A DNA stretch of 64,000 nucleotides from Chloroflexota bacterium (lineage in GTDB: Bacteria > Chloroflexota > UBA11872 > VXOZ01), in assembly GCA_022824225.1 (NCBI GenBank), contig JAJEAH010000042.1, forward strand, positions 2,216 through 66,215, read 5' to 3'. A program made the position numbers and the translations under genes. Positions 1-64,000 of the stretch are shown in pieces. Numbering within the stretch: position 1 is the stretch's first letter; the number at the start of each line of letters is the position of its first letter. The notes under the pieces are model-generated. The model saw nothing but the letters and a program-made list of their open reading frames with translations. It was not told the origin of the DNA and ran no database searches.

Positions 1-805
1 CGATGGCGTGCGGGAACTCCATCGCGAGTTCGCCCGGTCCGGGGCCGAGGTGCTGCAGGCCATGGCCTGGGGCGTGCGGCAGTTCGACCGGGAAGCGGAA
101 CTGCACCGCACCGCCGTGGCGCTGGCGCGGGAAGCCGCCGGGCCGGACCGCTACGTGGCGGGCACGCTCAGTCCCTATTTTGGTAGGACCCGCCCGCGCT
201 TGAACGCCGCCGATCGCCGCGAGGCCGCCGCCTTCTTCGACCGGCGCGTCGGCCAGCAGGTGTCAGCCGGTGTCGATCTCTTCATCGTCGAGACGTTCCA
301 CACGGTGGCGGAAGCCAGCCTGGCGCTTCCCTTCATCAAGCAAGCCGGGATCCCCGCCGTGGTCACGCTCACCTACCAGGAGCGCAACGTGACCCGCGAC
401 GGCCTCTCACCGGCGGAGGGGGCGCGGCAACTCGTAGACAACGGCGCGGACGTAGTGGGCGTCAATTGCCACCGCCCGCCCCAGACGCTGCTGCCCCTGG
501 CCCGCGCCATGCGCGCAGCCGTCAGCGCGCCCCTGTGCGTGCAGCCGACGGCCTACGAACTGGAACCCGGCGCGCGCTACAACCGCGAGATCGCCGAGCC
601 GGGCCTCTGGACCACCGTCGAGCCCCGTGTGCTGTCCCGCTACACGGCGGCGGAATACGCGACCGAAGCCGCCGGCGTCGGCATCGAGTTCATCGGCGCG
701 TGCTGCGGCATGCTGCCCTACCACATCCGCGCCATGGCGGACGCCCTGGGCAAGCCGGTCGCCTTGCCGGACCGAGAGCGAGAATACGCAGTCGGCAGCG
801 CGTGA
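1..805 (+). CDS. homocysteine S-methyltransferase family protein (N-terminus lies upstream of the window)
   Basis: ORF 8..805 aligns along its length with the paralog at 48203..49141 (REFARAGAELLQAM, FIVETF, GACCG zinc-binding motif). The paralog has about 45 more N-terminal residues, so this gene starts before nt 1. Confidence 0.75.
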   Translation, partial: DGVRELHREFARSGAEVLQAMAWGVRQFDREAELHRTAVALAREAAGPDRYVAGTLSPYFGRTRPRLNAADRREAAAFFDRRVGQQVSAGVDLFIVETFHTVAEASLALPFIKQAGIPAVVTLTYQERNVTRDGLSPAEGARQLVDNGADVVGVNCHRPPQTLLPLARAMRAAVSAPLCVQPTAYELEPGARYNREIAEPGLWTTVEPRVLSRYTAAEYATEAAGVGIEFIGACCGMLPYHIRAMADALGKPVALPDREREYAVGSA

Positions 806-1141
806 TCGGGGCGTTCCTGAGAAGACCTGAGCAGGACGAGACCGGCGCGCACTCATAGGGCTGTGACGGCCGGCGCCGGTGCGGAAACCGTTGCGGCATC
901 GGCCGGCAGACCCGGTGATGCATAAACCCTCAGCGTTTGGCCGGTCTGGTGTAGGACGGCGCCGTTCGTGCGCGGCAGCGCCGCAGGGCGAATACTGCGT
1001 GGGACGGCCCTCCTAGAGGCAGGGATACTCTCCCTTTGGGGGGGGTAGATGAAAAAGCAGGTAGACACGGCGTGAAGCGGCAGTGCCACTGTTCGCCAGC
1101 GTCCCAGAATTGGGTAGCAACTACGGGAGACGGCACACCCC

Positions 1142-1501
1142 GTGACCGGCAGCGAATTCAGCCCCTTCCGGCTCCTGCGGGCGGCCACGTACGCCCTCGC
1201 CGGGCTGCGCGACGCCTTCCGCAGCCAGGTTGCCATCCGCCAGGAAGCGCTCATCCTCCTGGTGATGAGTCCGGTTGCGCTCTGGCTGGGTGAGAACGGC
1301 GTGGAACGGGCGCTGCTGATTGGCGTGCTGTTCCTCATCCTGCTGACGGAACTGCTCAACGCCGCCATCGAAATGACCGTTGACCGCATCGGCCCCGAAC
1401 GCCACGAGCTCTCCCGCAAGGCCAAGGACATGGCCGCAGCCGCCGTGTTGGTTTCGCTCGTCATGGCGGCTATTGTCTGGTTGCTCATACTGCTCGATTG
1501 A
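1142..1501 (+). CDS. dgkA: diacylglycerol kinase (prokaryotic DgkA family)
   Basis: 119 aa, three TM helices. ELLNAAIEMTVDRIGPERHELSRKAKDMAAAAVL matches the DgkA signature (ILNSAIEAVVDRIGSEYHELSGRAKDMGSAAV in E. coli DgkA). Confidence 0.85.
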   Translation: MTGSEFSPFRLLRAATYALAGLRDAFRSQVAIRQEALILLVMSPVALWLGENGVERALLIGVLFLILLTELLNAAIEMTVDRIGPERHELSRKAKDMAAAAVLVSLVMAAIVWLLILLD

Positions 1502-1628
1502 GCGCTGCCGTGTCGTTATGGGAGACCGTTGCGGAAGTCCTTTGAGCGCTGCCGTGTCGATATGGGAGACCATTGCGGGAGTCCTTTGAGCGCCGCCGCG
1601 TCGATTTGTGAGACTGTTGCGCAACTTC
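1500..1628. repeat. tandem direct repeat, 44-bp unit, about 2.8 copies (GAGCGCTGCCGTGTCGWTATGGGAGACCRTTGCGGRAGTCCTTT)
   Basis: Read directly. Copies at 1500-1543 and 1544-1587, with a degenerate partial third copy. It starts at the dgkA stop codon. Confidence 0.8.
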
Positions 1629-2223
1629 TTCCCTCTTGATGGACCGATAGGGGCATGCATTCTATAGTCGATTTCACCTGTCATTCCGAACGGAGCGCAT
1701 CGGAGTGAGGAATCTAGAGTGCTGGGCCTACAATCTGCGCAAAGTACGGCGCTAGACTTCGCGTACAAGGATCGCTACGGCGCTCCATTCGTCATGGCAC
1801 GTGCCACCGGCCCAAATCAAGTGCCCCTGTCCGCTCTCGATGGGGGGTTGGAATAGCGGGGCAATCGACTTGCCGGCTCTTGCCAATGAAACCCTACCGC
1901 CCTGGATTCCGGCTTTCGCCGGAATGACGGATGTATGGCGGCCGGGCTTACGTTTGGCAGTACAGCGCGTTGCGGAAGTCCAGTACGTCTTAGAGCCTGT
2001 ATACAATCGTTTTTTGAGCGACCAACGTTCGCCCCCGTATCCAGTACGGGGCAGGCTCTGAGCACTTCGACAAGCTCAGTACAGGCTTGTCGAAGGGTGA
2101 GTAGAACCGCCGCAAGTTGGCAAATGGCCGTTCATGATTCGACAAGGGCTTCGCGCAGCCCTCAGCACGAACGGCATTCATCAGCCTTGTAGACCCCCTC
2201 TAGAGATGGTCGTAAACAGGTTC

Positions 2224-3273
2224 TTAGTAGTCCAGCACGACGGCCAGTGCCTCATCCGGATGGTCGACGAGCAGGTCGACGGCGCGCGGCGCTTCGGCAA
2301 AGGGGAAGCGGTGGGTGAGCAGCGGGGCGACGTCTACCTGGCCGGCGGCCTGCATGCGCAGCAGCGCGTAGAGATTGCGTTCCTGGTCCCACTGGACGAA
2401 GCGGTTGGGATAGTCGGTGCGGGCGTGCAGGTAGTCCTGGTCGCGGCTGCCGGGGCCCCGTCCGTAGACCCAGCGGATGTCGATCTCCTTGGTGTGGGGA
2501 TTGGCGTCGGGATGCGCCGGGGTGAAGTCCGGCACCAGCCCGCCAATCATCATCACGCGGCCGCTGTGCCGCACCAGGCGGATGCCCAAGCGGCCCGGTT
2601 CCGGCCCGCCGGCCGCGGCCACGAACGCCGCGTCCACGCCCACGCCGCAGGTGAAGTCCGCCACCGCCGCGGCCAGGGTGTCTGGGTCGCCTTGCACTGC
2701 CAGGTCTATGCCCAGTTCCCGGGCTTTGTCCAGGCGGGAGGCGATGAGGTCGATGCCGATGGCCTGGCCGCCCAGCATGCGCACCATCTGGGCGATCATC
2801 TGGCCCACCAGCCCCATGCCGATGATGGCGGCGGTCTCGCCGGGCAGGAGTTGGGCGCGGCGCACGGCGTGGAGGGCGGTGAGGCCGATGTTGGCGGTGG
2901 CGGCCTCCGCCGTAGCCAGATTGTCCGGTATCTTGGCAAAGTTATGGCGAATGAGCGCGGCCCGTTCGGCGTGAGGCGCAAAGCCGCCGCCGACCGCCAC
3001 CACGCGGTCGCCCGGCGCGAAATGCGACTCCAAATCGGGCGTGACCGCCACGATGCGGCCGGCCGATTGGTAGCTCATGGGCCGTTCCCGCAGTTCGCCG
3101 GGATCGGCGCCGGCCTGCACGGCCCGGCGGGCGCGGGCCAGCCCGCCGACTTCCGAGCCGGTGCCGAGCACCGAGGCCGTGGTCTCGATGAGTACGCCGG
3201 TTTCCCCCAGCGCCGGTTCCGGCACTTCTTTCAGATACGTATCGCCCCGGTTGTTCGCATACAGCGCGCGCAT
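2224..3273 (-). CDS. MDR-superfamily (zinc-type alcohol dehydrogenase-like) oxidoreductase
   Basis: 349 aa. GroES-like N-terminal part, then a Rossmann segment AAIIGMGLVGQMIAQM...GIDL typical of medium-chain dehydrogenases/reductases. Confidence 0.6.
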   Translation of the reverse strand: MRALYANNRGDTYLKEVPEPALGETGVLIETTASVLGTGSEVGGLARARRAVQAGADPGELRERPMSYQSAGRIVAVTPDLESHFAPGDRVVAVGGGFAPHAERAALIRHNFAKIPDNLATAEAATANIGLTALHAVRRAQLLPGETAAIIGMGLVGQMIAQMVRMLGGQAIGIDLIASRLDKARELGIDLAVQGDPDTLAAAVADFTCGVGVDAAFVAAAGGPEPGRLGIRLVRHSGRVMMIGGLVPDFTPAHPDANPHTKEIDIRWVYGRGPGSRDQDYLHARTDYPNRFVQWDQERNLYALLRMQAAGQVDVAPLLTHRFPFAEAPRAVDLLVDHPDEALAVVLDY

Positions 3274-3385
3274 AAAATCTCCTTCTCACTCACTCAATAT
3301 GCCGGGAATGCCCCGTGTGCATACGTGGGTTCTCGCAATTGGGAACTGAGCGTGGCCGCGCAAGGCAGCGCCTGGCCCGCCTGGT

Positions 3386-4954
3386 CTAGGGCTCCGGCCA
3401 CCGCCAGGCGGCTTGGCGGCGCAAACCGGCGTCATACGCCGCCGCCAGCTCCGCCCGCCGTGCCGCGGGCACATTTGAATAGTTCGGCGTGTCCATGCCG
3501 GGAATCCGGGCCGGTGGCGGCGCTTCCACTTCCCACTCGTCGAGCCGGGCCGCCAGCTCCTGCAGCAGCGACTTGCGCGCGGGATCGTCGGCCAGATTGC
3601 GCATCTCCGCCGGGTCGTTCGTCATGTCGAACAGTTCCCAGCGCGTACGGAAGTCCGCGCCGTAGTCGATCAACTTGTACTCAGGAGTGCGCAGCATGCG
3701 CTTGGTGCCTAGCATGTACGCTTCCTGGCGCGTGTACGGCACGCCGAGCATCCAGGAGAACGCCTCATTGGGCCAGCCCGCGCTTTCACCGGCGCACAAC
3801 GGCGCGAGGCTCCTGCCCTGCACGCCCTCAGGTACCGGCAGCCCGCAGAGATCGAGCACGGTGGGCACGATGTCCACGTGGCCGGTTATCTCGTCCACCA
3901 CCCGGCCCGGCGTCAGCGACGGGCAGACGGATTCCGGCGCTTGCATGATCAGCGGCACGTGCACCGCGCCCTCGTACATTACCTGCTTGTACATGCGCCC
4001 GTGGTCGCCCATCATGTCGCCGTGGTCTGACATGAAGATGATGATGGTGTTATCCGTCAGGCCGCGCTTGTCAAGCGCGGCGAGCACCAAGCCGATGTCG
4101 TCGTCCACGTGGGTGGTTGCCGCGTAGTAGATGGCCGTAATCTCGCGCAGCATCTCTGGATCGTCGATCAGGTGCGCAACTTCCTGCGTGCCGCGCGCGT
4201 CCCGGCGCAGCTTGGCAATGCCGGGCGGAATTTCCGGCAGCGAAATGGCCTCCCGATCATACATCGAATAGTACGGTTCCGGTTCCACGAAGGGCGAGTG
4301 GGGATCGTGGTAGCTGGCAAAGAGAAACCACGGTTTGCCGCTCTGCTCCAGCAGATCAAGGGCTTCCAGGGTCTGCCGCGTAATCCAGCTTGTGTCGTTG
4401 TCTTCCGGCGGATCGGCAAACAGTCCCACGCCGCCGCCATGGGGATCGCCCGGCCACCGGCAGGTGCCTTCCGTGATTCTGTCGCGCTTCCACTCACCGT
4501 ACTTGCCCTGCATATACGCTTCATAGCCCCGTTCCGGCGTGGGGCCCTCGGCGCGAAACGTGCGGAAGTCGTCGAAGCCGAACGCCTCCTCCACCGGATC
4601 GAAGTGCAGCTTGCCGGCAATGGCGGTCGCGTAGCCGTAATGCTGCATGATGGACGGCAGAAAGATCTCGCCGTCTCGCGTCGGCAGGCCGTTCCAACTG
4701 CCCTCGTGGACAGGCACGTGGCGTCCGTTGAAGACCGAGTAGCGCGCCGGCGTGCAGATCGGCGCCGCGCTGTAGAAGTTGGCAAAGCGCACGCCGCGCG
4801 CCGCCAGGCCGTCGAGCGCCGGCGTGCGGCAGACGGGGTGCCCCGCGCAACTGAGTAGGTCCCAGCGCATCTGGTCCGTCATGAGTATGAGCACGTTGGG
4901 CTGTCGTTTGCCGCCGCCCTGCTCGACTTGCCCGTTGCCGGATTGCTCACTCAC
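3386..4954 (-). CDS. sulfatase (arylsulfatase family, Cys-type formylglycine motif)
   Basis: 522 aa. N-terminal NVLILMTDQMRWD and C-T-P-A-R (CxPxR FGly motif) in PICTPARYSVFNGR, with a downstream GKLHF/HGDMMGDHG metal-site pattern. Confidence 0.85.
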   Translation of the reverse strand: MSEQSGNGQVEQGGGKRQPNVLILMTDQMRWDLLSCAGHPVCRTPALDGLAARGVRFANFYSAAPICTPARYSVFNGRHVPVHEGSWNGLPTRDGEIFLPSIMQHYGYATAIAGKLHFDPVEEAFGFDDFRTFRAEGPTPERGYEAYMQGKYGEWKRDRITEGTCRWPGDPHGGGVGLFADPPEDNDTSWITRQTLEALDLLEQSGKPWFLFASYHDPHSPFVEPEPYYSMYDREAISLPEIPPGIAKLRRDARGTQEVAHLIDDPEMLREITAIYYAATTHVDDDIGLVLAALDKRGLTDNTIIIFMSDHGDMMGDHGRMYKQVMYEGAVHVPLIMQAPESVCPSLTPGRVVDEITGHVDIVPTVLDLCGLPVPEGVQGRSLAPLCAGESAGWPNEAFSWMLGVPYTRQEAYMLGTKRMLRTPEYKLIDYGADFRTRWELFDMTNDPAEMRNLADDPARKSLLQELAARLDEWEVEAPPPARIPGMDTPNYSNVPAARRAELAAAYDAGLRRQAAWRWPEP

Positions 4955-5307
4955 ATTGAGACTCCCTAGAGCTTGTTTGTGATCTTACTTAGGTGGGTAT
5001 TTGCAGAGCCAAATTAAAGTCGTTCGCGCCGAGCATGCCTGTCCTGAGCCTGCAGTTATTCGTGCCAAGCCTGCTGCCGTTCGTGCTGAGCACTTCGACA
5101 AGCTCAGCACAGGCCTGTCGAAGCATGAACGGCAACGGGCGTGTACTGCCCTTCCCACAATGCCGCACCGTTCACCCTTCGACCAGCTCAGGGCGAACGG
5201 TGCTCGTGCGGACAACGCCATTGTAGACAGGCTCTTAGCGGATTGCATGCTCGCTTTGAGGCGAGGCCCGCTCACAACTACGGGCTGGAAAGTGCATGCC
5301 TACCAAA

Positions 5308-6867
5308 TTACTGCGTCTTGGACGAAGCCTGCGGCCAACGCCTTGCCGCCGAGCGGCGCATGTTCGCCTCCCAAGCTGCGCGCATTGCCGCCCGTCGTTC
5401 CGCCGGGACGTACGCATAGCTCGGTGTGGGCATACCGGGCACGCTTACCGGTGGAGGTTCCTCGTCCTGCCATGCATCGAGCCGCGCCGCCAAAGCGCGC
5501 AAAACGGAACGGTACGCGGGATCGTCGGCCAGATTGTGCACCTCTGCGGGGTCGTCGGCCATGTTGAAGAGTTCCCACCGCATGCGGAAGTCCGCGCCGT
5601 AGTCGATCAGCTTATACTCCGGCGTGCGCACCATCCGCTTCTTGCCGACCATATACGCTTCCTGGCGCACGAACGGCGCGGCCCGCACCGCAGCGAACGC
5701 CTCATTGGGCCAACCGGCGGCGTTGCCGGCGCACAGTGGCGCCAGGCTTTGGCCCTGCACGCCCGCCGGGACGGGGAGGCCGCAGAGTTCCAGTACCGTC
5801 GGCAGAATATCCACCTGGCCGGCGATCTCGTCAACCACGCGGCCCGGCGTCAGCGCCGGGTGGATGGTCTCCGGGACCTGCATAACGAGCGGTACGTGCG
5901 CCGCGCCTTCGTACATCACCTGTTTATTCATGCGACCGCGATCGCCCATCATGTCGCCGTGATCGGAGAGGAAGAGAACGATGGTGTTGTCCGCCAGACC
6001 GCGTTCCTCGAGGGCGGACAAGAGGATGCCGATGTCGTGGTCCACGTGCGTGGTGGATGCGTAGTAGACCGCCGTAACCGCTTGCACCACTTCCGGATCG
6101 TCAATCACGTGGGCACGTTCCTGGGTACCGCGCGCGTCCCGGCGCAGCCGGCGTATTTCGGGCGGAATCTCACGCAGCGGGATGGATTCCCGGTCGTACA
6201 TCGAGAAGTACGGCTCCGGCTCGACGAAGGGCGAGTGGGGATCATGGTAGCTGGCAAAGAGGAACCACGGCTTGCCGCTTTCCGCAAGCCCAGCGAGGGC
6301 TTCAATGGACTGCCGCGTAATCCAACTCGTGTCGTAGTCCTCCGGCGGGTCGGCAAATCGACCGACGCCCTTGCCCCCCGTGCCTTCCTCGATCCTATCG
6401 CGCGTGTATGCGCCGTATTTCCGCGTCATATAGGCGTCGTAGCCGCGTTCGGGCGTCGGACCCTCGGCGCGAAACGAACGAAAGTCGTCAAAGCCAAATG
6501 CTTCTTCCCGTGGCGCGAAGTGCAGCTTGCCGGCGATGGCCGTCGCGTAGCCGTAGTGCTTCAGGATGGAGGGCAGGAAAACCTCGCCATCCTGCGTGGG
6601 CCAGCCGTTGCTCCAGCCGCCGTGGACGTGGACGTGCCGCCCACTGAAGATCGAGTAACGGGCGGGGGTACACGTTGGGGCCGCGGTGTAGAAGTTCGCA
6701 AAGCGCACGCCGCGCGCGGCCATGCCGTCGAGCACCGGCGTGCGGCAGATCGGATGGCCCGCGCAACTGAGCACGTCCCACCGCATCTGGTCGGCCATGA
6801 TGAAGAGCACGTTCGGCTGCTTCCGGCCGGATTCGCCGCTATTGCCGCTGGCGCTTGATTTGTTCAC
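5308..6867 (-). CDS. sulfatase (arylsulfatase family), tandem paralog of 3386..4954
   Basis: 519 aa, collinear with the neighbouring sulfatase (NVLFIMADQMRWD, PTCTPARYSIFSGR). Confidence 0.85.
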   Translation of the reverse strand: MNKSSASGNSGESGRKQPNVLFIMADQMRWDVLSCAGHPICRTPVLDGMAARGVRFANFYTAAPTCTPARYSIFSGRHVHVHGGWSNGWPTQDGEVFLPSILKHYGYATAIAGKLHFAPREEAFGFDDFRSFRAEGPTPERGYDAYMTRKYGAYTRDRIEEGTGGKGVGRFADPPEDYDTSWITRQSIEALAGLAESGKPWFLFASYHDPHSPFVEPEPYFSMYDRESIPLREIPPEIRRLRRDARGTQERAHVIDDPEVVQAVTAVYYASTTHVDHDIGILLSALEERGLADNTIVLFLSDHGDMMGDRGRMNKQVMYEGAAHVPLVMQVPETIHPALTPGRVVDEIAGQVDILPTVLELCGLPVPAGVQGQSLAPLCAGNAAGWPNEAFAAVRAAPFVRQEAYMVGKKRMVRTPEYKLIDYGADFRMRWELFNMADDPAEVHNLADDPAYRSVLRALAARLDAWQDEEPPPVSVPGMPTPSYAYVPAERRAAMRAAWEANMRRSAARRWPQASSKTQ

Positions 6868-6949
6868 AGATGGTCTCGCTCGTTTTGGTGAAAGAACACG
6901 TGTGCAGTCGTGTTAGTGGCACCGGCTCATCGGATGACGATTTCTCTTC

Positions 6950-7380
6950 GTAGCGCGGGGGCTTGTCCCCCGCTCGACTTCATACGGCTCGTTCACGGAG
7001 AAGATGGATTCCCGCCCCGTATCGGGGTACGGGGCAAGCTTTCACGGGAATGACGGATACTGTCTCGCTCTCCTGTGTTTGACGTGAGGGCTTGTCCCCC
7101 GCCAACTCCGTGCCGGTTCACGTGCAAAGGCACTCTTGCCCAAGCCCAAAGGACTCACTGGCACTATCGTGGCGCTTCTCCCCTGTAGCGCGGGGGCTTG
7201 TCCCCCGCTCGGCATGGCGGGGGTTCCGTCATTCCCGCGCCCGCGGGAATCCATCCGGTTCTCCCCCCGCTGCGGCGGTCGGGTACGCCAGCCAAGACAG
7301 GATGGATTCCCGTTTCCACGGGAATGACGGATTCTGTCTCGCTCTCCTCTGTTTAGCGCGGGGGCTTGTCCCCCGCCACG
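6950..7380. repeat. array of REP-like palindromic units (A-type ATTCCCGT-N4-ACGGGAAT and B-type GCGGGGG-N5-CCCCCGC hairpins)
   Basis: At least four B units (6954, 7090, 7190, 7360) and three A or A-variant units, with conserved spacers, in the intergenic region between a sulfatase gene and the amidohydrolase gene. Confidence 0.8.
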
Positions 7381-7391
7381 TCCGTGCCGGT

Positions 7392-8747
7392 TCACGGGAC
7401 GAGATTCTCCTGCCCAAGGCCAAAGAACTCATTGGCGTTGTCGTGCAGCACCCGCGCGGCGACGATTCTCGCTTGGTCCACCGAATAGAGGCCTTCCTCA
7501 ACCTTCTCGCTCAGCACGCGGGCGACGTTTTCCCGCGCCATCACGCTGTGGCCGTACGCCAGTTCCACCGGCCCGTAGTCGCCGCCAAAGCCGAAGATCT
7601 TGTTGTGGGGCACGGTTTCCAGCCACTCGTGCAGCGTCGCCCGCGCCACGTACGGGCTGATGATGTGCACCCAGCAGAGATCGAGGTAGACATTCTGGAA
7701 GTTCTTCGCCAGCGTAGCCAGTTCGCTCTGGTACGGATACCCCGCGTGGAAGATGTCGAATCGCGCTCGCGGATACTGGATGAAGAGGTTGACGAGGTGG
7801 GTGGGATTGCTGTTGGTGATGATGTTGCCGTTGCCGGCGTGGAGGCCGGTGTGGATCTGCATGGGTATGTCGTGCTCGATGCAGAGCCGCACTACCTGGT
7901 GCAGCATGTAGTCCTGCAACGGCTTGCACTCCGTGAAGGTCAAGCCGTCTTGGGTCATGCCGTTGCCCTGCGCCCGGGTGCCGGCGACCACTTGCGCAAA
8001 GAGCTGCTCGGCGGTTGAGCGCGGCACGTTGTCATACTGCAAGATGCGCCGGTAGGCCAGCCCACTTTTGACGGTGACCATGCCCTCCGCCTTGGCCTGG
8101 GCATATGCCGCGCCCAAGGCGGACACGAGGTCGTCCAGATCGTAGATGCTGTGGCCGGTCTGGCGTTCCAGTCTCACCACGTCAGCCCGGCTGCTCACGC
8201 TAATAAAGGAATCGAAGCGCATGGCCGGGGCGAAAACTGCTTTGTCCACCTGGGTGGACTGCACGTCGGGGATGGCCAGCGGGATGTTGCCGCGCTCTTG
8301 TAGTATATGCCGGTACCAGGCCGTATGCTGCTGCGAGGCGGTCAATTGCTCGTTGACGCTGCGGTAGCCCGCCAGCGACGGCGCCGCCGACATGAGGTCG
8401 TCCATCCCAAAGAGGTCGCGGCACGCGATGTGCAGCGCCTTTGCATATCCCGTTGTCTTGGCAAACTGCCAGTAACGCAGGAAAATCGCCCAGCGGTCGG
8501 CGGGATCGCGGCTTTGGTCGTACATCCGCTCCTGTTCATCCGGCGTCATGCCGGCGGAGACCAGATCGCTGCCGACGTAGTGGTGCATTTCGGATGAGAG
8601 CAGATCGAGCGGCATTTGCCGCCGGTCTTCCTCGGAAAACGTATGCTCGTGGGTGTCGATGACCGGCTGCGCCCTGACGGCCTCTTCGATTTCGGCAACG
8701 GCGGCAATAGCCACTGGCTCACCTCCCTGTAAATGGCGTTCTGCCAT
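7392..8747 (-). CDS. amidohydrolase-family metal-dependent TIM-barrel hydrolase
   Basis: 451 aa. N-terminal IDTHEH (HxH metal ligand pattern), later HTGLHAGNGN and DLCW motifs, consistent with the amidohydrolase_2-like fold. Substrate is unknown. Confidence 0.5.
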   Translation of the reverse strand: MAERHLQGGEPVAIAAVAEIEEAVRAQPVIDTHEHTFSEEDRRQMPLDLLSSEMHHYVGSDLVSAGMTPDEQERMYDQSRDPADRWAIFLRYWQFAKTTGYAKALHIACRDLFGMDDLMSAAPSLAGYRSVNEQLTASQQHTAWYRHILQERGNIPLAIPDVQSTQVDKAVFAPAMRFDSFISVSSRADVVRLERQTGHSIYDLDDLVSALGAAYAQAKAEGMVTVKSGLAYRRILQYDNVPRSTAEQLFAQVVAGTRAQGNGMTQDGLTFTECKPLQDYMLHQVVRLCIEHDIPMQIHTGLHAGNGNIITNSNPTHLVNLFIQYPRARFDIFHAGYPYQSELATLAKNFQNVYLDLCWVHIISPYVARATLHEWLETVPHNKIFGFGGDYGPVELAYGHSVMARENVARVLSEKVEEGLYSVDQARIVAARVLHDNANEFFGLGQENLVP

Positions 8748-8924
8748 TGTACTGTACTTCTTCGCCGATAGACGTACAAGCGGGAGAGGATTAGCCCCGT
8801 TGACAACTGGCCTGGGAAAGCAAAGTGCAAGCCATTGGATTCCAGATCGTCAATCCCATGAAAGTAGCACGAGGGGTTCCGTTGTGCCCGTGCAAGGTCG
8901 CCCCCGCGCGGACATACAGGGGTA

Positions 8925-9450
8925 AGTAGATGTCATTCCGAGCGAAGCGAGGAATCTCAGGTGCTGGTATAGCAGGGCAATGCGCTAGGTTCCTCACTCC
9001 GCTGCGCTCCGATCGGAAGGACATGTGGAGGCAAGTAGGGAGAACATGCGCCTGTCGGGCCGCGCGGGGGCGCGATCCATGTTCTCTTAGTTGGCACACC
9101 CCACGACCGGAGGGGAGAAGCCCCGCGTTACACAGAGGAGTGCGAGACAGGGATCCGTCATTCCCGTGAAAACGGGAATCCATCTTCTCCGAAAAAGCAC
9201 CGCGCCAAGTCGAGCGGGGGGACAAGCCCCCGCGCTACCCGGAGGAGAGCAGGACGCACATCCGTCATTCCCGTGAAAACGGGAATACATCTTCTCCGAA
9301 AAAGCACCGCGCCCTGCCGAGCGGGGGACAAGCCCCCGCGCTACCCGGAGGAGAGCAGGATGCACATCCGTCATTCCCGTGAAAACGGGAATACATCTTC
9401 TCCGAAAAAGCACCGCGCCAAGTCGAGCGGGGAAAAATCCCCGCGCTACT
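8925..9450. repeat. array of REP-like modules, including three tandem about 105-bp copies of an A-unit plus B-unit composite, preceded by a small E-type hairpin variant (8928-9020)
   Basis: Tandem copies begin at about 9163, 9268 and 9373. The module is CCGTCATTCCCGTGAAAACGGGAATMCATCTTCTCCGAAAAAGCACCGCGCC....GAGCGGGGGACAAGCCCCCGCGCTACCCGGAGGAGAGCAGGA. Confidence 0.8.
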
Positions 9451-9606
9451 CCCTGCCTAGTAGCTGGAATCCGTATGAGTCTACAAGACTGCGCGAGACT
9501 TCGTGGTCTTGTCTATCGTCCTGGTGTAATCTCACTATGTAAGCCGCGGCGGTCATCAGCGGCGTTTCGCTTAGAGCCTGCCGGGTAAGCAGAGGAGAAA
9601 TCGAGC

Positions 9607-11370
9607 ATGCTGGTGTGGTCTGAACCCGCCGATTGGGATACCTGCGCCAGGGATACCGGCATCGCCGCTGAGGAGGCGGGCGGGCTTCGTCTCGCCGCGA
9701 GCCATCTCATTACCCACGAGCCCGGGGCGTTCTCTACCCAACACGGCGAGGAACTCTACCAAAATACCCAAGCCCAGGTGTCATTTGAGCTGGGCGATGC
9801 GGTTCCCCAGGGGGCCGACTGCTACTTCTACGCTCGCGAGGAACGGGAGAACCGGTGGCCGCTCAAAGTGACGGTCAACGGCCATGCCGAAGCCGTGGGA
9901 CCCGGCACGGCGCTCGCCGGCGAATTTGCTTGGTACCACGTGCGGTTCTCGCGGCAACACCTGCGGCCCGGCCGGAATACCGTCCGCTTCGCCTGCGACA
10001 GCCCCGCCGCGAACGCGTGGATTCTCTCCGTAGACACCAGCGTTCCCAACGCGCACAGCCGCAAGAGCACGGACGGCGGTCAGTCCTGGGATGCCACAGG
10101 TTTCGGTTTGGAAGGGGCATTATCCGGCGAGTACGTGGTGCGCCTGCGGGTGCGGCAACATCCGGCGCGGGGGACGATTACGAGTTCCATACTTGACGCG
10201 GCCACACTGTTTCCGTCCGCCCCGCTCGTCCTGCACTGGCACGCCGCCACGCCGGCTGGAACGAGGGTCGCCTTGCGCTACCGTACCGGCACACGGCAAG
10301 ACATAGAGCGCGCAGCTTGGCGCGATGTGGTGAATGCCGCGGCGACCGCAAATGAGATCGCGGATTCACACGCCGATTCAGATTCGGGCCAAGCATCGCG
10401 CGGGAATGACGAATTCGGGCAAGCCGAGTTACCGCAAACCGTCGACCCGTGTGTGCAGTGGCAAGCCGAACTGCGTTCCAACGGCGGCAGCGAGTCGCCG
10501 GTTCTGCGGGGCATGGCGCTGCTTCCCAAAAACGCCAGTCCTGACGAGACAAGGCCCGTGAGCCGGTTGTCGTGTGCTGAGAGCCAAGCCACACCTTCTT
10601 ACCCCTTCACCCACCAGGACCCGGCGGAGCCGAAGCTGAGCATCCTGCGCAGGCAGGAGCGTCTTGATGAAACCATCGCCGGCGGGGCAACGCAGTGGGA
10701 GCAGGCGCTGGCGTTGCGGAGTTGGGTAGCGGTGCAATGGGTGCACCGCGCCCCCCACGAGTTCCGGCGCTGCTGCCCGTGGGATGCCCTGACGATCTTG
10801 GACTGGATGCGCGCCGACCGGGGGCACGGCCAGCCGCAACCCGACGCCTACTGCACGCACTACGCGGTGGTCTTGGCGCAGTGCGGGTTGGCGCTGGGCT
10901 GGCAGGCGCGCCTCTGGGTGATGTCCGCCGAGCCGACTTTGCACACGAACGGCCACTTTGTGGCCGAACTTTGGAGCAAGGCGCACGGCAAGTGGGTGAT
11001 GCACGACGCCGATACGGATTCGCACATTGAGAGAGACGGCGTGCCGCTGGGCGTGCTGGAAATCCATGATGCATGGCGAGAAGGCGGCCTCGATGGACTA
11101 TGCGTGGTCGCGGGGACAAACGCCGGCAAGGTGAAGATCGGCCCGGACTGGATCGAAGAGATGCTGCCGCTGGGTCTTTACCGCTTCTGCGGTCTCGTGC
11201 TCCGCAACAACCACCTGTCCACGCTCGTCCCAGGGCCCGTTGAGCACGGCTGGACGGCATACAAGTGGGATGGGTTCCTCTGGTACCGCGACGGAGCCGA
11301 GCCGGAGTTGCCGTTCTTCTCGCTCTCGTCCAGTCGGCGGGCGGATTTCGACTGGATGCCGCAGAGCTAG
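9607..11370 (+). CDS. transglutaminase-like (Cys-His-Asp) domain protein
   Basis: 587 aa. The C-terminal region contains the ordered triad context AYCTHYAVVLAQ (Cys), NGHFVAELW (His), MHDADTD (Asp), characteristic of transglutaminase-like cysteine peptidase cores. The N-terminal approximately 380 aa are uncharacterized. Confidence 0.55.
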   Translation: MLVWSEPADWDTCARDTGIAAEEAGGLRLAASHLITHEPGAFSTQHGEELYQNTQAQVSFELGDAVPQGADCYFYAREERENRWPLKVTVNGHAEAVGPGTALAGEFAWYHVRFSRQHLRPGRNTVRFACDSPAANAWILSVDTSVPNAHSRKSTDGGQSWDATGFGLEGALSGEYVVRLRVRQHPARGTITSSILDAATLFPSAPLVLHWHAATPAGTRVALRYRTGTRQDIERAAWRDVVNAAATANEIADSHADSDSGQASRGNDEFGQAELPQTVDPCVQWQAELRSNGGSESPVLRGMALLPKNASPDETRPVSRLSCAESQATPSYPFTHQDPAEPKLSILRRQERLDETIAGGATQWEQALALRSWVAVQWVHRAPHEFRRCCPWDALTILDWMRADRGHGQPQPDAYCTHYAVVLAQCGLALGWQARLWVMSAEPTLHTNGHFVAELWSKAHGKWVMHDADTDSHIERDGVPLGVLEIHDAWREGGLDGLCVVAGTNAGKVKIGPDWIEEMLPLGLYRFCGLVLRNNHLSTLVPGPVEHGWTAYKWDGFLWYRDGAEPELPFFSLSSSRRADFDWMPQS

Positions 11371-11504
11371 CGCGGGCCTGACGCCGGAGGTTGCGGGAAT
11401 GGCCGCGCGAAGCTCGTCGCCCTTGCCATCTCCGCAACGCTGCGCGCCCAGCGGTCGCAGGCGGCAAACCTGCGCTGCCGGCCAACTGCGCCTGCGGACA
11501 GCAT

Positions 11505-11770
11505 TGAGGCTTGCCCCCCGCTCGGATTGGCGGGGTTCCGTCATTCCCGCACCCGCGGAATTTCGTCGCTTCCACTGGATGGACTGGTACAAGGTAATCC
11601 GTCATTCCCGCGCCCGCGGGAATCCATCCGGATTCTTCCCTGCTCGGCATGGTAGGGCGCCTTCTCGGAGAAGATGGATTCCCGTTTCCACGGGAATGAC
11701 GGATTCTGCCTTGCTCCCCTCTATGTGGCGCGGGGGCGTGTCCCCTGCCTCGGTGGTCGAACGCCGGCAG
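11505..11770. repeat. cluster of REP-like A/B palindromic units
   Basis: B units at 11508 and 11740; A units at 11538, 11598 and 11672 (GTCATTCCCGCGCCCGCGGGAATCCATCC and GGATTCCCGTTTCCACGGGAATGAC). Confidence 0.7.
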
Positions 11771-11809
11771 AGCCAACTACAGGCATGCGCGCGCGCCCGG
11801 TACGTTGGC

Positions 11810-13012
11810 TCAGCTCGCGTGCCACAGCGGCGCAATCTTGGCGTGGTATTCGTCCTCGATCAGGGCGGCGTATTCCGGCCAGATAGCCATGAGCGCGTCG
11901 AGCCGGGCGTCGTTCATATCGTCGTGGGGCGTAATCGCGGCATACACGTTGGCGACGGTGCGTACCGCGGAAGGCTTGAGCGTGCCTGCCAGCCGCTGCC
12001 ACACCGGCCCGGCGTCCGTGCCGTTGTCATCGAGCAGGGCTGTGAAGAACTGTGTGCTCAGCCCCTCGATTTCTTCGCCCAGGTGCATGCGCAGCCACTC
12101 GCCGTCAAAGAGGTCCGGAGAGGCGCGGCGGAAGAAGACGGCGATGCCAAAGCGCCCGCGGATACCGGCAAGAGCCTGCAACGCGGAGCGTAAGCGTCGT
12201 TCACGCGCAGCCTGCGCGGGCGGTTGTTGCGGCAAGTCCCGGCAAAACGCTGCCACCCGGTCGCGCAACTCGTAGACTACCTCCAGCAACTCGTCCGCCA
12301 TGGCGGCGCACTCATCCTCAGACATTTGCACGCGGTAGTCCGCGGCGACAATGGCATTCAGCCTCTCCAGCAGCGGCCGCTTGCCAATCACACCCGGCAG
12401 AACCTGCAGCGCCGACGGCTTCGTCGGCGCCCACGCGTTGCGCAGCAGGCCGCACGCCAGCTTGGCGGCCGGCAGGAACCAGTGGGACAGCGCACCGTAG
12501 ACCGGGTAGTAGGGCAAGTATTCCGGCAGCAAGTTGATGGGCGGGTCGAACTGCTGCGCGCGCGGCACCAGGTAGATCTTGAACTTGCCGCAGGCCTCGT
12601 GCTGTTGGGCCTCCGTTAGCTGCGCGGGCTGCGCTGCCAGGACGTCGTCCAACGGGCTCGCCGCGCCGCCGATGCGCTGCCAGTCGCGCACCTCGCCCAT
12701 GAGCGGCAGGAGTTGCCGCGCCTCGTCCGGCGAACAGATGAAGCCGGGCGGGTGTTCCAGAATGCGGGCGTAGTGGGGCGCGTCTTCCAGCATCGCCACG
12801 TACGCCTCACCGCCCGCGCGGCTCAGCGCCAGCCAGGATTCGGCATCGGGCGCGTCCGCTACGGTACGCAGATCGTGATCGCTGAATCCCGGCGTGAGCG
12901 TGCCGAGATGATGCTTGCAATACACGGCAGCAGCGCAACTTGGCACGTGCTCGGCAAGGTAGCGCCCAAGCTCCGCACCGATGTAGCGGTAGTCGTCCAA
13001 AGAGATTTGCAT
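11810..13012 (-). CDS. hypothetical protein (weak nucleotidyltransferase-like G-S/T...SDhD motif)
   Basis: 400-aa ORF with good coding potential. HHLGTLTPGFSDHDLRTV loosely resembles the Pol-beta-type nucleotidyltransferase motif. No other family signature was recognised. Confidence 0.4.
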   Translation of the reverse strand: MQISLDDYRYIGAELGRYLAEHVPSCAAAVYCKHHLGTLTPGFSDHDLRTVADAPDAESWLALSRAGGEAYVAMLEDAPHYARILEHPPGFICSPDEARQLLPLMGEVRDWQRIGGAASPLDDVLAAQPAQLTEAQQHEACGKFKIYLVPRAQQFDPPINLLPEYLPYYPVYGALSHWFLPAAKLACGLLRNAWAPTKPSALQVLPGVIGKRPLLERLNAIVAADYRVQMSEDECAAMADELLEVVYELRDRVAAFCRDLPQQPPAQAARERRLRSALQALAGIRGRFGIAVFFRRASPDLFDGEWLRMHLGEEIEGLSTQFFTALLDDNGTDAGPVWQRLAGTLKPSAVRTVANVYAAITPHDDMNDARLDALMAIWPEYAALIEDEYHAKIAPLWHAS

Positions 13013-13269
13013 AGTTCAAACCGTCATTCCGGCGGAAGCCGGAATCCATCTTCGCTGCGGCGTGAACTCCGGTCTCCGTCCCGCGCTATGGCGTAGCCGC
13101 TCCAGTGTGAACCGGATCAAATCCTCGCCCGCACGCTGGACTCCGCCATCCGCCGGAGTGACGGAAGACACAGTCTACCGCCACAGAGTGGCAGCCCAGG
13201 TACGGACTGAGGGCACTGGCGCCGGAGGGGGTCGGCGCATACCGGCAGCCGCTCGCCGCATACACACCG

Positions 13270-14346
13270 TCAAGCCCCTGCCGCCGCCGGCGTTTCTGCG
13301 AACGTAAACGCCTCGAACTCGTTCTCGCAGGGATAGCCGAAGCTCACCAGCAGTTTGCGTTCCCGGGCAATCATGATATAGCCCATGATGCTGTGGGCCA
13401 ACTCGTCGTGCCGGCAGATGTCGGCGGGTTTCGTGTGGGTGCGCGCGATGCGCATGAGTTGGTCCAGCGAGTGGGGCTGCTCCGCCGTGAGCCGCTCTAA
13501 GACCGTGAAGCGGTCGCGGCTGTTCTGCGCCGCCGGGCCGCCGTCGTTCTTCAAGACCGGCTGCATCTCCTCAGTCAGAAAGTGGTTCGTATTCCAGATG
13601 GTGTGGCCGTCCATGCGCCGCACCGCTGAGCGCGTGGACGACTTCTCCGCCACGATGGCCGCGCCCGTCGCATCCGTGAGCATGAGGTTGAGGCCGTGGT
13701 TCATGATGGGCGTGGCCGCCGCCAGGTCTGCGGCCGCGTCTACGCTGTCGGCATATTGCAGCAGGTAGCGCAGGAAGGTATTGGCGGGAATGCCGTCCGC
13801 GTCGCTGTCGTTATTCGGAATGCTGCTGCCGCCGTAGGTGAGCCCCGCCTCGTTCACGCCCGCGTTCAACCACGTGGTCCCGGCGTAGTTCACGCCCAGG
13901 GAGGCCAAACCGCGGTCGGGATGGGTCTCCTGCAAGACGTGAAACTGCTTCATGTCGGCGTCCACGTCGTTGGACTTGAAGTGTATCGTGCCGTGGTCCG
14001 TTGCCGCCAGCGCCACGTTGGTGCACTCCACGCGGGAGCGGCCGATTTCCTGGCAGGCATTGTAGGCGAGCAGGTCGTCGTAGTTTATGTTGGCGGCGGC
14101 CGCGATGGCGTGGAGTTCTTCAAGGGACTCGGGGAAGACCCGATTGAGGTTACGTTCGACCCGGCGCAGCACGCGCCGCCCGTGGGGTGTATCGTAGCCG
14201 CGGTCCAGCGCAAACCGTTTCACCGCCACGGGGATGATGTCCGCGAACGCGGCGCCGTGTTGCAGGCCCATCTCGTGGGGCGTGCCCGACTGGACTACTT
14301 GCCGCATGGGAATTCCCTCCTCGTTGCAGCAGTGCTTTGTCACCAA
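13270..14346 (-). CDS. peptidase C45 / acyl-CoA:6-aminopenicillanic-acid acyltransferase-like protein
   Basis: 358 aa. N-terminal GTPHEMGLQHG matches the AAT/C45 G.p.EmG..hG motif. A candidate autoproteolytic Gly-Cys site is VECTNVA. Confidence 0.55.
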   Translation of the reverse strand: MVTKHCCNEEGIPMRQVVQSGTPHEMGLQHGAAFADIIPVAVKRFALDRGYDTPHGRRVLRRVERNLNRVFPESLEELHAIAAAANINYDDLLAYNACQEIGRSRVECTNVALAATDHGTIHFKSNDVDADMKQFHVLQETHPDRGLASLGVNYAGTTWLNAGVNEAGLTYGGSSIPNNDSDADGIPANTFLRYLLQYADSVDAAADLAAATPIMNHGLNLMLTDATGAAIVAEKSSTRSAVRRMDGHTIWNTNHFLTEEMQPVLKNDGGPAAQNSRDRFTVLERLTAEQPHSLDQLMRIARTHTKPADICRHDELAHSIMGYIMIARERKLLVSFGYPCENEFEAFTFAETPAAAGA

Positions 14347-14445
14347 GTGCGGGTTGCGCGCCGGCTGCGGCGGCTATCCGCCGCTATCGCGATAGCTCCG
14401 GGAAAGCCGCGCCGCCTCTTGCCGCTCACCGCCGCCAAGCCGTGC

Positions 14446-15330
14446 CTAGTGGCGTTTGCCTTCCACCGCCGCGTAGACGCTGCCGACGGTGCCGCCGACC
14501 ACCTCGCAGCCTTCTTCCTCCGCAATGGTGTTGATCTCATCCACGATGGCATCCAGGGCGAGCCGCTTTTCCCCGCTGGCGTCACCGTAGAAATGGGTGT
14601 TGTGGGTGAAAGGCATGATGATTTTGGGCCAGGCGTCGTCGTAGTCTGCCATGTCGGCCCAGGCCTGGCGGATTGTCTGCCGGTGGCTGTCGCCGTCGGC
14701 GCCCTCGATGCGGAGTTCCATGGGCAGGTGGGGCGCGCGCCGCCGCACCTGGTCGCACGTGAGCGGGATTTCGTAGAAGTCCAAGTCGCCGGGAAAGAGG
14801 CGGTTTGCCTTGTGGGCGTAGTGGGCATAGGTCACGGCGCCCTGCCACACGGCCTTGGCGTCGATGTACTGCCGGCCCGGCGACGAGACGCTGCCGTGGG
14901 TAAAGCCCGTGGCCGCCAGCGCGGGATACGTGTGGTCGTTGGCGGAAAAATTGCCGCCCCGAAACGTAGTGGGCCGCTTGCCGATGGCGTTTGCCCACTG
15001 GTCGGTGACGGCGGTGAACATGGCCACTTGCTCGTCGAAGTTGTATCCGCCCAGGTAGTCCGTATAGCCAAGCCCGGTGTCCTGGGGATGGATGTGCAGG
15101 CCGATTTCGAAGCCGCGCCGCTCCAGGTCGCGGTAGAGCGCGGGTTGCGCCGCCGCGGTCTGCGCCACGATGAAGAAGGTCGCGCGCAGGCCGTACTCCT
15201 CCAGGGTGTCCGCCAACCCGGTGACCGACCGCTCGCTGATGCTCCAGTCATCCGGCCCGCCGTGGATGGAATCGTCCATGAGCTGTTCGCAGTCTTGCGT
15301 GAAGATGACGTAGAGCGGTTTTCCGGCCAT
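14446..15330 (-). CDS. polysaccharide deacetylase-like (NodB/CE4-type) protein
   Basis: 294 aa. FTQDCE, TFFIV, LHIHP and RGGNF segments resemble the CE4 deacetylase motif order. Assignment is by pattern only. Confidence 0.5.
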   Translation of the reverse strand: MAGKPLYVIFTQDCEQLMDDSIHGGPDDWSISERSVTGLADTLEEYGLRATFFIVAQTAAAQPALYRDLERRGFEIGLHIHPQDTGLGYTDYLGGYNFDEQVAMFTAVTDQWANAIGKRPTTFRGGNFSANDHTYPALAATGFTHGSVSSPGRQYIDAKAVWQGAVTYAHYAHKANRLFPGDLDFYEIPLTCDQVRRRAPHLPMELRIEGADGDSHRQTIRQAWADMADYDDAWPKIIMPFTHNTHFYGDASGEKRLALDAIVDEINTIAEEEGCEVVGGTVGSVYAAVEGKRH

Positions 15331-15549
15331 AGGTCTCTATCCTTTGCGTATTCTCCACCAATTCTCTCGTACAGGCCATCACGTAGTGCTCATGCCCGCT
15401 GTACGTACATGCGCACCTTCAAGGGCGGAATGAGCCTGGAACGGACACCGAATCCCAAGAATCAGTCTAATCCTTGCCTACGCACCCCTAGCGCCTTGCC
15501 GTTTCCTCGACAGGCTTGTTGTGAGTGCTGTTTGGGGCCAGTTGAAGAA

Positions 15550-16326
15550 CTAGCCTTGGATGCTCTGCTCTAAGAAGCTCACGATCCGGTCTCGGTTTGC
15601 GTTCAGGCTGGAGAACTGTTTCTCGCAGACATCGCTAAACCGCGCAAGCACCTTGCGGTTGATCCCTTCCTGGTCCTCGAATATCGCCAATGACCGAAAC
15701 GGAACCCCCCACCTTTCGAATTGAAGCAGCGCAATTGTCGCGTCACGAGTTCTCGCATCGTTTGGCAAGGCGTGCACGAACAAGGGCTCTGGCAACCCGC
15801 TTACGCGACAATCGACTGTGTAAACGGCTTGAGGATCAAGGCCGGGATCGTGCCAACCAAAGTCTCTGCGTTCTTCAGGCACGGATTCGGCAAGTAAGCT
15901 CCTAAAGTCATCTTCAAAGGTGGAGTGAACCCGCTCTCTTGTCAAATATGTGACATCCGTGATCTTGAGCAATGCCTGCACAAAAGAGTAGAGGGCGTCG
16001 CCGTACTGATCATCGGGCACTGCCAGCAAGAGTTCTCCCTCCCGGTCCTCAATCTGAAAAACGGAGAGCGCATTGGATATGATCTTCTGGCGCGTACCGC
16101 GGCGAAGGTCTTGATCGTCTATCGAGTAGGTGAGATGCATGTAGGTGTGCGCTTCGTCTGACAAGACCCAGCCGGTCTCATCCCTCTTCAGCACTATCGA
16201 CAGGTGATCGCCGTCGTCGAATTGAAAAGGCGTTAGGACACGGTAACGGCCTATCCCCTCGGGCACAAGCCTTACTTGGGCGGAAACTTTTTCGTGAAAG
16301 TCTCTCTCAACCGGGGCCATCGACAT
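15550..16326 (-). CDS. hypothetical protein, second gene of a low-GC two-gene module
   Basis: 258 aa, in a region visibly lower in GC than the flanks. No catalytic motif recognised. From memory it may resemble DUF1828/DUF1829-type proteins; this is unverified. Confidence 0.5.
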   Translation of the reverse strand: MSMAPVERDFHEKVSAQVRLVPEGIGRYRVLTPFQFDDGDHLSIVLKRDETGWVLSDEAHTYMHLTYSIDDQDLRRGTRQKIISNALSVFQIEDREGELLLAVPDDQYGDALYSFVQALLKITDVTYLTRERVHSTFEDDFRSLLAESVPEERRDFGWHDPGLDPQAVYTVDCRVSGLPEPLFVHALPNDARTRDATIALLQFERWGVPFRSLAIFEDQEGINRKVLARFSDVCEKQFSSLNANRDRIVSFLEQSIQG

Positions 16327-16334
16327 GACTAGAC

Positions 16335-16814
16335 CTACTCCTGGAAGAGACTCAGTTGCTCGTTGGGCGGCAAGACAAAGTTGCAGTCCTCAAAGAGACA
16401 CTCGATCGCTCCCTCCCGGCTACTATACCTGTCAGTCAATGCTGCGTAGGTGTCTTCCTTTGCTCCCAAGTGCTGGTACCGCATTGTCGCCATGTGAATG
16501 TGAAATCCCAGGAATCTCTCATTCTCGATCTGATTATTGTGTTCGTGGCTCCTTCCGTTACAGCGCCGAAGCCGAAACAACTGATTGGTCTGCGGAATGC
16601 GCACCGCCAAGATGATCGAGAAGTCAAGGACGTTGATTCTGTTCTGGCGCACTATTAGATGAAAGTGGCTACCGGCATCGCCGATAAGATCTAGGGCTGC
16701 TTCCTGGTGTCCTCGCTTAGGCCGAAGGTGAAAACGATCGCGCCAAGATTCGGGCAATTGCTTTCGCTCTTGGATGAGATCGCTGATTTGACTGTCGGTG
16801 AACGTGATTGCCAT
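16335..16814 (-). CDS. hypothetical protein, first gene of the low-GC two-gene module
   Basis: 159 aa. Its stop lies 8 bp upstream of the next gene's start, suggesting translational coupling. No recognised family. A possible Rx5H segment (RRCNGRSH) is too weak to call HEPN. Confidence 0.5.
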   Translation of the reverse strand: MAITFTDSQISDLIQERKQLPESWRDRFHLRPKRGHQEAALDLIGDAGSHFHLIVRQNRINVLDFSIILAVRIPQTNQLFRLRRCNGRSHEHNNQIENERFLGFHIHMATMRYQHLGAKEDTYAALTDRYSSREGAIECLFEDCNFVLPPNEQLSLFQE

Positions 16815-17124
16815 GAAGTCAAACTCGAACCGAGGACGCAGGGGGCAAACCAGCGGCAGAGTTCTGCCAGGCTACTAAGCCCAGATTAGACGAGAAAGGT
16901 GCTGACTAATGCAATCGGCTCCCGCCCAAAATCGTTGTCTGAGTTGTGAGCAGCACTGAAGCCGGTCTATAGCGCAGGGGTTTCCGGGTTCGGTACGGAC
17001 TCTCTGATGCAGGTCCTGCCCCAAACCCTATTGATTGACGGCAACTCAATTGACGATTACCACTTTCGTGACCAGTCTCTCCGTTGCCTAACGCCGGGGC
17101 GGTGACGCTCGCCGCTTAGCCCCG

Positions 17125-18237
17125 CTACCGGCCCTGCTCCTCTTGCGCCATACGATCAACATCTACCATCACATCCGTTAGCAGGTCCACGTCCACTTCG
17201 TACCAGAGGCCGAAGGTGCTTGTGCCGCCCGGGCCCAGGATTTCTTCCGCGATCTCTCGCACCACGTTGCGGTCTGCGTTTTGCACGCCGAAGTCGGCGA
17301 ACGTCGAGGGCAGATTGACCGACTGGTTGAAGCGGATGAGCTTGCGCACCTCGGCTTCGCCCTGTTGCATGAGCGCCACCGAGATGAGAATGCCGAACGC
17401 CACTTGCTCGCCGTGCACGCCCTCGTTGGTGGCATGCTTCGAAAAACCGGGGTGCAGGCCGTGCTCGCCGCCCACCACGCCGCAGGCCGGTCCGGCCACG
17501 CCGCCGCCGTAGACGATGGCTTCCACCACTTTGTCCACGGCCTCCGTGGCCGCGCCGCGCTCGCAGGCATGGTAAGCAGATTCGCCGTATCCCAGAATCG
17601 TATCGTAGGTCCACTCGGCGATGGCGATGGCCGCGCCGGTGGGAAAGACGTTATCGAAGCCGAGGATGCGTTCCGTGCCGCTGCGGTGGCGCAGTTCCCG
17701 GGCGATGCGGCCGCCCGTCCAGGTCGGCAGCGCGTCGGCCATGCCGGCGGCCAGCCAGCGCCCGCCGCCCTGGGCGATGATGCGCGTATCGGCAATCACC
17801 GTGTGGGGGCCGACGTACCAGACGTTGCGGTCGGCGTCGCCTTCGATGCTGGCGCTGAAGGTTGCCGTGGCGTTGGTGGAGGCCACCGTCGGCACGCTGA
17901 TGAGCCACGCGCCCATCTCGTGGGCGATGGCCTTGGCAGCGTCCACGACGCGTCCGCCGCCGGCGCCGATGACCACGTCGGCGCCAAATTCCTTGCCCTT
18001 TGCCACCAACGCGTCCACTTCCGGCCGCTTCTTATCCACGTGACTGCCGTGTTCGACGTGGTGGGGAATGCCGTGGGCGTCCAGCGCGCCGGTAACGGTA
18101 TCTTGGATGGCCGCGACTGCCCTGCCGCCGCCAACGATGAATGCCTTGCTGCCCAGCGCCGCGGCATGCGCCCCGACGTCGCCCACTACTCCCGGACCCA
18201 CCACAAAGCGCAGCGGGTGAACGATCGTTTTCTTCAT
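17125..18237 (-). CDS. iron-containing alcohol dehydrogenase family protein (glycerol dehydrogenase-like)
   Basis: 370 aa. GAGGGRVVDAAK matches the Fe-ADH/DHQS-like GGGSxxDxAK dinucleotide motif, with a histidine-rich metal-site region downstream. Confidence 0.75.
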   Translation of the reverse strand: MKKTIVHPLRFVVGPGVVGDVGAHAAALGSKAFIVGGGRAVAAIQDTVTGALDAHGIPHHVEHGSHVDKKRPEVDALVAKGKEFGADVVIGAGGGRVVDAAKAIAHEMGAWLISVPTVASTNATATFSASIEGDADRNVWYVGPHTVIADTRIIAQGGGRWLAAGMADALPTWTGGRIARELRHRSGTERILGFDNVFPTGAAIAIAEWTYDTILGYGESAYHACERGAATEAVDKVVEAIVYGGGVAGPACGVVGGEHGLHPGFSKHATNEGVHGEQVAFGILISVALMQQGEAEVRKLIRFNQSVNLPSTFADFGVQNADRNVVREIAEEILGPGGTSTFGLWYEVDVDLLTDVMVDVDRMAQEEQGR

Positions 18238-18415
18238 GCGAATTCACTTTCTCAACTAAATGCACTTTACTAAGCCACACTGAGCATCCAGTTCTACGGC
18301 CTGCGCGAATTGGCTAACGTCTTGCGAACTAGCGGCACTGGGCCGCCCAAGCGCCAGACGTTACTTGACGGATTACCAAGAACGATTGTCTGTGATGGTC
18401 AGACCAACCTTGATG

Positions 18416-18742
18416 CTAATGCCACTTTGTGCCGCACCTATTGCAAACGTAAATCCCGGTACTACTCGCGTAGCGGTAACGTGTCTGACTCCAGGTAGGT
18501 TTACACTCCTCGCAACCATTGCGCTCTTGTGAGCTGAGTTTGACCGGGCTCCCTGTGATCTCGTGTGACAACGAAGGGTCGCTGGATTGTATTCTCTTAT
18601 CAGTTCTCACTTTAGGCTCTGATGGTCGGGGCTCTTGCTTGGTGCTTGCAGACTCACGGGGCCCATTAACTATGATCAACCCAAGAATGATCCACCAAAG
18701 AATGACCACTACAAGGAAAGTCAGTATCGCTGTGAGATCCAT
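18416..18742 (-). CDS. small membrane protein with a C-terminal CxxC...CxxC zinc-ribbon-like motif
   Basis: 108 aa in an AT-richer patch. It has an N-terminal TM helix and C-terminal CEEC...CNRC. Confidence 0.35.
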   Translation of the reverse strand: MDLTAILTFLVVVILWWIILGLIIVNGPRESASTKQEPRPSEPKVRTDKRIQSSDPSLSHEITGSPVKLSSQERNGCEECKPTWSQTRYRYASSTGIYVCNRCGTKWH

Positions 18743-19541
18743 TTGATTCTCCTATATAGCCGACTCTGGCATTGGAATTGTCAGTTTTCTTACTGTGCCT
18801 ACTCCAATATACTCGTTCAGACCACTCTGAACCGCTCTCAGAGTCTCTCTCTTATCGCCCTCCTTTCAGAAACTCCGATTCTGGGACTAATCGTCTTCTG
18901 AATGCCAATCTCCGCAGCTCTGCCATAGTTCTTGTGAGCCACTCGCGTCAATCGATTCAATTTCCAAGTCTGCCTCGTTTTCACTCCCATCCCAGCCACA
19001 GTCGGCTGCTTCCTGCCAAGCGGCGAAGGCTGCGGCGCTTGCGATCTCATCATCATATTCGTCCCAGTCGTTTACGTCGTCGTACGGGTCAGCGTCTTCG
19101 TTTGCCAATGAGGCTGCGCGCGCCGCTGGCTTCGCGGACCGACGACTCTTGTCGCGGCCCCCGTCATCAAGGCGGTCAGGGCGCGCTTTTTGCGCGTCCG
19201 CCCCTGCGACGGAGATCGAGAAATGCCATCCGGAGGCTCTGCGCAACATCTGCTTCTCCCAATGCACACCGGATTAGCCGTCTTCGATTACCGACTGTGC
19301 CGGCCGCTCACGTACGTTGATGGTTCCGGAGCCTAGGCCGCAACGCCCGCCCCGGCGCGCAACGGCAGCGGCGCATGCGCGCGAGGCGGAAGCGGATTTC
19401 TATGGCCCGCCCCAGGGCGCAGCAGCGGCCCCATGCAGCGCGTAGCGGCAGGCGCCGCCGCGAACCCCGCCGGTTGCGGCCGGTTTTCAGCCACCCATCG
19501 GGAAAGACGGTCCGGCGAACGGCGCGTTCGCGGCGTCTCCT

Positions 19542-19886
19542 TTACGGGATCAGTTCCAGTATGGCGAGCACGATCGCCGCGGCGACGACCAGCGCGCCCA
19601 ACCGGAGCGTCATGCGCAACTCAAGAGCCTGCAAGCGCGCGTCCACTTTGTCTTCCAGCGCTGAGTACTGCGTATTCATCTGTTGCTCGAACGCATTGAA
19701 CCGCGCGTCTATCCGTTCCGCAAGCGCATGCAGATCGGCCTTGGTTGCGACCGCTTCGCGCCCTTCATTCACAGCGCATCCAGCAGGGCTTTGGCTTGGG
19801 GCGCGCTGAAGCCCGCCTCCGTGAATGCCTCGAACGCCTTGTGGGTGTCCCTCACTGCCATGCGACGACTCCTGTGGGATATTCAA
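19542..19886 (-). CDS. small coiled-coil protein with C-terminal TM anchor
   Basis: 114 aa. A heptad-like segment is followed by LGALVVAAAIVLAILELIP. It has the same architecture as 47699..47950. Confidence 0.4.
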   Translation of the reverse strand: MNIPQESSHGSEGHPQGVRGIHGGGLQRAPSQSPAGCAVNEGREAVATKADLHALAERIDARFNAFEQQMNTQYSALEDKVDARLQALELRMTLRLGALVVAAAIVLAILELIP

Positions 19887-19910
19887 GTCCGGCGGAAGGG
19901 CGCGCTCGCC

Positions 19911-21167
19911 CTAGCCCACCGCCGCTGGCAGGCGCATGTCCGCCGCCACCGCGTTCATGCTCTCCTTGATGGCCGCGGCCACGTAGCGCAGGTCCTCATC
20001 GCTCATGAGCGGATGCACCGCGGGACAGAAGAGCCGCCGGCCGACCTCGGTGGAAACCGGCACGTCTTCCGGCCGGTGCCCCAGCTTCACCATGAAGCCG
20101 TGGTAGTCCGGCAGCGAGGCGTTCATGATCCAGGTGCCGACGCCGTGTTCGCCAATGAGGCGGTCCACCATCTTGTCGCGGGGCGCGCCGGTCCACTCCT
20201 CATCCAGCAGCAGCGTATAGCCGTACCACACGTGGTCGTAGCCTGCCGGCTCGATGGGCAAGGTGAAGCCGGGAATATCCTCGATTAGTGCGACGAAGTC
20301 GGCCACGCGCCGCCGCCGGGCCTCGTTCATCTCGTCCAGGCGCTTGAGTTGAATCGAACCGGCCACCGCTTGCAGCTTCGTCATGCGGAAGTTCGTGCCC
20401 CAGTTCTCCAGGGTATTGCCGAAAGCGCGCATGCTGTTCACGAACGCGGCGTAGTCGTCATCGTCCGTGGTGACCATGCCGCCTTCGCCCAGGGTCGTCA
20501 TGTTCTTGCTGGTCTGGAAGCTGAAGATATTCATGGCGCCGGCTTTGCCGACCTTGGTGCCCTGGTAGCCGGCGCCGGCGGCGCGGGCGGCGTCGCCCAG
20601 AACGGGCGCGGGACCGTGGACGGGGTGCGGATGCCGCTGGGCAACGTCTTCCAACGCATACATGTCGGCGGAAAGGCCGTTATTGTGCACCGCCAGGATA
20701 GCGCGGGTATTCGGCGTCATGCGGCGCTCGACGTCGTTGGGGTCGAGGTTGAAAGTTGCCGGATCGATCTCGGCCAGCACCACCTTGGCGCCGACGCCGA
20801 GCACGCAGAGCGACGTGGCCTTGAACGTGATGCCCGGCACGATCACCTCATCTTCAGGACCGAGTTGCAGGGCGTGTATGGCCGCGTCCAGGCCGGTGCC
20901 GCACGAGTTCACGGCAATGGCGTGCTTCACGTCGCAGTATTCGGCAAACTCCTGCTCGAACTGCGCGATCTCCGGGCCGTGAAAGCCGATGCGCCAGTCC
21001 ATGCTTTCCCGCAGGCTGGCGTTCAGGGCGTCCACTTCCGCCTCGGTGTACCAGCCGCCAAGAGTCGGAAACGGAAACTCGCGCTTGGCGTGCTGCAGCA
21101 GGTCTCGTTCGTCCTTGGTCAATTCCATCGGTAGCTCCTCAGCCATGGGTTCTTTGCCATTGAACAT
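19911..21167 (-). CDS. DegT/DnrJ/EryC1/StrS family PLP-dependent aminotransferase
   Basis: The fold-type I sugar aminotransferase pattern is present, including the PLP-lysine context NIFSFQTSKNM. The start was taken at MFNGKEP/MAEELP (21167 or 21146) rather than the long ORF start that overlaps the upstream gene. Confidence 0.8.
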   Translation of the reverse strand: MFNGKEPMAEELPMELTKDERDLLQHAKREFPFPTLGGWYTEAEVDALNASLRESMDWRIGFHGPEIAQFEQEFAEYCDVKHAIAVNSCGTGLDAAIHALQLGPEDEVIVPGITFKATSLCVLGVGAKVVLAEIDPATFNLDPNDVERRMTPNTRAILAVHNNGLSADMYALEDVAQRHPHPVHGPAPVLGDAARAAGAGYQGTKVGKAGAMNIFSFQTSKNMTTLGEGGMVTTDDDDYAAFVNSMRAFGNTLENWGTNFRMTKLQAVAGSIQLKRLDEMNEARRRRVADFVALIEDIPGFTLPIEPAGYDHVWYGYTLLLDEEWTGAPRDKMVDRLIGEHGVGTWIMNASLPDYHGFMVKLGHRPEDVPVSTEVGRRLFCPAVHPLMSDEDLRYVAAAIKESMNAVAADMRLPAAVG

Positions 21168-21204
21168 ACGTGCGTTTCTCGCGTAACCGGCTGTGACGAG
21201 TCTA

Positions 21205-22950
21205 TCACGTTTGCACGACGATCTGCCGTGTTTCCGGCCCGTTGCTGCTGATGGGAACGGGCACCAGCGCATAGGTCCAGCCATAGGCCTCCTGCAGTGA
21301 CACGTCCACGGACTCGCCGTCCACGGAGGCGCGCGGGGTCTCACCATTCTGCAGCGGGACCATCAGCGTAAAGCTGCCGCTGGGCGAACTGCCGGCGACT
21401 TGACACGAAAAGCTCCCATCGTCCCACGCGCTGTGAGCAACCTGCGCCCGGTCGCGGGCGCGCACGAAGTCGGCCCACTCGAAGGCGCTCCAGATGGGCA
21501 GCCCCAGTTCGTTGGCGTAGTCCCAGCACTGGTTCTGGTACGCGCCGCTGTAGGTGTAGAACGAGACCGGGTGCGAGAGCATGGTCAGCGGACTAAAGTA
21601 ACGTTCCTTCTTGTCCACCATCACCTGGCGCGTGCGTTTGGCCTCGCCCACGGGGTCCGACGAGAGCTTGGCCTTGACCGACGCGTCGTCGTAGGCCTGG
21701 GTCAACTGCTGGTAGACCTGGATGACGTCGCCGTCGGTATCCACGAACTTGCCGGGATGCCCGGAGCCGTTGGTGTATTGGAGCCACTGGTCGTGGATGC
21801 TGAGCACGTTGGTATCCAGCACTACCCCCACGTCCTCGTAGATGCGGGGCAAGTCCACGTAGCCCTTCCAGCCCAGGCAGTGGTTGCGGTTGGCAATCAC
21901 CGTATCACCGCCGTAGTGCTCCCGGAAGTAGTCGGTATCGCGCCGCACGATCTCTTCCATTACGGCGTCCTGTTCTTCATCGGCGTAGTGCGGGTCGAAG
22001 GCGTTGTGGTGGATGCCGAACGAGTGCCCGCGGGCGCGCCAGCCTGCCACCCGCTCCGGCGTGGCGATGGTGTATTTGGACGGGCCGAGCATCAGGTAGA
22101 TGGTGATATGGCCGTCGTGCGCCTCTACCGAATCCATGAGGGCCTCGAACGCTTCCAACGGCGAGTAGTCGTCGTCGGAATCCAGCACCACCATGCTCTT
22201 GGTGTCCGGCGTGTCGTAGTACCAAAGGCGCGGCTGCGGGTGTTTGGCAATGGCGTTGACGGCGTTGCCGAGCAGCATGGTGTGGATGTCCGCCTGGGGC
22301 AGATGCATGCGGCGCTTATCCAGGTGGCTGCTGTAGAACTCGTTGGGTCGGTAGGGATTCCCGAACCCCAGGGTGCGCCAGCCGTAGTGCACGGGGTTGC
22401 CCTGGCGAATCAAGGCGACGGCCTGGGCCAGGTCGTAGCCGAACGCCACCACCTGTCCTTTGCCCAAGGGGAAGTGCAGCGCCGCGGGGTACGACGTTTC
22501 CACCCCGGCGTCGGCGAACGTGCGCGCAATCTCCTGGGTGCCTTCCGGCAGTTGCAGCGGCTCGTAGTTGTCAACCGGTACGTGGGTCTGAACTGATTCA
22601 TGGGGCACGCCTGCGCTGATGGCATTGCCCGGCAGGGGCCGCACGTAGGCCGGATGCACAACCGTGGAGGTCGGCGCCAACCCCAGGGCCAGCGCCACCA
22701 GCCGCGAGGGCCGCAGGGCGATCAAGCGGCCGCCGGCCTTGACGTAGGCGGCGAGCCGGTCCACGTAGGCCCGGCGGGGCAGGCAGGGCGTGAGGATTAC
22801 CGCGTCGTACGCCTCCAGCCCCGCCAACGACTCCTGTCCGATGGGCCGCACGACCATGTCCGCAAAGCCCTCGGCTTTGAGCACGGCGGTGGTGTAGGCG
22901 CCGTAGGTGTTCGCGCGGTTGCCCGGCTGGGTGAGAATGAGCATGCCCAC
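21205..22950 (-). CDS. hypothetical two-domain protein (GATase1-like N-terminal region; His-rich deacetylase-like C-terminal region)
   Basis: 581 aa, immediately upstream of the DegT gene and probably co-transcribed. DSDDD and GHSFGIHHNAFD resemble CE4-like motifs. Tentative. Confidence 0.45.
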   Translation of the reverse strand: MGMLILTQPGNRANTYGAYTTAVLKAEGFADMVVRPIGQESLAGLEAYDAVILTPCLPRRAYVDRLAAYVKAGGRLIALRPSRLVALALGLAPTSTVVHPAYVRPLPGNAISAGVPHESVQTHVPVDNYEPLQLPEGTQEIARTFADAGVETSYPAALHFPLGKGQVVAFGYDLAQAVALIRQGNPVHYGWRTLGFGNPYRPNEFYSSHLDKRRMHLPQADIHTMLLGNAVNAIAKHPQPRLWYYDTPDTKSMVVLDSDDDYSPLEAFEALMDSVEAHDGHITIYLMLGPSKYTIATPERVAGWRARGHSFGIHHNAFDPHYADEEQDAVMEEIVRRDTDYFREHYGGDTVIANRNHCLGWKGYVDLPRIYEDVGVVLDTNVLSIHDQWLQYTNGSGHPGKFVDTDGDVIQVYQQLTQAYDDASVKAKLSSDPVGEAKRTRQVMVDKKERYFSPLTMLSHPVSFYTYSGAYQNQCWDYANELGLPIWSAFEWADFVRARDRAQVAHSAWDDGSFSCQVAGSSPSGSFTLMVPLQNGETPRASVDGESVDVSLQEAYGWTYALVPVPISSNGPETRQIVVQT

Positions 22951-23140
22951 GGTGGACTTCCTCCTGGGTGAAACGAACGGTCTTAAGTAGGGTCCTCAAT
23001 GGGAGTATAGCAGCTTCTCGCGCCTTGACTTGATGCGCCGGAAAGCCACTACACGCACGTCGCAGAGAGGTAGACACAATTGCGGGATACTAGTACCCTT
23101 TACGCGACGAGATTGAGAGCATCCAGAGGACGCGCATCGT

Positions 23141-24670
23141 ATGTTGACCACGTGGGTACTGATCGTCTTCTTGGCGTATTTCGCGGCGCTGATCGGCATT
23201 GCGGTCTTTCGCAGCCGTCAGATGCAGGAGATGTCGGACTACGTGCTGGCGGGCCGCAAGGTTGGCAGCTTCACCTCGGCGCTGAGTTCCAGCTCTTCCG
23301 CCACCAGCGGGTGGACGATGCTCGTCTTCCCCGCGTTGGCGTTCATGCATGGCGCCGTGGAGTTCTGGACGGTATTCAGCATCGTCCTGGGTCTGTGGCT
23401 GACGTGGACCATATACGCGAAGCGCTTGCGCCGGTACACGATCGCTGCGGATAACTCCCTCACCTTTCCGGAGTTCTTCGAAAAGCGGTTTGGGGATAGG
23501 CGGGGCGTGCTGCGCACGCTTTCCGCCGCGATTGCGCTCTTCTTCATCACCTTCTACATCAGTTCCGGTTTGATAGCCGGTTCCAAGCTGCTGAACACCG
23601 TTTTCGGCCTCGACGGCATCGTGGGCATACTGGTCACACTCGTCGCCGTGGCGTCCTACACGTTTATCGGCGGTTTCCTGGCCGTCTCACGCACCGACGT
23701 CTTCCAGGCCCTCATCATGTTGGCCGGCTTCATCATCTTGCCGGTTACGCTGCTCTTCCTCACCGCGGACCCGTTCCAGGGACTGGAAGACACCGCCCCC
23801 GGCTTTTGGAATCCGTTTACGGACGCCGCGGGCGACGGCATCACCGTAACGTTCGTGCTGACCACCATCGGCTGGGGCTTGGGCAGCTTTGGCTCGCTGC
23901 GCATCCTGCAGCGCTTCATGGCCGTGGAAAGCGAAGCGCGCATCCGTCCCAGCCGCGACATCGGCACGCTGTGGACGACTGTGATATTTGCGTTCGGGCT
24001 GCTCTTGGGACTGGTCGCCTTGCCGGCCCTTGGCGAAGTTGGGAGGCTGGATGAGGTAACCGCCGACCCGGAACGCCTCTATCTCGTCGCCGCCACGGTA
24101 TTCTTCCCGCCCGTCATCGCGGGCGTGTTATTGTCGGCGGTGATTGCCGCCGTGATGAGCACGGCGGACTCGCAGCTACTCCTGGCATCCGCCATGGCCA
24201 CGGACGACCTGCCGCTCATTCGGCGCTATGCCTACGCCAAGAGGTACGTGTACGTGCTCGGCGCTTTTGCGCGGGTGTGGCTGGGCCGCTTTCTGCTCGT
24301 CGTGGTGGGCATTGTCGCGGCGCTTCTGGCGATATTCAATCCGGATTCCGTATTCAATCTGGTGTCCTATGCCTGGGGCGGCATGGGGGCCGCCTTTGGC
24401 CCGCTCATCCTGCTGGCGCTCTACTGGCGCCGCTTCAACTTCTGGGGCGCGCTTGCTTCCATGCTCTCCGGCACGGTAGTTGCCTCGATCTGGGGCTACT
24501 TCTCCGGGGGGCCCGGCGGCGTGATGGACATCGAACCGGCCACACCCGGTTTCATCATTGCCCTCCCCATCGCCGTGGCCGTCACGCTCCTGACCCCGGC
24601 GCCGTCGGCGGTGATTACCGAGACGTTCGATGACGTTAACACCGGTTGGGCTGCTGCGCGTGAGGTCTAG
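23141..24670 (+). CDS. sodium:solute symporter family transporter (PutP-like)
   Basis: 509 aa with about 13 TM segments. The N-terminal region has the SSF-typical arrangement (DYVLAGRKVG, conserved Gly/Ser-rich TM2-3). Confidence 0.8.
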   Translation: MLTTWVLIVFLAYFAALIGIAVFRSRQMQEMSDYVLAGRKVGSFTSALSSSSSATSGWTMLVFPALAFMHGAVEFWTVFSIVLGLWLTWTIYAKRLRRYTIAADNSLTFPEFFEKRFGDRRGVLRTLSAAIALFFITFYISSGLIAGSKLLNTVFGLDGIVGILVTLVAVASYTFIGGFLAVSRTDVFQALIMLAGFIILPVTLLFLTADPFQGLEDTAPGFWNPFTDAAGDGITVTFVLTTIGWGLGSFGSLRILQRFMAVESEARIRPSRDIGTLWTTVIFAFGLLLGLVALPALGEVGRLDEVTADPERLYLVAATVFFPPVIAGVLLSAVIAAVMSTADSQLLLASAMATDDLPLIRRYAYAKRYVYVLGAFARVWLGRFLLVVVGIVAALLAIFNPDSVFNLVSYAWGGMGAAFGPLILLALYWRRFNFWGALASMLSGTVVASIWGYFSGGPGGVMDIEPATPGFIIALPIAVAVTLLTPAPSAVITETFDDVNTGWAAAREV

Positions 24671-24809
24671 CTCGCCGCGGGGTTGAGCGTGAGCATGGGC
24701 CAGAGACCCCCCGCGCTGCACAGCGGTCAGACGCCATCGCGACAGAATTACACCCGCCGCGCGGCGGGTGTGTGCAGTGCGCCGAGCGCTTTGGCCGGAT
24801 GCTTCGCTT

Positions 24810-25829
24810 TCAGCGCGCCTGCGACCGGATGAGCGGACCCTCTGCCAGCATCTGCGCAAGCTGCCCCGCCCGGTCAACGCGGCCGAAGTAGTTGCAGGGA
24901 ATGACCTCAAACGGTTCCAGGCGGCGCATGAGTTCATCCAGCAGCAGGTTCTGGCCGATGTTGTCGGTGGCGTAGTGGGGCAGGCGCACGATGGCAAGGC
25001 CGTGCTCGCGGCACGCCGCCACGGTTCCCGCTCCCGCCGAGACCTGCACCACCGTGTTCACACCCGCCTTGGCCAGCAGGGGATAGGCGCTGGGCGTATG
25101 CGCATAGCCGCCGGCGAACTTCGCGTGGATGCGGCCGGCGGGCTGCGCCGGGTCGCCGGTCATGATCTGGGGCGGCGCGCCAATGCGCGCGGCTTCCTGC
25201 ATCTCCGGGATCGTGAGCATGAGTTCGACGATGTCGCCGACGGTCTGCGGCTTTTCGCGTGCAAAGAGCGCGTTGATGAACTGGCGGTGGCCAAAGTCAA
25301 CCGGCGTATGAATGCACGCCAGCGGATAGCCGAGCAGCTTGGCCGTATCGGGCCCGATGCGGTGCATGTCTTCGTGCTCGCGCAAGCGCTCCGCCATGTC
25401 CGCGGCCACGCAGGCGCGCGCCTCGTCCTCCGGCACACCTTCCCAGATGAGGTAGTCGGCATTGATCTCCATGAAGTCGGCGACGAGTGAGGCGGAGATG
25501 CCCACGCTGTTCGTATGGTGGGAGATATACGCGTCGAAGGGCCTGCCCCTGGCGGCGAGTTGAATGCCCAACAACATTTCCTTTACGTGCATGTTGATGC
25601 CCACCAGCGCGGTGCGGATGGGCGTATCGTCCGGGCCGTTGGAAATGCGCACGTCGCCGTAGGGATTGCGGAAGCGTTCCCGGTCGTAGAGGGCTTGCTC
25701 CCACGCCGGCAGGGCGTCAAATTCGTTCCGGCGTTGCTGCAGTTGCCGGTCTACGGCCGCCTGACCTCTGGGGTCAAGCTCGCGGCCGATTTCGATGGAC
25801 GTTTCATACAAATCGCGTAAGGTTACCAT
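24810..25829 (-). CDS. Nif3-like (DUF34 / GTP cyclohydrolase 1 type 2 homolog) family protein, paralog 1 of 3
   Basis: Start taken at MVTLRDLYETSIEIG to match the paralogs. ISHHTN, ACIHTPVD and LPHYATDNIG resemble Nif3 HHP / AAHTNLD / GHxxxE motifs. Confidence 0.5.
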   Translation of the reverse strand: MVTLRDLYETSIEIGRELDPRGQAAVDRQLQQRRNEFDALPAWEQALYDRERFRNPYGDVRISNGPDDTPIRTALVGINMHVKEMLLGIQLAARGRPFDAYISHHTNSVGISASLVADFMEINADYLIWEGVPEDEARACVAADMAERLREHEDMHRIGPDTAKLLGYPLACIHTPVDFGHRQFINALFAREKPQTVGDIVELMLTIPEMQEAARIGAPPQIMTGDPAQPAGRIHAKFAGGYAHTPSAYPLLAKAGVNTVVQVSAGAGTVAACREHGLAIVRLPHYATDNIGQNLLLDELMRRLEPFEVIPCNYFGRVDRAGQLAQMLAEGPLIRSQAR

Positions 25830-25922
25830 GATCTTGCTGCCGGATGTGTCCTCTCGTACGAATACCGTTCGCGCTGAGCCCGTCGAAGCGCACAAGCAAC
25901 AAGTGCCCGCGCCACACAAGAC

Positions 25923-26894
25923 CTAGTTGCCGTTCCGCCGGATACGTTCGAAGTAGTTGCAGGGAATGACGTTCAGCGGGCCGAGGCGTTGTTCCACCTT
26001 ATCCAACAGCAGATTGAGGCCGACGTTATCGCACGCGCCGTGGGGCATGCGCACCCAGGCCATGCCGAGTTCTGCCGCCGCGCGCCGGTGCGCGGGGCTG
26101 CAGCCGATGGTGACGAACGTGCCGACACCGGCGTCCTTCAGCAGGGGGATCACCTCGGCGGGGAAGAGCCAGCCGCCGCCGTCCTGGTGGAAGATGCGGC
26201 CGGCGGGTTGGTCCGCGTCGCCGGCCATGATGCGGGGGATGGCGCCGATCTTCGCCGCGCCCTGAAACTCCGGCAGCGCCAGCAGCGCCTGTACCACGTC
26301 CCCCACCGTTTCCGCGTGCGCGGCCTCGATTGCGCCGCGCACGCCCTGTCCGTGGTGAAAGTCGGCGGGGGTATGGATGCAGGCCAGGGGGAATTCCAGC
26401 AACTGCGCCATGTCGATGCCGATGCGGTTGAAGTCCTCGGCGTACTGCCAGCGGTCGGCCATCATGGCCGCGACGTGGGGCTCGGCGTCGGCCCGGTCTA
26501 CCCCTGCGCCGGCCAGCAGATCGACGAGGTAGGGCACGGTATCATAGATGAGCGTATCCGCCGGCACCCCGATGCCGTTGGTATGGTGGGCGACCACGGC
26601 GTCGATGCGGGTGCCGCTGCCGCGCAGATTGTCGGCCAGCAGGAGTTCCTGCGTGCCGATGTTGACGCCCATGAGAATAGTCTCGAGTTCCGTATCTTCC
26701 GGACCGTTCACGATGCGCACGTCGCCGTACGGGTTGGTGAACCGCTCCCGGTCGTAATAGGGCTGGCGCCAGTCCGGCAACGCGGCGTACTCCTCCCGCC
26801 GCTGCGCCATCTGGCGGTCCAGGGCTTCGCGACCCCGTGGGTCTACTTCCTTACCGATCTCGATAGCGGTTTCATAGAGTTCGCGTAAGTTCAT
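25923..26894 (-). CDS. Nif3-like family protein, paralog 2 of 3
   Basis: 323 aa, collinear with the neighbours (MNLRELYETAIEIG, VAHHTNGIG, ACIHTPADF, MPHGACDNVG). Confidence 0.5.
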   Translation of the reverse strand: MNLRELYETAIEIGKEVDPRGREALDRQMAQRREEYAALPDWRQPYYDRERFTNPYGDVRIVNGPEDTELETILMGVNIGTQELLLADNLRGSGTRIDAVVAHHTNGIGVPADTLIYDTVPYLVDLLAGAGVDRADAEPHVAAMMADRWQYAEDFNRIGIDMAQLLEFPLACIHTPADFHHGQGVRGAIEAAHAETVGDVVQALLALPEFQGAAKIGAIPRIMAGDADQPAGRIFHQDGGGWLFPAEVIPLLKDAGVGTFVTIGCSPAHRRAAAELGMAWVRMPHGACDNVGLNLLLDKVEQRLGPLNVIPCNYFERIRRNGN

Positions 26895-27145
26895 GCGTTC
26901 GATTCCATGCTCGTTTCAGTTCGGCGTGCCTTGCTGCTCTCGCCACTCCCACCTGCTTTCGGCGCCACCGCCTGCCCTCGTCACTCCCGCTGTCCCTTGT
27001 CATGCCCGCCTTCTCGCGCCATTCCCGCTTTTTCCCGTCGCGCTAGTTTCATGGTAATGACGGATACTCCTCGCCCCTTTGGGTACTCATCGCCTCTACC
27101 GGTTGCGCTGTTCGTCTGCACTGTACTCAATTGCAATGTCAATGT

Positions 27146-28108
27146 CTAATTGCGCCTGATCCGCTCGAAGTAGTTGCAGGCAATGACGTTGAGCGGCCCC
27201 AGGCGGCGCTCCACTTCGTCAAGCAGCAGGTTGATGCCGATGTTGTCGCACGCCGCGTGGGCGATCCGCACGATGGAAACGCCCGCTTCCTGGGCCGCGC
27301 GGGCGTGGGCCGGCGAGCAGCCGATTTGCAGCACGGTGTTCACGCCCGCCTTGCCGAGCAGCGTATACGCATCCGGCGGCAGGATGTAGCCGCCGCCAAA
27401 CTTAAGCAGCATACGCCCGGCCGGCCAAGACTCGTCCCCGCTCATCACGCGCGGCTCGGCGCCGATGCGGGCCGAGCTCTGCACTTCGGGAATTTGCAGC
27501 AGCGCCTGCACGATCTCGCCCACGGTCTGCGGCTGGGCCGCTTCCACCACCGGGCGCACGCCCTCGCCGATGTAGTAGTCCGCGGGCGTGTGGATGCAGG
27601 CCAGCGGAAACTCCAGCAGCTTGGCCATGTCCGGCCCCATGCGCGCGGTATCCTCCAGGGACTGCGACTTTTCCTCGATGTACCGGTTGATGCACGTTTC
27701 CGCCTGAGCGCGGGGCACGCCCTCTTCCACCAGGAAATCGATGGCGACCGGCATGAAGTCGTGCACCAACGAGATCGCCACGCCGATGCCGGACGTATGG
27801 TGGGCAATCACCGCGTCGATCTGGGCGCCCTTGCTGCGCAGCCGGTCGGCGAGCAGCAGTTCGTCGATGCCGATGTTGATGCCCAGCAAGATGGTGTTCA
27901 GTTCCACGTCGTCCGGCCCGTTGACGATGCGCACGTCACCGTAAGGATTGCGGAAGCGTTCTTGGTCGTAGTAGGGCTGCTGCCACGCGGGCAAGGCGTC
28001 ATACTCCGCCCGCCGCTGGGCCATCTGCCGGTGGAGCGCAGCCTCGCCGCGCACGTCCAGTTCCATGCCGAGCTGTATCGACGTATCGTAGAGGTCCCGT
28101 AGTGTCAT
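27146..28108 (-). CDS. Nif3-like family protein, paralog 3 of 3
   Basis: 320 aa (MTLRDLYDTSIQLG, IAHHTSGIG, ACIHTPADY, IAHAACDNIG). Confidence 0.5.
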   Translation of the reverse strand: MTLRDLYDTSIQLGMELDVRGEAALHRQMAQRRAEYDALPAWQQPYYDQERFRNPYGDVRIVNGPDDVELNTILLGINIGIDELLLADRLRSKGAQIDAVIAHHTSGIGVAISLVHDFMPVAIDFLVEEGVPRAQAETCINRYIEEKSQSLEDTARMGPDMAKLLEFPLACIHTPADYYIGEGVRPVVEAAQPQTVGEIVQALLQIPEVQSSARIGAEPRVMSGDESWPAGRMLLKFGGGYILPPDAYTLLGKAGVNTVLQIGCSPAHARAAQEAGVSIVRIAHAACDNIGINLLLDEVERRLGPLNVIACNYFERIRRN

Positions 28109-28375
28109 ATTAGACGTTCCTCAGTATCCGCGTATGCGTTTGCGCTGAGTATAGCATACTCGCCGGGGCGCGCACCCGGCGGCTGCGGCGTGCTGCGATC
28201 AGGCGCGGGCTTGCGTACGCTCTCGCCGTTCACCGGCCCCGCCAATCCACGGGGTACGGCAGCAGGGCGCCGCCCAGCGACTTGGGGTGGGTTCCCCATC
28301 GCAACCGCGCGCACAGTATAATCGGACGCAGTGCCAGAGAATCTCAGACGCGCAGGCAGAAAGCTCACCGGAAGC

Positions 28376-29596
28376 ATGAACGCAGATACCGCATTCGACA
28401 TTGCCGTGGTTGGCGGCGGCATAGTTGGACTTTCCACGGCCCGCACCCTGGCTGAGCGCCATCCCGGCGCACGCATAGCACTACTCGAAAAAGAAGCCGA
28501 CGTCGCCCAACATCAGACCGGTCACAACAGCGGCGTGATCCACTCCGGCATCTACTACCGGCCGGGATCGCTGCGGGCGCGCATGGCGGTGGAGGGTTCC
28601 GCCCGCATGATGGCCTTTTGCGAGGAGCAGGACATTCCGTTCGACCGCTGCGGTAAAGTGATCGTGGCGACGCGGGAAGACCAGCTACCGGCGCTGGCGG
28701 AATTGGAGCGCCGGGCCGCGGCCAACGGCGTGCCGGGCGTGCGCATGGTCGGCCCGGAGGAGTTGGCCGATCTCGAGCCCCACGCTACCGGCATCCAGGC
28801 GCTCCACGTGCCCAGCGCCGGCATCGTCAACTATTCGCTCGTGGCACAGGCCTACCGCCAGCGCTTCGAACAGGCGGGCGGCGAGGTGCGCACGAATGCG
28901 AAGGTAATTGCCGTCGCGGAGGAACCGCGCGGCCTGCGCCTGGAAACCGTTCAAGGAGACGTGCGCAGCAAGCACGTGATCACGTGCGGCGGGCTCTTTG
29001 CCGACCGGGTCAGCGCCGCCGCCGGTCTGAAACCCCCGGTCAAGATCGCGCCGTTTCGCGGCGAATACTACGAACTCGTGCCCGAAAAGCGCTACTTGAC
29101 CCGCAATCTCATCTATCCAGTGGCCAATCCCGCGTTTCCGTTTCTGGGCGTGCACTTTACGCGGCGCATCAATGGCGCCATCGAAGTGGGGCCCAACGCC
29201 GTATTCGCCTTCAAGCGCCAGGGCTATCGCTGGCGCGACGTGAGTGTCGGCGACACGCTGGAGATTCTCGGCTACGCGGGATTCTGGCGCATGTCGGCGC
29301 GGTACTGGCGCACGGGCCTGGGGGAAATGTACCGCTCGCTCTACAAGCGGGCCATGGTGCGGGAATTGCAGAAGCTCGTGCCCGCGGTCACGGGCGCGGA
29401 CCTGGTGCGGGCGGGGGCCGGCGTGCGGGCGCAGGCCTTAGACCGGCAGGGCAAGCTCATCGAGGACTTCCACATCGTGCGGGAAGCCCGTGTCATCCAC
29501 GTGCTCAACGCGCCCTCACCGGCGGCAACGGCTTCGTTGAGCATAGGCGCGGCCATCGCGGACATGGCGGCGGGCTGGGTGGCGGCCGGCGCGTGA
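28376..29596 (+). CDS. lhgO: FAD-dependent oxidoreductase, L-2-hydroxyglutarate oxidase-like
   Basis: N-terminal DIAVVGGGIVGLSTA (GxGxxG FAD motif) and overall collinearity with the LhgO/YgaF family. Start chosen at MNADTAFD. Confidence 0.65.
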   Translation: MNADTAFDIAVVGGGIVGLSTARTLAERHPGARIALLEKEADVAQHQTGHNSGVIHSGIYYRPGSLRARMAVEGSARMMAFCEEQDIPFDRCGKVIVATREDQLPALAELERRAAANGVPGVRMVGPEELADLEPHATGIQALHVPSAGIVNYSLVAQAYRQRFEQAGGEVRTNAKVIAVAEEPRGLRLETVQGDVRSKHVITCGGLFADRVSAAAGLKPPVKIAPFRGEYYELVPEKRYLTRNLIYPVANPAFPFLGVHFTRRINGAIEVGPNAVFAFKRQGYRWRDVSVGDTLEILGYAGFWRMSARYWRTGLGEMYRSLYKRAMVRELQKLVPAVTGADLVRAGAGVRAQALDRQGKLIEDFHIVREARVIHVLNAPSPAATASLSIGAAIADMAAGWVAAGA

Positions 29597-29852
29597 GCCG
29601 GGCCGGACGCCGCCGCTTGGGGGCCCCGGTGTCGCGCCGGGGCGCAGCGCGCGTACCGGTTCCCGGCGTAGCGGAATCCGCGGCAACACGTTGCCGCCGC
29701 AACGGGGAAAGCGGTATACTGTCTTGAGCAGCAGCAGAGCCTGCACTGTGTTCCCACGTTGTGAGTTCATGGTGAGGGCCCAAAGCAACGAATGTAGCAG
29801 CAAAGAACCTGGCCGCACAGAGGTCTAGGGGTGCAGAAGGGGTCGCGATCGC

Positions 29853-30650
29853 ATGGCCGTGGCGAGTCTGAAGGACCTGTTTGACGCAGGCGTGCATTTT
29901 GGGCATCCCACCAACCGGTGGAATCCCAAGATGAAGCCCTATATCTACATGGCGCGCAGCAAGATTCACATCATCAATCTGGAAAAGAGCGCAAGCGGAC
30001 TGCAGGAAGCGTGCGATTTTGCCCGCGACCTGGCGTACAGCAATCGCGAAATCCTGTTCGTCGGCACGAAGAAGCAGGCCCAGGACATCGTGGAACATGA
30101 GGCCGCCCGGGTGGGCATGCCCTTTGTCAACCAGCGGTGGCTGGGCGGCATGCTGACGAACTACGGCACCATCAGCCAGCGTCTTGCCAAGATGAAGTCC
30201 ATGGAATCCGAGCAGGCCAACGATGCCTGGAGCAACTTCTCGAAGAAAGAGATCGGTCGTTTGCAGGATCGCTTGGCAAAGCTCCAGCGGTTCTTCAACG
30301 GCATACGGGATATGCACCGCCTGCCCTCCGCCCTCTACGTTGTGGATACCGTGCGGGAGCACATTGCGGTTGCCGAGGCCCAGAAGCTCGGCATTCCCGT
30401 CATCGCGCTGCTGGACACGAATTGCGATCCCGACGACGTGGCATACTCTATCCCGGGCAACGATGACGCGATCAAGTCAATTCGCCTCATCACCCGCCTG
30501 ATTGCCGACGCCGTCGACAGCGGCCGGGCCCTGCGCGCCGCGGAAGCATCCGAGCAGGAAGCCGAAGAGGCAGCGGCAGCGGTGGCCGCCGATCCTGACG
30601 CGGAGGCCGCGGACGATACGGAAGAGGCGGCAAGTGGCGACGAGGCGTAA
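29853..30650 (+). CDS. rpsB: 30S ribosomal protein S2
   Basis: LFDAGVHFGH, KMKPYIY, IHIINL and FVNQRWLGGMLTN are textbook S2 motifs. A GAAGGGG Shine-Dalgarno sits 10 nt upstream. Confidence 0.95.
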   Translation: MAVASLKDLFDAGVHFGHPTNRWNPKMKPYIYMARSKIHIINLEKSASGLQEACDFARDLAYSNREILFVGTKKQAQDIVEHEAARVGMPFVNQRWLGGMLTNYGTISQRLAKMKSMESEQANDAWSNFSKKEIGRLQDRLAKLQRFFNGIRDMHRLPSALYVVDTVREHIAVAEAQKLGIPVIALLDTNCDPDDVAYSIPGNDDAIKSIRLITRLIADAVDSGRALRAAEASEQEAEEAAAAVAADPDAEAADDTEEAASGDEA

Positions 30651-30703
30651 GAGCGCCGGCACGAGCGAACATACACCACGCAGAGGGAGTTTTTAACAAC
30701 GCA

Positions 30704-31210
30704 ATGGCAACGGTGACGACCGCGGACATCAAGTCCCTGCGCGAGGCAACGGGCGCAGGCATCATGGATTGCAAGCGCGCGCTGGAAGAAGCCAACGGCG
30801 ACCACGCGGAGGCCAGGAAGCTGCTGGATGCCCAAGGATTGGCCAAGGCGGAAAAACGCGCTGGCAAAGAGGCGTCCCAGGGCTTGGTGCACTCCTACAT
30901 CCACGGCGATGGGCGCGTGGGCGTGTTGGTGGAGGTAAATTGCGAAACGGACTTCGTGGCGCGCACGGATGAATTTCAGCACCTGGTCCACGAAATCGCG
31001 CTGCACGTTGCCGGCATGGGCCCGGAATTCGTGAGCGAAGGGGACTTGCCGGAAGACTATGAGGGCAATCCGGCCGAGACGGTGCTCCTCTCCCAGCCAT
31101 TCGTGCGCGATCCGTCGCTGACGGTTGCCGATCTCGTGAAGCAGAGCATCGCCAAGACGGGCGAGAACATCGTCGTGCGGCGCTTCTGCCGCTACGAGCG
31201 CGGCCAGTAG
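30704..31210 (+). CDS. tsf: elongation factor Ts (short form)
   Basis: The N-terminal UBA-like IKSLREATGAGIMDCKRAL is the EF-Ts signature. Length is 168 aa. It sits in the conserved rpsB-tsf-pyrH-frr order. Confidence 0.9.
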   Translation: MATVTTADIKSLREATGAGIMDCKRALEEANGDHAEARKLLDAQGLAKAEKRAGKEASQGLVHSYIHGDGRVGVLVEVNCETDFVARTDEFQHLVHEIALHVAGMGPEFVSEGDLPEDYEGNPAETVLLSQPFVRDPSLTVADLVKQSIAKTGENIVVRRFCRYERGQ

Positions 31211-31291
31211 CGCGTGGGTGTTCCGGGTGTACGCTCCCCGCTAGGCGAGCGCCGGAAACGCCCACCGGTTCCGGGCGAGCAAAGAGGGTCC

Positions 31292-32038
31292 ATGGCTAAC
31301 TTACGCTACCGGCGCGTGCTGCTCAAAATCGGCGGCGAAGCCCTGATGGGCAGGGGAAAGGGCGAGTATGGCATAGATCTCGCGGTCGCGCGGGACATCG
31401 CCAAGCAGGTTGCGTCCGCCCGCCGGCTCGGCACCCAAATCGGGGTCGTTATCGGCGGCGGCAATATCTGGCGCGGCGAGTTGGCCGCCGGCCAGGGCAT
31501 GGACCGGGCCACCGCCGACTACATGGGCATGCTGGCCACCGTCATCAATGCCCTCGCATTGCAGGACGCCCTGGCGCGGGAAGGCCTGGACGCCCGGGTG
31601 CAAACGGCAATCGAAATGCGCGAGGTGGCGGAGCCGTACATTCGAGCGCGGGCCATCGACCATTTGGAGCACGACCGCGTGGTTATCTTCAGCGCCGGTA
31701 CGGGCAATCCGTTTTTCACTACCGACACGGCGGGGGCCCTGCGCGCCATGGAGATCAATGCGGAAGTGCTCATCAAGGCCACCAAGGTGGACGGCGCGTA
31801 CGAAAGCGATCCCGTCCACAATCCGGCCGCCAGGAAATTCGATCGCCTCACCTACCTCGACGCCCTCAATATGGGCCTGAAAGTGATGGATAGCACGGCA
31901 ATCTCGCTCTGCATGGAAAACAGCCTCCCCATCGCAGTCTTCAAGCTGGAAAACCCCGGCGCCCTGGAGAAACTGTTGCAAGGGGAGCCGGTAGGCACGC
32001 TGATAGGAGATAGGGACGATGCTGGAGCAGATTCTTGA
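31292..32038 (+). CDS. pyrH: UMP kinase
   Basis: [21 protein letters not shown] and [20 protein letters not shown] match the UMP kinase signature. Start chosen at [12 protein letters not shown]. Confidence 0.9.
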
Positions 32039-32576
32039 GGAAGCGGAACTCGCCATGGGCCTCGCCGTCGAGGCGTTGGAACGCGACATCGCCCGCATCC
32101 GTACGGGCCGGGCGTCTACGGCCCTGGTAGAGGACATTGCCGTCGAATACTACGGCACGGAACTGCCCCTGAACCAAGTGTCCACCATCATCGTGCCGGA
32201 GCCGCGCCTCATCGTCATCCAGCCCTGGGACAAGCAGGCGATTCCCGCCATCGAGCGCGCTATCCTCAAGTCGGAACTCGGCATTACCCCAAACAACGAC
32301 GGCACCGTGATCCGTATCGCGCTGCCGCAACCCACGGCGGAACGACGCCAGGAACTGGCCAAACTGGTCCGGCAGCGCGCTGAAGAAGCCCGCGTCGCCA
32401 TCCGCAACAGTCGCCGGACGGCGCAAGAAGCGCTGCGCAAGCTACAGAAGGGCAGCAGCGTCTCCGAGGATGACATCCGGCGGGCCCAGGGCGATGCGCA
32501 AAAGCTCACCGACGGTGAAATCGAGCGGGTCGATGCCCTACTCGCCGATAAAGAGCAGGAGATTCTGACCATCTAA
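32019..32576 (+). CDS. frr: ribosome recycling factor
   Basis: 185 aa. [25 protein letters not shown] and DDIRRAQ are typical RRF motifs. It overlaps the pyrH stop by 20 nt. Confidence 0.95.
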
Positions 32577-32578
32577 CG

Positions 32579-33469
32579 ATGGAGCCCACCAGCCCGAAAA
32601 CGCTCGCAGCGTCCGGTAATACGGCGCACGAAGCGGCGCACGAAGCGGCGCATGAGGCGGCGCAGGTCTTTCCCCCGCTGCCGGTCACACCCGTGCACGT
32701 CGCCATCGTGATGGACGGCAACGGCCGCTGGGCGGCGCAGCGCGGACTCCCCCGTTTGGAAGGCCACCGGGCCGGCGCCCAGTGCGTGCGAGAGGTCGCT
32801 GAGGCCGCCATTGATTTTGGGGTGGAGCTTCTCACACTCTACGCGTTTTCTACGGAAAACTGGACGCGACCGGAAGAGGAAGTCGGCGGTCTCATGACGC
32901 TGCTGGAAGAGACGATTGCCCGCGAACAGGACGCCATCGTGGAGAACCGGATCCGGGTGCGCTCCATCGGCCGGCGCGACGCGGTGCCGTCCACTCTGCA
33001 AGCTGCCATCGACCATCTGCAAGAAGCCACACAGGACAACGACCGCCTGACCATAAATTTTGCTTTCAACTACGGGGGGCGCGGCGAAATTGTGGACGCG
33101 GTGCGCGAAATCGTGGCCGCCGGCGTGCCCGCTGCCCAAATAACGGAAAAGACCATCGCGCAGCATCTCTACACCCGCGGCCTCCCGGACCCCGACCTGG
33201 TGATTCGCACGGCCGGCGAAATGCGGCTTTCCAATTTCCTGCTGTGGCAAGCCGCCTACGCCGAATACTACGCCGCGCAAGTCTACTGGCCGGACTTTGG
33301 GCGCAAGGAACTCTACGAGGCCTTGAGCAACTACAGCCGCCGCGAGCGCAAGTTTGGCGGCCTCTCCCCAGGCGGCGATCCCGCCGCAGGCGACAGCCCT
33401 GCCCTTGGCGGCGATCCCGCCCCTGGCGAAAGTCTCGACGCCGGTCGCAATGGCGCAGCGAAACGCTAA
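32579..33469 (+). CDS. uppS: undecaprenyl diphosphate synthase (di-trans,poly-cis-decaprenylcistransferase) with Pro/Gly-rich C-terminal tail
   Basis: HVAIVMDGNGRWA, LTLYAFSTENW and RTAGEMRLSNFLLWQAAYAE are UppS signatures. There is a low-complexity PGGDPAAGD C-terminal extension. Confidence 0.9.
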   Translation: MEPTSPKTLAASGNTAHEAAHEAAHEAAQVFPPLPVTPVHVAIVMDGNGRWAAQRGLPRLEGHRAGAQCVREVAEAAIDFGVELLTLYAFSTENWTRPEEEVGGLMTLLEETIAREQDAIVENRIRVRSIGRRDAVPSTLQAAIDHLQEATQDNDRLTINFAFNYGGRGEIVDAVREIVAAGVPAAQITEKTIAQHLYTRGLPDPDLVIRTAGEMRLSNFLLWQAAYAEYYAAQVYWPDFGRKELYEALSNYSRRERKFGGLSPGGDPAAGDSPALGGDPAPGESLDAGRNGAAKR

Positions 33470-34355
33470 GGGCGGCAACCCGCCCGCCGCCGCTCGCTTC
33501 CGCTGGCAGGACCTCACCGCCCGCGCGCTCTCGTCCGTCGTCTACGCGCCGTTGTTGCTCGCCCTGGCCTACTTCGGCAATCCGTGGCTGCTGATCGGCT
33601 TGGTGGTGTGTGGCGGCCTGGCCCTCTGGGAGTATTTCCATCTGGCGCAGCGCATGGGGCAGTCCGTGCCTCGCGTCACCACCGCCGCGCTGGCGCTCGG
33701 CTTCTTTCTCTGGCCGTATAGCCTGATTTGGGCGGGCTATGCGGAACTGGTGATTCTGCCGCCCCTGCTTTTCACGGCAATTGTGATCGTCTCGCTGTGC
33801 GTGTTGCTGTTGCCCCGTTCGCTGGAGCACAGCCGGTCTTTCACCGGTTGGGGGCTGGCGGTGGCGGGCGCGGTCTATATCGGCTGGCTGCTCGGCCATG
33901 CCGTCGCGCTGCGGGACTACATTTACATCAGCGGCGAATTGTGGCTCATCTTCGCGCTGGTCGTGACCTGGGCGTATGATACCGGCGCGTATCTGGTGGG
34001 GCGGAGCATGGGCCGCCGCCGCATCTTCCAACATCTGAGCGCAGGCAAGACGCTGGAAGGCACACTGGGCGGGGCCTTCATTGCCGTCATGGCGGCAGCC
34101 CTCTATGCCCAGTTTTCGCCGTTTCCCCTCAATCCCCTGCTGGCCGGCGCCGTCGGACTCGGCGGGGCCGTGTTCGCGCAGCTTGGCGATCTGGTGGAAT
34201 CGCTCCTCAAGCGCGGCGCGGACGTGAAAGAGTCCGGGACCCTCATCCCCGGCCACGGCGGCGTGCTGGACCGCATCGACAGCCTGCTCTTCACCGGACC
34301 CTACATGCTCTACGTCGCCCTCATCTGGGCCAGCCTGCAACTTGCCGAGCTTTAA
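33450..34355 (+). CDS. cdsA: phosphatidate cytidylyltransferase
   Basis: The C-terminal signature is GDLVESLLKRGADVKESGTLIPGHGGVLDRIDS. Start chosen at MAQRNAKG, overlapping the uppS end. Confidence 0.85.
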   Translation: MAQRNAKGGNPPAAARFRWQDLTARALSSVVYAPLLLALAYFGNPWLLIGLVVCGGLALWEYFHLAQRMGQSVPRVTTAALALGFFLWPYSLIWAGYAELVILPPLLFTAIVIVSLCVLLLPRSLEHSRSFTGWGLAVAGAVYIGWLLGHAVALRDYIYISGELWLIFALVVTWAYDTGAYLVGRSMGRRRIFQHLSAGKTLEGTLGGAFIAVMAAALYAQFSPFPLNPLLAGAVGLGGAVFAQLGDLVESLLKRGADVKESGTLIPGHGGVLDRIDSLLFTGPYMLYVALIWASLQLAEL

Positions 34356-34584
34356 CGCCGCCGTACTCCCCCCAGGCGCGCGACCTGTCTCTGCCCCCGG
34401 CGCCGTCTTTGGGCGGTTGCATGAAAACCGCCCCCCGCGGGACAGCGCACAAACGCCCGCGCCGGGCCTGCCGGCAGGCAAGCGAATGGTCACGGAAGAC
34501 GATAGCCGCGCCGCCGGCCAGCGCCGCGGCGCGGTGGCTGCCCGGCAGCGGTCACACCGTGGACGGCGGCATGGGTTCATTCGC

Positions 34585-34665
34585 GGCAAAGAGCGGGGGA
34601 CAAGCCCCCGCGCTACAGCGGACAGACAGTGCATAAGAGCGGGGGCTTGTCCCCCGCCTCTTGGC
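34585..34665. repeat. two B-type hairpin units in inverted orientation
   Basis: AGCGGGGGACAAGCCCCCGCGCTACAG and AGCGGGGGCTTGTCCCCCGCC. It overlaps a short anonymous ORF. Confidence 0.7.
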
Positions 34666-34805
34666 GCTAGGAGCGAACACCGTCTCGGATGGGGTAGGCC
34701 GTATCGTCCCTATCACAGGCTGCGTTGGCCTCGGCGCGAGCCGACCAAGCGCGGCGGCGGACTTGAGATGAACATGGGGCTACAAGGGATGAGATTCGCG
34801 CTTTT

Positions 34806-35216
34806 CTAACGCAAGAAACGGAGAAACCGCGCGGCGCGGGCGACTTTGCGACCTAGCTGAATAGAGCGATCGAAGTCTTCCTTGATGGTAGGGTCGCTAT
34901 CGTACTGTTCCTTAACGTCCTTGACAAGCGTGGAGCCACCGGCCTTCAGCGCGCGAAAGAGCTTGGACCCCGCGATGGGCTTCGGCACCGGGAGAGGCGC
35001 TCTTTGCGCCCGCTTGACGTCGTAGGCGGCGCGGTAGGCGGGATTGGCGAGTACCTCATATGCTTCGGCGAGCAGGCGCACACCCGCCGCGACGTCGGCG
35101 GCATCGTTATCCGGCGCCGCCGCCTGCGCGGCCGCGAGCGTGCGGCGAAACGCCGCTTCGATTTCCTCGGCTTCGGCATCTTCCGAGACACCGAGCACGT
35201 CATAGTAACTTTGCAT
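34806..35216 (-). CDS. J-domain-like protein lacking the HPD motif
   Basis: YYDVLGV...AYEVLANPAYRAAYD fits J-domain helices II/III, but the HPD tripeptide position reads APD. Confidence 0.5.
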   Translation of the reverse strand: MQSYYDVLGVSEDAEAEEIEAAFRRTLAAAQAAAPDNDAADVAAGVRLLAEAYEVLANPAYRAAYDVKRAQRAPLPVPKPIAGSKLFRALKAGGSTLVKDVKEQYDSDPTIKEDFDRSIQLGRKVARAARFLRFLR

Positions 35217-35284
35217 GGCAAGAATACTCGTTGTCTATCGCTCGCTAGTCCAGGAACGGGAATTCAGTATCGTCACAGCTCTGG

Positions 35285-35400
35285 CGGCAGCCAGCGCAGG
35301 GTCCGTCATTCCGGCGAAATGCCTGCCCCGTACTTGATACGGGGCAGGAATCCATCTTCGCCCGGCTCCTAGACTCCGGCTTTCGCCGGAGTGACGGCCA
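35285..35400. repeat. REP-like hairpin cluster (CCTGCCCCGTA-N5-TACGGGGCAGG plus GGACTCCGGCTTTCGCCGGAGTGAC variant)
   Basis: Read directly; related variants occur at 39700-39780 and 63640-63690. Confidence 0.7.
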
Positions 35401-35555
35401 GAAGCCCTTTTTCCCTAACGCCGCACGTTCGGTTGTGTAGCAAGGCCATCGGCGCCTACTATCGGCGTACTCCCAGGCGCGTACCGCGACCGAACTCCCA
35501 CACCTGCCACCATCGCACGCCCAACTGTAGCTGATGGGCGCGCAGTGTCCCCCAG

Positions 35556-36197
35556 CTACGGTGCGGCCTCTTCCGAGACCTTCACCTCACGTGAATCCGG
35601 CGGTTTTCCCGTTCGGGTCAAGAGCTTGATGACGAAGAAGCCGCCGATGAGCAGCACCATGAAGACGATGAACAATATGTCGAGATACTCATCGATGAAG
35701 GCCGCGATGGGTTCGCCAAACAGGGCAATGAGCAGGCCGACGGCAAAGAAGCGCGCGCCGCGTCCCAGCAGCGACGCCAGCATGAAGCGGCCAAAGTGCA
35801 GCCGGAACATGCCCGCCGTTACGGTAAAGACCTTATAGGGAATGGGCGTGAGCGCGGCAATGAGGATCGCCCACACGTCGTAGCGCTGGTATTTCTGCTC
35901 GACGAAGGTTATCTTCTGCTGGGAGAACAGCCGGTCCACCACCGGACGGCCGCCCCACATGCCGATCACGTAGCCGATGCTTGCGCCCACCAGCGAACCG
36001 GCCAGGCAGACGGCGGCAAAGACCAGGGCAAAGCTCGGCTTGCCCACGCCCAGCGCAATGAGGAGGGGATCCGGCGGCACCGGAAAGATGATCGACTCCG
36101 CCGCCGAAAGCGCAAAGAGCGCCAACCCGCCGAACGGCGACTCCGCCCAGGCGAGCACCCAGTCAACAAGGTCGTGGAGAAGGTCCATCGGGTTCAT
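35556..36197 (-). CDS. DedA/YqaA (SNARE-associated) family membrane protein
   Basis: 213 aa with multiple TM helices. FPVPPDPLLIALG resembles the DedA-family re-entrant loop motif. Confidence 0.7.
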   Translation of the reverse strand: MNPMDLLHDLVDWVLAWAESPFGGLALFALSAAESIIFPVPPDPLLIALGVGKPSFALVFAAVCLAGSLVGASIGYVIGMWGGRPVVDRLFSQQKITFVEQKYQRYDVWAILIAALTPIPYKVFTVTAGMFRLHFGRFMLASLLGRGARFFAVGLLIALFGEPIAAFIDEYLDILFIVFMVLLIGGFFVIKLLTRTGKPPDSREVKVSEEAAP

Positions 36198-36223
36198 GGG
36201 GGTCTCTAAACTTTCAGATACGT

Positions 36224-36637
36224 CTATAGGTGGTGGATTTCAACGTCGTCCCAGTGCCGCTGGAAGTACTCGGCCACCAGCCGCCGGTGACAGTAGTTGG
36301 GTTCATGCTCGCTGCAGAGCAGGCAACTGTTGGCGATGGTTGCCGGCAAGCGCTTGGCGATGCGTCTTCCCTCGGTGGGTTGCAAACCCTCTTCGAGTAT
36401 GCGCCGCGCTTGCAACAGCGCGAGAAACTCGCGTTCATAGGTCTCCCAGTCAATGCTGCCGTCGCGGTAGCCGTCCAGCAGCGCTTTCGTGGGCGCGAGG
36501 TCCGGCGCGTGGATGTACCGCATCCGGCAAACCCTCCGTAGAAGATACGGCAAGTCGTCGCCGTGCGCAAAGCGCGCCAGTTGTGAAGTGTTTTTCAGCC
36601 GCACGTCCACCAGCCGTTGCGCGCCGGAAGCGCGCAA
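36224..36637 (-). CDS. DUF488 family protein (N-terminus unresolved; overlaps the upstream DUF488 gene)
   Basis: CSEHEPNYCHRRL is the DUF488 C-terminal motif. The in-frame codons upstream of the nominal TTG start encode LYTIGFTKKTAATFFDLL, which is the DUF488 N-terminal motif, but no ATG/GTG/TTG start exists before the preceding stop. Confidence 0.5.
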   Translation of the reverse strand: MRASGAQRLVDVRLKNTSQLARFAHGDDLPYLLRRVCRMRYIHAPDLAPTKALLDGYRDGSIDWETYEREFLALLQARRILEEGLQPTEGRRIAKRLPATIANSCLLCSEHEPNYCHRRLVAEYFQRHWDDVEIHHL

Positions 36638-36690
36638 TAGATCGAAGAACGTCGCGGCCGTCTTCTTGGTGAAGCCGATGGTGTAGAGTC

Positions 36691-37392
36691 TCAGGGCGCA
36701 CGCTCCCCAGCGCCGCCGCCCGCGGCCGGATCGCGCCAGCGCGCGCCCACGCGCTGCGCCCGGCGGGATACGGCGTCCGCGATCACTTCCTGGCGGGAGC
36801 GGAAGAGGTCGCCGTGATGAGGCAGTTTGAATTCATCCAACAGCCGGTTGAGGGCGTCGTCGTGGTTCTCCAAGCTGCCGTCGGCGTGGATATGCGCCAC
36901 GGATACTCCCTGCTTTGCCAGCGTCTGGGCGATCAAGAGCGTGCGGTGGCAGTCCAGCGGCTCCTTCTCGCTGCACATTAGAGCCAGGCGGCGCACCACA
37001 GGAGCATCCGTTTGTCCCCGCATCACGTGCGGGGCAGGCTCTGAGCCTGTCGAAGGATGAACGGATGCGGCATCCAGCACAAATTCAATGCCGTGCTTGA
37101 ACGCAGCGGTTGCCGCCAGCTTGCCATAGGCAACGCGCCCGTCGGCGTCGTAGAGACCGCGGTCAGCCGGTTGTCCGCCCAGTTCCTTGCCCCGAAACGT
37201 ATAGCCGATGCCGGCTTCCTGCAGCGCATCGGCCAGGACTTCCTTATTGAAGTGAGGCATGTACCGGCTATAGGGGGCCGAACGGACATCCACCACCGCG
37301 GCCACGCCGTGGGCCCGCAGCAGCGCCAAGAACGCGGCGGGTTCGTGATTGGAATGTCCGATAGTAAACACCGGGTTTTGTTCTACGGTCAC
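36691..37392 (-). CDS. DUF488 family protein
   Basis: 233 aa. VFTIGHSNH, VVDVRSAPYS and CSEKEPLDCHR are DUF488 hallmarks. Confidence 0.65.
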   Translation of the reverse strand: MTVEQNPVFTIGHSNHEPAAFLALLRAHGVAAVVDVRSAPYSRYMPHFNKEVLADALQEAGIGYTFRGKELGGQPADRGLYDADGRVAYGKLAATAAFKHGIEFVLDAASVHPSTGSEPAPHVMRGQTDAPVVRRLALMCSEKEPLDCHRTLLIAQTLAKQGVSVAHIHADGSLENHDDALNRLLDEFKLPHHGDLFRSRQEVIADAVSRRAQRVGARWRDPAAGGGAGERAP

Positions 37393-37509
37393 GTTTAAGT
37401 ACTCCTGGTAAGCCCGCCGGCCGGCAGCCGCTCCGCCGGGGCCGAGGCAGGCGTCTGCCCAGACGAGCGTCCCGGGCCGCCTGCCGGCACGTGCGCTCGC
37501 CTTAGCGAG

Positions 37510-38271
37510 CTAGAGCTCGATGATGGCGGCGATGAGTTTGTAGGCATAACCCTGATATGGCTCGCCCAAGCTTACGGTGAGATAGCACGGACCCAGCGTG
37601 TACGTATTATTGGGCCGGTTGAGGTATGTTTCTTCGTATTCCGGCGCTGTCACCCAGAGGCGGTAGGCCGCGCCGGCATGCCAGAAGCGACCTTTGATGC
37701 GCCGCCGGAAGTCGCCCTGCGCCGCTCTTGGCTGGATGACGTCGAGCTCCAGGGCGTCAACCCGCGCCAGCCGCAGCGAACTACGCGGCGATTGGACGTT
37801 TCGCGGTGACTGCGCGCCCCGCGACGATTGCGCGCCCCGCGACGATTGCGGGTACGCCACGGGCAGCCTGTCGTTCTGCCCGTGGTGCGTACTGAAACCG
37901 TCTATCCACAGCGGCCCCGCCGGGTCCGCCAGGCGGTCGAGGACTTCCGGCCGCAGCCGATCTACCAGCCGCCAGCGACGCTCCGGGTCCAGTAACCAAT
38001 TCTCCTGTTGGTGTCCTTGCGGCCGCGCCCGGCGCAACGGCACGTCCAGCACGTCGAGCACGCGCGGCTCAGCGCCATCCGGCGAACCGGCAGCGCCAGC
38101 GGCGTACTGCCGCTCGCGCGCGTTGACGGCCGCGTCCGCCCGATCGCTCACGGGCCGCACCCAGCCGCCGGGCCGTCCGTCCGCCATCAGTTCCTTGCCC
38201 GCGATGCAACGACCGCCATCCTTGCGTGAATTGGCAAGGCACACGATGCGCTTAACGCCGCCGTCGGCCAT
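37510..38271 (-). CDS. hypothetical protein, RIVCLANSRK-motif family, paralog A
   Basis: N-terminal KRIVCLANSRKDGGRCIAGKE and C-terminal YTLGPCYLTVSLGEPYQGYAYKLIAAIIEL are shared with the adjacent paralog. It carries an internal SSRGAQSSRGAQ tandem from a duplicated 18-bp unit. Start chosen at MADGGVKRIV. Confidence 0.5.
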   Translation of the reverse strand: MADGGVKRIVCLANSRKDGGRCIAGKELMADGRPGGWVRPVSDRADAAVNARERQYAAGAAGSPDGAEPRVLDVLDVPLRRARPQGHQQENWLLDPERRWRLVDRLRPEVLDRLADPAGPLWIDGFSTHHGQNDRLPVAYPQSSRGAQSSRGAQSPRNVQSPRSSLRLARVDALELDVIQPRAAQGDFRRRIKGRFWHAGAAYRLWVTAPEYEETYLNRPNNTYTLGPCYLTVSLGEPYQGYAYKLIAAIIEL

Positions 38272-38309
38272 GGGAATGCTTCGCCTCACGGTGCGCACGC
38301 CCAAGCACG

Positions 38310-39035
38310 TTAGCCGCCAAACAACGACGGTTGCTCCACGCCGGCGGTCAATTCCGCGATGGTCGTCTTGTCCGCCAGGGCAATGATCGCCGCGACAAGC
38401 TTGTAGGTATAGCCCCGATAGGACTCACCGAGGCTCACGGTAAGGAAGCACTCACCAAGCGGATACGTGCCGTTGGGCTTGGAATGGTACGCTCGCTCGT
38501 ATGCGGGGTCCGTTATGCTCAGCCAGTACTCCACCTCATCATACCGGAATCGACCTGCCAGTTTTCCTCTCGTGACTGATAATTCCAACCAGGCTACGTG
38601 AATGAAACGCAAGGAACTGACGAGGTCCGCGGCGAGTCTCTGGGGGATGCGGTCGTTTCTGCCGCTGCCACTGCTGTAGCCATTGACCCAGAGCGGCGCT
38701 CCGTCATCGACCAGAGAGTTGAGCTCCGGGCTTTCGAGGCGGCCTATCTTCAGCCAGAAGCAGCTTGTGTCCAGCAGCCAGTTTTCCCGCTGGTAGCTTT
38801 CAGGTTGCGGCTCAAGTACGGGGACGACTATGACGTCCAGCAACTGCGGTTCGCTGCGGTCCCGGTATTGCCGCTCGTAGTCGTTCAGTTCGCCGGTCGG
38901 CCGCTCGCTTACCGGCCGTACCCATACCCCGGGATCACTGGCGGCCGCGATCTCTTTGCCGGCGATGCATCGCCCACCATACTTGCGCGAGTTTGCCAGG
39001 CAGACGATACGCTTGCGGTTAGGGTTTGCCGCCAT
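38310..39035 (-). CDS. hypothetical protein, RIVCLANSRK-motif family, paralog B
   Basis: 241 aa. RKRIVCLANSRKYGGRCIAGKE ... YPLGECFLTVSLGESYRGYTYKLVAAIIAL. No family recognised. Confidence 0.5.
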   Translation of the reverse strand: MAANPNRKRIVCLANSRKYGGRCIAGKEIAAASDPGVWVRPVSERPTGELNDYERQYRDRSEPQLLDVIVVPVLEPQPESYQRENWLLDTSCFWLKIGRLESPELNSLVDDGAPLWVNGYSSGSGRNDRIPQRLAADLVSSLRFIHVAWLELSVTRGKLAGRFRYDEVEYWLSITDPAYERAYHSKPNGTYPLGECFLTVSLGESYRGYTYKLVAAIIALADKTTIAELTAGVEQPSLFGG

Positions 39036-39205
39036 TGTTCGGCTTCGGCAGGTGGTCTAGGGGTGAGAACGTGCCGGGGATAGCACACGACGAAAAGCCC
39101 CAAAGGGCTTCACCGCCCGGCGCCGCGAAAAGGGCAGTCTGGCGTTGGGGTTACGCACGCACCATGCCCTGTATTCCTGTCGGCCAACGGCATGGGCTCG
39201 CCGGG

Positions 39206-39541
39206 CTAATACGTCGCGGGTGCGTAGACGTTGAACGTGCGCAGCGGTTCGTCGCCGGTGCAGCGGAGTTCGTGGGGGTCGCCGGCGGGGATGATGAGCA
39301 CGTCGCCGGGGGCCAGGGGGGCGGTCCGGTCGCGGACGGTGGCCTCGCCGTGGCCGGAGACGACGTAGACCACTTGGTCGGACTCAGGATGGTCGCTGGC
39401 GTGGAGGCCGCCGGTCTTCTCGCCGGGCCCCAGCACCAAGATGCCGACCTGGCTCTTTGGGGTGCCGGCAACGATGCGAAAGAGCGAATCTTGATCCAAA
39501 ACCGGCGCGACGTTTACTATCTCCATGGCCGTACCTCTCAA
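39206..39541 (-). CDS. cupin-domain protein
   Basis: 111 aa. GxHxH...E...PxG...H-type cupin motifs (GGLHASDHPESDQVVYVVSGHG, IPAGDPHEL). Confidence 0.6.
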   Translation of the reverse strand: MRGTAMEIVNVAPVLDQDSLFRIVAGTPKSQVGILVLGPGEKTGGLHASDHPESDQVVYVVSGHGEATVRDRTAPLAPGDVLIIPAGDPHELRCTGDEPLRTFNVYAPATY

Positions 39542-40290
39542 CGCTGCAAGTTTCTACACTAAAAGTGTCGTTAATATAATACCGTTGGCAGTCGTCCACC
39601 GCGCGGCCTAGCAAAGACCGCGCTTGGCTCACGGTGTCTTCAACGCCGGCGGCGGTCGCTCGTGGCGGACGCCCGTCACTCCCTTGCAATGAGACCGCAC
39701 GCGTTCCGTCGTTCCGGCGCAGGCCGGAAACCATCTTCGTCCGCTCCTGGACTCCGGCTTTCGCCGGAGTGACGTTTTGGGAAGCCGCCGTCGCCGCTCA
39801 GACCGGAGGCGTACTCTCAATCGTTGACGTGCTCTCTTTCACTAACGTGCTTTAATCTTTACAAGGATTATGCAAAGCCGCGCCTCGGATACCGCCCTTC
39901 GGTGGCACACACCCGGTACGGGGACAATGGCGGTTTCCGTCTAACGTGTGCCCGCAACGCGGAACGGGGCGGGAACGCACACGCGCACAGGCTGCAAACC
40001 TACGCTACCGGCCCACACTCCCGCGTAGACGGGAATCCGTTTAGCGCTTGCCGGTCGATTCCACCGGTTTCCCTACCCCGACGCACACGGGAGACCGCAT
40101 GGCGGACCGAGCAAAACGCGTACCAGCGGCCCTGCGCCCCCCGCGCACTTGGGAATCCGCAGTGTTTGTTGGGCCGGGCGCTGGCTTCCGGCTGCCGCCG
40201 GCATGACGGCTTGGATTCGGCCAAACGCAACTCCGGGCGCTTGCTTGCCCTATGCGCGCCGCAGACCGAGCGCTGCCCGGTACGCGGGCC

Positions 40291-42372
40291 CTACGCCGAG
40301 GCTTCCTCTTTTTCGCGCTTGTGGGCTGCCACCACTTGCTCTTGGGTGCTGGCGGGAACCTGTTCGTAGCCCAGGAATTCAGACGAAAACGTGGCGCGGC
40401 CCTGGGTGAGCGAGCGCAGGTCGGTGGCGTAGCGCAGCACCTCCGCCTGCGGGACATCCGCCTGCACCTCCATGGTGCCGGGACTCACCATGTCCATGCT
40501 ATGCACCTTGGCACGGCGGCTCGTGAGGTCGCCAATCACGTCGCCCATGCGGTCTTCCGGCACGCGAACATTCATCTGCAGCACCGGCTCCAGCAGGACC
40601 GGCTTGGCGCGGTCCATAGCCTCGCCGAGCGCCATGGAGCCGGCGATCTGAAAGGCCAGGTCGGAGGAGTCCACCGTGTGCTCTTTGCCGTCCACCAGCG
40701 TCACCCGCAGGTCCACTACCTCGCCGCCGGCCAGCGTGCCTTCCTTCATGGCCTCGCGGATGCCCTTGTGCACCGCTTCGCGGAACGGGGCCGAGATCGC
40801 GCCGCCGAAGATCTTATCCACGAACTCGAAGCCTTCGCCCCGGTCCGTGGGTTCGAGCTCGATATTGCAGACGGCGTACTGGCCGTGGCCGCCGGTCTGG
40901 CGCACGAAGCGGCCCTCCGCCGCGGCCGTGCCCATGATGGTCTCTTTATATGGCACTCTGACGGGGACGGTCTTGACATCTGCCCCAAACTTGCGTTTCA
41001 TGCGCTCCAGCGCGACATTGATATGGGTCTCGCCAATGCCGGATAGCAAGGTCTGGCCCGTGATGGGCTGTCGTTCCACGTGCAAGCTGGGGTCTTCTTC
41101 CGTCACGCGGGCCAGGGCGCTGCTGAGCTTTTCCAGGTCTTCTTTCGAGGTTGGCTCGATGGCGGCGGTGAAGAGCCACGGCGGAAACGTAACCGCCGGC
41201 AACGTCAGCGGCTCTCTGCGTTCGCCCAGCGTGTGGCTGGTGAGGGTGGTGGCGAGTTTGGCCAGCGTGCCTATGTCGCCGGCGCCGATTTCCTGCGCCG
41301 ACTCCTGCTCCCGGCCGCGCACGAAGAGCAGTTGCCCAATGCGCTCCTCGGACTCGGTGTCCACGTTCCACACGCGGGAGTCCGAGCGCAATGTGCCCGA
41401 GTAGACGCGGATGAAGGACAGCTTGCCCACATAGGGATCCCCCAGGGTCTTGAACACGAACGCCGCCAGCGGGCCGTCGGCGTCGGCGGCGAGTTCGCGT
41501 TCCTCGCCGGCCTGGGTGGCTGTGGCCGGGCCGATCTCCGCGGGCGAGGGCAAGAAGCGCACCATGGCGTCCATGAGCGCCTGCACGCCTATGTTGCGGG
41601 TAGCCGAACCGCACAGCACCGGCGTAATCTGCCCGCTGAGCACACCCTCGTGCAGCGCGCCCTGCAGTTCCTCGGCGGAGATGTCCTCGCCTTCCAGGTA
41701 CTTCTCGGTCAAGTCGTCATCGAGTTCCACCACGTTCTCGATGAGGGTCATGCGGTACTCTTCCACCGTGTCCTCGAGCTCTGCCGGCACGGCGGTCTCG
41801 GTTACCTGGTTGTCGGCGCATGTGTAGGCAACGTTGGCCAGGACATCCACCACGCCCGAGAATTCGTTGGCGGCGCCGATGGGCACGTGCAACGGCGCCA
41901 CACCGTTGCCAAAGTACTCCCGCAGGCTGTCCACCGTGGCGAAGTAATCGGCGTTTTCCCGGTCCATGCGATTGACAAAGATGAGGCGCGGCAAATCGTG
42001 GGCCGTAATCCGCTCCCAAGACTCTTCCGTGCCCACTTGCACGCCGCCGGATACATCCACCACCAACACCGCGCCGTCCGACACGTGCAGCGCGCTGGCA
42101 ACCTCCCCGGCAAAGTCGGCGTACCCGGGCGTATCCAGCGTGTTTATCTTGACATCGCCCCATTCAACGGGTATGAGAGATAGATTGAGTGAGATCTGCC
42201 GCTTGACTTCGTCCGGATCGTAGTCGGAAACCGTGGTGCCGTTGTCTACGGAACCGAGACGATTGATCGCACCGGTAGCAAAGAGCATTGCTTCCGCGAG
42301 AGAGGTCTTGCCTGCGCCAACGTGGGAATAGAGTCCAACGTTGCGAATCGATTCCGTTGCATACGCCTTCAT
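40291..42372 (-). CDS. elongation factor G family GTPase (EF-G paralog) with switch-II His-to-Tyr substitution
   Basis: All five EF-G domains are recognisable (SHVGAGKTS P-loop, NRMD G4, domain IV/V conserved blocks). The switch II reads DTPGYADF instead of DTPGHxDF; TAC at this codon was verified on the nucleotide sequence. Start chosen at MKAYATESIRNVGL. Confidence 0.85.
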   Translation of the reverse strand: MKAYATESIRNVGLYSHVGAGKTSLAEAMLFATGAINRLGSVDNGTTVSDYDPDEVKRQISLNLSLIPVEWGDVKINTLDTPGYADFAGEVASALHVSDGAVLVVDVSGGVQVGTEESWERITAHDLPRLIFVNRMDRENADYFATVDSLREYFGNGVAPLHVPIGAANEFSGVVDVLANVAYTCADNQVTETAVPAELEDTVEEYRMTLIENVVELDDDLTEKYLEGEDISAEELQGALHEGVLSGQITPVLCGSATRNIGVQALMDAMVRFLPSPAEIGPATATQAGEERELAADADGPLAAFVFKTLGDPYVGKLSFIRVYSGTLRSDSRVWNVDTESEERIGQLLFVRGREQESAQEIGAGDIGTLAKLATTLTSHTLGERREPLTLPAVTFPPWLFTAAIEPTSKEDLEKLSSALARVTEEDPSLHVERQPITGQTLLSGIGETHINVALERMKRKFGADVKTVPVRVPYKETIMGTAAAEGRFVRQTGGHGQYAVCNIELEPTDRGEGFEFVDKIFGGAISAPFREAVHKGIREAMKEGTLAGGEVVDLRVTLVDGKEHTVDSSDLAFQIAGSMALGEAMDRAKPVLLEPVLQMNVRVPEDRMGDVIGDLTSRRAKVHSMDMVSPGTMEVQADVPQAEVLRYATDLRSLTQGRATFSSEFLGYEQVPASTQEQVVAAHKREKEEASA

Positions 42373-42466
42373 ACGGTTTGTACCCTTGGTGGAAGAAGAG
42401 GTATAGTGCACTTAAGTTTGGCATTATATACCAGAGTGTGGCAACGCATCAAAACCTCGCGACTAG

Positions 42467-42663
42467 TAGGTATTGGCTTAGGCTGCGCAGGTATGGGTGT
42501 CAACGTAAACGGCTGCCCCCCGAAATGTCATTCTGAGGAGTGCGGCTGACATGTCATTCTGAGGAGTGCAGCGACGAAGAATCTATTGTCGGGAGCACAC
42601 TAGATTCCGCGTCTTTGACGAAGTCAGCGAGTCCTGTTCGACGCTGCGCTCGGAATGGCATGA
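42467..42663 (+). mobile_element. E-type hairpin (MITE-like) element, copy 1, with conserved about 60-bp leader
   Basis: TGTCATTCTGAGGAGTGCAGCGACGAAGAATCTA....TAGATTCCGCGTC...GCTCGGAATGGCA forms nested inverted repeats. It is preceded by GTAGGTATTGGC...GGTGTCAACGTAAACGGCTGC, which is shared with the copies at 49659 and 51364. Confidence 0.6.
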
Positions 42664-42949
42664 GGTCTAGCCCATCAAGGTGATCGATCAAGAACTACTG
42701 ATTCCCCAAGACCTCCCTGCCGGTACGGGCAGTCCCTCTACGCTTGGGAGTGGTCGGGTTCGTGTCATGTAGTAGAACCATGCCGCAGCCGGCGGCAGGT
42801 GCTGTGTTGCAGGTTGCTACCTTTCCGCACCCCAACTGGATTGTGTTGTCTCACCTAGCGCGCGCCGGTGAGGGCCTTGGGGGAAACGGCCCGCAGCGAA
42901 TGTGCCGATGGGTCTTGTATGCCCGCCACGAAATAAGGGAGGTAGCTCG

Positions 42950-43321
42950 ATGCAAATGAGGATAATCAAAGTCGCGCTGCTCGTGCTCGCGGTCATGCAC
43001 CTGCTGTTCGTCGCCGTCACGGCGGCTGTCGGCGGATTTGCCGATGGCGGCGACCTCCTGCAACGACTGACCCTCATGGTCGTCCATCCGGTTACGGCCG
43101 TTGTGGTGCTGTACCTGGTGGCGGCGCGGGCGCCTGCGCCCATCGTGCTCCGAATCGGGTCCGTCCTCATTGCTCTCAACGTAGCCTTGGACGTGTACTT
43201 GGCAATTGCTTTCCTCTCCGGCGCCCTGCTCGGCGACTGGTGGCTGGCGGCCGCCTTTGCGGTGGTTCCCATACTCGGGTTGATCTACGCGTGGACGGCC
43301 TCGGCCCGGCGCGCTGCTTAG
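42950..43321 (+). CDS. hypothetical small membrane protein
   Basis: Four predicted TM helices. Start chosen at MQMRIIKVALL. No family recognised. Confidence 0.4.
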   Translation: MQMRIIKVALLVLAVMHLLFVAVTAAVGGFADGGDLLQRLTLMVVHPVTAVVVLYLVAARAPAPIVLRIGSVLIALNVALDVYLAIAFLSGALLGDWWLAAAFAVVPILGLIYAWTASARRAA

Positions 43322-43393
43322 ACGCCCCGCCACAGGCCCGGCCGTGACTGGCGAAACCGGCGCGAGTGTGCGCCCAACGGAGAAGGCGGGACG

Positions 43394-43840
43394 ATGGTGA
43401 GTCAACTCATCGGATCATTTCACACGCGGAACGCGGCACTGCAGGCCATCGAGGAACTGGCAGCACTGGGCAATGACGTGGAGTTCGTCCCGGTGGCACA
43501 CGGCGGGACCCGCGGAGCCGCGCTGCGCGTCATCTTGCGCAGCGCGCAGGGGGCCTTCATTGGCGGCGCTATTGGGCTGGCCGCCGTCTTCATCGTGCCG
43601 AGCGAGTTCCTGCTGCCTGTCGCGATCATTTGCAGCGCGGCTGGCGGACTGCTCAACGTCCGCCTCACCCGACCAAAGCCGCTCCCGATTGCGGTGGAGG
43701 ATCCAAGCGTACAGGTGCTCGTGATCGTGCAAGGCAGGGACCTGGAGACGGCCAGGATGGTGCTGCAGAAGGAAGGCGTCACGGCCATCCGGCAGATCGA
43801 CCCGGACACGGCGCGCCCTGCAGGGTCTGCCGGAGCCTAG
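43394..43840 (+). CDS. hypothetical protein with central hydrophobic segment
   Basis: 148-aa ORF with reasonable codon usage. No motif recognised. Confidence 0.35.
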   Translation: MVSQLIGSFHTRNAALQAIEELAALGNDVEFVPVAHGGTRGAALRVILRSAQGAFIGGAIGLAAVFIVPSEFLLPVAIICSAAGGLLNVRLTRPKPLPIAVEDPSVQVLVIVQGRDLETARMVLQKEGVTAIRQIDPDTARPAGSAGA

Positions 43841-44234
43841 GCACGCGGCTCTTGGGCGCGGGCGTGGGCGCGCGCTGCGACCGTGGAGTTGCGGCCCGGC
43901 CGCGGCGCGCCGGCATTGCGATCGCCGCGCTTCCGCCCTGCCGGCGAGTGCGACCCCTCTTTGCGTGACATAACCCCCGGCCTTTCGCCGCTCCCTCGTT
44001 CGCCAATGCGCTGGGTCGCGCCGGTAGTCTCCGGCCCCGGCGCGGCGACGTAGGGTTTGCCCCGCAGCGCGCAGCCACAGCACGGATGGGTGGCGGGGAA
44101 GGCTATGGTGGTGCGTTGGCCCGATGGCGCGCAGCCAAGCACACGCTCATTGACTGGATTGAAAGCAATCTGAGTAGGCCCCAATGCGCCCAGTGGCTGC
44201 GCTCGGCCGCGTGCTGTCGCGCTTGGTCCGGCGC

Positions 44235-45365
44235 TTACCGCGCGGCAATGCCGGCGGGTTGCAGGATCTCCTGCAAGCGCGCGATGACTGTCGGCACGTC
44301 CTCGGGGCGCAATGTAATGGGATCGATGAAGAGAAAACCCTCTTCAGCGTAGTGGTCGCGGGTGTAGATGGGCGGGGTGCCGGATTCGAGTGCCGCGCAG
44401 ACGGCCACGGCGTCCATGCCCGCCACTGCCGGATCGACCACGAACTTGGTGCGGGTCTGCGGATTGCCGGTAACGTCCCGCTCGGCAAATACGCTGACTC
44501 CGGGAATGCCCTGCAGCGCCGCCACCATCACGTCTACCTTGGCGTTCTGCTCGGCTTCCCAGGCGGCGTAGTCGAGATTCGCCAGCCACTCCATGCGCTC
44601 GATGACGCTCACGATGCCCTCTTTCGAAGGCTTCATGGCGCGGCCGATGCCGGTGCCCTGCAAGGCCGCTGCCGCCACCAAGTCGCGCCTGCCGGCAATG
44701 ACACCCGAGGTGAAGCCGCCCAGGTGCTTGTGACCGCTGAAACAGACCGCGTCGGCGCCTTCCGCCAGCAAACGATGCGCAAACAGCGCCCCTGCCGCGG
44801 CGTCGACAATCACGGGAAGGTTGTGGCGGTGGGCGATCGCGGCGAAGTCCGGCAGCGAAAGTTGGCCGCTGGCGGCGGTCATGTGGGAAACGACGTAGAG
44901 AGCGGCGGCGGTCTGTTCGGTGACGGCGTACTCCATTTGCTCCGGCAGCGCGCGGTTTGCCTCACCGAACTCAACAGCCTTGGCGCCGCTGAGGTGGACC
45001 ATCTGCGTCACCGGCGCGCCGAATCCAACTGTGTGCCGCTTCTGGATGATGACCTCGTTGCGCATGCGGCTGGTGTCGGGCAGCGCCAGCACTTTGCCCA
45101 GGTGCGTGCCGGTCATGGCTCCGGCACAAAGGACCGCGATGGCTGACGCCGCGCAGTGCGTTACCGTGCCGGCTTCCGCCCCGGTGGCGTGGGCAATGGC
45201 CGCATCGGCGGCGTCGAGCAGTTCCGTCATGCGCGCGAATTCCGGCGCTGCCTCCACCACCCGCTCCACTACCGCAGGCGGCACGGACGATGCGCCCAGC
45301 GTGGTCTGCGTGCCCGCGGTGTTGATGATGGGCGTCAAGCCATAGCGTTCGTGGTACCTGGACAT
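44235..45365 (-). CDS. SelA-like/DgaE-like fold-type I PLP-dependent enzyme
   Basis: FSGHKHLGG (PLP-lysine context, cf. SelA SGDKLLGG) and overall collinearity with the L-seryl-tRNA(Sec) selenium transferase-related family. Start chosen at MSRYHERYGLTPIIN. Confidence 0.55.
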   Translation of the reverse strand: MSRYHERYGLTPIINTAGTQTTLGASSVPPAVVERVVEAAPEFARMTELLDAADAAIAHATGAEAGTVTHCAASAIAVLCAGAMTGTHLGKVLALPDTSRMRNEVIIQKRHTVGFGAPVTQMVHLSGAKAVEFGEANRALPEQMEYAVTEQTAAALYVVSHMTAASGQLSLPDFAAIAHRHNLPVIVDAAAGALFAHRLLAEGADAVCFSGHKHLGGFTSGVIAGRRDLVAAAALQGTGIGRAMKPSKEGIVSVIERMEWLANLDYAAWEAEQNAKVDVMVAALQGIPGVSVFAERDVTGNPQTRTKFVVDPAVAGMDAVAVCAALESGTPPIYTRDHYAEEGFLFIDPITLRPEDVPTVIARLQEILQPAGIAAR

Positions 45366-45434
45366 GCTATGCGACCTACCTCTCTCCGCTTGTGATTCAA
45401 GACCTACCTGAACGTCATTTGCCTGTAAACGGCG

Positions 45435-45480
45435 TTGGGGCACGGCATAGTGTAGGGGCACGGCATGCCGTGCCCCTACG
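45435..45480. repeat. C-type perfect palindrome GTAGGGGCACGGCATGCCGTGCCCCTAC plus adjacent half-copy
   Basis: 28-bp perfect palindrome at 45452-45479, about 70 nt upstream of the SelA-like start. Family members sit at 49427, 57745, 58656 and 61658. Confidence 0.85.
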
Positions 45481-45818
45481 CTCCAAGTTGCTCGTACGTG
45501 TACAAGAGTCCTCGCGTTTGGGTCTGAAAGCCCCTCTCCCGTCGAGGGAGAGGGTTGGGGTGAGGGTGAATGTTGCCAGTCAGGCAAACCTGCCCATAGT
45601 AAACAACCACGCATTCACGCTATCCCAACGCAGCAGCAACCTACCCTTCACAATTCTCCTCCGGACGATCGAGGATAGCCTGTATCTGCGGCTTCAGAAC
45701 TGCCCAAGAGGGCAACCACAAGGGTTGCCCCTACGTGTTGGTCGTTTGACGGCGCCGTACGGCCCGGTGGCCGGCGGCAGCCAGGTTGCCTCTACGTGTT
45801 GTTGGTAGCTTGACGGGA

Positions 45819-47246
45819 CTACCCTTTGTACTTCTCCTCCGTTTCGTCCAAGATGGCCTGGATTTGCGGTTTCAGCGCCAGCAGGCCCTCTTCCACGCCC
45901 GCGGTACCGGCGTAGACGTTGTTGAGCCATTCCTTTACCTCTGCGGAACCGCTGAAGGCGAAGTTTGGCACCACCCAGCCGGGGTCATAGCCGCCCGGAT
46001 AGTCGAGGACGTCGATGATGACGTCCAGCCGGACCTTGTCTTTCAAGTCAGGGAAGGTCTCGTTGGCCCACTGCTCCATGAGGTCGGCGCGCATGGGAAT
46101 CGTGCCTTTGCCTACGGCCCAGTTCAGGGTGCTGCCCTGCCAGGCCACGTATTGCCAGGCTTCTTCGGGATGGTCGGCGTTCGTCACCACACCGTTGGCG
46201 TCCGTCCACTGGAAGGAGGCCGTGGTCTGCACTGTCGGCAACGGCGCGAAGTCGATAGGCAGGTCTTCGTCGCGAATGCGCTGCATCATGTCGCCGAACG
46301 TGCCGCTGGAGAGCGTATTCAGGAACGCCAGTTTGCCCTGGTAGAAGAGGTTGACGATGCTGCCCTCGCCGAACAGGTCCGCGCCCTGGCCCGGTTTGAG
46401 CATGGCGCCGTGCTCATGCACCATGGAGAAGTAGTCTTTGTAGCACGCCATCGTCTCCGGGCTGTCGCACACGGCCGTGCGGCGGTCGTCGGAAATCCAC
46501 TGGCCGCCCCAGAGGAACGGGAGATTGCCGACCAGCGCGCCGGTGCCCATGTTGGAAGCGCCCATGGTTGCAACGGCGCCGCCCTCAGTAACGGTCGTCT
46601 GCCGCGCCATGTCAATGTAAGCGTCCCAATTCCATTCCGGGTCGCCCCACGTGGCCGAGGGCTCGTTGAGGCCGGCTTTCTCGATGATCTCCCGGTTGTA
46701 CGGCAGTGCCATCATGTTGCCGCCGGTCTGGTTGGGCAGGCTGACGATCTCGTTGCGAATGCGGCTGATGGAATTGAAGATGTTCTGCGGATAGTTGCTC
46801 AGGTCGAAGTTGTCGCGCTTGATGTAGTCGGCCAGATCGATGAAGTACCCGAGCAAATACGTGGCGTTGTCACCTTCCCAGGCGGCATCGGGTTGCTCAC
46901 CGGCCGCAAAGGCGGTGCGGAACGACTCCTGGTAGGCGTGCATGTTGTGGATGACTTCCACCGTAATGCCCGGATGGGTCTCTTCGAACGGGGCAACCAG
47001 GGTTTCCGGATAGTTCTCGAGCTGACGGGCATTGAGCCAGGTGCCGTAGCGGATGTGCACCGGTTCCTTTTCGGCGGCAGCCTCTTCCGCCTGCGGCGCG
47101 GCTTCCTCTTCCATTTCCTCAGCGGCGGCATCGGGCTCCATCATCGTGGCCTGCCCGCAAGCGGCAAGGAAGGCGCCAGCGCCGGCCATCCCAATGCCGG
47201 CGAGGATTCCCCGCCGGGTCAATCGCAACTCATCACGCGTAGACAT
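45819..47246 (-). CDS. ABC transporter substrate-binding lipoprotein (family 1 SBP) with TAT signal
   Basis: TRRGILAGIGMAGAGAFLAACG has a twin-arginine motif and lipobox. An acidic Ala/Glu-rich linker is followed by an SBP_bac_1-like body. Start chosen at MSTRDELRL. Confidence 0.75.
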   Translation of the reverse strand: MSTRDELRLTRRGILAGIGMAGAGAFLAACGQATMMEPDAAAEEMEEEAAPQAEEAAAEKEPVHIRYGTWLNARQLENYPETLVAPFEETHPGITVEVIHNMHAYQESFRTAFAAGEQPDAAWEGDNATYLLGYFIDLADYIKRDNFDLSNYPQNIFNSISRIRNEIVSLPNQTGGNMMALPYNREIIEKAGLNEPSATWGDPEWNWDAYIDMARQTTVTEGGAVATMGASNMGTGALVGNLPFLWGGQWISDDRRTAVCDSPETMACYKDYFSMVHEHGAMLKPGQGADLFGEGSIVNLFYQGKLAFLNTLSSGTFGDMMQRIRDEDLPIDFAPLPTVQTTASFQWTDANGVVTNADHPEEAWQYVAWQGSTLNWAVGKGTIPMRADLMEQWANETFPDLKDKVRLDVIIDVLDYPGGYDPGWVVPNFAFSGSAEVKEWLNNVYAGTAGVEEGLLALKPQIQAILDETEEKYKG

Positions 47247-47698
47247 CAGTCTGCCTCCTACAACTACTGTTGGCACCACATACCAGATATGTGCGCCCTT
47301 GCGGCGAAAGGCAACACAGTGAACGCCATGGGCGATCCGACTACACCCAGGCATCGCTACTCTGGCGCGTTGTGCCTACAATCTACTTTCTATTGACAGC
47401 GTTTGTCAAGACATGCAATAGGGATCACACTGCATTCGACCTGGCGAGAATCCAGAATACCTTTCATGAGAATCTTTGACGAAACCGAGAAGGGCTACGA
47501 TGCGCGTGCGCCACAAGGGAGAGAGTTAGCAAAGCAGCATAGAGTGGCGCCGTCGTGACAGGTCGAACTGTAGTTATTTCTTAGTAGGTGAATTGCCCGC
47601 CAGAAAGAACCCTAGGCCGGGGTACAGGGCGATGCCTACCCTGATTTGCATGGACGAGATGCTGGGAGACCCGGTCCAAACTGGGACGTATGCGTAGC

Positions 47699-47950
47699 CT
47701 AGCCGCCGATTAGCAATTCAGCAAGTCTAGGCAACACAACCAAAGCAGCACCGAAAAAGAGGATCCACCACCTTAGGGCGCGGATTTCGCTGCGCAGCGA
47801 ATCAAACTCACTACGAAGGTCGTCGTTGTTCCTGCGCGGACTGGCGATGCTACGGGACAGTGCTGAGATTCCGGCGTCCAGCCTAGCGACGTCAGCCTTC
47901 AACTCGGCCTTCATCTGTGTTAGGTCGGCTTTAAGTTGCCAAGTGCTCAT
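47699..47950 (-). CDS. small coiled-coil protein with C-terminal TM anchor
   Basis: 83 aa. Heptad-like LKADLTQMKAELKADVARLDAGISAL followed by WWILFFGAALVVL. It has the same architecture as 19542..19886. Confidence 0.35.
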   Translation of the reverse strand: MSTWQLKADLTQMKAELKADVARLDAGISALSRSIASPRRNNDDLRSEFDSLRSEIRALRWWILFFGAALVVLPRLAELLIGG

Positions 47951-48202
47951 AGCCGCCTTCTATGCGGCTTACGCGCTCGCCGTGGGCAGGTAGTTGCTCC
48001 GCCACCAGGTAGCCTTCTCCCACTGTAATTGGGTTTACCTTTCCTTATACTACATATATGCTATAAATACAAGAGACCAACACCTCTAAGCCTCAAAAAC
48101 GGTCTAGTGATGCGCTGCAAAATACGCTCCTCAACTACGGGTCAACTACTCGCCCCAGGAATAGTCTAGCACCGGATTCCCCGGTCGTGAATCAGGAATC
48201 GG

Positions 48203-49141
48203 CTAGTTTGACTGGTAACTACGCTTGGCATCCGGCAGGCCCACCGGCTTGCCCAGCGCTTCCGCCATGGCGCGGACGTGGTAGGGCAGCGCGCCGCAGC
48301 AGGCGCCGATGAAATCGATTCCTATACCCTCTGCCTCCTTGGCATACTCGGCCATCACGAAGCGGGAGACGACCCGGGGTTCCACTCGTGGGTAGAGGCC
48401 GGCGCGGCTGATGGCTTGGTTGAATACCTCGCCGGGCTCCAGTTGATACGCGGTGGGCTGGACGCAGACGGGCGCCGCAACCGCAGCCCGTATCCGCCGC
48501 GCCATGTCGTTCATGGTCTGCCAGGGCCGCATGCAGTTCAGGCCCACCACGTCGGCGCCGTTGTCTACGAGACGCTTAGCCGCTTCCACCGGATCGTAGC
48601 CGTCGCGGGTGAACTCGCTGTCGCGGAACGTCAGCGTGACCACGGCGGGCACGCCCGCTTCTTTGACAAAGGGAATGGCAATACTCGCCTCTTCCACTGA
48701 ATAGAACGTCTCGACGATGAAGACGTCCACTTCGGGGTCCATCTGTTCCGCAACCCGCCGCGCGAAGAATTCATTGGCCCGCTTGCGGTCGTCGGCGTTC
48801 AGCGGCTCCCACTTGGACGAACCGGAGTAGATGAACTGGCTGATGGTGCCGGCCACGTAGCGGTCCGGTCCGGCGGCCTCCCGCGCCAACTCCACCGCCG
48901 CTTTGTGTAGCTCCTTCTCGCGCCCGAAGGGCCGCACGCCCCAGGACATGGCTTGTAGAAGCTCCGCGCCCGCCCGGGCGAACTCCCGATGCATCTCCAA
49001 TACGGCCTCCGGGTAGTCCAAGACCGCCATGGGAATATGGGAAGCGTAGCTTCCCGCCACACGCCGTTCCAGCTCCAAGTAGTACGCGCCGTCACCGAGC
49101 AGCGGCCCCTGCGCGAGACGTTCGAGAAAGTCCGCTTTCAC
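48203..49141 (-). CDS. homocysteine S-methyltransferase family protein
   Basis: 312 aa. LGDGAYYLELERR, FIVETF, GLNCMRPWQ and GACCGALPYHVRAMAEAL (zinc-binding Cys pair) are Pfam S-methyl_trans-type motifs. It is a paralog of the gene at 1..805. Confidence 0.8.
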   Translation of the reverse strand: MKADFLERLAQGPLLGDGAYYLELERRVAGSYASHIPMAVLDYPEAVLEMHREFARAGAELLQAMSWGVRPFGREKELHKAAVELAREAAGPDRYVAGTISQFIYSGSSKWEPLNADDRKRANEFFARRVAEQMDPEVDVFIVETFYSVEEASIAIPFVKEAGVPAVVTLTFRDSEFTRDGYDPVEAAKRLVDNGADVVGLNCMRPWQTMNDMARRIRAAVAAPVCVQPTAYQLEPGEVFNQAISRAGLYPRVEPRVVSRFVMAEYAKEAEGIGIDFIGACCGALPYHVRAMAEALGKPVGLPDAKRSYQSN

Positions 49142-49658
49142 CGGTCCCCCTCCTCCACAATTGCTGCTGAACGCAGGTCTATCATACTGGAAAAAGCGCC
49201 TGCCTCCTAAGCCGCGGCGCCGGGACTCATGCGCTAGCGGGGCAACTCGGCTTGAGTATTATGTTGACGTAGGGCGGAGCCCAAGAGCGGGGTACAAGCC
49301 CCCGCGCTACAGGACGTTTTTCCGTTCCCGTGGGGCGGAGCCCAAGTGCGGGGGACAAGCCCCAATGGTGTCGCATTAAAGTCGAAAGCGAGCGATAGAC
49401 AGTCGCCGCTTGGTTTGTCAAGCTGTCGTAGGGGCACCACATTTCGTGCCCCTAAGACAGCCAAACAGAGTTTAAATAGCCATAGCAACAGAGGTTACCA
49501 TGGGATCCCAAGGCAGGAACCTAATGCGACAGCATTAGGGACAGGCCCCCGCGCTACAGGAGGTTTTTTCCCTCCCGTGGGGCAGAGCCGGTTGCCCGGA
49601 GGCCATGTGCGGCGGCAATTGCAGGCAGCGCACAGCGAACTGGGCTTGGTTCGCGGTT

Positions 49659-49932
49659 GGTAGGTATTGACTGGGGCTGCACAGGTCTGGGTGTCAACGT
49701 AAACGGCTGCTCATCAGAATGCCATACTGAGGAGTGCAGCCGCTATGCCATTCTGTGGGGTGCAGCCGATATGCCATTCTGAGCAGTTCAGCCGATATGC
49801 CATTCTGAGCAGTTCAGCCGATCTGTCATTCTGAGGAGTGCAGCGACGAAGAATCTAGTGTCGGGAGCACACTAGATTCCGCGTCTTTGACGAAGTCAGC
49901 GAACCCTGTTCGTCGCTACGCTCGGAATGACA
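49659..49932 (+). mobile_element. E-type hairpin (MITE-like) element, copy 2, with internal 20-bp tandem reiterations
   Basis: Same leader and terminal inverted repeats as copy 1. The central part carries three to four tandem ATGCCATTCTGAGCAGTTCAGCCGAT-like units. Confidence 0.6.
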
Positions 49933-49965
49933 CTGATTGCCGTCCCAAATGACATAGAGGGTGCA

Positions 49966-50102
49966 GCATTCGGCTTGGCGTGGGCGCGTGCTGCGCTCGG
50001 TTTGGCGTGGGCGTGTACCGCGTTCGGTTTGGTGTGGGCGCGTGCTTCGCTCGGTTTGGCGTGGGCGCAGGCTGCGTTCGGCGTGGCATGGATGTGCGTT
50101 CC
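49966..50102. repeat. tandem direct repeat, 27-bp unit, five copies (GYTCGGYTTGGCGTGGGCGYGTGCTKC)
   Basis: Read directly. The period of 27 keeps frame, so ORF 49927..50139 translates it as FGLAWARAA x5. It lies between the E-type copy 2 and tRNA-Pro. Confidence 0.75.
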
Positions 50103-50104
50103 CT

Positions 50105-50240
50105 GTCTTATGTCATTCCGACCCTTGCGAGGAATCTAGCGCCCCCGCAACGTGCCGCCCGCTTGGCGCGGCTCCTTAGATTCCTCACTGCGCTGCGCTC
50201 CGTTCGGAATGACATTGGATTAGTCGCTACGTTCGGAATG
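50105..50240. repeat. degenerate E-type hairpin fragments
   Basis: ATGTCATTCCGACCCTTGCGAGGAATCTAG ... TAGATTCCTCACTGCGCTGCGCTCCGTTCGGAATGACAT, plus a further CGGAATGACAT end. Confidence 0.55.
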
Positions 50241-50413
50241 ACATTCGATACTCCCTTCGCGCTACCTCTTCACCCCTCCCCGTCTCCCCGTCTTCTACAA
50301 CATACAAATGACATGAGATTTGGCCCAGCAAGGAGTTCAAGTCCAATTCTGCTAGTTCCCGCTTGGTTCCCTGTTGAGACGCGGGAGCATACTTGCTAGA
50401 ATAGGCATGTAAC

Positions 50414-50490
50414 CGGGGCGTGGCTCAGCCTGGTAGAGCGCAGCGTTCGGGACGCTGAGGCCGGCGGTTCAAATCCGCCCGCCCCGACCA
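50414..50490 (+). tRNA. tRNA-Pro (anticodon CGG)
   Basis: Cloverleaf folded by hand: acceptor CGGGGCG/CGCCCCG (C1-G72), D arm GCTC-AGCCTGGTA-GAGC, anticodon arm CAGCG-TTCGGGA-CGCTG with CGG at positions 34-36, T arm GGCGG-TTCAAAT-CCGCC, discriminator A, encoded CCA. Confidence 0.9.
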
Positions 50491-50622
50491 TTCGTGTAGT
50501 CACCCGCATGGCAGCGGCTGCCGTGCTTGTGGCTGCATTAAGTGTATGCAGGGCAGTTTCGCGTTTGTGCGACGCCGGCGGGCAGCTTAACGCTGCGTGC
50601 GGTCATTTCCGGGAGACGTGGG

Positions 50623-50934
50623 ATGCAACAAGATCCGCGACAAGCGTCGGTAGATAAACTCATCGTCGCCGTGGTGCGGAATGACGACGCGAACAAGATC
50701 GTGGATGAACTCGTGAAGCGGCGCATCGGCAACACGCGCATCAATACGGCCGGCGGCGTCCTCCGTCGCGGCAACGTTACGCTCCTGATCGGCGTGCCCA
50801 CGCATCAGGTGGATGAAGCTTTGGAAGCTATTCGCGAGAACGTGAGCGGCCAGCCCCTTACCGGCAGCGGCCAGACCGGCGACAATCGCGGTGTGGCGTT
50901 CGTCCTGGATGCCGGTCGCTACGTGCGCGTCTGA
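50623..50934 (+). CDS. darA: c-di-AMP receptor DarA/PstA (PII-like, DUF970)
   Basis: DKLIVAVVRNDDANKIVDELVKRRIGNTRINTAGGVLRRGNVTLLIGV aligns closely with B. subtilis DarA ([47 protein letters not shown]). Start chosen at MQQDPRQ. Confidence 0.75.
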   Translation: MQQDPRQASVDKLIVAVVRNDDANKIVDELVKRRIGNTRINTAGGVLRRGNVTLLIGVPTHQVDEALEAIRENVSGQPLTGSGQTGDNRGVAFVLDAGRYVRV

Positions 50935-51363
50935 GAGCCTGACCGCAATCGTCTAGTCTGCCCGATTAACGCGCTCGGCCCAATACAATACGTGGCGGGC
51001 TCAGTGGTTGCTGGCGCCAATGCAAGTGCGCGAATAGCCGTTCACGCTGTGACAGGCCGGCACTGAGCTTGTCGAAGTGCCCAGCACGAACGGTCTCCAC
51101 CGGCTTTTGTGGACTCCCTCTAAGCAGGTCGCAAACAGTCTCTCAGATTGCGGCCGGCCCGCGTAGGCGTTTAATGGCGAGGCGCCGGTCGTTTGCGGTG
51201 GGTAATCGCTCACCCCGGAGTCCGAGCCGGCGGCGGGCCTGATCGGCGCGACAATACTGTCTATTGAGCGGGTCGCCAACCGGTTCCGTCCGTCTAGGCC
51301 CCGGCCTCACCCACTGCCGTCGCAACGTTGCCGGACTCGCGGCAGCCGTTCACTCCGCGATCA

Positions 51364-51500
51364 GTAGGCTACAACTTAGTCTGCACAGGCATGAGTGTCA
51401 ACGCAAACGGCTGCGCCTCGATATGTCATTCTGAGGAGTGCAGCGACGAAGAATCTAGAGTCGGGGGCATACTAGATTCCTCGCTGCACTCGGAATGACA
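51364..51500 (+). mobile_element. E-type hairpin (MITE-like) element, copy 3
   Basis: Leader AGTAGGCTACAAC...GAGTGTCAACGCAAACGGCTGC, then TGTCATTCTGAGGAGTGCAGCGACGAAGAATCTAGAGTCGGGGGCATACTAGATTCC...CACTCGGAATGACA. Same orientation as copies 1 and 2. Confidence 0.6.
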
Positions 51501-51774
51501 TGATATCTAGCACAGCAAGGAGACCAAGTCTAAATCTACTAATTCCCGTTCACTCGGGCCTTGTCTACGGACTATCGGCGGCAGACTAGCGCGCCACATC
51601 ACCAAGCATGCTTGCCCCCCAGCGATAGGTCCGGCATGTGCGGGCCCGCCGTGTGCGTCATGTCCTCGTTATACGTCACTCCGGTAGATCCGGCGTGCCC
51701 GTATTCCGCGGCAGCAAATGTCAGGGAATGTGCGCCGCCGCACAGGCGCAAGCCGACAGCATGGTAGAGGGCCG

Positions 51775-52206
51775 TCAGACGCCGGTGCTGCCGAAACCCC
51801 CGCGATCGTCGCCATCGAAGCTCGTCACTTCCTGCCACACCACGCGGGGAACCGGCGTCAACAGCCCTTGAGCGACGCGCTCGCCGCGCGCTACGGTAAC
51901 CGGCGCGTCGGTAACGTTGTGGAAGAGCGCCTGCACCTCATCCCCGTCTCCGCAGTAGTCCCGGTCGATGATGCCGATGCCGTTGGCTTTCACCAAGCCC
52001 TTGCGCAGGGGGGTGCTGCTGCGGCTGGCCACGATGAGGGCGTAGCCGGAAGGGACCTCGATGACGACGTTGAGGGGCACGAGCGCGGTTTCACGGGGCG
52101 CAATCGTCACGTTCACCCGAGCGCACAAGTCGAAGGCAACCGCGCCGTCCGTGACATAGCGCGGCAGCGGGAGCGTGGGATCGACGCGGCGAATGCGCAC
52201 ATTCAT
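51775..52206 (-). CDS. dut: dUTP diphosphatase
   Basis: GAVAFDL, VASRSS (PRSGL-equivalent), IGIIDRDYCGD, ARGERVAQ and GGFGSTG map onto the five dUTPase motifs. Start chosen at MNVRIRRV. Confidence 0.85.
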   Translation of the reverse strand: MNVRIRRVDPTLPLPRYVTDGAVAFDLCARVNVTIAPRETALVPLNVVIEVPSGYALIVASRSSTPLRKGLVKANGIGIIDRDYCGDGDEVQALFHNVTDAPVTVARGERVAQGLLTPVPRVVWQEVTSFDGDDRGGFGSTGV

Positions 52207-52223
52207 CTTGAGCCTTCCCCACA

Positions 52224-52652
52224 CTAGGAGAATGACTGGCGGAGCAACGCCAGCCATTCCAAGAAGTAGCCCCATTCCGCGTCATAGGGCGTCACCGTGA
52301 TCCCCCGGTCTTGAACGGGAACACTGGTGCGTTCCAGCCGCTGTTGGGCGCTATTCGCTTCCAGGGGCAGCAGCACCAACTCTTCGCCGGGCTCTACCAG
52401 GCCCAACCGTTCTTTCGCCACCATGCGGACGTATGCCGTTGTGCCCCGGCGGGCGAGCTCTTGCTGCAGGGCAGCGTTCTCCTCCTCCCGCACCGCCAGG
52501 CGTTGTTCGAGCACCAGCACCCGTTGGTTGACTTCATAGCTGTTCAGCACACGCGCCGGAATTGCCGCCAGCGTGCCCGCGATGACCAGACCAGCCACCA
52601 CGAGCACGTACTTCGGTACGCGCGCCGGGGTCTCTTTCTTCGGTAAGCGCAT
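52224..52652 (-). CDS. septum formation initiator (FtsB/DivIC family)
   Basis: N-terminal TM, coiled coil (ENAALQQELARR), then VAKERLGLVEPGEELV, matching the FtsB-family C-terminal motif. Confidence 0.7.
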   Translation of the reverse strand: MRLPKKETPARVPKYVLVVAGLVIAGTLAAIPARVLNSYEVNQRVLVLEQRLAVREEENAALQQELARRGTTAYVRMVAKERLGLVEPGEELVLLPLEANSAQQRLERTSVPVQDRGITVTPYDAEWGYFLEWLALLRQSFS

Positions 52653-53159
52653 GGTCTACGAGCCCACAGAGTAGGTTGGAAGTGTCCTTGCGTGCTCTGG
52701 CGGACTGGCCCATACGAACGATGCCCCGCACCGGCCCAGCCCTCCGCCAGACTTCGGGAGGGAGCGCTCCGGTGTTCCCGCCCAGTGTAACGGGACAGCA
52801 AGCGGCACATGCCGGGGCCCGCCGCCGCGGGAGCCCTGGCGAGCCCGCCTCGATCCGGCCCGCAGCAGACGGCGCCGCCAGGCAGAAACAGTTAGTTGAG
52901 CAGCGCGGACGTGCCGGAGAAGCATAGCGCCAACCTCCTGCCCTGCTAAATGGTTTAAACGCCAGAGCGGCAGGTAGTTTCGGCTAGCAGTGTCAGTCTA
53001 CCATACGGCGGCGGACTTCACGCTCCCGCAGCCAAAGTGCGAGAGTTCCCGCAGCCCATCAAGTGGCACAGGGACATGGTATGCCTACGCTCGCCGGCAA
53101 CAGTCCGTTGCGGCGGATCAGCCACCAGCGGCGGGCGGGATCCTGCGCGCGCCAAGCCT

Positions 53160-54038
53160 TCAGTCACGTTCCGGCGTCGCGTACTGCTGCTCCCAGGCGC
53201 GAAACCGGTCAACGTCTACGCACTGGGTAAATTCTTCGAGTGTGGTCATGTCGGTAACGCTTGCCGTCGTGCCGTCTGCTTTCAGCGCGGCGTACACGTG
53301 CTGCATGGCGCGGGCCGCGGCAAAGAGACTCGATAGGGGGTACACCACGATCTTGAAGCCGATCTCCGCCAGCGCGTCGGGCGACAGCACCGGCGTCTTG
53401 CCGCCCTCGATCATATTGGCGAAGAGCGGCGCATGGGGAAAGGCTTTGGCGATGGCGTGCAATTCGTCCATGGACTGCGGCGCTTCGATGAAGACCACGT
53501 CAGCGCCGGCCTCGTAGTAAGCCTGACCGCGCGTGATGGCTTCGTCCAAGCCGAGCACTGCCCGGGAGTCGGTGCGGGCGATGATGACCAGGCCGGAATC
53601 GCCCCGGGCGTCCACGGCGGCGCGCAGCTTCTGCACGTGGTCCTCCATGGGTATCACCCGCTTGCCTTCCAGGTGGCCGCACTTCTTCGGCCACTCCTGG
53701 TCTTCCAGGATGATGCCGGCCACGCCCAGCCCCACGCACTCGTTGACGGTGCGGATGACGTTGAGCGGGTTGCCGTAGCCGGTATCCATGTCCGCGACGA
53801 GCGGCACGTTCACGCTGTTCACGATGTCGTGCACGCGGTCCAGAATCTCGCTGGCCGTCATCAGACCCAGGTCCGGCACGCCCAGGGCGCTGGCGGCGAA
53901 CCCAAAGCCGGTGGTGAAGACGGTCTCGAAACCGGCCTGCTCGGCAAGCCGGGCGCTCAGACAGTCGTAAGCGCCGGGCAGCACCACGATGCCCGGCCTC
54001 TCCATCAGCGCCCGCAGTTGGGCGGATCGTTCGTTCAT
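53160..54038 (-). CDS. isocitrate lyase/PEP mutase family protein (2-methylisocitrate lyase-like)
   Basis: 292 aa. VVLPGAYDCLSAR, the catalytic KKCGH loop and the IARTDS motif belong to the ICL/PEPM family. Confidence 0.75.
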   Translation of the reverse strand: MNERSAQLRALMERPGIVVLPGAYDCLSARLAEQAGFETVFTTGFGFAASALGVPDLGLMTASEILDRVHDIVNSVNVPLVADMDTGYGNPLNVIRTVNECVGLGVAGIILEDQEWPKKCGHLEGKRVIPMEDHVQKLRAAVDARGDSGLVIIARTDSRAVLGLDEAITRGQAYYEAGADVVFIEAPQSMDELHAIAKAFPHAPLFANMIEGGKTPVLSPDALAEIGFKIVVYPLSSLFAAARAMQHVYAALKADGTTASVTDMTTLEEFTQCVDVDRFRAWEQQYATPERD

Positions 54039-54306
54039 GGCGCGATCTCCTTCCTCTACCTCGATGCGACTCTAATTGCGCGTTGCTTCATCCTCCCATT
54101 AATTGTAGCCGCAGCGGGCGCAGGTTACCGGCGGGAGGGCCTGAAACGGCTCAAACCCACGCTGGTCTTGACGATTCGCAGTAGAATTACATAGTCTAGT
54201 ACGCAAGCAATGCTCCACAGGCGGAAGGAGGCGAGTAACTGCCCGGACGACCGACGTAAGGAGCGCGAACGTTTCCCAGACCTGTTTCACTTTAGGAGGA
54301 CGCAGA

Positions 54307-55716
54307 GTGGAGATTCGAGAGCAACTTACCCGACGCGGACTTTTGGCCGGTGTCGGCGCGGTGTCCCTCGGCGGCATCATGTTCGCGGCGTGCGGCCAGG
54401 CGGCCACCATGCCGGCGGAAGAGATGGCCGAGGAAGAGATGCCCAAGGCGGAGGAAGAAGAACCCGCCATGGCCGAGGCTGTAGAGGTGGCGTGGCTTAC
54501 CCACCACAATAGCCGCCAGTTGGACAACGTGGACACGCTGGTCAAAGAGCCGTTCGAGGCTGAGAATGCCGGCATTACGCTGAAGTGGATCATTTGGACC
54601 GGCGACCGCCGCGAGTTTCTGCAGACGCTCGTGGCCGGCGGCCAGGCCCCCGACGTGTCTTGGCTCACCGACCCGGCGCTTACGGCCCTGGGCGCGGTGG
54701 AAGCCATCGACGACCGGGTGGCCAAGGACCAGATCGACCTGAGCCCCTTCCCCGAAGCGGCCATGGACGCGTGGTTCCGGCGCGACGGCAAGCTCTTTGC
54801 GCTGCCGAACCAGTCCGGCGGCGACTGGCCCGTGGCCCCGACGAACAAGCGCATGTATGAGGAAATCGGCCTGAATCTGCCGCCCACCGATTGGACGGAC
54901 CCCGATTGGGACTTCGACCGCTTCACCTCTGAAATGAAGCTGCTGACCAAAGAAGAGGGCGGACAGCCTACACAATTCGGTCTGCTGGGCGCGAGCCCGG
55001 TCTACCTGTTCATCGACTGGCCGAACCTCTTCGATACGGAATGGATCGCCGACGACAACCGCACGGTGGTCTCGGACGATCCGGCGTTGGTGGACGCATA
55101 CGAGCAATTCTTCACCATGGCAATCCAGGACCGCTCCGTGGACAAGCCCGGCCAGGTGAACGACCTCTTCGGCACCAACGTCAGAACGGCGTTCGTCGAG
55201 GAACGCGGCGCCATGCTGCGCAGCGCGCCCGGCGGCTTCTTCATGGTGCTGGAGGCTATCCAGCGCGGCGCGCCGTTCGTCTTCAGCCCCATCGTGCGCG
55301 GCACCAGCGCGCAGCCGGTCTCGCACCTGAACCTGGACGGCAATGGCATCATCATCGGCGCCAAGCAGCCGGACGCCGGTTGGGAACTCATCAAGTGGGG
55401 CAGCCGCACCATCAACTGGGCGATCTCACGCGGCACGGGCTTCCACCGCGTGGACTTCTTCGACGAATGGGCGGAGAACATCTACGGCGACAAGGCCTTC
55501 CAAAGCGAGGTGCGCCTGGAGGTCTACCGCGACGCGCTGCAGTACGCAGTCCCCGCGGGCCGGGCGTTCCGTTCCGCATCGTATAACCAGGTGCGCGATC
55601 AACTCGTCAGGCCCATCTTCGCGGACCTGTTCGAGGGCAAGGTGACTGTCCAAGAGGCCCTGCGCGGCATGAAGCAGCCCATGCAGGCCCTGGTGGACGA
55701 GGCGCTGTCGCAGTAA
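54307..55716 (+). CDS. ABC transporter substrate-binding lipoprotein (family 1 SBP) with TAT signal
   Basis: TRRGLLAGVGAVSLGGIMFAACG (twin-arginine plus lipobox), then an acidic linker and an SBP body collinear with 45819..47246. Confidence 0.75.
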   Translation: MEIREQLTRRGLLAGVGAVSLGGIMFAACGQAATMPAEEMAEEEMPKAEEEEPAMAEAVEVAWLTHHNSRQLDNVDTLVKEPFEAENAGITLKWIIWTGDRREFLQTLVAGGQAPDVSWLTDPALTALGAVEAIDDRVAKDQIDLSPFPEAAMDAWFRRDGKLFALPNQSGGDWPVAPTNKRMYEEIGLNLPPTDWTDPDWDFDRFTSEMKLLTKEEGGQPTQFGLLGASPVYLFIDWPNLFDTEWIADDNRTVVSDDPALVDAYEQFFTMAIQDRSVDKPGQVNDLFGTNVRTAFVEERGAMLRSAPGGFFMVLEAIQRGAPFVFSPIVRGTSAQPVSHLNLDGNGIIIGAKQPDAGWELIKWGSRTINWAISRGTGFHRVDFFDEWAENIYGDKAFQSEVRLEVYRDALQYAVPAGRAFRSASYNQVRDQLVRPIFADLFEGKVTVQEALRGMKQPMQALVDEALSQ

Positions 55717-56076
55717 CGCGCACACCCACCCTCGCTGCTTGAGCGAGGACTATCGGCAAAGAGCCGGCCCCTGAGGGGCCGGCTCTTTCCTCTTGCGCCC
55801 CGCCCCAGCGGGCGCTGCTGACGACCGTGCGCCGGGCGGGCAAGTCGGGCGGTGAGTGCGCTATAGTGTAGGAACGTCCTTAGCGGTCGTTTTCTATCGT
55901 TCTGACTACACAAGATTCGTTTGCCCGGAGCGCAGACGGCTTTGCGGGCTCCCTCTCAGAAGATCGTAAACAGGTTCTGAGCAATACGCACCTCACTCAG
56001 ATCGCATAGCGGCATCAAGCTGAAATCTCTCACACGTCTGACTCTGTTCGGACCCACCTATGCACTCCGCCGCCCG

Positions 56077-56727
56077 GTGCGGCCCGCGCTTGTGCGCGCG
56101 CTGGCGGCGGCGGTTTGCGCAGTCGCGCTCACAACGTGCGGTACCATAGCGCCACGTCCCGCCGCGTCGCCGACGCCGGAACCGTCGCCCACCACGGCAT
56201 TGAGTCCCGCGACACCCCGATCAGGCCCCACGCCGCCGCCGACGGCAACTCCGGTACCTCAGCAAGCAACCGCCTCGCCGCAACCGGCCACGCCCGTACC
56301 CTCGCCGCCGGCGACGTCCACACCCACACCCCGGCCCGTACCAACCATGCGGCCCGCGCCCACCCCCGTGCCTACTGCCACGCCCACACCGGCGCCGTCA
56401 CCCACGCCAAACATCCCGGAAGCGGCCCTGGTCGGGCTGTGGGAGGGCGCCATCCATCTGCTGGGCAACGTGGTGCCGGTGAGCGTCGCGTTTCAGATCG
56501 AGGACGGCGAGTTGCGGGGCACGCTAGACGTTTCATCGCGGCAGATCAAGAGCCTCCCCATCACCGCCGAGCTCGCGCCCGACGGCACGTACCGGTTCAC
56601 GATCCCGCAGCCGGAATCCGACATTGTGTTTTCCGGCACGCTGTCGGGCAACGTGGTTGCGGGCACGTTCCGCCACGGCATATTCTGGGGCTCGTATAGC
56701 CTGGAACGCGTGACGCCACGCGACTGA
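56077..56727 (+). CDS. hypothetical lipoprotein with Pro/Thr-rich linker
   Basis: Signal peptide with lipobox LTTCG, a roughly 110-aa P/T/A-rich low-complexity stretch and a roughly 100-aa C-terminal beta-rich domain. Confidence 0.5.
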   Translation: MRPALVRALAAAVCAVALTTCGTIAPRPAASPTPEPSPTTALSPATPRSGPTPPPTATPVPQQATASPQPATPVPSPPATSTPTPRPVPTMRPAPTPVPTATPTPAPSPTPNIPEAALVGLWEGAIHLLGNVVPVSVAFQIEDGELRGTLDVSSRQIKSLPITAELAPDGTYRFTIPQPESDIVFSGTLSGNVVAGTFRHGIFWGSYSLERVTPRD

Positions 56728-56887
56728 CCGGGTTGCCGCGCGAGAAAACGAGCTAGCCGCGAGGGGTGATCCTGACGTTGCCGTCGCGCCGGACAGCAAA
56801 TACGCCCCACGGCGCGAATGCAACCGGTAGCACGCCGGATAGCAGAAACAGACCGCGGCGGCCTGCCCGCTAGCTAACCCGCGCCGG

Positions 56888-57652
56888 CTATTCGCCCTTG
56901 AACTCCGGCTCCCGCTTCTCCACGAAGGCCCGCAAGCCCTCCGCCGCGTCGGCCGAGCCGCGCACCCGTTCGAACAGCTCACCCGCCAGGTTCACCCGCT
57001 CCGCCAGGTCCAGGTTTTGGCCCCGGACCGACGCCTCTTTCATGCCCCGGGTGGCCAGCGGCGCGTTCCGCACGATGGCGCGCGCGTACTCATCCGCCGT
57101 CGCGGCCAATTCCTCCAACGGCACGACCTTATTCACCAGGTGCAGGCGATGCGCCTCCGCCGCGCTGATGAATTCACCCGTGAACAGGTACTCCAGCGCG
57201 TAATTCAGCGGGATGCGATTGGCGAGCATGGAGGGACCGCTGATGGAGCTGATGCCGCGTTTGGCCTGCGGCCAGCCGAACTGCGCGGTCTCGGCGGCAA
57301 TCCGGATGTCGGACGCGAGAGCAATGCCGCCGCCCTGGGCCAGGCAAAAGCCGTTGATGGCAGCAATGATGGGCTTCCAGATGCGCGTCTGGGTAACGTA
57401 GAGGTCCTCGATGCTCGTGCCCGGCGGCTCGTCGCCCGACGGCCCGCCCATTTCCTGCAAGTCGTGACCCACGGAAAACGCCCGCCCCGTGCCGGTGACG
57501 ATGGCTACCCAGGCATCCTCCCGCGCGGCAAAATCCGCAAAGATGCGAAAGAGGTCTTCGCGCATGGCGCGGTTGATGGCATTGAGCTTGTCGGGACGGT
57601 TGAGCGTGATCTTGGCGATCTTGTCGGTGACGGTGTAATCGATGAATGACAA
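56888..57652 (-). CDS. enoyl-CoA hydratase/isomerase (crotonase) family protein
   Basis: ITLNRPDKLNAI, AIVTGTGRAFSVGHDL and AAINGFCLAQGGGIALASD are the canonical crotonase oxyanion-hole blocks. Confidence 0.8.
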   Translation of the reverse strand: MSFIDYTVTDKIAKITLNRPDKLNAINRAMREDLFRIFADFAAREDAWVAIVTGTGRAFSVGHDLQEMGGPSGDEPPGTSIEDLYVTQTRIWKPIIAAINGFCLAQGGGIALASDIRIAAETAQFGWPQAKRGISSISGPSMLANRIPLNYALEYLFTGEFISAAEAHRLHLVNKVVPLEELAATADEYARAIVRNAPLATRGMKEASVRGQNLDLAERVNLAGELFERVRGSADAAEGLRAFVEKREPEFKGE

Positions 57653-57744
57653 CGCAATTCCCTTTCGTTAACGCTTGTTCTGAACATTACTTGCCTGCCT
57701 GAAGCCGGATTGGTCGGCGCGGCATCGGGTATTCACTGGCGCAC

Positions 57745-57777
57745 CGTAGGGGCACGACATGTCGTGCCCCCTACGGT
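57745..57777. repeat. C-type palindrome copy (GTAGGGGCACGACATGTCGTGCCCCCTAC)
   Basis: Near-perfect palindrome in the intergenic region between the crotonase gene and higA. Confidence 0.8.
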
Positions 57778-57933
57778 GCGGGCGTTCAGCCAACGTCCCG
57801 CGATTCATCGGGCGTGACACCAAAATCCGCTTAGCACACAGCCCGCGTTCTCCGGAGCGCGACAGTTGCCACTACGCGTGCGCGAAGGTGACCAAGCCGG
57901 TGATGGGTTTTGAGGCATGGGTTTGCGTTGCCT

Positions 57934-58224
57934 CTACCCGCGCGCGGAAGCAACCAGCGGTTCGATGCCGCTCACGTCGGCAGTTGCCCGGGCAACGTCC
58001 AGGTCGTACATCCGCTGGAGGTTCAGCCAATAATCGGGCGTCATGGCCAGCGCTTTGCCGATGCGCAGCGCCGTATCCGCCGTGATGGCGCGGCGGCCGT
58101 GAACGATCTGGTTTATACGTATCGGCGCCACGCCAATTGCCTTGGCCAGGCGATACTGGCTGATGCCAAGTTCGTCGAGCATCTCTGCCAGATGCTCACC
58201 GGGATGGATTGGGTCTGTCCTCAT
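57934..58224 (-). CDS. higA: HigA-family antitoxin (XRE-type HTH)
   Basis: IHPGEHLAEMLDELGISQYRLAKAIGVAPIRINQIVHGRRAITADTALRIGKALAMTPDYWLNLQ is collinear with E. coli HigA. Start chosen at MRTDPIHPGE. Confidence 0.75.
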   Translation of the reverse strand: MRTDPIHPGEHLAEMLDELGISQYRLAKAIGVAPIRINQIVHGRRAITADTALRIGKALAMTPDYWLNLQRMYDLDVARATADVSGIEPLVASARG

Positions 58225-58238
58225 GCTCCGGCCACCCG

Positions 58239-58520
58239 TTAGGTGTGATAATCGGTGACTTCGATCTCCATCGCGCCTTGGTCCGTCCAACGAAAGCACA
58301 CGCGCCATTGGTCGTTGATGCGGATGCTGTGCTGACCCTTACGCGGTCCTTTGAGCGCTCTCAACCGGTGTGAGGGCGGCACGCGCAAGTCGGACAGTGC
58401 CGTGGCCGCTACCACGCGTTGCAGCCGCATTCGCGCCCGCCGTTGTATGTTCTGTGGCAAGTGGCGTACGAACTGGCCGCGAAAGACGCGCTCAGTGTTC
58501 GTATCCGAGAATTGCTTCAC
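58239..58520 (-). CDS. higB: HigB-family toxin (RelE/ParE superfamily, plasmid maintenance system killer)
   Basis: 93 aa. The C-terminal GQHSIRINDQWRVCFRWTDQGAMEIEVTDYH matches HigB (..WSITVRANWRITFQF.NGDAYILNYEDYH). It is toxin-first, 14 bp upstream of higA. Confidence 0.75.
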   Translation of the reverse strand: MKQFSDTNTERVFRGQFVRHLPQNIQRRARMRLQRVVAATALSDLRVPPSHRLRALKGPRKGQHSIRINDQWRVCFRWTDQGAMEIEVTDYHT

Positions 58521-58639
58521 GCCTGCATATTATCGTGTGACGATAATATATGTCAAACTACACAGGTTCGTGGACGTTGCTTTGCGCCCGGCCCGCACGG
58601 CGGCAATTGGCCGCAGCCGGTCAATAGGGCATGGAACAT

Positions 58640-58682
58640 AGGGGCACGTCAGGCGTAGGGGCACGGCATGCCGTGCCCCTAC
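58640..58682. repeat. C-type palindrome copy plus half-copy
   Basis: ATAGGGGCACGTCAGGCGTAGGGGCACGGCATGCCGTGCCCCTACGCC, upstream of higB. Confidence 0.8.
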
Positions 58683-58742
58683 GCCTTAGCCTCTTCGCCA
58701 GCCGTTGCCGGGGCAATGGTCTTCTTCACCGCACCCGTTGCG

Positions 58743-61292
58743 TCAGTTGCGCAACGGCTTCCCGGTCTTCAGGATGTGAGCGATTCGGTCTTGGGTCTTG
58801 GGTTCGCCGCAGAGGCTGACGAAGGCCTCGCGTTCCAGATCGATGATGTGTTCCTCGTCCACCTGCGCGCCCGCCCGCGCGTCGCCGCCGGTGAGAATGA
58901 ACGCGAGCTTGCGCGCGATCGTCAGGTCGTGCGCCGTGGCCCTACCGGCCTGCGCCGCTTCCGCCACCGGCGCGATCAACGCCTCGCGCTCTTCAGCGCC
59001 GAGCACGGGGAGTTGGACGGGAGCGTAGCGCGCGGCATCCCCGTCTGCCGCCAACGCCAGCGCGGCGGCCTTGGCGCGGTACAGCAGATGGTCGGGATTC
59101 GCCTCGATGATGTCGTCCGCGCGCAGATAGCCCAGGACAACCGCGTCCGGCGCGTGCTGCGAGACTTTTCCCAAGCGAATTGTCTCGAACGCGCGGCGTA
59201 CGGCCGCGGCCACAGCGGACGGACTCCCATCTGCGGCACGTCCGTCATTCCCACGTGCAGCATTTCCGTCATTCCCGTGCAAACGGGAATCCATCTTCTC
59301 TTCCTCCCGCAAACGGGAATCCATCTTCTCTTCCCCCTGCAAACCGGAACCCGTCTTCTCTTCCCCCCGCACTGCCGGCAACCGCAGCAGCAGTTCCTTG
59401 CAGCCGCCGCCGGCGGGGACGAGACCCACGGCAGTCTCCACCAACCCCACGTAGCTCTCACGCGCCGCCACGACGCGCTGCGCCGAAAGTCCCAATTCCA
59501 GCCCGCCGCCCAGCGCGCGGCCGTATAGCGCGGTCACGACCGGCGCCGGCATGCGTTTGAGGGCCAGCAACCCGTATTGCAGCTTGTGGATGAAGGCTTC
59601 GATGGCGTCCCACTGCCTATCCTGCGCAGCCTGCAGAATAACCGCGAGGTTCGCGCCGACGCAGAAATTCGGCTGCACGTGGCTGCTGAGCACCAGGCCG
59701 TCGAAGCCGTCCGGCGTGCGCGCGGCCGCGACCTCCAACATGTCGAGAACGTCGGCGTCGATGGTCTGCTTTGCGCCGTGCACGTCCAGGAACGCGATGC
59801 CGTCGCCCAGGTCCCGCAGCGTCGCGCCCGTCCGGCGCTCTACCGTCTGGGCTTGCGATTGCAACCACGGCAGGGAGAGCGCGCGTTGGCTGCCGGTTAC
59901 CGGCGCGTATGCGCCTTGGGGCGTGGCTTGTTCCGTGCCGGCCCCGGTGCAGCGGTAGAAGGGCTCCCGCCGCGCCGCGAGACCGGCAACCCAGGGCGGC
60001 ACAGCCAGACCGTCGCGGGCCATGCGTTCCGCCGTCTCCGCGATGCCCATCGCTTCCCAGGTCTCGAAAGGCCCCAGCGACCACGCGAAACCCCAGCGCA
60101 TGGCGTTATCGACGCTGGCGATTTCGGGAGCGACCTCGGGGATCTTGGCCGCGGCAAAGGCAAAGAGGCGCGAGAGGATGCGCCAGGCCAACGCGCCGGC
60201 GGCATCCCCGCTCCCAGCGGCATCTTTGCTGTCAGCGCCATAGCTACTGTCGGCAAGCGCGGCGATGCGGGCGCCGCTGTCCTCGATGCGGCGCGCCGCC
60301 GCCAGCGACAGCGCCGCCAGTGCGCGCTGCGGCCGGTACGCCAGCGTCTCCGGGTCCAGCACGTGGAATTCACGGCGGCCGTCGGCCTCAACGGCCTTGT
60401 AGAACCCCTGGCGGGTCTTGTCGCCCAGCCAGCCGCGCGCCACCATCTCCCGCAGAAAACCGGGCACGGCAAACGCTTCTTGTTCCCAGGCCTCCGGCAC
60501 CGTGGCCCGCAGCTTGTCGCAGATGTCCACGTAGACGTCCAGGCCGATGAGGTCGAGGGTGCGAAACGTGGCGCTGCGGGGCCGCCCCAACGGCGGCCCG
60601 GTGACCGTGTCCACCTCATCGGGGCCGAGCCCCAAATCCCGCATGGCGCGGATGGTTTCCGCAAGCACGTACAGGCCGATGCGGTTGCCGACGAAGCCGG
60701 GCACGTCATGCGCGAGCACGCAGCCCTTGCCCAGGGTCTCGCTGCCGAACCGCTGCACCGCCGCGGCAACGGCGGGGTCGGTCTCCTGTGTCGGGATGAG
60801 TTCGAAGAGCCGCAGGTAGCGCGGCGGATTGAAGAAATGCGCGCCCATGAAGCGCGGCCGCAGTCCGGCGGGCAGCGCGGCGGCAATGTCGGTGATGGGA
60901 ATGCTGGAGGTGTTCGTGCTGGCAACGGCGTCCGCCCGGAGATGCGGCGCCAGCGCCGCCCACGTGCTCCGCTTGACGTCCAAGTCTTCGAAGACCGCCT
61001 CGATGACCCAGTCGCAGTCCGCCAGGCGCTCGCGGTGGTCTTCCACGTTGCCGGGACGGATGCGGTCCAGGTCGCCGCGGTCGAACAGCGGCGAGGGCCG
61101 CATGGCGGCGAGTTTTTTCCGGGCGGCCGCCGCCCGCGCGTCGCGACCCGCCGGGTCCGGCAGGTCGAGCAATTCGCACTCGATGCCGAACCCGGCCAGC
61201 AGCGCCGCAATTTGCGCGCCCATGGTGCCGGCGCCAATCACCGCGGCCCGGCGCACGGTCCACACGTCTTCTGCAGTCGTCTGGTTAGCCAA
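58743..61292 (-). CDS. bifunctional 3-hydroxyacyl-CoA dehydrogenase / enoyl-CoA hydratase (FadN-like) carrying an in-frame repeat-derived insertion
   Basis: 849 aa. N-terminal AVIGAGTMGAQIAALLA (NAD Rossmann motif of HCDH) and C-terminal crotonase blocks ending in EAFVSLCGEPKTQDRIAHILKTGKPLRN. The peptide GEEKMDSRLREEEKMDSRLHGNDG inside the crotonase domain is encoded by A-type repeat units. Confidence 0.85.
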   Translation of the reverse strand: MANQTTAEDVWTVRRAAVIGAGTMGAQIAALLAGFGIECELLDLPDPAGRDARAAAARKKLAAMRPSPLFDRGDLDRIRPGNVEDHRERLADCDWVIEAVFEDLDVKRSTWAALAPHLRADAVASTNTSSIPITDIAAALPAGLRPRFMGAHFFNPPRYLRLFELIPTQETDPAVAAAVQRFGSETLGKGCVLAHDVPGFVGNRIGLYVLAETIRAMRDLGLGPDEVDTVTGPPLGRPRSATFRTLDLIGLDVYVDICDKLRATVPEAWEQEAFAVPGFLREMVARGWLGDKTRQGFYKAVEADGRREFHVLDPETLAYRPQRALAALSLAAARRIEDSGARIAALADSSYGADSKDAAGSGDAAGALAWRILSRLFAFAAAKIPEVAPEIASVDNAMRWGFAWSLGPFETWEAMGIAETAERMARDGLAVPPWVAGLAARREPFYRCTGAGTEQATPQGAYAPVTGSQRALSLPWLQSQAQTVERRTGATLRDLGDGIAFLDVHGAKQTIDADVLDMLEVAAARTPDGFDGLVLSSHVQPNFCVGANLAVILQAAQDRQWDAIEAFIHKLQYGLLALKRMPAPVVTALYGRALGGGLELGLSAQRVVAARESYVGLVETAVGLVPAGGGCKELLLRLPAVRGEEKTGSGLQGEEKMDSRLREEEKMDSRLHGNDGNAARGNDGRAADGSPSAVAAAVRRAFETIRLGKVSQHAPDAVVLGYLRADDIIEANPDHLLYRAKAAALALAADGDAARYAPVQLPVLGAEEREALIAPVAEAAQAGRATAHDLTIARKLAFILTGGDARAGAQVDEEHIIDLEREAFVSLCGEPKTQDRIAHILKTGKPLRN
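59240..59375. repeat. three partial tandem A-type REP units located inside the fadN-like coding sequence, in frame
   Basis: CCGTCATTCCCACGTGCAGCATTTCCGTCATTCCCGTGCAAACGGGAATCCATCTTCTCTTCCTCCCGCAAACGGGAATCCATCTTCTCTTCCCCCTGCAAACCGGAACCCGTCTTCTC; on the coding strand this reads ...EEKMDSRL... . Confidence 0.85.
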
Positions 61293-61657
61293 AACTGTCT
61301 CACTTCCTCACTTGTGGTTGGGGCTGGCCCCGGTACTCTCGCTCGGCGTTTCAGCGCACAGCCGGACTCGGTGTCATAGCTGCGCCGGTTGGCGCAGCGC
61401 AACGGACCGCCGGCGGCCGCTCTATTCCGGTAGCGCAGGTTTGCAACCTGTGTCCGCCGGTAGCCGCCCTACTCCGGTAGCGCAGGTTTGCAACCTGCTT
61501 CCGCCAAAGACGCAATCCATGCCGCCCTCTTATCCACCATTCCGCTCGTATTGCGTCCCCGCCGTTGGCAGTGCAAACGGCGGGGGGCAAGCCCCAATAT
61601 TGTCGCATTAATGCCGAAAGCCAGGATCAGATTGCCGCTACCCGGACTGTCAACTAC

Positions 61658-61689
61658 GGTAGGAGCACGACATGTCGTGCCCCTACACC
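61658..61689. repeat. C-type palindrome copy (GGTAGGAGCACGACATGTCGTGCCCCTACACC)
   Basis: Between the fadN-like start and the ggt end. A B-type unit follows at 61770-61795, and a GCCCCAATRTTGTCGCATTAA motif shared with 49357-49385 lies at 61590-61620. Confidence 0.8.
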
Positions 61690-61874
61690 ATTGAGACAAC
61701 GTTGCCATGGCGTAAGCAACGCAGTTTCGCCGCAATTGACCCAGTCTGAGGTCAATGCGATAACAATGGGGACAAGCCCCCGCGCTACCTCAGAATGTAC
61801 CTGAGTAAAATGCGCCCGCGCCGTTCACGCTACCAACTTGCTGCGCAAGCCTGCATCTGCCCAAGCGCCTCGGG

Positions 61875-63482
61875 TCACGCGACGATGGCCGCTCCCTGGC
61901 CGCGCGGATCGGAGCCGCCGTCCAACGTACCGTCCGGCGCGATGGTGACGAGTTGGCACAGCGCAAAGCGCGAGGGATAGCTGAGCGGGCTTTGCTCCAC
62001 GGTGAAGCCCCGCGCGCGCAGGGCGTCGCAGGTGTCCGTGCGCATGCGGGCGTCGGACCAGAGCATAGCGCCCTCGGCGTGGATGCGCGGCGCGGTCACC
62101 GCTTCCGTAGCGGTCATGCCGAAGTCCACCACGTTGGTAAAGGCCTGCACCAGCGCGCTCAGGATGGCGTTGCCGCCCGGCGCGCCCCAGGCCGCCGCCG
62201 GCCGGCCGTCCCGGGTCGCGATGGCCGGCATCATCAAGTGCAGCCGCGCTTTGCGCGGCGCGAAGGAACTGGCGCGTCCCGGCCGGGGATCGAAGCGGTT
62301 CATGCCGTTGTTGTAGACGAAGCCCGTGCCGGGCGTTATGACACCGGAATAGTTGCCGTTGCTGTGGGTAATGCAGGCAATGTTGCCGTCGCCGTCAACC
62401 ACGGTGAGGTGAGTGGTGTCGCCGTGCTCCTGGGGCGGGGCGAAACCGCCGACCGTGCCCGCCGCCACCGCCGCGCGCAACCGGGCCGTGCGTTCCGGCG
62501 AGAGCAGAGCGGATTCCGGAGAGACAGACAGGAAATCCGGGTCGCCCAGGTAGTCCCGCCGGTCCTGGTTGACCAATTGCAGTGTTGAGCCCACGTGGGC
62601 AAAGTACGCCGGACTGCCGTGGCCCAGCGCCGTCAGATCGAACCCGGCAAGCACGTTGAGCGCTTGCAGCAGCAGCGGTCCGCCGCCCGGCGCGCCGTTG
62701 CTGTACACCGTATAGCCGCGATAGGCGGCGGCGCGCGGCGCATAGGTCACGGGGTGGTAGGCGGCCAGGTCCTCGCGGGTAACGAACGCGCCGTTCTGCT
62801 CCAGGTCTGCGCCAATGCGGTCGCCCAACTCGCCGTCATAGAATTCCCGGGGGCCGCGTTCGCCCAGTTGCTCCAGCGTAGCGGCGTACGCCGGGTTTTG
62901 CATGATGTCCTCTTGGGTAAACGGCGCGTCGTCGGGCCGCAGGTAGAGGGCGGCGCAGTCCGGTGTCGCGCCCAGCCGGGCCTCGCGGCTGGGCTTGTAC
63001 GGCTCCGGCTGTTCCGGGCCGCCCGGCGCCACGCTGGGGGGCACGGCAAAGCCCTGCCGCGCGATGCGGATGGCGGGCTGGAGCAGCGCGTCCCATGGCA
63101 TGGTGCAGAAGCGGCGCTGCACCTCGCCCAAGGCGGCCACCGCGCCGGGGGTGCAAATGGACGTGTAGCCCATCGTGCTGCGGAAGTCGTCGAAGAGGCT
63201 CTCGCCGTTGAATTCACCCTCGCCGCGATAGTCGGCAACCCACATGTCGGGCGTCACCCGCGAACCGGCGCGCAGGCAGCCGTCCACGATCACGTGGGCG
63301 TCGTGGGCGCGGGAGAGCACGTGGGCCGATACCATGCCCCCAATGCCGCAACTGAACGGCGTAACGATCATCTGCACGAAGGCGGTGGCCACAGCGGCGT
63401 CGAACGCGTTGCCGCCCGCTTCCAGGATCTTTGCGCCTTCTTCGGCGGCGCGGGGATGAACGCAGACTACTATGCCGGACAT
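61875..63482 (-). CDS. ggt: gamma-glutamyltranspeptidase family protein
   Basis: 535 aa. N-terminal GGNAFDAAVATAFV, and the autoprocessing/nucleophile region DTTHLTVVDGDGNIACITHS with GxGG further on, typical of Ntn-hydrolase GGTs. Confidence 0.85.
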   Translation of the reverse strand: MSGIVVCVHPRAAEEGAKILEAGGNAFDAAVATAFVQMIVTPFSCGIGGMVSAHVLSRAHDAHVIVDGCLRAGSRVTPDMWVADYRGEGEFNGESLFDDFRSTMGYTSICTPGAVAALGEVQRRFCTMPWDALLQPAIRIARQGFAVPPSVAPGGPEQPEPYKPSREARLGATPDCAALYLRPDDAPFTQEDIMQNPAYAATLEQLGERGPREFYDGELGDRIGADLEQNGAFVTREDLAAYHPVTYAPRAAAYRGYTVYSNGAPGGGPLLLQALNVLAGFDLTALGHGSPAYFAHVGSTLQLVNQDRRDYLGDPDFLSVSPESALLSPERTARLRAAVAAGTVGGFAPPQEHGDTTHLTVVDGDGNIACITHSNGNYSGVITPGTGFVYNNGMNRFDPRPGRASSFAPRKARLHLMMPAIATRDGRPAAAWGAPGGNAILSALVQAFTNVVDFGMTATEAVTAPRIHAEGAMLWSDARMRTDTCDALRARGFTVEQSPLSYPSRFALCQLVTIAPDGTLDGGSDPRGQGAAIVA

Positions 63483-63735
63483 GTGCTCCCTACCTCGATT
63501 GCTGTCGGCCTTTACTCAAGCAGAGCTCGTGAAATGTATCCGATCGTAGACTAACCCCGCGCGTGAGCCCGATCCGGTCGGCCCGCCGGCTTGGCGGCGT
63601 TAGACGGCACGCGCATCGAATCCCGCGTGCGCCGCAAATCATCCTCACCGCACCTCCTGGACTCCGGCATGCGCCGGAGTGACAAGTGGACCGGTGCACG
63701 CTCCGGACTATGGGCACGTGTGCGGCAAGACTCAA

Positions 63736-64000
63736 TCACCCAATCCGGCCGCTCGCCGTGCCGACCACCACCGGCGTGCCATCTTGATTTTCACACCACA
63801 CGTCCAGCGTGATGCGCCCGCCGCCCGCCGCCGCATCATTTGCCGTCAACCGCGCCATGGATACCACATCATCGCCGGCGTCGACGATGCCGATGAATTT
63901 AGAGGTTAGTTCGCCGTCACTAAGCCACGCCTCGCCAAAGAGGTCCACCATGAGTTCGGTCAGGTAGCCGAGGCACATGGCCCCGGAGGCCGCCCTGGTC
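63736..64000 (-). CDS. MaoC-like (hotdog-fold) dehydratase, C-terminal part; the gene continues past the window end
   Basis: ARLTANDAAAGGGRITLDVWCENQDGTPVVVGTASGRIG resembles the C-terminal strands of (R)-specific enoyl-CoA hydratase/MaoC hotdog proteins. The N-terminus lies beyond nt 64000. Confidence 0.45.
   Translation of the reverse strand, partial: TRAASGAMCLGYLTELMVDLFGEAWLSDGELTSKFIGIVDAGDDVVSMARLTANDAAAGGGRITLDVWCENQDGTPVVVGTASGRIG

Follow-up and report, generated by a model that had tools for sequence, protein, structure and literature searches.

Tyrosine at the switch II histidine position of a probable EFG II-type elongation factor G paralog from an uncultured Chloroflexota bacterium

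The probable EF-G2 locus

The window (the whole stretch of Chloroflexota DNA analysed, 64 kb) carries on its minus strand an ORF spanning 40291..42411, in which the ATG at 42372 opens a 693-aa product (Table 1). Translated from this ATG, the protein reads MKAYATESIRNVGLYSHVGAGKTS...LDTPGYADFAGE... Translation starts at ATG 42372 and not at GTG 42411, because all orthologs start MKAYAT, the stretch between the two codons is conserved at every base, would-be third positions included, and in one ortholog (L006) an 8-nt insertion between them breaks the frame. The uniform conservation of the leader and this insertion rule out the longer GTG start. An identical protein (P0001) was found on two public MAG contigs, which are independent assemblies. 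All five EF-G domains were recovered by Pfam, each at full length. Together with dN/dS values of 0.065-0.093 against six orthologs, this supports the initial annotation, which had described an intact five-domain architecture and no pseudogene.

Table 1. Features of the EF-G2 gene and its product (window coordinates, or residue numbers for the Pfam domains)
Feature	Position	Strand	Basis or remark
CDS, 693-aa EF-G2 (probable EFG II subfamily) paralog	40291..42372	-	stop TAG 40293-40291
Sigma-70-like promoter, TTGATG-18 nt-TATAAT	42423..42452	-	consensus scan; about 50 nt upstream of ATG
5' leader, possible hairpin UACC.CUU / AAGGGUA over Shine-Dalgarno	42373..42416	-	invariant leader
P-loop (G1), S16-H-V-G-A-G-K-T-S24	42301..42327	-	alignment; canonical EF-G has AHIDAGKTT, Asp replaced by Gly19
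Switch I / G2, R58-Q-I-S-L62	42187..42201	-	replaces RGITI; Mg-ligand Thr replaced by Ser61; Arg58 and Ile60 retained
Switch II / G3, D80-T-P-G-Y-A-D-F87	42112..42135	-	Tyr84 at the catalytic His position
G4, N134-R-M-D137	41962..41973	-	canonical NKMD; guanine-specificity Asn and Asp retained
Domain IV loop 1, R488-FVRQTGGHGQY-A500	40873..40911	-	tip reaching the decoding centre
Domain IV loop with His565, D561-GKEHTVDSS570	40663..40692	-	matches SYHEVDSS of canonical EF-G
GTP_EFTU	residues 8-276		Pfam
EF-G_D2	residues 302-382		Pfam
EFG_III	residues 396-468		Pfam
EFG_IV	residues 472-590		Pfam
EFG_C	residues 592-679		Pfam

The gene is probably transcribed on its own. It has a sigma-70-like promoter, and seven genomes share the block TTTGATGCG...CTCTGGTATATAATGCC with hardly any change, while sequence farther upstream is unconserved. 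A leader hairpin that would cover the Shine-Dalgarno sequence is suggestive only: the stems never vary, all changes lying in the loop, covariation is absent, and shuffled sequence folds at least as well (z = 0.26). An Rfam search over 36000-46000 returned no relevant riboswitch or known RNA leader, its sole match being a chance-level sRNA (E = 0.027).

No S12, S7 or EF-Tu gene lies nearby. The gene is located outside the str operon (rpsL-rpsG-fusA-tuf), and no second EF-G homolog is present in the 64-kb window. EFG II genes are described as always accompanied by another EF-G, normally EFG I, in the same genome (PMC3150367). Such coexistence was seen in one unrelated genome (L078), where an EFG I gene precedes tuf and a second copy, of Tyr type, lies 8 kb away. 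The neighbours encode a cupin, two DuOB proteins, a DUF488 protein, a VTT-domain protein, a SelA-like aminotransferase and a solute-binding protein. Comparison with related chromosomes, taken as 22-kb pieces, showed that synteny with the cupin, DuOB pair, DUF488 and VTT genes and with two small divergent upstream ORFs is confined to the close lineage (86-89% identical orthologs), these genes being absent from all other loci compared. No functional partner was thus found among them, and the idea of operon partners was set aside.

Conservation of the tyrosine and of the surrounding motifs

The lack of the switch II histidine (DTPGYADF) and the atypical P-loop (SHVGAGKTS), both pointed out in the initial annotation, were confirmed on the DNA. 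Tyr84 is encoded by TAC at 42123-42121 (ctg gat acg ccc ggg TAC gcc gac ttt), and alignment to T. thermophilus EF-G pairs Tyr84 with His87 and Gly19 with the P-loop Asp22. Both residues that canonical EF-G uses at the sarcin-ricin loop for hydrolysis are replaced family-wide, His by Tyr and Asp by Gly. GTP- and Mg-binding residues are retained (G21-K22-T23, Ser61, Asp80, Gly83, Asn134/Asp137 and the G5 motif GSA). Across the close family (117 homologs), 93% have Gly at position 19 and none departs from G21/K22/T23. The RQISL stretch (58-62) agrees with the r/kxxSI pattern of Margus et al. for Chloroflexi EFG II. In domain IV, both family sets show no or almost no variation at Q492, G494, G495, G497 and Q498, and the same degree of conservation is seen at H565, V567, D568 and S569.

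Tyrosine occupies the switch II position in about 98% of the 117 homologs (down to roughly 50% identity) and in at least 106 of 120 homologs among the matches listed. It is retained, encoded TAC or TAT, in six orthologs at dS of about 0.9-1.26, which is near saturation; conservation in orthologs, proposed earlier as the check on the substitution, is thereby established. Of 80 related genome loci from several phyla, 79 contain an EF-G-type ORF, with Tyr or Phe at this position in every case. In principle, a tyrosine codon here could stem from faulty sequencing or assembly, from mutation in a single strain or from pseudogene decay, and we found no point favouring any of these. The independent assemblies carry an identical protein, both tyrosine codons persist at this degree of synonymous divergence with dN/dS of about 0.07, and Tyr or Phe recurs across several phyla. 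Such an origin is vanishingly improbable, and homolog conservation together with dN/dS rules out error and strain-specific mutation outright.

The wider family is more varied. The best 150 cluster representatives at 50% identity carry Y (68), F (32), D (11), A (5), L (5), S (5) or N (4) at this position, and His in only 10. Seven of these 10 have the canonical AH[IV]DAGKT P-loop; in the remaining three the P-loop was not recovered.

Assignment to the EFG II subfamily

Diagnostic residues, profile scores and tree position indicate that the gene very probably encodes a member of EFG II (EF-G2), the subfamily defined by Margus, Remm and Tenson (2011; PMC3150367), who listed a Chloroflexi subgroup. 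The type I diagnostic residues (Gly16, Leu25, Ser61, Thr291, Gly333 and Lys/Arg352; 1WDT numbering) are present at five of six positions, as Leu25, Ser61, Thr309 (=291), Gly353 (=333) and Lys372 (=352). Position 16 is Ser, in contrast to the Gly typical of EFG II; in the close family it is Ser in 59%, Gly in 32% and Ala in 5%. The type II residues (D216, V250, L264, K471, K472, E513 and G603) are more divided, with D, V and L present and four of seven differing (Val490, Arg491, His535 and Ser625 at 471, 472, 513 and 603). In the published EFG II set, conservation at these positions is 84-96% and not absolute (PMC3150367). An NJ tree, a distance method applied here to 42 sequences with only two EFG I outgroup sequences, split all Tyr/Phe-type sequences, including the query, 1WDT and 9K0Z, from EFG I in 100 of 100 bootstraps.

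The best NCBIfam model for the query is NF009381, at 888 bits versus 682 for the canonical TIGR00484. T. thermophilus EF-G-2 ranks the two models likewise (808 versus 489), whereas the ranking is reversed for canonical T. thermophilus EF-G (882 versus 1155). The query score on TIGR00484 (682.3) exceeds the cutoff of 659.4, yet lies 206 bits under NF009381. Because that cutoff is passed, pipelines name the gene plain 'elongation factor G', and genome surveys can therefore confuse it with fusA. On the equivalog model NF009377 ('elongation factor G-like protein EF-G2') the query reaches 684 bits, below the cutoff of 890, and is thus outside that EF-G2 ortholog group; an actinobacterial relative (L018) scores 807 on the same model.

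A tyrosine where canonical EF-G has its catalytic histidine is the normal hallmark of the previously described EFG II / EF-G2 subfamily. The replacement is also not new, having been published already for the mycobacterial protein, in which catalytic His88 is described as replaced by Tyr98. The subfamily description itself lists 'DxPG' alone for G3 and leaves the loss of His unmentioned (PMC3150367). Since the substitution is the EF-G2 norm and already published, the gene is a routine new family member, one more EF-G2 from an uncultured Chloroflexota genome. The earlier idea of a special EF-G-like factor therefore stands in part: this is an intact paralog under selection that lacks the histidine, but the same state defines the whole EFG II subfamily.

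Function and comparison with known EF-G proteins

Taken as a whole, the locus is probably best explained as a second EF-G copy of EFG II type outside the str operon, which may act as an auxiliary factor. Because the GTP-binding residues and the tips of domain IV are conserved, our preferred reading is an auxiliary factor for translocation that would bind GTP but not use His-type catalysis; we give such a factor with altered GTPase a nearly even chance. The protein would bind GTP and occupy the factor-binding site of the ribosome as EF-G does, with domain IV entering the A site and driving tRNA-mRNA translocation or at minimum stabilising it. GTP might be turned over slowly, not at all, or through a mechanism without histidine. 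Expressed from its own conserved promoter and leader, the factor could be auxiliary to the putative canonical fusA product in slow growth, starvation or stress.

That the protein is hydrolysis-impaired, as the initial annotation proposed, is plausible but unproven, since the three characterised relatives disagree. T. thermophilus EF-G-2 carries Tyr and is reported to show ribosome-dependent GTPase together with translocation or poly(U)-directed synthesis (PMC3832671, PMC3150367, preprint 10.64898/2026.05.25.727771), the poly(U) activity being low (PMC3832671). M. smegmatis EF-G2 also carries Tyr and is reported to lack both ribosome-dependent GTPase and recycling activity and to be a 'stress-specific' factor. 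The passage of PMC12775393 that cites Han et al. (2023) describes Bacteroides EF-G2 as translocating without GTP hydrolysis. The physiological role of EFG II is unsettled because these three members behave in three ways. The accompanying premise that the histidine is strictly required in all translational GTPases was too strong, since E. coli EF-G H91Q is described in a passage of PMC4532990 as hydrolysing GTP like the wild type and as defective only in phosphate release.

Among the 150 representatives the His position is variable, in contrast to the invariant GTP-binding residues and tips of domain IV. One possibility drawn from this is that the whole EFG II subfamily, with universal loss of His, consists of GTP-bound, hydrolysis-independent translocases in Chloroflexota, Bacillota, Actinomycetota, Armatimonadota and beyond. 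We consider it rather unlikely; if true, low-energy translation would be a widespread bacterial strategy and not a Bacteroides peculiarity.

Two further roles were weighed against an auxiliary translocation factor. EF-G paralogs with division of labour exist (PMC3150367; preprint 10.64898/2026.05.25.727771), and frr lies about 8 kb away on the same contig, which could fit a ribosome-recycling specialist working with RRF, like spirochaete EF-G2 and mitochondrial EF-G2mt. However, the known recycling paralogs are spdEFG2/mtEFG2, which retain the catalytic His (mtEF-G2 His145) and conserved G motifs, and M. smegmatis EF-G2, the sole EFG II member assayed for recycling, is reported to be incapable of it. 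Moreover, frr is on the opposite strand in its usual tsf-pyrH-frr-uppS-cdsA cluster and is unlinked to the EF-G2 gene in other lineages, and we regard a recycling specialist as very unlikely. Still less credible is a role in antibiotic resistance through ribosomal protection, as in Tet(M)/Tet(O), although the query shares the overall EF-G-like architecture and gives weak matches to tet_protect models. The score on NF012153 is 362 bits versus a cutoff of 775, which tells against the protection-type factor suggested earlier, and all specific Tet models fall far under their cutoffs. The protein aligns to EF-G end to end, without the shortened Tet architecture, and no resistance or mobile-element neighbours were found at the locus.

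The two solved EFG II proteins are only 37-41% identical to the query. The closer one, M. smegmatis EF-G2 (fusA2; PDB 9K0Z / 9K10; 41%), shares the Leu25, Ser61, Thr, Gly, Arg/Lys signature but differs by a domain II insertion. It suggests a model in which the Chloroflexota protein would be a GTPase-dead, non-translocating ribosome-binding factor, regulating or protecting idle 70S or 50S under stress. Its DTPGYADF motif is identical to that of the query, H88Y in mycobacterial EF-G1 nearly abolishes GTPase, and the occurrence of Phe, Leu and Ala at this position in the wider family argues against a catalytic role. On the other hand, M. smegmatis EF-G2 has lost His and Ile from its P-loop (GPSGG), Arg and Ile from switch I, Asn and Met from G4, and G5 altogether, whereas the query retains His17, the gate residues Val18 and Ile60, Arg58, Asn134, Met136 and GSA. 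Most of the changes held responsible for the mycobacterial defect are thus absent here, and family-invariant domain IV tips are hard to explain if contact with the A site and decoding centre is unused. Transfer of the mycobacterial model to the query is therefore unlikely, and an auxiliary translocation factor is still preferred.

T. thermophilus EF-G-2 (PDB 1WDT / 2DY1; Connell et al., 2007), which is 37% identical to the query and shorter (658-665 aa), shares the Tyr (DAPGYGDF), the P-loop Asp to Gly change, NF009381 as best NCBIfam model, and the same clade. Its G domain is more diverged (TKLD versus N(K/R)MD, ASG versus GSA, HRTTV versus RQISL), the query motifs being nearer to canonical. 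With the Chloroflexi sub-subgroup of EFG II the query shares a five-domain EF-G outside the str operon, Leu25, Ser61, Thr291, Gly333 and Lys352, the relaxation of RGITI to RxxS(I/L), and grouping with EFG II reference proteins. It differs in the lysine-rich domain IV loop 1 (K471/K472), which is Val-Arg here, as in EFG I.

Bacteroides thetaiotaomicron EF-G2 (fusA2; PDB 7UVP / 8DMF; Han et al., 2023) is likewise an EF-G paralog away from fusA, and its gene is induced >200-fold by carbon limitation (PMC6989115). It offers the functional precedent both for such induction on carbon starvation and for GTPase-free translocation. The sequence sets analysed here had no Bacteroidetes-type (YGYSV) member. 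On NF058620, the Bacteroides-type EF-G2 model, the query scores 561 bits, below the cutoff of 1000, in a match split into two stretches, the best of them spanning profile positions 1-510 of 717. The absent GTPase of the Bacteroides protein has reportedly been attributed to a 26-residue region unique to it; the query aligns to EF-G without a comparable insertion.

The query is a short-branch EFG II member, sharing with canonical EF-G (EFG I, fusA) its length, its five domains and 44% full-length identity to the T. thermophilus protein. It differs in lacking the catalytic His (DTPGY) and the P-loop Asp (SHVGAGKT versus AHIDAGKT), in having Ser for the switch I Thr and Leu25 for Thr, and in its location away from rpsL, rpsG and tuf. 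At the catalytic centre the differences are essentially only His to Tyr and Asp to Gly, which would make the protein a clean model for testing hydrolysis-independent translocation. Its near-canonical pocket would suit Y84H and G19D reversions, which ask whether these two residues alone switch ribosome-activated hydrolysis on or off.

Gene structure and conservation of Tyr84

The initial annotation described an EF-G paralog with Tyr (TAC) at the position of the switch-II His, an atypical P-loop and an intact five-domain architecture, and all three features hold. The Tyr codon was read on the nucleotide sequence, and GTP_EFTU, EF-G_D2, EFG_III, EFG_IV and EFG_C are each matched approximately full-length in Pfam. 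Thermus thermophilus EF-G aligns end to end with the protein (610 bits), its His87 corresponding to Tyr84 and its P-loop Asp to Gly19. The start was assigned to the ATG at 42372 because all orthologs begin with MKAYAT, every base between an upstream GTG and this ATG is conserved among them, and an insertion of 8 nt in one close-lineage ortholog (L006) falls in between and would break the frame if the stretch were coding.

A protein database search with the window protein (E <= 1e-50) returned 7,657 proteins. The 120 best are 50-100% identical to the query and, where the source is named, are "elongation factor G" from Chloroflexota or Dehalococcoidia MAGs. At least 106 of these 120 contain D[TCS]PGY..[FY], and Tyr occupies the switch-II position in 98% of the 117 sequences aligned from them. 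Scanning a single genome for each species gave 80 loci (Chloroflexota, Bacillota, Actinomycetota, Armatimonadota and others), 79 with an EF-G-type ORF carrying either Tyr (65) or Phe (14); none of these 79 ORFs lies in a str operon context. The substitution is therefore shared by orthologs, a point left for checking in the initial annotation. Both the gene and its Tyr are under strong purifying selection: six orthologs (86-89% protein identity) show dS of 0.90-1.26, near saturation, with dN/dS of 0.065-0.093, and encode the Tyr as TAC in five cases and TAT in one. This codon use, the dN/dS values and the conservation among homologs rule out a sequencing error or strain-private mutation.

Features of the EF-G2 locus and of the comparison locus L078 (JAQUEL010000004.1, 'bacterium isolate STCSWMC_177')
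Feature	Position	Strand	Remark
EF-G paralog ORF	40291..42411	minus	open reading frame call
EF-G paralog CDS	40291-42372	minus	693 aa
Switch II DTPGYADF	42135-42112	minus	gat acg ccc ggg tac gcc gac ttt
Tyr84 codon	42123-42121	minus	TAC
P-loop SHVGAGKTS	residues 16-24		Gly19 replaces Asp
5' leader	42373-42416	minus
Promoter-like site TTGATG-18-TATAAT	42452-42423	minus	own to EF-G2 gene
26-nt unit, 2 tandem copies	42522-42572	+	just upstream of EF-G2 promoter
26-nt unit, 4.8 tandem copies	49719-49844	+	near 49.7 kb
26-nt unit, single copy	51423-51441	+	51.4 kb
Stretch without convincing ORF	39542-40290		750 nt
CGGATTCCC-type cores	40020-40039, 40140-40159		within that stretch
Intergenic tandem arrays	9153-9449, 59279-59371		similar cores
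Two tandem paralogous DuOB (dual OB-fold, PF22557) genes, then DUF488 gene	36691-39035	minus
L078 canonical EFG I	46-1812		cut at locus start; directly upstream of tuf
L078 Tyr-type EF-G paralog, DTPGYADF	9902-12061		spc operon, between rplE and rpsH; 8 kb downstream of EFG I

Subfamily assignment and loss of the histidine

Margus, Remm and Tenson defined four EF-G subfamilies, of which EFG II is a widespread, fast-evolving second copy with six differentially conserved positions: Gly16, Leu25, Ser61, Thr291, Gly333 and Lys/Arg352 (PMC3150367). The query has five of the six (Leu25, Ser61, Thr, Gly and Lys, the exception being Ser16) and, among the seven weaker "type II" positions, matches three. 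Its top NCBIfam model is NF009381 (888 bits, vs 682 for canonical EF-G TIGR00484), an order shared by T. thermophilus EF-G-2 (808 vs 489) and reversed in canonical T. thermophilus EF-G (882 vs 1155). In a neighbor-joining tree of 42 sequences, whose EFG I outgroup comprised only two sequences, the query grouped with T. thermophilus EF-G-2, Mycobacterium smegmatis EF-G2 and all Tyr/Phe types apart from EFG I in 100 of 100 bootstraps. Judged from these sequence comparisons, the protein belongs to EFG II, in agreement with its initial description as a non-canonical paralog. Its branch is short: identity to canonical EF-G is 44%, compared with 37% and 41% to the pair of EFG II proteins with solved structures.

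Assignment to the actinobacterial NF009377 EF-G2 equivalog (684, cutoff 890) or to the Bacteroides-type EF-G2 (561, cutoff 1000) was ruled out. A Tet protection protein was likewise excluded (362, cutoff 775), and the protection-type role first suggested is not upheld.

Loss of the histidine is a family trait published before. Switch II reads DAPGYGDF in T. thermophilus EF-G-2 (1WDT) and DTPGYADF in M. smegmatis EF-G2 (9K0Z), in which "catalytic His88 is replaced by Tyr98"; H88Y in EF-G1 nearly abolished ribosome-dependent GTPase (preprint 10.64898/2026.05.25.727771). When 1.84 billion cluster representatives were searched exhaustively without a profile (E <= 1e-30), 5,374 proteins were found. 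The switch-II residue in the best 150 was Tyr (68), Phe (32), Asp (11), His (10), Ala, Leu and Ser (5 each), Asn (4), Thr and Gly (2 each), Val and Glu (1 each) or not recovered (4). The canonical P-loop AH[IV]DAGKT is present in seven of the ten His types, which therefore resemble EFG I; the P-loop was not recovered for the other three. From this tally, with His types mostly EFG I-like, EFG II as a whole has lost the histidine. Since Phe, Leu and Ala are tolerated there, a catalytic role for this residue in EFG II is improbable. The literature already covers the His loss, the EFG II family and a Chloroflexi subgroup within it; only this uncharacterized instance is new.

Among the EFG II-like representatives in the set P0151-P0300, the catalytic-His position is unusually free (Y, F, D, A, L, S, N, T, G, V or E), yet the flanking D.PG and D/N-F are fixed. 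One His-type protein, P0172, combines a canonical AHIDAGKT P-loop with EFG II-type Leu25.

Promoter, leader and neighborhood

The promoter-like site and 45-nt leader are nearly invariant in seven genomes, and the DNA further upstream is unconserved, which fits independent regulation of the EF-G2 gene. The leader is invariant in the window and L003-L008 even though synonymous sites in their coding sequences are nearly saturated. The Shine-Dalgarno sequence could be masked by a 7-bp leader hairpin (UACC.CUU / AAGGGUA), and variation is confined to the hairpin loop (TACCTCTT is duplicated in L006); neither covariation nor an energy signal was found for it in the window and L003-L008 leaders. A 26-nt unit, ATG(T/C)CATTCTGAGGAGTGC(A/G)GCCGA(T/C), has eight matches in the window (0.02 expected), all intergenic and on the + strand, and may be an array of binding sites or else a dispersed repeat. 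The 750-nt stretch without a convincing ORF separates the EF-G2 stop from the cupin gene downstream; in relatives this gap is only 216-513 nt.

Neighboring genes encode a cupin, two DuOB-domain proteins, DUF488, a VTT-domain protein, a SelA-like aminotransferase, a solute-binding protein and two small ORFs without family. Their synteny does not extend beyond close relatives, and they suggest no functional partner; the DuOB pair and DUF488 gene are all syntenic in L003-L007. No second EF-G homolog occurs within the 64-kb window. Coexistence of EFG I with a Tyr-type copy was observed directly in L078 only, an unrelated genome (L078:46-12061), where the arrangement suggests co-transcription of EF-G2 with ribosomal proteins. 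At eight loci from Bacillota and Chloroflexota (L015, L019, L023, L028, L029, L031, L036 and L069), an IF-2-like ORF (>600 aa; GHVDHGKTS together with DTPGHEAF or DTPGHAAF) lies within approximately 3-6 kb of EF-G2 on the opposite strand, and infB may be a recurrent neighbor.

GTP binding, hydrolysis and likely mode of action

In the family alignment, the nucleotide- and Mg-binding residues G21, K22, T23, Glu55, Arg58, Ser61, Asp80, Pro82, Gly83, Asn134 and Asp137 are (near-)invariant. The domain IV tip (Q492, G494, G495, G497, Q498, H565, V567, D568 and S569), which in canonical EF-G sits in the decoding center, is equally conserved. This conservation suggests that EFG II has been selected for guanine nucleotide binding and domain IV insertion into the A site, which together would amount to translocase-like action.

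The literature is divided on the hydrolysis step. [quoted passage not shown] The hydrolysis impairment proposed in the initial annotation is plausible, but the findings on one characterized relative, the Thermus protein, contradict it. The His is not absolutely required, since E. coli EF-G H91Q hydrolyzes normally with poor phosphate release (PMC4532990). Translocation in the absence of hydrolysis is attributed to Bacteroides EF-G2 (as cited in PMC12775393), and its gene is induced >200-fold when carbon is limiting (PMC6989115). The main competing reading for the window protein, a stress-type binder that does not translocate, we consider rather improbable.

The reading we favor, at slightly under even confidence, is an auxiliary translocation factor whose GTP turnover would be slow, absent or non-histidine. 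It is preferred because of how the protein compares with M. smegmatis EF-G2, whose defect was blamed on losses beyond the His: P-loop His, Ile and Asp; switch I Arg, Ile and Thr; G4 Asn and Met; and G5 (preprint 10.64898/2026.05.25.727771). Unlike its mycobacterial counterpart, the window protein retains His17, Val18, Arg58, Ile60, Ser61, Asn134, Met136 and GSA, and of the features blamed there it lacks the switch-II His and P-loop Asp only.

Follow-up and report, generated by a model that had tools for sequence, protein, structure and literature searches.

The BOX elements of Streptococcus pneumoniae are assembled from boxA, a variable number of boxB copies, and boxC, measure 67 to 637 bp, and carry terminal inverted repeats and target-site duplications (PMC3049150). 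They resemble the repeats described here, which span 192 to 709 bp, in being modular and non-coding, with end modules that pair and an inner module repeated in tandem to a variable extent, as well as in their terminal inverted repeats and target-site duplications, their intergenic location, and their nesting with other repeats. However, BOX elements repeat a free-standing box, whereas the unit repeated here is a half-arm of a hairpin, in a GC-rich element from another phylum with an 8-bp duplication; the likeness drawn is one of build. The Correia/NEMIS, RUP, ERIC, and Nezha MITEs also share many features with our elements, being small, with terminal inverted repeats, strong pairing, target duplication, a position near genes or promoters, and presumed mobilization in trans. 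Correia and RUP elements duplicate TA. An IS partner has been identified or proposed for these four groups, while the elements here stand apart by an 8-bp duplication and a hairpin cargo that is separately widespread. Finally, REPINs, which are paired inverted REPs moved by RAYT, likewise form a long hairpin from two inverted end sequences and have GTAG/CTAC near their ends. They are not known to generate a target-site duplication, in contrast to the 8-bp duplications seen here.

The window, i.e., the whole stretch of 64 kb from an uncultured Chloroflexota genome that was analyzed, contains three repeats within 9.1 kb. These repeats are real, and we are fairly confident that they are copies of a small non-coding, hairpin-bearing MITE, inserted separately at three sites. 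The family appears to be new and BOX-like in its modular build, and its architecture agrees with published MITE criteria and with modular BOX elements (PMC3049150). A preliminary description had placed three copies in the same orientation at 42467, 49659, and 51364 and had called them MITE-like. Both statements hold, with the limits redrawn as below and with terminal inverted repeats and a separate 8-bp flanking duplication at every copy. The size given then was 140 to 270 bp, yet copy 2 measures 709 bp and not about 270 bp. The features are as follows.

42452..42423, minus strand: promoter of the EF-G-like gene, TTGATG-18-TATAAT, conserved in L015/L016
42450..42457, plus strand: left target-site duplication of copy 1, CAAAACCT, overlapping the EF-G-like gene promoter by 3 nt at its -35 hexamer
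42458..42706, plus strand: copy 1, 249 bp, carried by the sister strain with 1 substitution
Modules of copy 1, plus strand: the leader at 42458-42520, two left half-arms of 26 nt at 42521-42572, the hairpin at ~42550-42664, and the tail at 42652-42706
42707..42714, plus strand: right target-site duplication of copy 1, CAAGACCT, which reads CAAAACCT (a perfect pair) in the sister strain (L018/L019)
49644..49651, plus strand: left target-site duplication of copy 2, GCTTGGTT
49652..50360, plus strand: copy 2, 709 bp, a single element grown internally, with matched 8-bp outer duplications and leader and tail profile matches
49715..49844, plus strand: five tandem 26-nt left half-arms of copy 2
49824..49932, plus strand: hairpin 2a of copy 2, 90% identical to the copy 1 hairpin
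49961..50091, plus strand: 27-bp array (x4.5) of copy 2, in which a degenerate right half-arm has been expanded in tandem
50111..50314, plus strand: second element nested in copy 2, made up of hairpin 2b, which is a variant (50111-50215), a further right half-arm, and a linker rich in C
50361..50368, plus strand: right target-site duplication of copy 2, GCTTGGTT, separated by 5 bp from the tRNA-Pro -35 hexamer downstream
50374..50402, plus strand: tRNA-Pro promoter, TTGAGA-17-TAGAAT with an upstream TG, outside the element and conserved in L009, L011, L012, and L021
50414..50490, plus strand: the host's tRNA-Pro(CGG) gene, situated between copies 2 and 3
50623..50934, plus strand: host gene for a darA-like cyclic-di-AMP receptor (PF06153)
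51338..51715, plus strand: stretch of 369 bp holding copy 3 and absent from the sister strain, between two CGCGGCAGC 9-mers (51338-51346 and 51707-51715)
51348..51355, plus strand: left target-site duplication of copy 3, GTTCACTC
51356..51547, plus strand: copy 3, 192 bp, with the most compact build of the three
Modules of copy 3, plus strand: the leader at 51356-51418, one left arm, the hairpin at 51423-51500, and the tail at 51491-51547
51548..51555, plus strand: right target-site duplication of copy 3, GTTCACTC

All three copies have the same module order and orientation (plus strand), in which a conserved leader is followed by 1 to 5 left half-arms of 26 nt in tandem, then by a long hairpin, and lastly by a conserved tail of about 55 nt that was overlooked in the earlier, sequence-only account. 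The leader reported there is indeed common to the three copies: its 21-nt box, GGTGTCAACGTAAACGGCTGC, gives three matches, all on the plus strand (42496, 49690, and 51394, with 0, 0, and 2 mismatches), and none in 100 shuffles. This box is the best-conserved part of the element (21/21, 21/21, and 19/21 positions), and TGTCATTCTGAGGAG occurs 9 times against 1.0 expected. Each copy starts with CGCGAYYAGTAG and ends with CTACTRRTTCCC, and in the window this terminus motif is found at the three copies only. Aligned with each other, the first ~40 nt of the leader and the last ~40 nt of the tail are imperfect inverted repeats; CGCGAYYAGTAG lies against the reverse complement GGGAAYYAGTAG, the imperfect complementarity reaches ~40 nt inward, the outermost 4 to 6 nt match poorly (CGCGAC versus GGGAAT), and the ends base-pair in predicted folds. 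The sequences that the preliminary description named as nested terminal inverted repeats are arms of the inner hairpin, and the real termini are those given here. Folding bears out the strong predicted hairpin, with z-scores of -3.4 to -7.4.

Stops are present in all six frames of the copies, and the sole ATG-initiated ORF encodes 18 to 35 amino acids. A small peptide from this leader ORF (MGVNVNGC...CHSEEC) was considered and rejected on account of non-synonymous changes between copies and the replacement of ATG by CTG in copy 2. Two other candidates were also dropped, namely, an origin of the tail as a tRNA fragment (GGAGTTCAAGTCC), whose stem differs between copies, and a kinship of the leader with outer arms in relatives (common GTAGGTATT), for which nhmmer gave no confirmation.

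The 8-bp direct repeats flanking the three copies match at 23 of 24 positions and differ in sequence from site to site. The maximum of this match sits exactly where homology between the copies stops, and a score of 23 was reached by none of 200,000 random triples. The single mismatch belongs to copy 1, the pair that is perfect in the sister strain. Because each copy has its own 8-bp direct repeat as a signature, we infer three independent transposition events, and the genomic contexts of the three copies are unrelated to one another. Copies 2 and 3 each have a matched pair and therefore arrived separately, with no recombination with each other. In the mechanism that we envisage, a DDE-type transposase would bind the two ends of the element and make 8-bp staggered cuts in the target, and gap repair would then duplicate 8 bp. 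Among the families whose transposition yields duplications of 8 bp are IS256, ISL3, IS66, IS6, IS1595, and IS1. Copies 1 and 2 landed just ahead of the EF-G-like and tRNA-Pro promoters, at 0 to 5 bp from the -35 hexamers on the upstream side, and left both promoters intact, and copy 3 landed between two convergent genes. No autonomous element or transposase gene with matching ends was found in the window or in the loci fetched from relatives.

Movement as single-stranded hairpins by a tyrosine transposase (HUH, RAYT/TIRYT) in place of a DDE enzyme would make these repeats REP/REPIN-like. Several observations point in that direction: GTAG and CTAC lie 8 nt in from the left and the right end, respectively, the inner hairpin starts with TGTC and AT and thus resembles the TGTC variants of CGTC-tagged REPs, long terminal-inverted-repeat families tied to tyrosine transposases exist, and GTAG-tagged REPs, a type known from Chloroflexi (PMC3733652), abound in the genome. 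However, GTAG is not directly followed by a short REP palindrome of 20 to 40 bp, only an 8-nt CTGCGCAG being present, in copy 1, and no RAYT gene was seen in those parts of the window and of the loci that had gene-family annotation. Movement of the IS200/IS605 and RAYT types is not known to produce a target-site duplication. Insertion here left an 8-bp duplication at three of three copies, and we regard a REP/REPIN identity as improbable.

Under the MITE reading, the copies changed internally after insertion: hairpin half-arms were duplicated in tandem, probably by slippage at the hairpin, yielding two left half-arms in copy 1 and five left plus about 4.5 right half-arms in copy 2. The 27-bp array aligns to the right arm of copy 1 with a score of 15 (maximum of 13 in 2,000 shuffles), and it partly pairs with the left half-arm array in the copy 2 fold. 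A second hairpin element nested into copy 2, and its homologs in relative L012 are repeats found at two loci (81%, 76%, and 75.5%). The 27-bp tandem repeat and the degenerate fragments of the element that had been reported between copies 2 and 3 are present, but they lie inside copy 2, and the array has 4.5 and not 5 units. It follows that the interval between copies 2 and 3 (50369-51347) holds nothing but tRNA-Pro, darA, and a spacer of 413 bp. Of the 1.4-kb segment said to be flanked by the two copies, the two genes do lie between them, while most of the material is internal to copy 2.

This also bears on whether a composite transposon or a recombination cassette, with copies 2 and 3 as its arms, could have moved tRNA-Pro and darA, a scenario to which we give almost no credence. 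The two copies are directly oriented around both genes, and the gene order to the right of darA is unlike that in relatives. Yet the outer ends, which in a composite would have one pair in common, share no duplication (GCTTGGTT left of copy 2 versus GTTCACTC right of copy 3), and the sister strain has the same darA/dUTPase junction as the window without copy 3. The order S-methyltransferase, tRNA-Pro, darA is kept in element-free relatives, e.g., L009 and L021. The tRNA-Pro/darA adjacency is ancestral because relatives without any element share it, and therefore the idea of a composite or mobile segment is not supported. Host promoters, including that of the tRNA, are kept in relatives right up to the element ends. 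The earlier suggestion of a recombination-prone or formerly mobile segment finds no support, given these observations together with the separate duplications of copies 2 and 3 and the location of most of the bracketed material within copy 2. This removes the suggestion of tRNA-Pro/darA as a mobile cassette, and the elements are best read as an ordinary kind of bacterial junk DNA.

In relatives with 82 to 89% protein identity, the elements are absent from the orthologous and from other loci, the orthologous spacers of six relatives' loci being without an element. No clean empty site was obtained from the relatives, as beyond the promoters their spacers have diverged too far for an alignment. 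Of the two strains, only one has copy 3; in the sister strain its loss is part of the larger 369-bp deletion and not a precise absence. Profiles (nhmmer) of the leader and tail matched only the window and the sister strain in 273 kb of sequence, and no further copy was found in the ~420 bp past the window end. The exact leader 20-mer gave only chance matches of 20 to 29 nt in GTDB species representatives, JGI metagenomes, and IMG/VR. Searching 1.84 billion representative proteins with the 50-amino-acid leader and hairpin translation (phmmer) returned a single repetitive protein, which is unrelated, together with two spurious ORFs that overlie hairpin arms, and a chimeric six-frame protein query for spurious ORFs over further copies had no match at E<=0.1. 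BLAST of the hairpin against plasmids also found no match, and literature searches with element sequence strings gave only irrelevant hits among the matches listed. Contigs L002, L003, and L020 end inside repeats; short-read assembly breaks at these sites because the repeats lie there.

For annotation, the MITE reading accounts for some 1.15 kb of non-coding sequence in the surroundings of tRNA-Pro and darA, which is mostly a matter of tidying. Chloroflexota would gain a MITE family supported by target-site duplications, the small repeats described there in the few papers surveyed being mainly of the REP type. Of modest wider interest are the BOX-like modular growth through tandem half-arm duplication on both sides of a hairpin and the membership of the cargo hairpin in a very widely distributed palindrome family.

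The preliminary description had alternatively proposed a repeated small-RNA gene; in that case, or in that of a cis-regulatory RNA, the leader and hairpin would be kept in several copies for an RNA function. The strong predicted structures and the pronounced conservation of the leader box would suit such a role, as would two substitutions in the terminal AGTAG/CTACT pairing of copy 2, both of which yield G-U on the plus strand. However, Rfam 15 gave no match at E<=1 besides the tRNA (at the gathering threshold) and microRNA models far under their thresholds, and the plus strand has neither a sigma-70-like promoter site upstream nor a terminator downstream. The hairpin stems, which are conserved in sequence across the hairpin family, show no compensatory changes and hence no covariation. 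In addition, the flanking duplications imply that the copies arose by insertion, their contexts are unrelated, and the unit is absent from close relatives. An RNA gene or regulatory RNA is therefore very improbable, and we retain the MITE.

As its cargo, this MITE carries a long hairpin module that is rich in GC, TGTCATTCYGA..GARGAATCTA-loop-TAGATTCCTC..TCGGAATGACA. The module is widespread: related genomes and unrelated contigs from metagenomes have it either alone or set in other outer arms. It measures 53 to 112 nt; its center of 20 to 50 nt is variable, its tag is paired, and its two stems (11 and ~9 bp) are invariant in sequence across genomes of 36 to 62% GC. The CGTC/TGTC-tagged REPs described by Di Nocera et al. 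in 2013 (PMC3733652) are comparable to this inner hairpin only: its start with TGTC followed by AT recalls theirs, and both are palindromic intergenic repeats of distant taxa with no dedicated transposase known. They differ in having 7- to 9-bp stems, loops of 4 to 5 nt, an unpaired tag, and a CCA tail, the last being absent from the inner hairpin. It is conceivable, though we consider it unlikely, that the module is a mobile or protein-recognized unit in its own right, conserved across phyla, with lineage-specific MITEs such as this one as the capturing vehicles. If so, the recurrent half-arm duplication on both sides would be a footprint of processing, such as a nick at the hairpin base and a subsequent template switch. 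In a minor variant of this scenario, the TTGACA that the leader box shows on its minus strand could give an outward -35 hexamer toward the EF-G-like gene. As a separate observation, a canonical CGTC-type REP is located at 9153-9449 in the window.

Three repeat units of shared build are present on the + strand, as claimed in the preliminary description. Matches to the leader box GGTGTCAACGTAAACGGCTGC lie at 42496, 49690, and 51394 (0, 0, and 2 mismatches, respectively), and 0/100 shuffles contain one; the hairpin arm TGTCATTCTGAGGAG has 9 occurrences versus 1.0 expected, all within the three units. A repeat finder retrieves the same units together with 26-nt and 27-nt tandem arrays, and an additional 55-nt conserved block, absent from the initial feature list, lies 3' of the hairpins (repeat family D7). 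Alignment of the copies gives a common layout of a leader (~63 nt), one to five tandem 26-nt left half-arms, a long hairpin, and a tail (~55 nt) with the blocks ATGACATGAG..CAGCAAGGAG..CTACTRRTTCCC; the copies are homologous to one another from CGCGAYYAGTAGG through CTACTRRTTCCC.

Repeat units (homology limits), their 8-bp flanks, and neighboring features.
42458-42706, + strand: copy 1, 249 bp; directly outside, CAAAACCT (left) and CAAGACCT (right)
49652-50360, + strand: copy 2, 709 bp; GCTTGGTT at both ends (49644-49651 and 50361-50368)
49715-49844: five left half-arms of copy 2
49961-50091: 27-bp x4.5 array of copy 2
50111-50314: second hairpin of copy 2 (another subtype), extra right half-arm, and C-rich linker
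50414-50490: tRNA-Pro(CGG)
50623-50934: darA-like gene (PF06153)
51356-51547, + strand: copy 3, 192 bp; GTTCACTC directly outside both ends

The three units are best read as a new MITE family with a BOX-like modular habit, carrying a widely shared hairpin as cargo. The MITE-like character first proposed is supported by inverted ends, 8-bp duplications, lack of coding capacity, lineage restriction, and presence/absence between strains. Leader and reverse-complemented tail align as imperfect inverted repeats across ~40 nt, and the element ends are predicted to pair in minimum-energy folds. Direct repeats of 8 bp, differing in sequence from site to site, flank all three copies and match at 23/24 positions, a score attained by 0/200000 random triples of 8-mers; in a scan of all boundary offsets, the flank match is maximal exactly at the homology limits. 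The lone mismatch, in copy 1, is accounted for by the sister strain (SAMN22237333, GCA_022822585.1; loci L018/L019, 95 to 98.6% identical to the window), in which the right flank reads CAAAACCT, a perfect duplication, and copy 1 differs at 1/249 nt. Terminal inverted repeats together with a target duplication of fixed length and variable sequence are the hallmarks that define transposition (criteria summarized in PMC3049150). In build, the pneumococcal BOX element comes closest, with two pairing end modules around a variable tandem array of inner modules, a length of 67 to 637 bp, terminal inverted repeats, and target site duplications (PMC3049150).

Such units would have been mobilized in trans by a DDE transposase cutting its target with an 8-bp stagger, and may later have grown internally via slippage at the hairpin and received other repeats by nesting. 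No cognate transposase was found, and within the window the terminus motif is limited to the three copies. We retain as a minor rival a REPIN-like route with a tyrosine transposase as the mover, because GTAG/CTAC sits 8 nt inward of each end and GTAG REPs abound in the genome; such systems, however, are not known to make target duplications, which the copies here have.

Copy 2 is a single element that has grown internally, since the matched GCTTGGTT pair makes everything between one insertion. The unit of its 27-bp array aligns to the hairpin right half-arm (GCTGCGCTCGGAATGGCATG versus GCTGCGCTCGGTTTGGCGTG) with a score of 15 (maximum of 13 among 2000 shuffles), and in a predicted fold the array pairs in part with the left half-arm array. 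The stretch at 50111-50314 is homologous to a repeat that a relative (L012) carries at two loci and is therefore a nested insertion. Half-arm duplication recurs: copy 1 has two left half-arms, the second hairpin of copy 2 has two right half-arms, and another relative (L015) shows a similar case.

Leader and tail profile searches of 273 kb of retrieved sequence return matches in the window and the sister strain only. The window belongs to an uncultured member of the Chloroflexota. EF-G homologues at 86 to 89% identity are located on contigs of 3.3 to 3.7 Mb, and the hits with a source name, labeled Chloroflexi, Chloroflexota, or Dehalococcoidia, show 51 to 54% identity. Contigs assembled from short reads of the same sample match the window exactly, and their ends fall within the repeats. 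Relatives keep the gene order SelA-like, SBP, small ORFs, S-methyltransferase, tRNA-Pro, darA (darA identity, 82 to 86%), and likewise the tRNA-Pro promoter. Their S-methyltransferase/tRNA spacer lacks the hairpin in two loci (L009 and L021), carries a bare hairpin in L011 (9508-9584), and holds a variant hairpin within different outer arms in L012. Copy 2 terminates 5 bp upstream of the -35 hexamer of tRNA-Pro. Copy 1 adjoins a conserved EF-G-like promoter (-35 hexamer TTGATG, 42452-42447, minus strand), and homology to relatives resumes at GGTTTTGATGCG. Copy 3, between the convergent darA and dUTPase genes, is absent from the sister strain (L020), where it falls within a 369-bp deletion (51338-51706) between two CGCGGCAGC 9-mers. 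The same spacer has another deletion (51134-51277, 144 bp), bounded by GGTCGCAAAC/GGTCGCCAAC; with 9- to 10-bp direct repeats at their boundaries, both look like microhomology-mediated deletions. The 413-bp stretch downstream of darA (50935-51347) contains no called gene and differs by indels between strains; a 92-aa ORF within it (51001-51279, minus strand) has no Pfam match.

The bracketing of tRNA-Pro and darA by direct copies had also been taken to suggest a formerly mobile or recombination-prone segment. Both genes are present. The bracketing idea fails on three counts: most of the bracketed repeats proved internal to copy 2, each copy keeps its own duplication pair, which indicates independent arrival without recombination among copies, and the tRNA-Pro/darA adjacency is older than the elements. 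We therefore reject a mobile tRNA/darA segment. The synteny breaks of the window species do not fall at the elements. One joins the EF-G locus to the SelA-like locus (8 kb apart in the window, ~355 kb in a relative's long-read data, ERZ21830300) and lies between a 148-aa ORF and the SelA-like gene, not at copy 1; the other, the darA/dUTPase junction, is the same in the sister strain despite the loss of copy 3. The ~355-kb spacing separates the EF-G-like locus from the SelA-like/SBP/S-methyltransferase/tRNA-Pro/darA locus on ctg717522c. Gene order at 40291-45614 differs from that of relatives (L015/L016 and L011), and downstream of darA we observe dUTPase/DivIC in the window and AP-endonuclease/ThiS/PALP in four relatives.

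The inner hairpins are much more stable than shuffled controls (z-scores, -3.4 to -7.4), in line with the strong folding first predicted. The alternative of a repeated small-RNA gene finds no support in Rfam or in promoter and terminator scans. Across 11 hairpin sequences from four genomes, the sequences of two stems are conserved (TGTCATTCYGA/TCGGAATGACA and GARGAATCTA/TAGATTCYTC), the center is variable, and covariation is essentially absent, a pattern more consistent with recognition of the DNA sequence than with selection for an RNA fold. On the minus strand the leader box reads TTGACA (42496-42516, 49690-49710, and 51394-51414), with TAAGCC, CCAGTC, or TAAGTT after a 17-nt spacer, a putative weak outward promoter that in copy 1 would face the EF-G-like gene. 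Tandem half-arms yield ATGACA-16-CAGAAT matches on the same strand (42557-42530 and 49829-49802).

The inner hairpin resembles TGTC variants of CGTC-tagged REPs, but is several times longer and falls outside their structural definition (PMC3733652). In IMG/VR contigs, 40 sites in 32 stretches match its left-arm pattern, followed by a matching right arm within 110 nt at 21 of these sites (hairpins of 53 to 112 nt; contigs of 36 to 62% GC). The module TGTCATTCYGA..GARGAATCTA-loop-..TCRGRATGACA thus occurs far beyond the window lineage, and also at 8932-9022 and 1680-1760 in the window and in L011, L012, and L015. In these three relatives, 143-bp elements (L011, 13279-13421; L012, 9425-9567; L015, 2404-2546) carry the same hairpin inside another outer inverted repeat (CTGACAGGGGTAGG...CCTACCCCTGTCAG). 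The L011 copy has TCTCCCGCTG on each flank and is located in the loop of a CCCTCTCCC/GGGAGAGGG repeat; these elements probably form a sister MITE family whose target duplication is longer. A tandem array at 9153-9449 contains 2.8 copies of a 106-bp unit, in each of which a canonical CGTC-type REP (CCGTCATTCCCGTGAAAACGGGAATACA) is coupled with a GTAG-type REP (GGGGGACAAGCCCCCGCGCTAC). Further palindromic families of the GTAG-tagged REP kind, e.g., GTAGGGGCACGGCATGCCGTGCCCCTAC and GGGGACAAGCCCCCGCGCTAC, populate the long spacer upstream of copy 2 and other sites (49260-49600, 45430-45482, 45709-45735, 49428-49454, and 61407-61505).

Follow-up and report, generated by a model that had tools for sequence, protein, structure and literature searches.

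The 64,000-nucleotide stretch of Chloroflexota DNA analysed here (called the window throughout) raises the question of how copies of a palindromic repeat that mostly lies between genes came to sit in frame within a gene for a β-oxidation enzyme, and what has become of repeat and enzyme since then. The gene and the part of its product that carries the insert are located as follows:

58743..61292, minus strand: FadN-type bifunctional gene (849 aa) that hosts the insert (intact ORF, Pfam, PDB sequence and fold matches)
59202..59378, minus strand: variable loop, residues 639-697 of the protein (alignments and AlphaFold2 model)

The FadN-type protein carries a 3-hydroxyacyl-CoA dehydrogenase in its N-terminal part and a crotonase fold in its C-terminal part. 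Pfam matches to 3HCDH_N, 3HCDH and ECH_1/ECH_2, with the domains placed at residues 16-196, 199-299 and 523-641, reproduce the FadN-type order (3HCDH_N, 3HCDH_C, crotonase fold). The homologues are annotated at source as '3-hydroxyacyl-CoA dehydrogenase/enoyl-CoA hydratase family protein' and the fold matches are β-oxidation multienzyme alpha subunits. Residues H152, E164, E599 and E619 do not vary in an alignment of 40 homologues; we take H152/E164 to be the His/Glu pair of the dehydrogenase and E599/E619, which are 20 residues apart, to be the Glu residues of the hydratase. The dN/dS ratio of fadN is 0.15-0.2 at dS 0.5-1.0, and the same ratio was obtained for the 120 codons on either side of the insert. 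Because of this low ratio and of the invariant catalytic residues, the host gene is, as judged from sequence comparison, functional and under purifying selection. The ORF is uninterrupted in 30 clusters, chromosome-level assemblies among them, the identical protein is on record in both NCBI and ENA, a close variant is found on another contig, and the gene order GGT-fadN-(HTH)-ECH is kept in relatives. As the sequence-only reading of the locus had proposed, the frame runs unbroken through the repeat copies, where the peptide reads ..RLPAVRGEEKTGSGLQGEEKMDSRLREEEKMDSRLHGNDGNAARGNDGRAADGSPSAVAAAVRRAFETI...

The homologue alignment and the AlphaFold2 model both place the insert in a variable loop of the C-terminal crotonase-fold domain, about 20 residues past the second catalytic Glu and flanked by helices 630-637 and 693-707. 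With 59 residues in the window against 12 in L006, an orthologue free of the insert, this loop has gained 47 residues net, which agrees with the earlier estimate of about 45; the flanking enzyme sequence (CKELLLR and RAFETIR) is kept in homologues, again as anticipated. In distant homologues the length of the loop varies at this place, and their loop is short and unrelated to the repeat. The mean pLDDT of the AlphaFold2 model is 86.8, with values below 50 only at residues 1-9, 355-360 and 641-690. The last of these is the sole long stretch of low confidence, a loop between two confident helices, and the insert region is predicted to be disordered.

At the DNA level the insert can be decomposed into the following parts:

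59267..59298, plus strand: intact CGTC-1 REP unit, 32 nt (pattern search, inverted-repeat match, nhmmer E=2.9e-9)
59279..59371, plus strand: 30-nt tandem array, 3.1 copies (Tandem Repeats Finder, 90% matches)
59225..59276, plus strand: 24-nt tandem array, 2.2 copies (Tandem Repeats Finder)
59216..59232, plus strand: remnant of a second, inverted REP unit (comparison with orthologues)

On the plus strand the intact unit reads CGTC ATTCCCGT GCAA ACGGGAAT CCATCTTC, that is, a CGTC tag (59267-59270), a stem arm ATTCCCGT (59271-59278), a GCAA loop (59279-59282), the opposite arm ACGGGAAT (59283-59290) and a tail CCATCTTC (59291-59298). Its hairpin of 8 bp is perfect, its gene strand encodes EKMDSRLHGND, and across 36 nt it is 97% complementary to the intergenic copy at 11668-11703. 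The units of the 30-nt array (59279-59308, 59309-59338 and 59339-59368) are each made of the loop, one arm and the tail of the REP and encode GEEKTGSGLQ / GEEKMDSRLR / EEEKMDSRLH; partial nhmmer matches were obtained at 59308-59327 (E=7.7e-4) and 59339-59357, and the same array is present in the 94%-identical relative P0121. Three partial tandem copies had been described at this place. The 3.1-copy array bears out their number, but instead of three insertions it reflects local duplication within a single unit, whose tail, one arm and loop were copied. The 24-nt unit is a REP arm, the CGTC tag plus 14 nt, and encodes GNDGNAAR / GNDGRAAD. As for the remnant, its gene strand reads GATGGGAGTCCGTCCGC and encodes DGSPS. 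The second unit has lost its tag-side arm here, as in the sister lineage L081, whereas it is complete as CGTCACTCCCGCGAAAGCGGGAGTCCATCC in orthologues, where a 30-nt inverted pair with two mismatched positions is found. RNA folding predicts the remnant and the second half-copy to pair in a 19-bp long-range stem (z = -3.1). The in-gene junctions show no direct repeat on their flanks, and nothing resembling an intrinsic terminator or a promoter overlaps the insert. The window copy is probably a derived state, in which a single hairpin is intact, two half-units are additional, the 24-nt unit is present twice and the second hairpin is reduced to a stub.

The same unit is abundant around the gene. 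The pattern ATTCCCGT-N4-ACGGGAAT, allowing at most 2 mismatches, occurs 9 times in the window compared to 0.00 in 100 shuffles. In all, 15 perfect or near-perfect units were found in the 64 kb, 14 of which lie between predicted genes. The description of the repeat as otherwise intergenic thus holds for these 14 units, with the reservation that a decayed copy (10360-10413) lies in frame in a second gene, described below. The intergenic copies are:

1898..1929, minus strand: CGTC REP (nhmmer)
7000..7055, minus strand: composite REP with a 24-nt nested hairpin between arm and loop (split nhmmer matches 7001-7015 and 7038-7055)
7227..7258, plus strand: CGTC REP, paired with 7298-7329, tags outward (nhmmer)
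7298..7329, minus strand: CGTC REP, paired with 7227-7258 (nhmmer)
9156..9400, plus strand: three CGTC REPs, at 9156, 9263 and 9369 (pattern, tandem-repeat and nhmmer searches)
11600-11631 (plus) and 11670-11701 (minus): inverted CGTC REP pair (inverted repeat, nhmmer)
13022-13053 (plus, ATTCCGGC type) and 13132-13163 (minus, ACTCCG type): inverted pair (nhmmer)
35365..35396, minus strand: CGTC REP of the ACTCCGGC type (nhmmer)
39707-39738 (plus) and 39743-39774 (minus): inverted pair (nhmmer)
63653..63684, minus strand: REP with a TGTC tag, ACTCCGGC type (nhmmer)

The anatomy of the family was examined in 43 distinct units of the window and its relatives. Positions G2, T3 and C4 of the tag are invariant and C1 is at least 90% conserved, as is the CCA of the tail (columns 25-27). 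Stem cells are paired at 99.1% and both sides change in 5 of the 8 pairs, a result that none of 500 shuffles reached. The first pair is A-U in 42 of the 43 units, the second is U-A in 25 and C-G in 18 (ACT subtype), and the 4-nt loops are GAAA, GCAA, GGAA, GCCC and TTTC. Composite variants with a nested 24-nt hairpin also exist, and the one at 7000..7055 is found in frame in orthologues of both host genes. The three units at 9156..9400 sit in a 106-nt tandem mosaic that also contains a GTAG-type palindrome; the GTAG palindromes of the window (D9, D17 and D19) are a family separate from the CGTC units. As had been noticed, the peptide MDSRFHGNDG starts or sits in spurious ORFs (7092-8018, 8791-9225 and 9087-9413). 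No Y1 (tyrosine) transposase lies beside the repeat clusters at 6.9-13.2 kb, where the genes encode an amidohydrolase and two hypothetical proteins, and no RAYT was seen among the repeat-flanked genes of the window. Rfam holds no family for the unit, its sole match in the window being a tRNA. Repeat units are present at all related loci sampled. A protein search with the consensus insert peptide returned 50 candidates, none of which scored, and when the 40-aa window peptide was run exhaustively through phmmer, 13 matches came back, all of them reading as ORFs over intergenic repeat arrays that read MDSRLHGNDG, VIPAKAGIH and SFPRKRESI in tandem, with no decorated enzymes and no added in-frame cases. 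Since these 13 matches run across intergenic repeat arrays, the repeat is widespread.

By its sequence, the window repeat is a member of the CGTC-1 REP family. CGTC-1 REPs have an unpaired CGTC (sometimes TGTC) tag, an 8-bp stem whose first two positions hold complementary A-T residues, a loop of 4 nt and a short unpaired tail fitting CCA, and no linked transposase is known; they are interspersed, mostly intergenic and often in inverted pairs, but some lie in frame within known genes, whether singly, as dimers of 20-30 aa or as clusters of 43-82 aa (PMC3733652). The window unit likewise has the tag, an 8-bp stem starting with AT, a 4-nt loop and a CCA tail, it is mostly intergenic and forms inverted pairs, and the encoded peptides are identical (DSRFRGND, HSRESGNP, VIPAKAGI and SFPRKRES). 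DSRFRGND and HSRESGNP are listed in the table of intragenic CGTC-1 units of R. conorii (Di Nocera 2013, PMC3733652), and RPE-4 and RPE-6 were equated with CGTC REPs by Di Nocera, De Gregorio and Rocco 2013 (PMC3733652). The parallel drawn earlier with Rickettsia palindromic elements (RPEs) is supported, as is the view that interspersed palindromic repeats lie in frame within a functional FadN-type gene. The accompanying claim of a different repeat is not supported, since the unit has CGTC-1 anatomy and encodes the R. conorii peptides. Three differences from the published CGTC-1 elements were found: the tags of the in-gene pair face inward here, whereas the dimers of PMC3733652 are tag-outward; the spacer has grown to a coding array of 24-nt period, the loop reaching up to 131 aa; and the host is a β-oxidation enzyme, whereas replication and repair genes are emphasised in PMC3733652.

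The second host gene and its insert are:

9607..11370, plus strand: gene for a 587-aa hypothetical protein (ORF; faint Transglut_core matches in some relatives)
10360..10413, plus strand: decayed in-frame REP of composite type, encoding ADSHADSDSGQASRGNDE (nhmmer E=0.17)

Within the decayed copy, GCGGGAATGACG is still intact at 10400-10411. Orthologues carry at the same site an intact unit encoding MDSRFRGNDG (L085) or a composite one, RDSRPVSGTGQAFRGNDG (L086), and homologues at 30% identity are without the REP segment. That the copy has decayed in the window lineage indicates that in-gene units are not always maintained.

Comparison of fadN with its orthologues (69-77% identity) shows the insert in 28 of 29 clusters, always at one codon position, a distribution at odds with the recent event, with related strains lacking the insert, that the sequence-only reading had implied. 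In most orthologues two inverted units surround an in-frame array of 24-nt period. In 8 lineages the left unit begins at a constant distance from GGCGGCGGCTGC, at position 62 (at 65 in L011, and displaced by duplication in the window), and the right-unit variant ACTCCCGC/GCGGGAGT is present in all in-gene copies and in none of the sampled intergenic copies. In a neighbour-joining tree (no support values), the window and P0002 are basal and the insert-free P0029 is nested; since the single insert-free lineage lies within the clade, the sequence comparison points to a later loss of the insert. We consider it likely that there was one old insertion, present since the common ancestor of this Chloroflexota clade. 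The ancestral insert appears to have been an inverted pair of units, of which the window retains a remnant of the second. It should be noted that the tags of the in-gene pair face inward, whereas they face outward in the intergenic pairs found here and in published intragenic dimers, suggesting that the pair may not have arrived as one unit. A 38-aa N-terminal insertion in P0002 and L081 was checked as well and showed no palindrome or repeat match.

The length of the loop ranges from 12 to 131 aa across orthologues and that of the whole protein from 793 to 909 aa. The arrays of 24-nt period begin in a repeat arm and reach 11.8 copies in L084. Between the window protein and that of P0121 (94% identical) the sole indel consists of two more 24-nt units in the latter. 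The left units of L004 and L005 carry nested insertions, and L009 has a hybrid single unit, as expected of an arm-to-arm deletion.

The embedded hairpins are the most conserved nucleotides of the gene, synonymous sites included. In 7 lineages the right unit has an identity of 0.975, and of 0.971 at third codon positions, and surpasses each of the gene's 723 ten-codon windows, which average 0.797 and 0.605; the left unit, with 0.915 and 0.893, ranks in the top 1.5% and 0.4% of these windows, respectively. Where the hairpins differ, either the loop is affected or pairing is preserved by compensation (in the window and L011 from C-G to T-A, in L082 from T-A to C-G); the left hairpin is imperfect in L087, with one uncompensated mismatch, and in L088, with two. 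Rare codons (CGT, GAA, AGT, CCA, GAT and AAT) are conserved in the insert, and the right-unit variant with its tail CCATCC is identical in 9 divergent lineages. As a control, the spacer upstream of fadN was compared across lineages; these regions are heavily rearranged, some of their units are decayed, and orthologous intergenic copies decay or turn over.

Taken together, these results make it probable that selfish CGTC-1 REP DNA was inserted in frame in the ancestor of the clade and has since then evolved as a coding minisatellite. The insert would derive from selfish palindromic DNA whose unit consists of a CGTC tag, an 8-bp stem, a 4-nt loop and a CCA(TCTTC) tail. Two inverted units, their tags facing, would have entered the naturally variable loop of the crotonase fold in the clade ancestor, in the two most hydrophilic of the five stop-free frames (MDSRFRGNDG and RHSRESGSPS). 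We infer that the insert is translated, as a loop rich in Gly, Asp, Asn and Arg that is predicted to be disordered, the enzyme remaining under purifying selection. Slippage seeded by the repeat arms could duplicate pieces of 24, 30 and 48 nt, of which only the in-frame products would survive, and recombination between arms could delete part or nearly all of the insert. A translational bypass of the insert was considered and is unlikely: the 14 inserts available as DNA and the 30 protein clusters keep the sole frame that avoids the TGA which each GGGAATGACG unit contains.

How the hairpins stayed so constant is the least certain part of this reading; we favour selection for the hairpin at the nucleic-acid level as the main cause, and exchange with repeats elsewhere in the genome as a lesser one. 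In an alternative that is possible though rather less likely, the in-gene copies are not under selection: the insert would be a neutral passenger evolving in concert with its repeat family, its hairpins repeatedly renewed from other copies in the genome, hundreds in number, through gene conversion or quasi-palindromic template switching. A CCCGT/ACGGG stem variant is shared by the window and the non-sister L011 and is a common intergenic variant in both genomes, and an identical 24-nt nested piece occurs in fadN of L005 and P0016, in the second gene of L086 and in the window intergenic copy 7000-7055; a variant shared by non-sisters and a piece common to three loci suggest templated exchange rather than pure vertical descent. 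Against re-templating stand a right-unit variant (ACTCCCGC/GCGGGAGT with tail CCATCC) that is unseen in the sampled intergenic copies and identical in the 9 divergent lineages, left units of L001/L003 and L082 that differ from the flank variants, the decay or turnover of intergenic copies in the orthologous fadN-upstream spacer, and the decay of the second-gene copy in the window lineage. The stronger proposal, that both hairpins are functional nucleic-acid elements required at this position and maintained by purifying selection for as long as the clade has existed or longer, the protein merely tolerating their translation, seems to us unlikely. If true, they may be a structured mRNA site or a protein-binding DNA site and could tune expression, mRNA decay or co-translational folding of the hydratase domain; the REP would have been exapted within the gene and the coding array would be a by-product.

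We regard as quite improbable a co-option at the protein level, in which selection acts on the peptide, for example as a charged and flexible lid or interaction arm of tunable length close to the hydratase active site. Its retention in 28 of 29 clusters over dS of about 0.9 and the use of hydrophilic frames at all three in-gene sites would fit such a role, but the conservation of synonymous sites and rare codons points to the nucleotide level and not to the peptide, the loop varies from 12 to 131 aa with the insert lost in one lineage, and the insert region is predicted to be disordered. Recurrent, independent insertions into a hotspot in the loop, lineage by lineage, are very improbable: repeat families are plentiful and dynamic in all the genomes and the content of the neighbouring spacer differs by lineage, yet one junction position, one frame and one private right-unit variant are common to all lineages, and the 8 codons from LLRM to the unit keep their length while diverging in sequence. 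Hardly credible at all is an ancestral low-complexity linker unrelated to the repeat, or a pseudogene or misassembly over it. Although loop length does vary in distant homologues, the homologue alignments, with their unrelated short loop, rule out such a linker, and the 36-nt match to intergenic copies at 97%, the perfect hairpin, the intact ORF in 30 clusters, the dN/dS of 0.15-0.2, the identical NCBI and ENA proteins and the close variant on another contig all argue against these readings.

The ancestral insertion of a CGTC-1 element that we favour can be set beside other known systems. RPEs are in frame and occupy the same site in orthologues of several species (PMC3767692). The likeness of the window repeat to them lies in its in-frame position in genes that stay functional, here with an ORF intact in 30 clusters and the low dN/dS given above, and was judged by the encoded peptides, which match those listed for intragenic CGTC-1 units in R. 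conorii; the classical RPE-1 elements are described as longer. RPE hosts are AT-rich obligate intracellular alphaproteobacteria with reduced genomes, whereas the present host is a Chloroflexota of 64% G+C and about 3.5 Mb. In the literature examined, no report was found of in-frame tandem expansion or of synonymous-site hairpin conservation for RPEs. REPINs consist of GTAG-tagged, extragenic REPs linked with a RAYT transposase present in single copy (Bertels and Rainey 2011, PMC3116915); they share with the fadN insert two inverted REPs with a spacer, long vertical persistence at fixed positions and covariation of the stem within the family, whereas the unit here is CGTC-tagged and lies in coding sequence. 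In-frame fusions of MITE type and coding minisatellites were reviewed by Delihas 2011 (PMC3184786), and again small non-autonomous repeats are fused internally to reading frames, with slippage in multiples of three. MITEs, however, have TIRs of 15-30 bp, a target-site duplication and a length of 70-300 bp; the unit here is 32 nt long and no TIRs with target duplication were recognised.

The novelty of the locus had been overrated, since in-frame intragenic REPs, their dimers and clusters of 43-82 aa have already been described. REPs in frame in genes are known; what is new is their presence in Chloroflexota, where CGTC repeats were unreported, the published survey having found them in Proteobacteria, Chlorobi, Bacteroidetes, Spirochaetes and Thermotogae but not in Chloroflexi (PMC3733652). 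The present work adds Chloroflexota to the hosts of CGTC REPs and extends the translated palindromes known from Rickettsia, of the same CGTC family, to the high-G+C, non-reduced genome of another phylum. In practical terms, the repeat gives rise to spurious ORFs (MDSRFHGNDG.., VIPAKAGI..) and makes metagenome protein clusters heterogeneous in length. Among the orthologues, moreover, the loop of one and the same enzyme runs naturally from 12 to 131 residues, which could be used for studying insertion tolerance in crotonase-fold loops. Finally, hairpins within a coding sequence that are more conserved than the protein they interrupt bear on the question of whether REPs are merely parasitic.

The fadN-type gene (58743..61292, minus strand) encodes an 849-aa protein with the Pfam domains 3HCDH_N (residues 16-196), 3HCDH (199-299) and ECH_1/ECH_2 (523-641), and both sequence and fold searches led to alpha subunits of beta-oxidation multienzyme complexes. 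With the insert excluded, the gene has a dN/dS of 0.15-0.2 (dS 0.5-1.0), and the 120 codons on each side of the insert behave in this respect as the rest of the gene. Residues H152, E164, E599 and E619, which we take to be catalytic, show no variation in 40 aligned sequences and are spaced as one would expect of the dehydrogenase His/Glu pair (H152/E164) and the two hydratase Glu residues (E599/E619). The AlphaFold2 model of the protein has a mean pLDDT of 86.8 and a pTM of 0.86; its sole long low-confidence stretch, residues 641-690, is the insert, flanked by confident helices (630-637 and 693-707).

Within this gene, positions 59267-59298 of the plus strand read CGTC-ATTCCCGT-GCAA-ACGGGAAT-CCATCTTC, a perfect 8-bp hairpin; over 36 nt it shows 97% complementarity to an intergenic copy (11668-11703). 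The window has 9 occurrences of the core repeat pattern, and shuffles have 0.00. The reading frame is open through the insert, whose predicted junction peptides include LPAVR-GEEK.., ..LHGNDGNAAR and ..AADGSPSAVAAAVR. With hairpin, intergenic match and open frame all present, the palindromic repeats that the sequence-only reading placed in frame within a fadN-like ORF are real, and the three partial tandem copies it described correspond to the first of the following arrays.

Tandem repeats in the fadN insert (Tandem Repeats Finder)
59279-59371: 30-nt unit, 3.1 copies
59225-59276: 24-nt unit, 2.2 copies

A structure-agnostic scan together with a profile search gave 15 good REP units in the window, 14 of them between predicted genes. 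The statement that the repeat is otherwise intergenic thus holds for these units but not for a decayed in-frame copy at 10360-10413, in the ORF 9607..11370 (a 587-aa hypothetical protein with faint transglutaminase-core matches in some relatives). This segment encodes ADSHADSDSGQASRGNDE, in which GCGGGAATGACG is still intact. Orthologues of this second gene (65-69% identity) carry MDSRFRGNDG at that site, the related locus L085 (5001-6827) having a perfect unit whose frame matches that in fadN; other orthologues have the composite RDSRPVSGTGQAFRGNDG (L086, 5001-6866), and the segment is missing from homologues at about 30% identity. This second, conserved gene is host to an ancient in-frame CGTC REP that has decayed in the window lineage. 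The proposed survey for other copies in frame, carried out across the window, thus found them to be rare, not unique and able to decay.

The family was described from 43 distinct units of the window and related loci. The G-T-C of the CGTC tag is invariant in these units, which have the 4-nt loop and the CCA tail in common. In the 8-bp stem 99.1% of cells are paired, a percentage somewhat favoured by the collecting pattern, which fixed purine/pyrimidine classes in both arms; five of the eight pairs have changed on both sides among the 43 units, and 0/500 shuffles were as high. CGTC-tagged REPs of identical anatomy were described as family CGTC-1 by Di Nocera et al. 2013 (PMC3733652), whose supplementary table lists LDSRFRGND, CHSRESGNP, VIPAKAGI and SFPRKRES for the intragenic units of R. 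conorii, the peptides that the units studied here encode; these authors equated the R. conorii units with RPE-4 and RPE-6 (PMC3733652). From the anatomy, the matching peptides and this published equation, the repeat in fadN is assigned to the same family as the Rickettsia case, CGTC-1. The parallel with Rickettsia palindromic elements drawn in the sequence-only reading stands, but the repeat is not a different one. No Rfam family matches the unit, and no association of CGTC repeats with transposase genes was found previously (PMC3733652).

The spurious ORFs that start with or contain MDSRFHGNDG are present in the window, as had been reported. Database entries P0189-P0201, predicted proteins of 80-360 aa from unrelated genomes, are translated intergenic CGTC REP arrays with MDSRLHGNDG, VIPAKAGIH, SFPRKRESI and WIPVCTGMT in tandem; entries of this type are an annotation artefact of the family.

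A protein search yielded 29 orthologue clusters (69-77% identity, 793 to 909 aa). In the alignment 28 of them carry an insert at a shared position, which follows GGGCKELLLRM, so that the insert-free related strains implied earlier are reduced to one exception. The inserts start ..EEKMDSRFRGNDG.. and in 21 clusters end ..RHSRESGSPS, while the loop of more distant homologues (40-55% identity, about 800 aa) is short at this point, unrelated and variable in length. The ancestral design was read from the DNA of 15 related loci, from MAGs labelled Chloroflexota.

Ancestral fadN insert, gene strand
Left unit: GGATGG-ATTCCCGC-TTTC-GCGGGAAT-GACG
Spacer, between the left and right units
Right unit, opposite orientation: CGTC-ACTCCCGC-GAAA-GCGGGAGT-CCATCC

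As the units lie in opposite orientation, the two CGTC tags point at each other. The left unit starts at an identical offset in eight lineages. In a neighbour-joining tree, built with the insert columns removed and carrying no support values, the window and its closest DNA-level relative L081 (protein P0002) form the basal branch, and the only insert-free protein, that of L006 (P0029), is nested within the clade. The simplest reading is a single ancient insertion with later loss in the L006 lineage.

Two smaller insertions were seen elsewhere in the protein. One of 12 aa, SSYGADSKDAAG, in the linker region (residues 350-361, about 60210-60245; low AlphaFold2 confidence at 355-360), is confined to the window lineage, including P0121, and occurs in no other orthologue. 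The other, 38 aa (PEDAPRTPALTPGRGTSERDAKGVRFDPDPSPGIRR), lies after LDLP in the Rossmann domain of P0002 (residues 45-82, L081 about 255-370), with neither palindrome nor repeat-family match detected.

Comparison of the main lineages gives 53-66% identity at four-fold degenerate sites elsewhere in fadN (random expectation 36%). The hairpins are far better conserved.

Conservation of the hairpin units, compared to 723 ten-codon windows
Right unit, 7 lineages: nucleotide identity 0.975, third-position 0.971; above all windows
Left unit, 8 lineages: nucleotide identity 0.915 (top 1.5%), third-position 0.893 (top 0.4%)
Gene-wide mean: nucleotide identity 0.797, third-position 0.605

The right unit is identical in two further lineages, and the conserved positions take in rare codons such as CGT, GAA, AGT and CCA. 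Left units differ from one another at loop positions or by compensatory changes (C-G became T-A in the window and in L011, T-A became C-G in L082); this hairpin is imperfect in L087 (one mismatch) and L088 (two). The right-unit variant ACTCCCGC..CCATCC was absent from all sampled intergenic copies, which speaks for vertical descent of the right unit under a probable nucleotide-level constraint. Some templated exchange with the genomic repeat pool may have occurred as well, as suggested by the CCCGT/ACGGG stem variant shared by non-sister lineages and by a 24-nt nested hairpin that recurs unchanged in L005/P0016 (fadN), L086 (a different gene) and the intergenic unit at 7000-7055 of the window. 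No terminator- or promoter-like site coinciding with the insert was found. One of the six frames of every unit contains a TGA, and the frame kept by each insert is one without it, an argument that ribosomes probably read the insert.

In some REP units, intergenic and in-gene, a small hairpin of ~24 nt (CCCGTATC..GGGGCAAGC) is nested between an arm and the loop, and another nested piece, GCGCCCCGACACGGGGCGAGC, occurs in the in-gene left units of L004/P0024/P0028. These pieces suggest a sub-element targeting REP loops, or conversion between copies.

The insert has continued to change. Spacer arrays of 24-nt period begin inside the arm GGGAAT-GACG, reaching 11.8 copies in L084 and having both 24-nt and 48-nt periods in L007, and loop length ranges from 12 to 131 residues across orthologues. 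L009 has one hybrid unit, ATTCCCGC-GAAA-GCGGGAGT, encoding MDSRESGSPS, the product expected from a deletion running from an arm of one unit to the like arm of the other. The right unit has lost its arm next to the tag in the window and its sister L081; the window has, besides, two duplications of the left unit's tail, arm and loop, with a 30-nt period. In P0121, whose identity to the window protein is 94%, all these derived features recur, and the only indel between the two proteins is exactly two more 24-nt units in P0121. From these arrays, length range, duplications and indel, the locus behaves like a minisatellite, kept in frame and seeded by the repeat.

The gene order GGT-fadN-(HTH)-ECH is kept in related loci; ECH directly follows fadN in L087, and an HTH gene alone lies between them in L082. 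In the window a HigB/HigA toxin-antitoxin pair (57934-58520) sits between fadN and the downstream ECH gene, flanked by copies of a 30-nt perfect palindrome, GTAGGGGCACGGCATGCCGTGCCCCTAC (57746-57775 and 58655-58684; further copies at 45452, 49428 and 61659), and this cassette looks inserted. Alongside the CGTC family the window holds a second abundant repeat, which is GTAG-tagged and forms mosaics with CGTC units, such as a 106-nt unit x 2.8 at 9153-9449.

Other repeats in the window
6950, 7185, 7353, 9211, 9317, 11725, 34589, 34634, 49283, 61761: GTAG-tagged repeat GTAGCGCGGGGGCTTGTCCCCCGC
1498-1621: tandem repeat, 44 nt, 2.8 copies
49719-49844, 49961-50091, 50414-50487: tandem arrays immediately upstream of a tRNA gene, with periods of 26 nt (4.8 copies) and of 27/54 nt (4.5 copies)
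61407-61505: tandem repeat, 47 nt, 2.1 copies, upstream of fadN

CGTC REPs and RPEs that lie in frame within genes and are kept at orthologous sites are already known (PMC3733652; PMC3767692), as are intragenic CGTC dimers encoding 20-30 aa and clusters encoding 43-82 aa (PMC3733652), and the repeats were recorded from five phyla, Chloroflexi not among them (PMC3733652). Compared to these, what is new in fadN is the phylum, the host enzyme and the inward-facing pair of units, together with the size that the coding array reaches and the exceptionally strong conservation measured for the hairpins.
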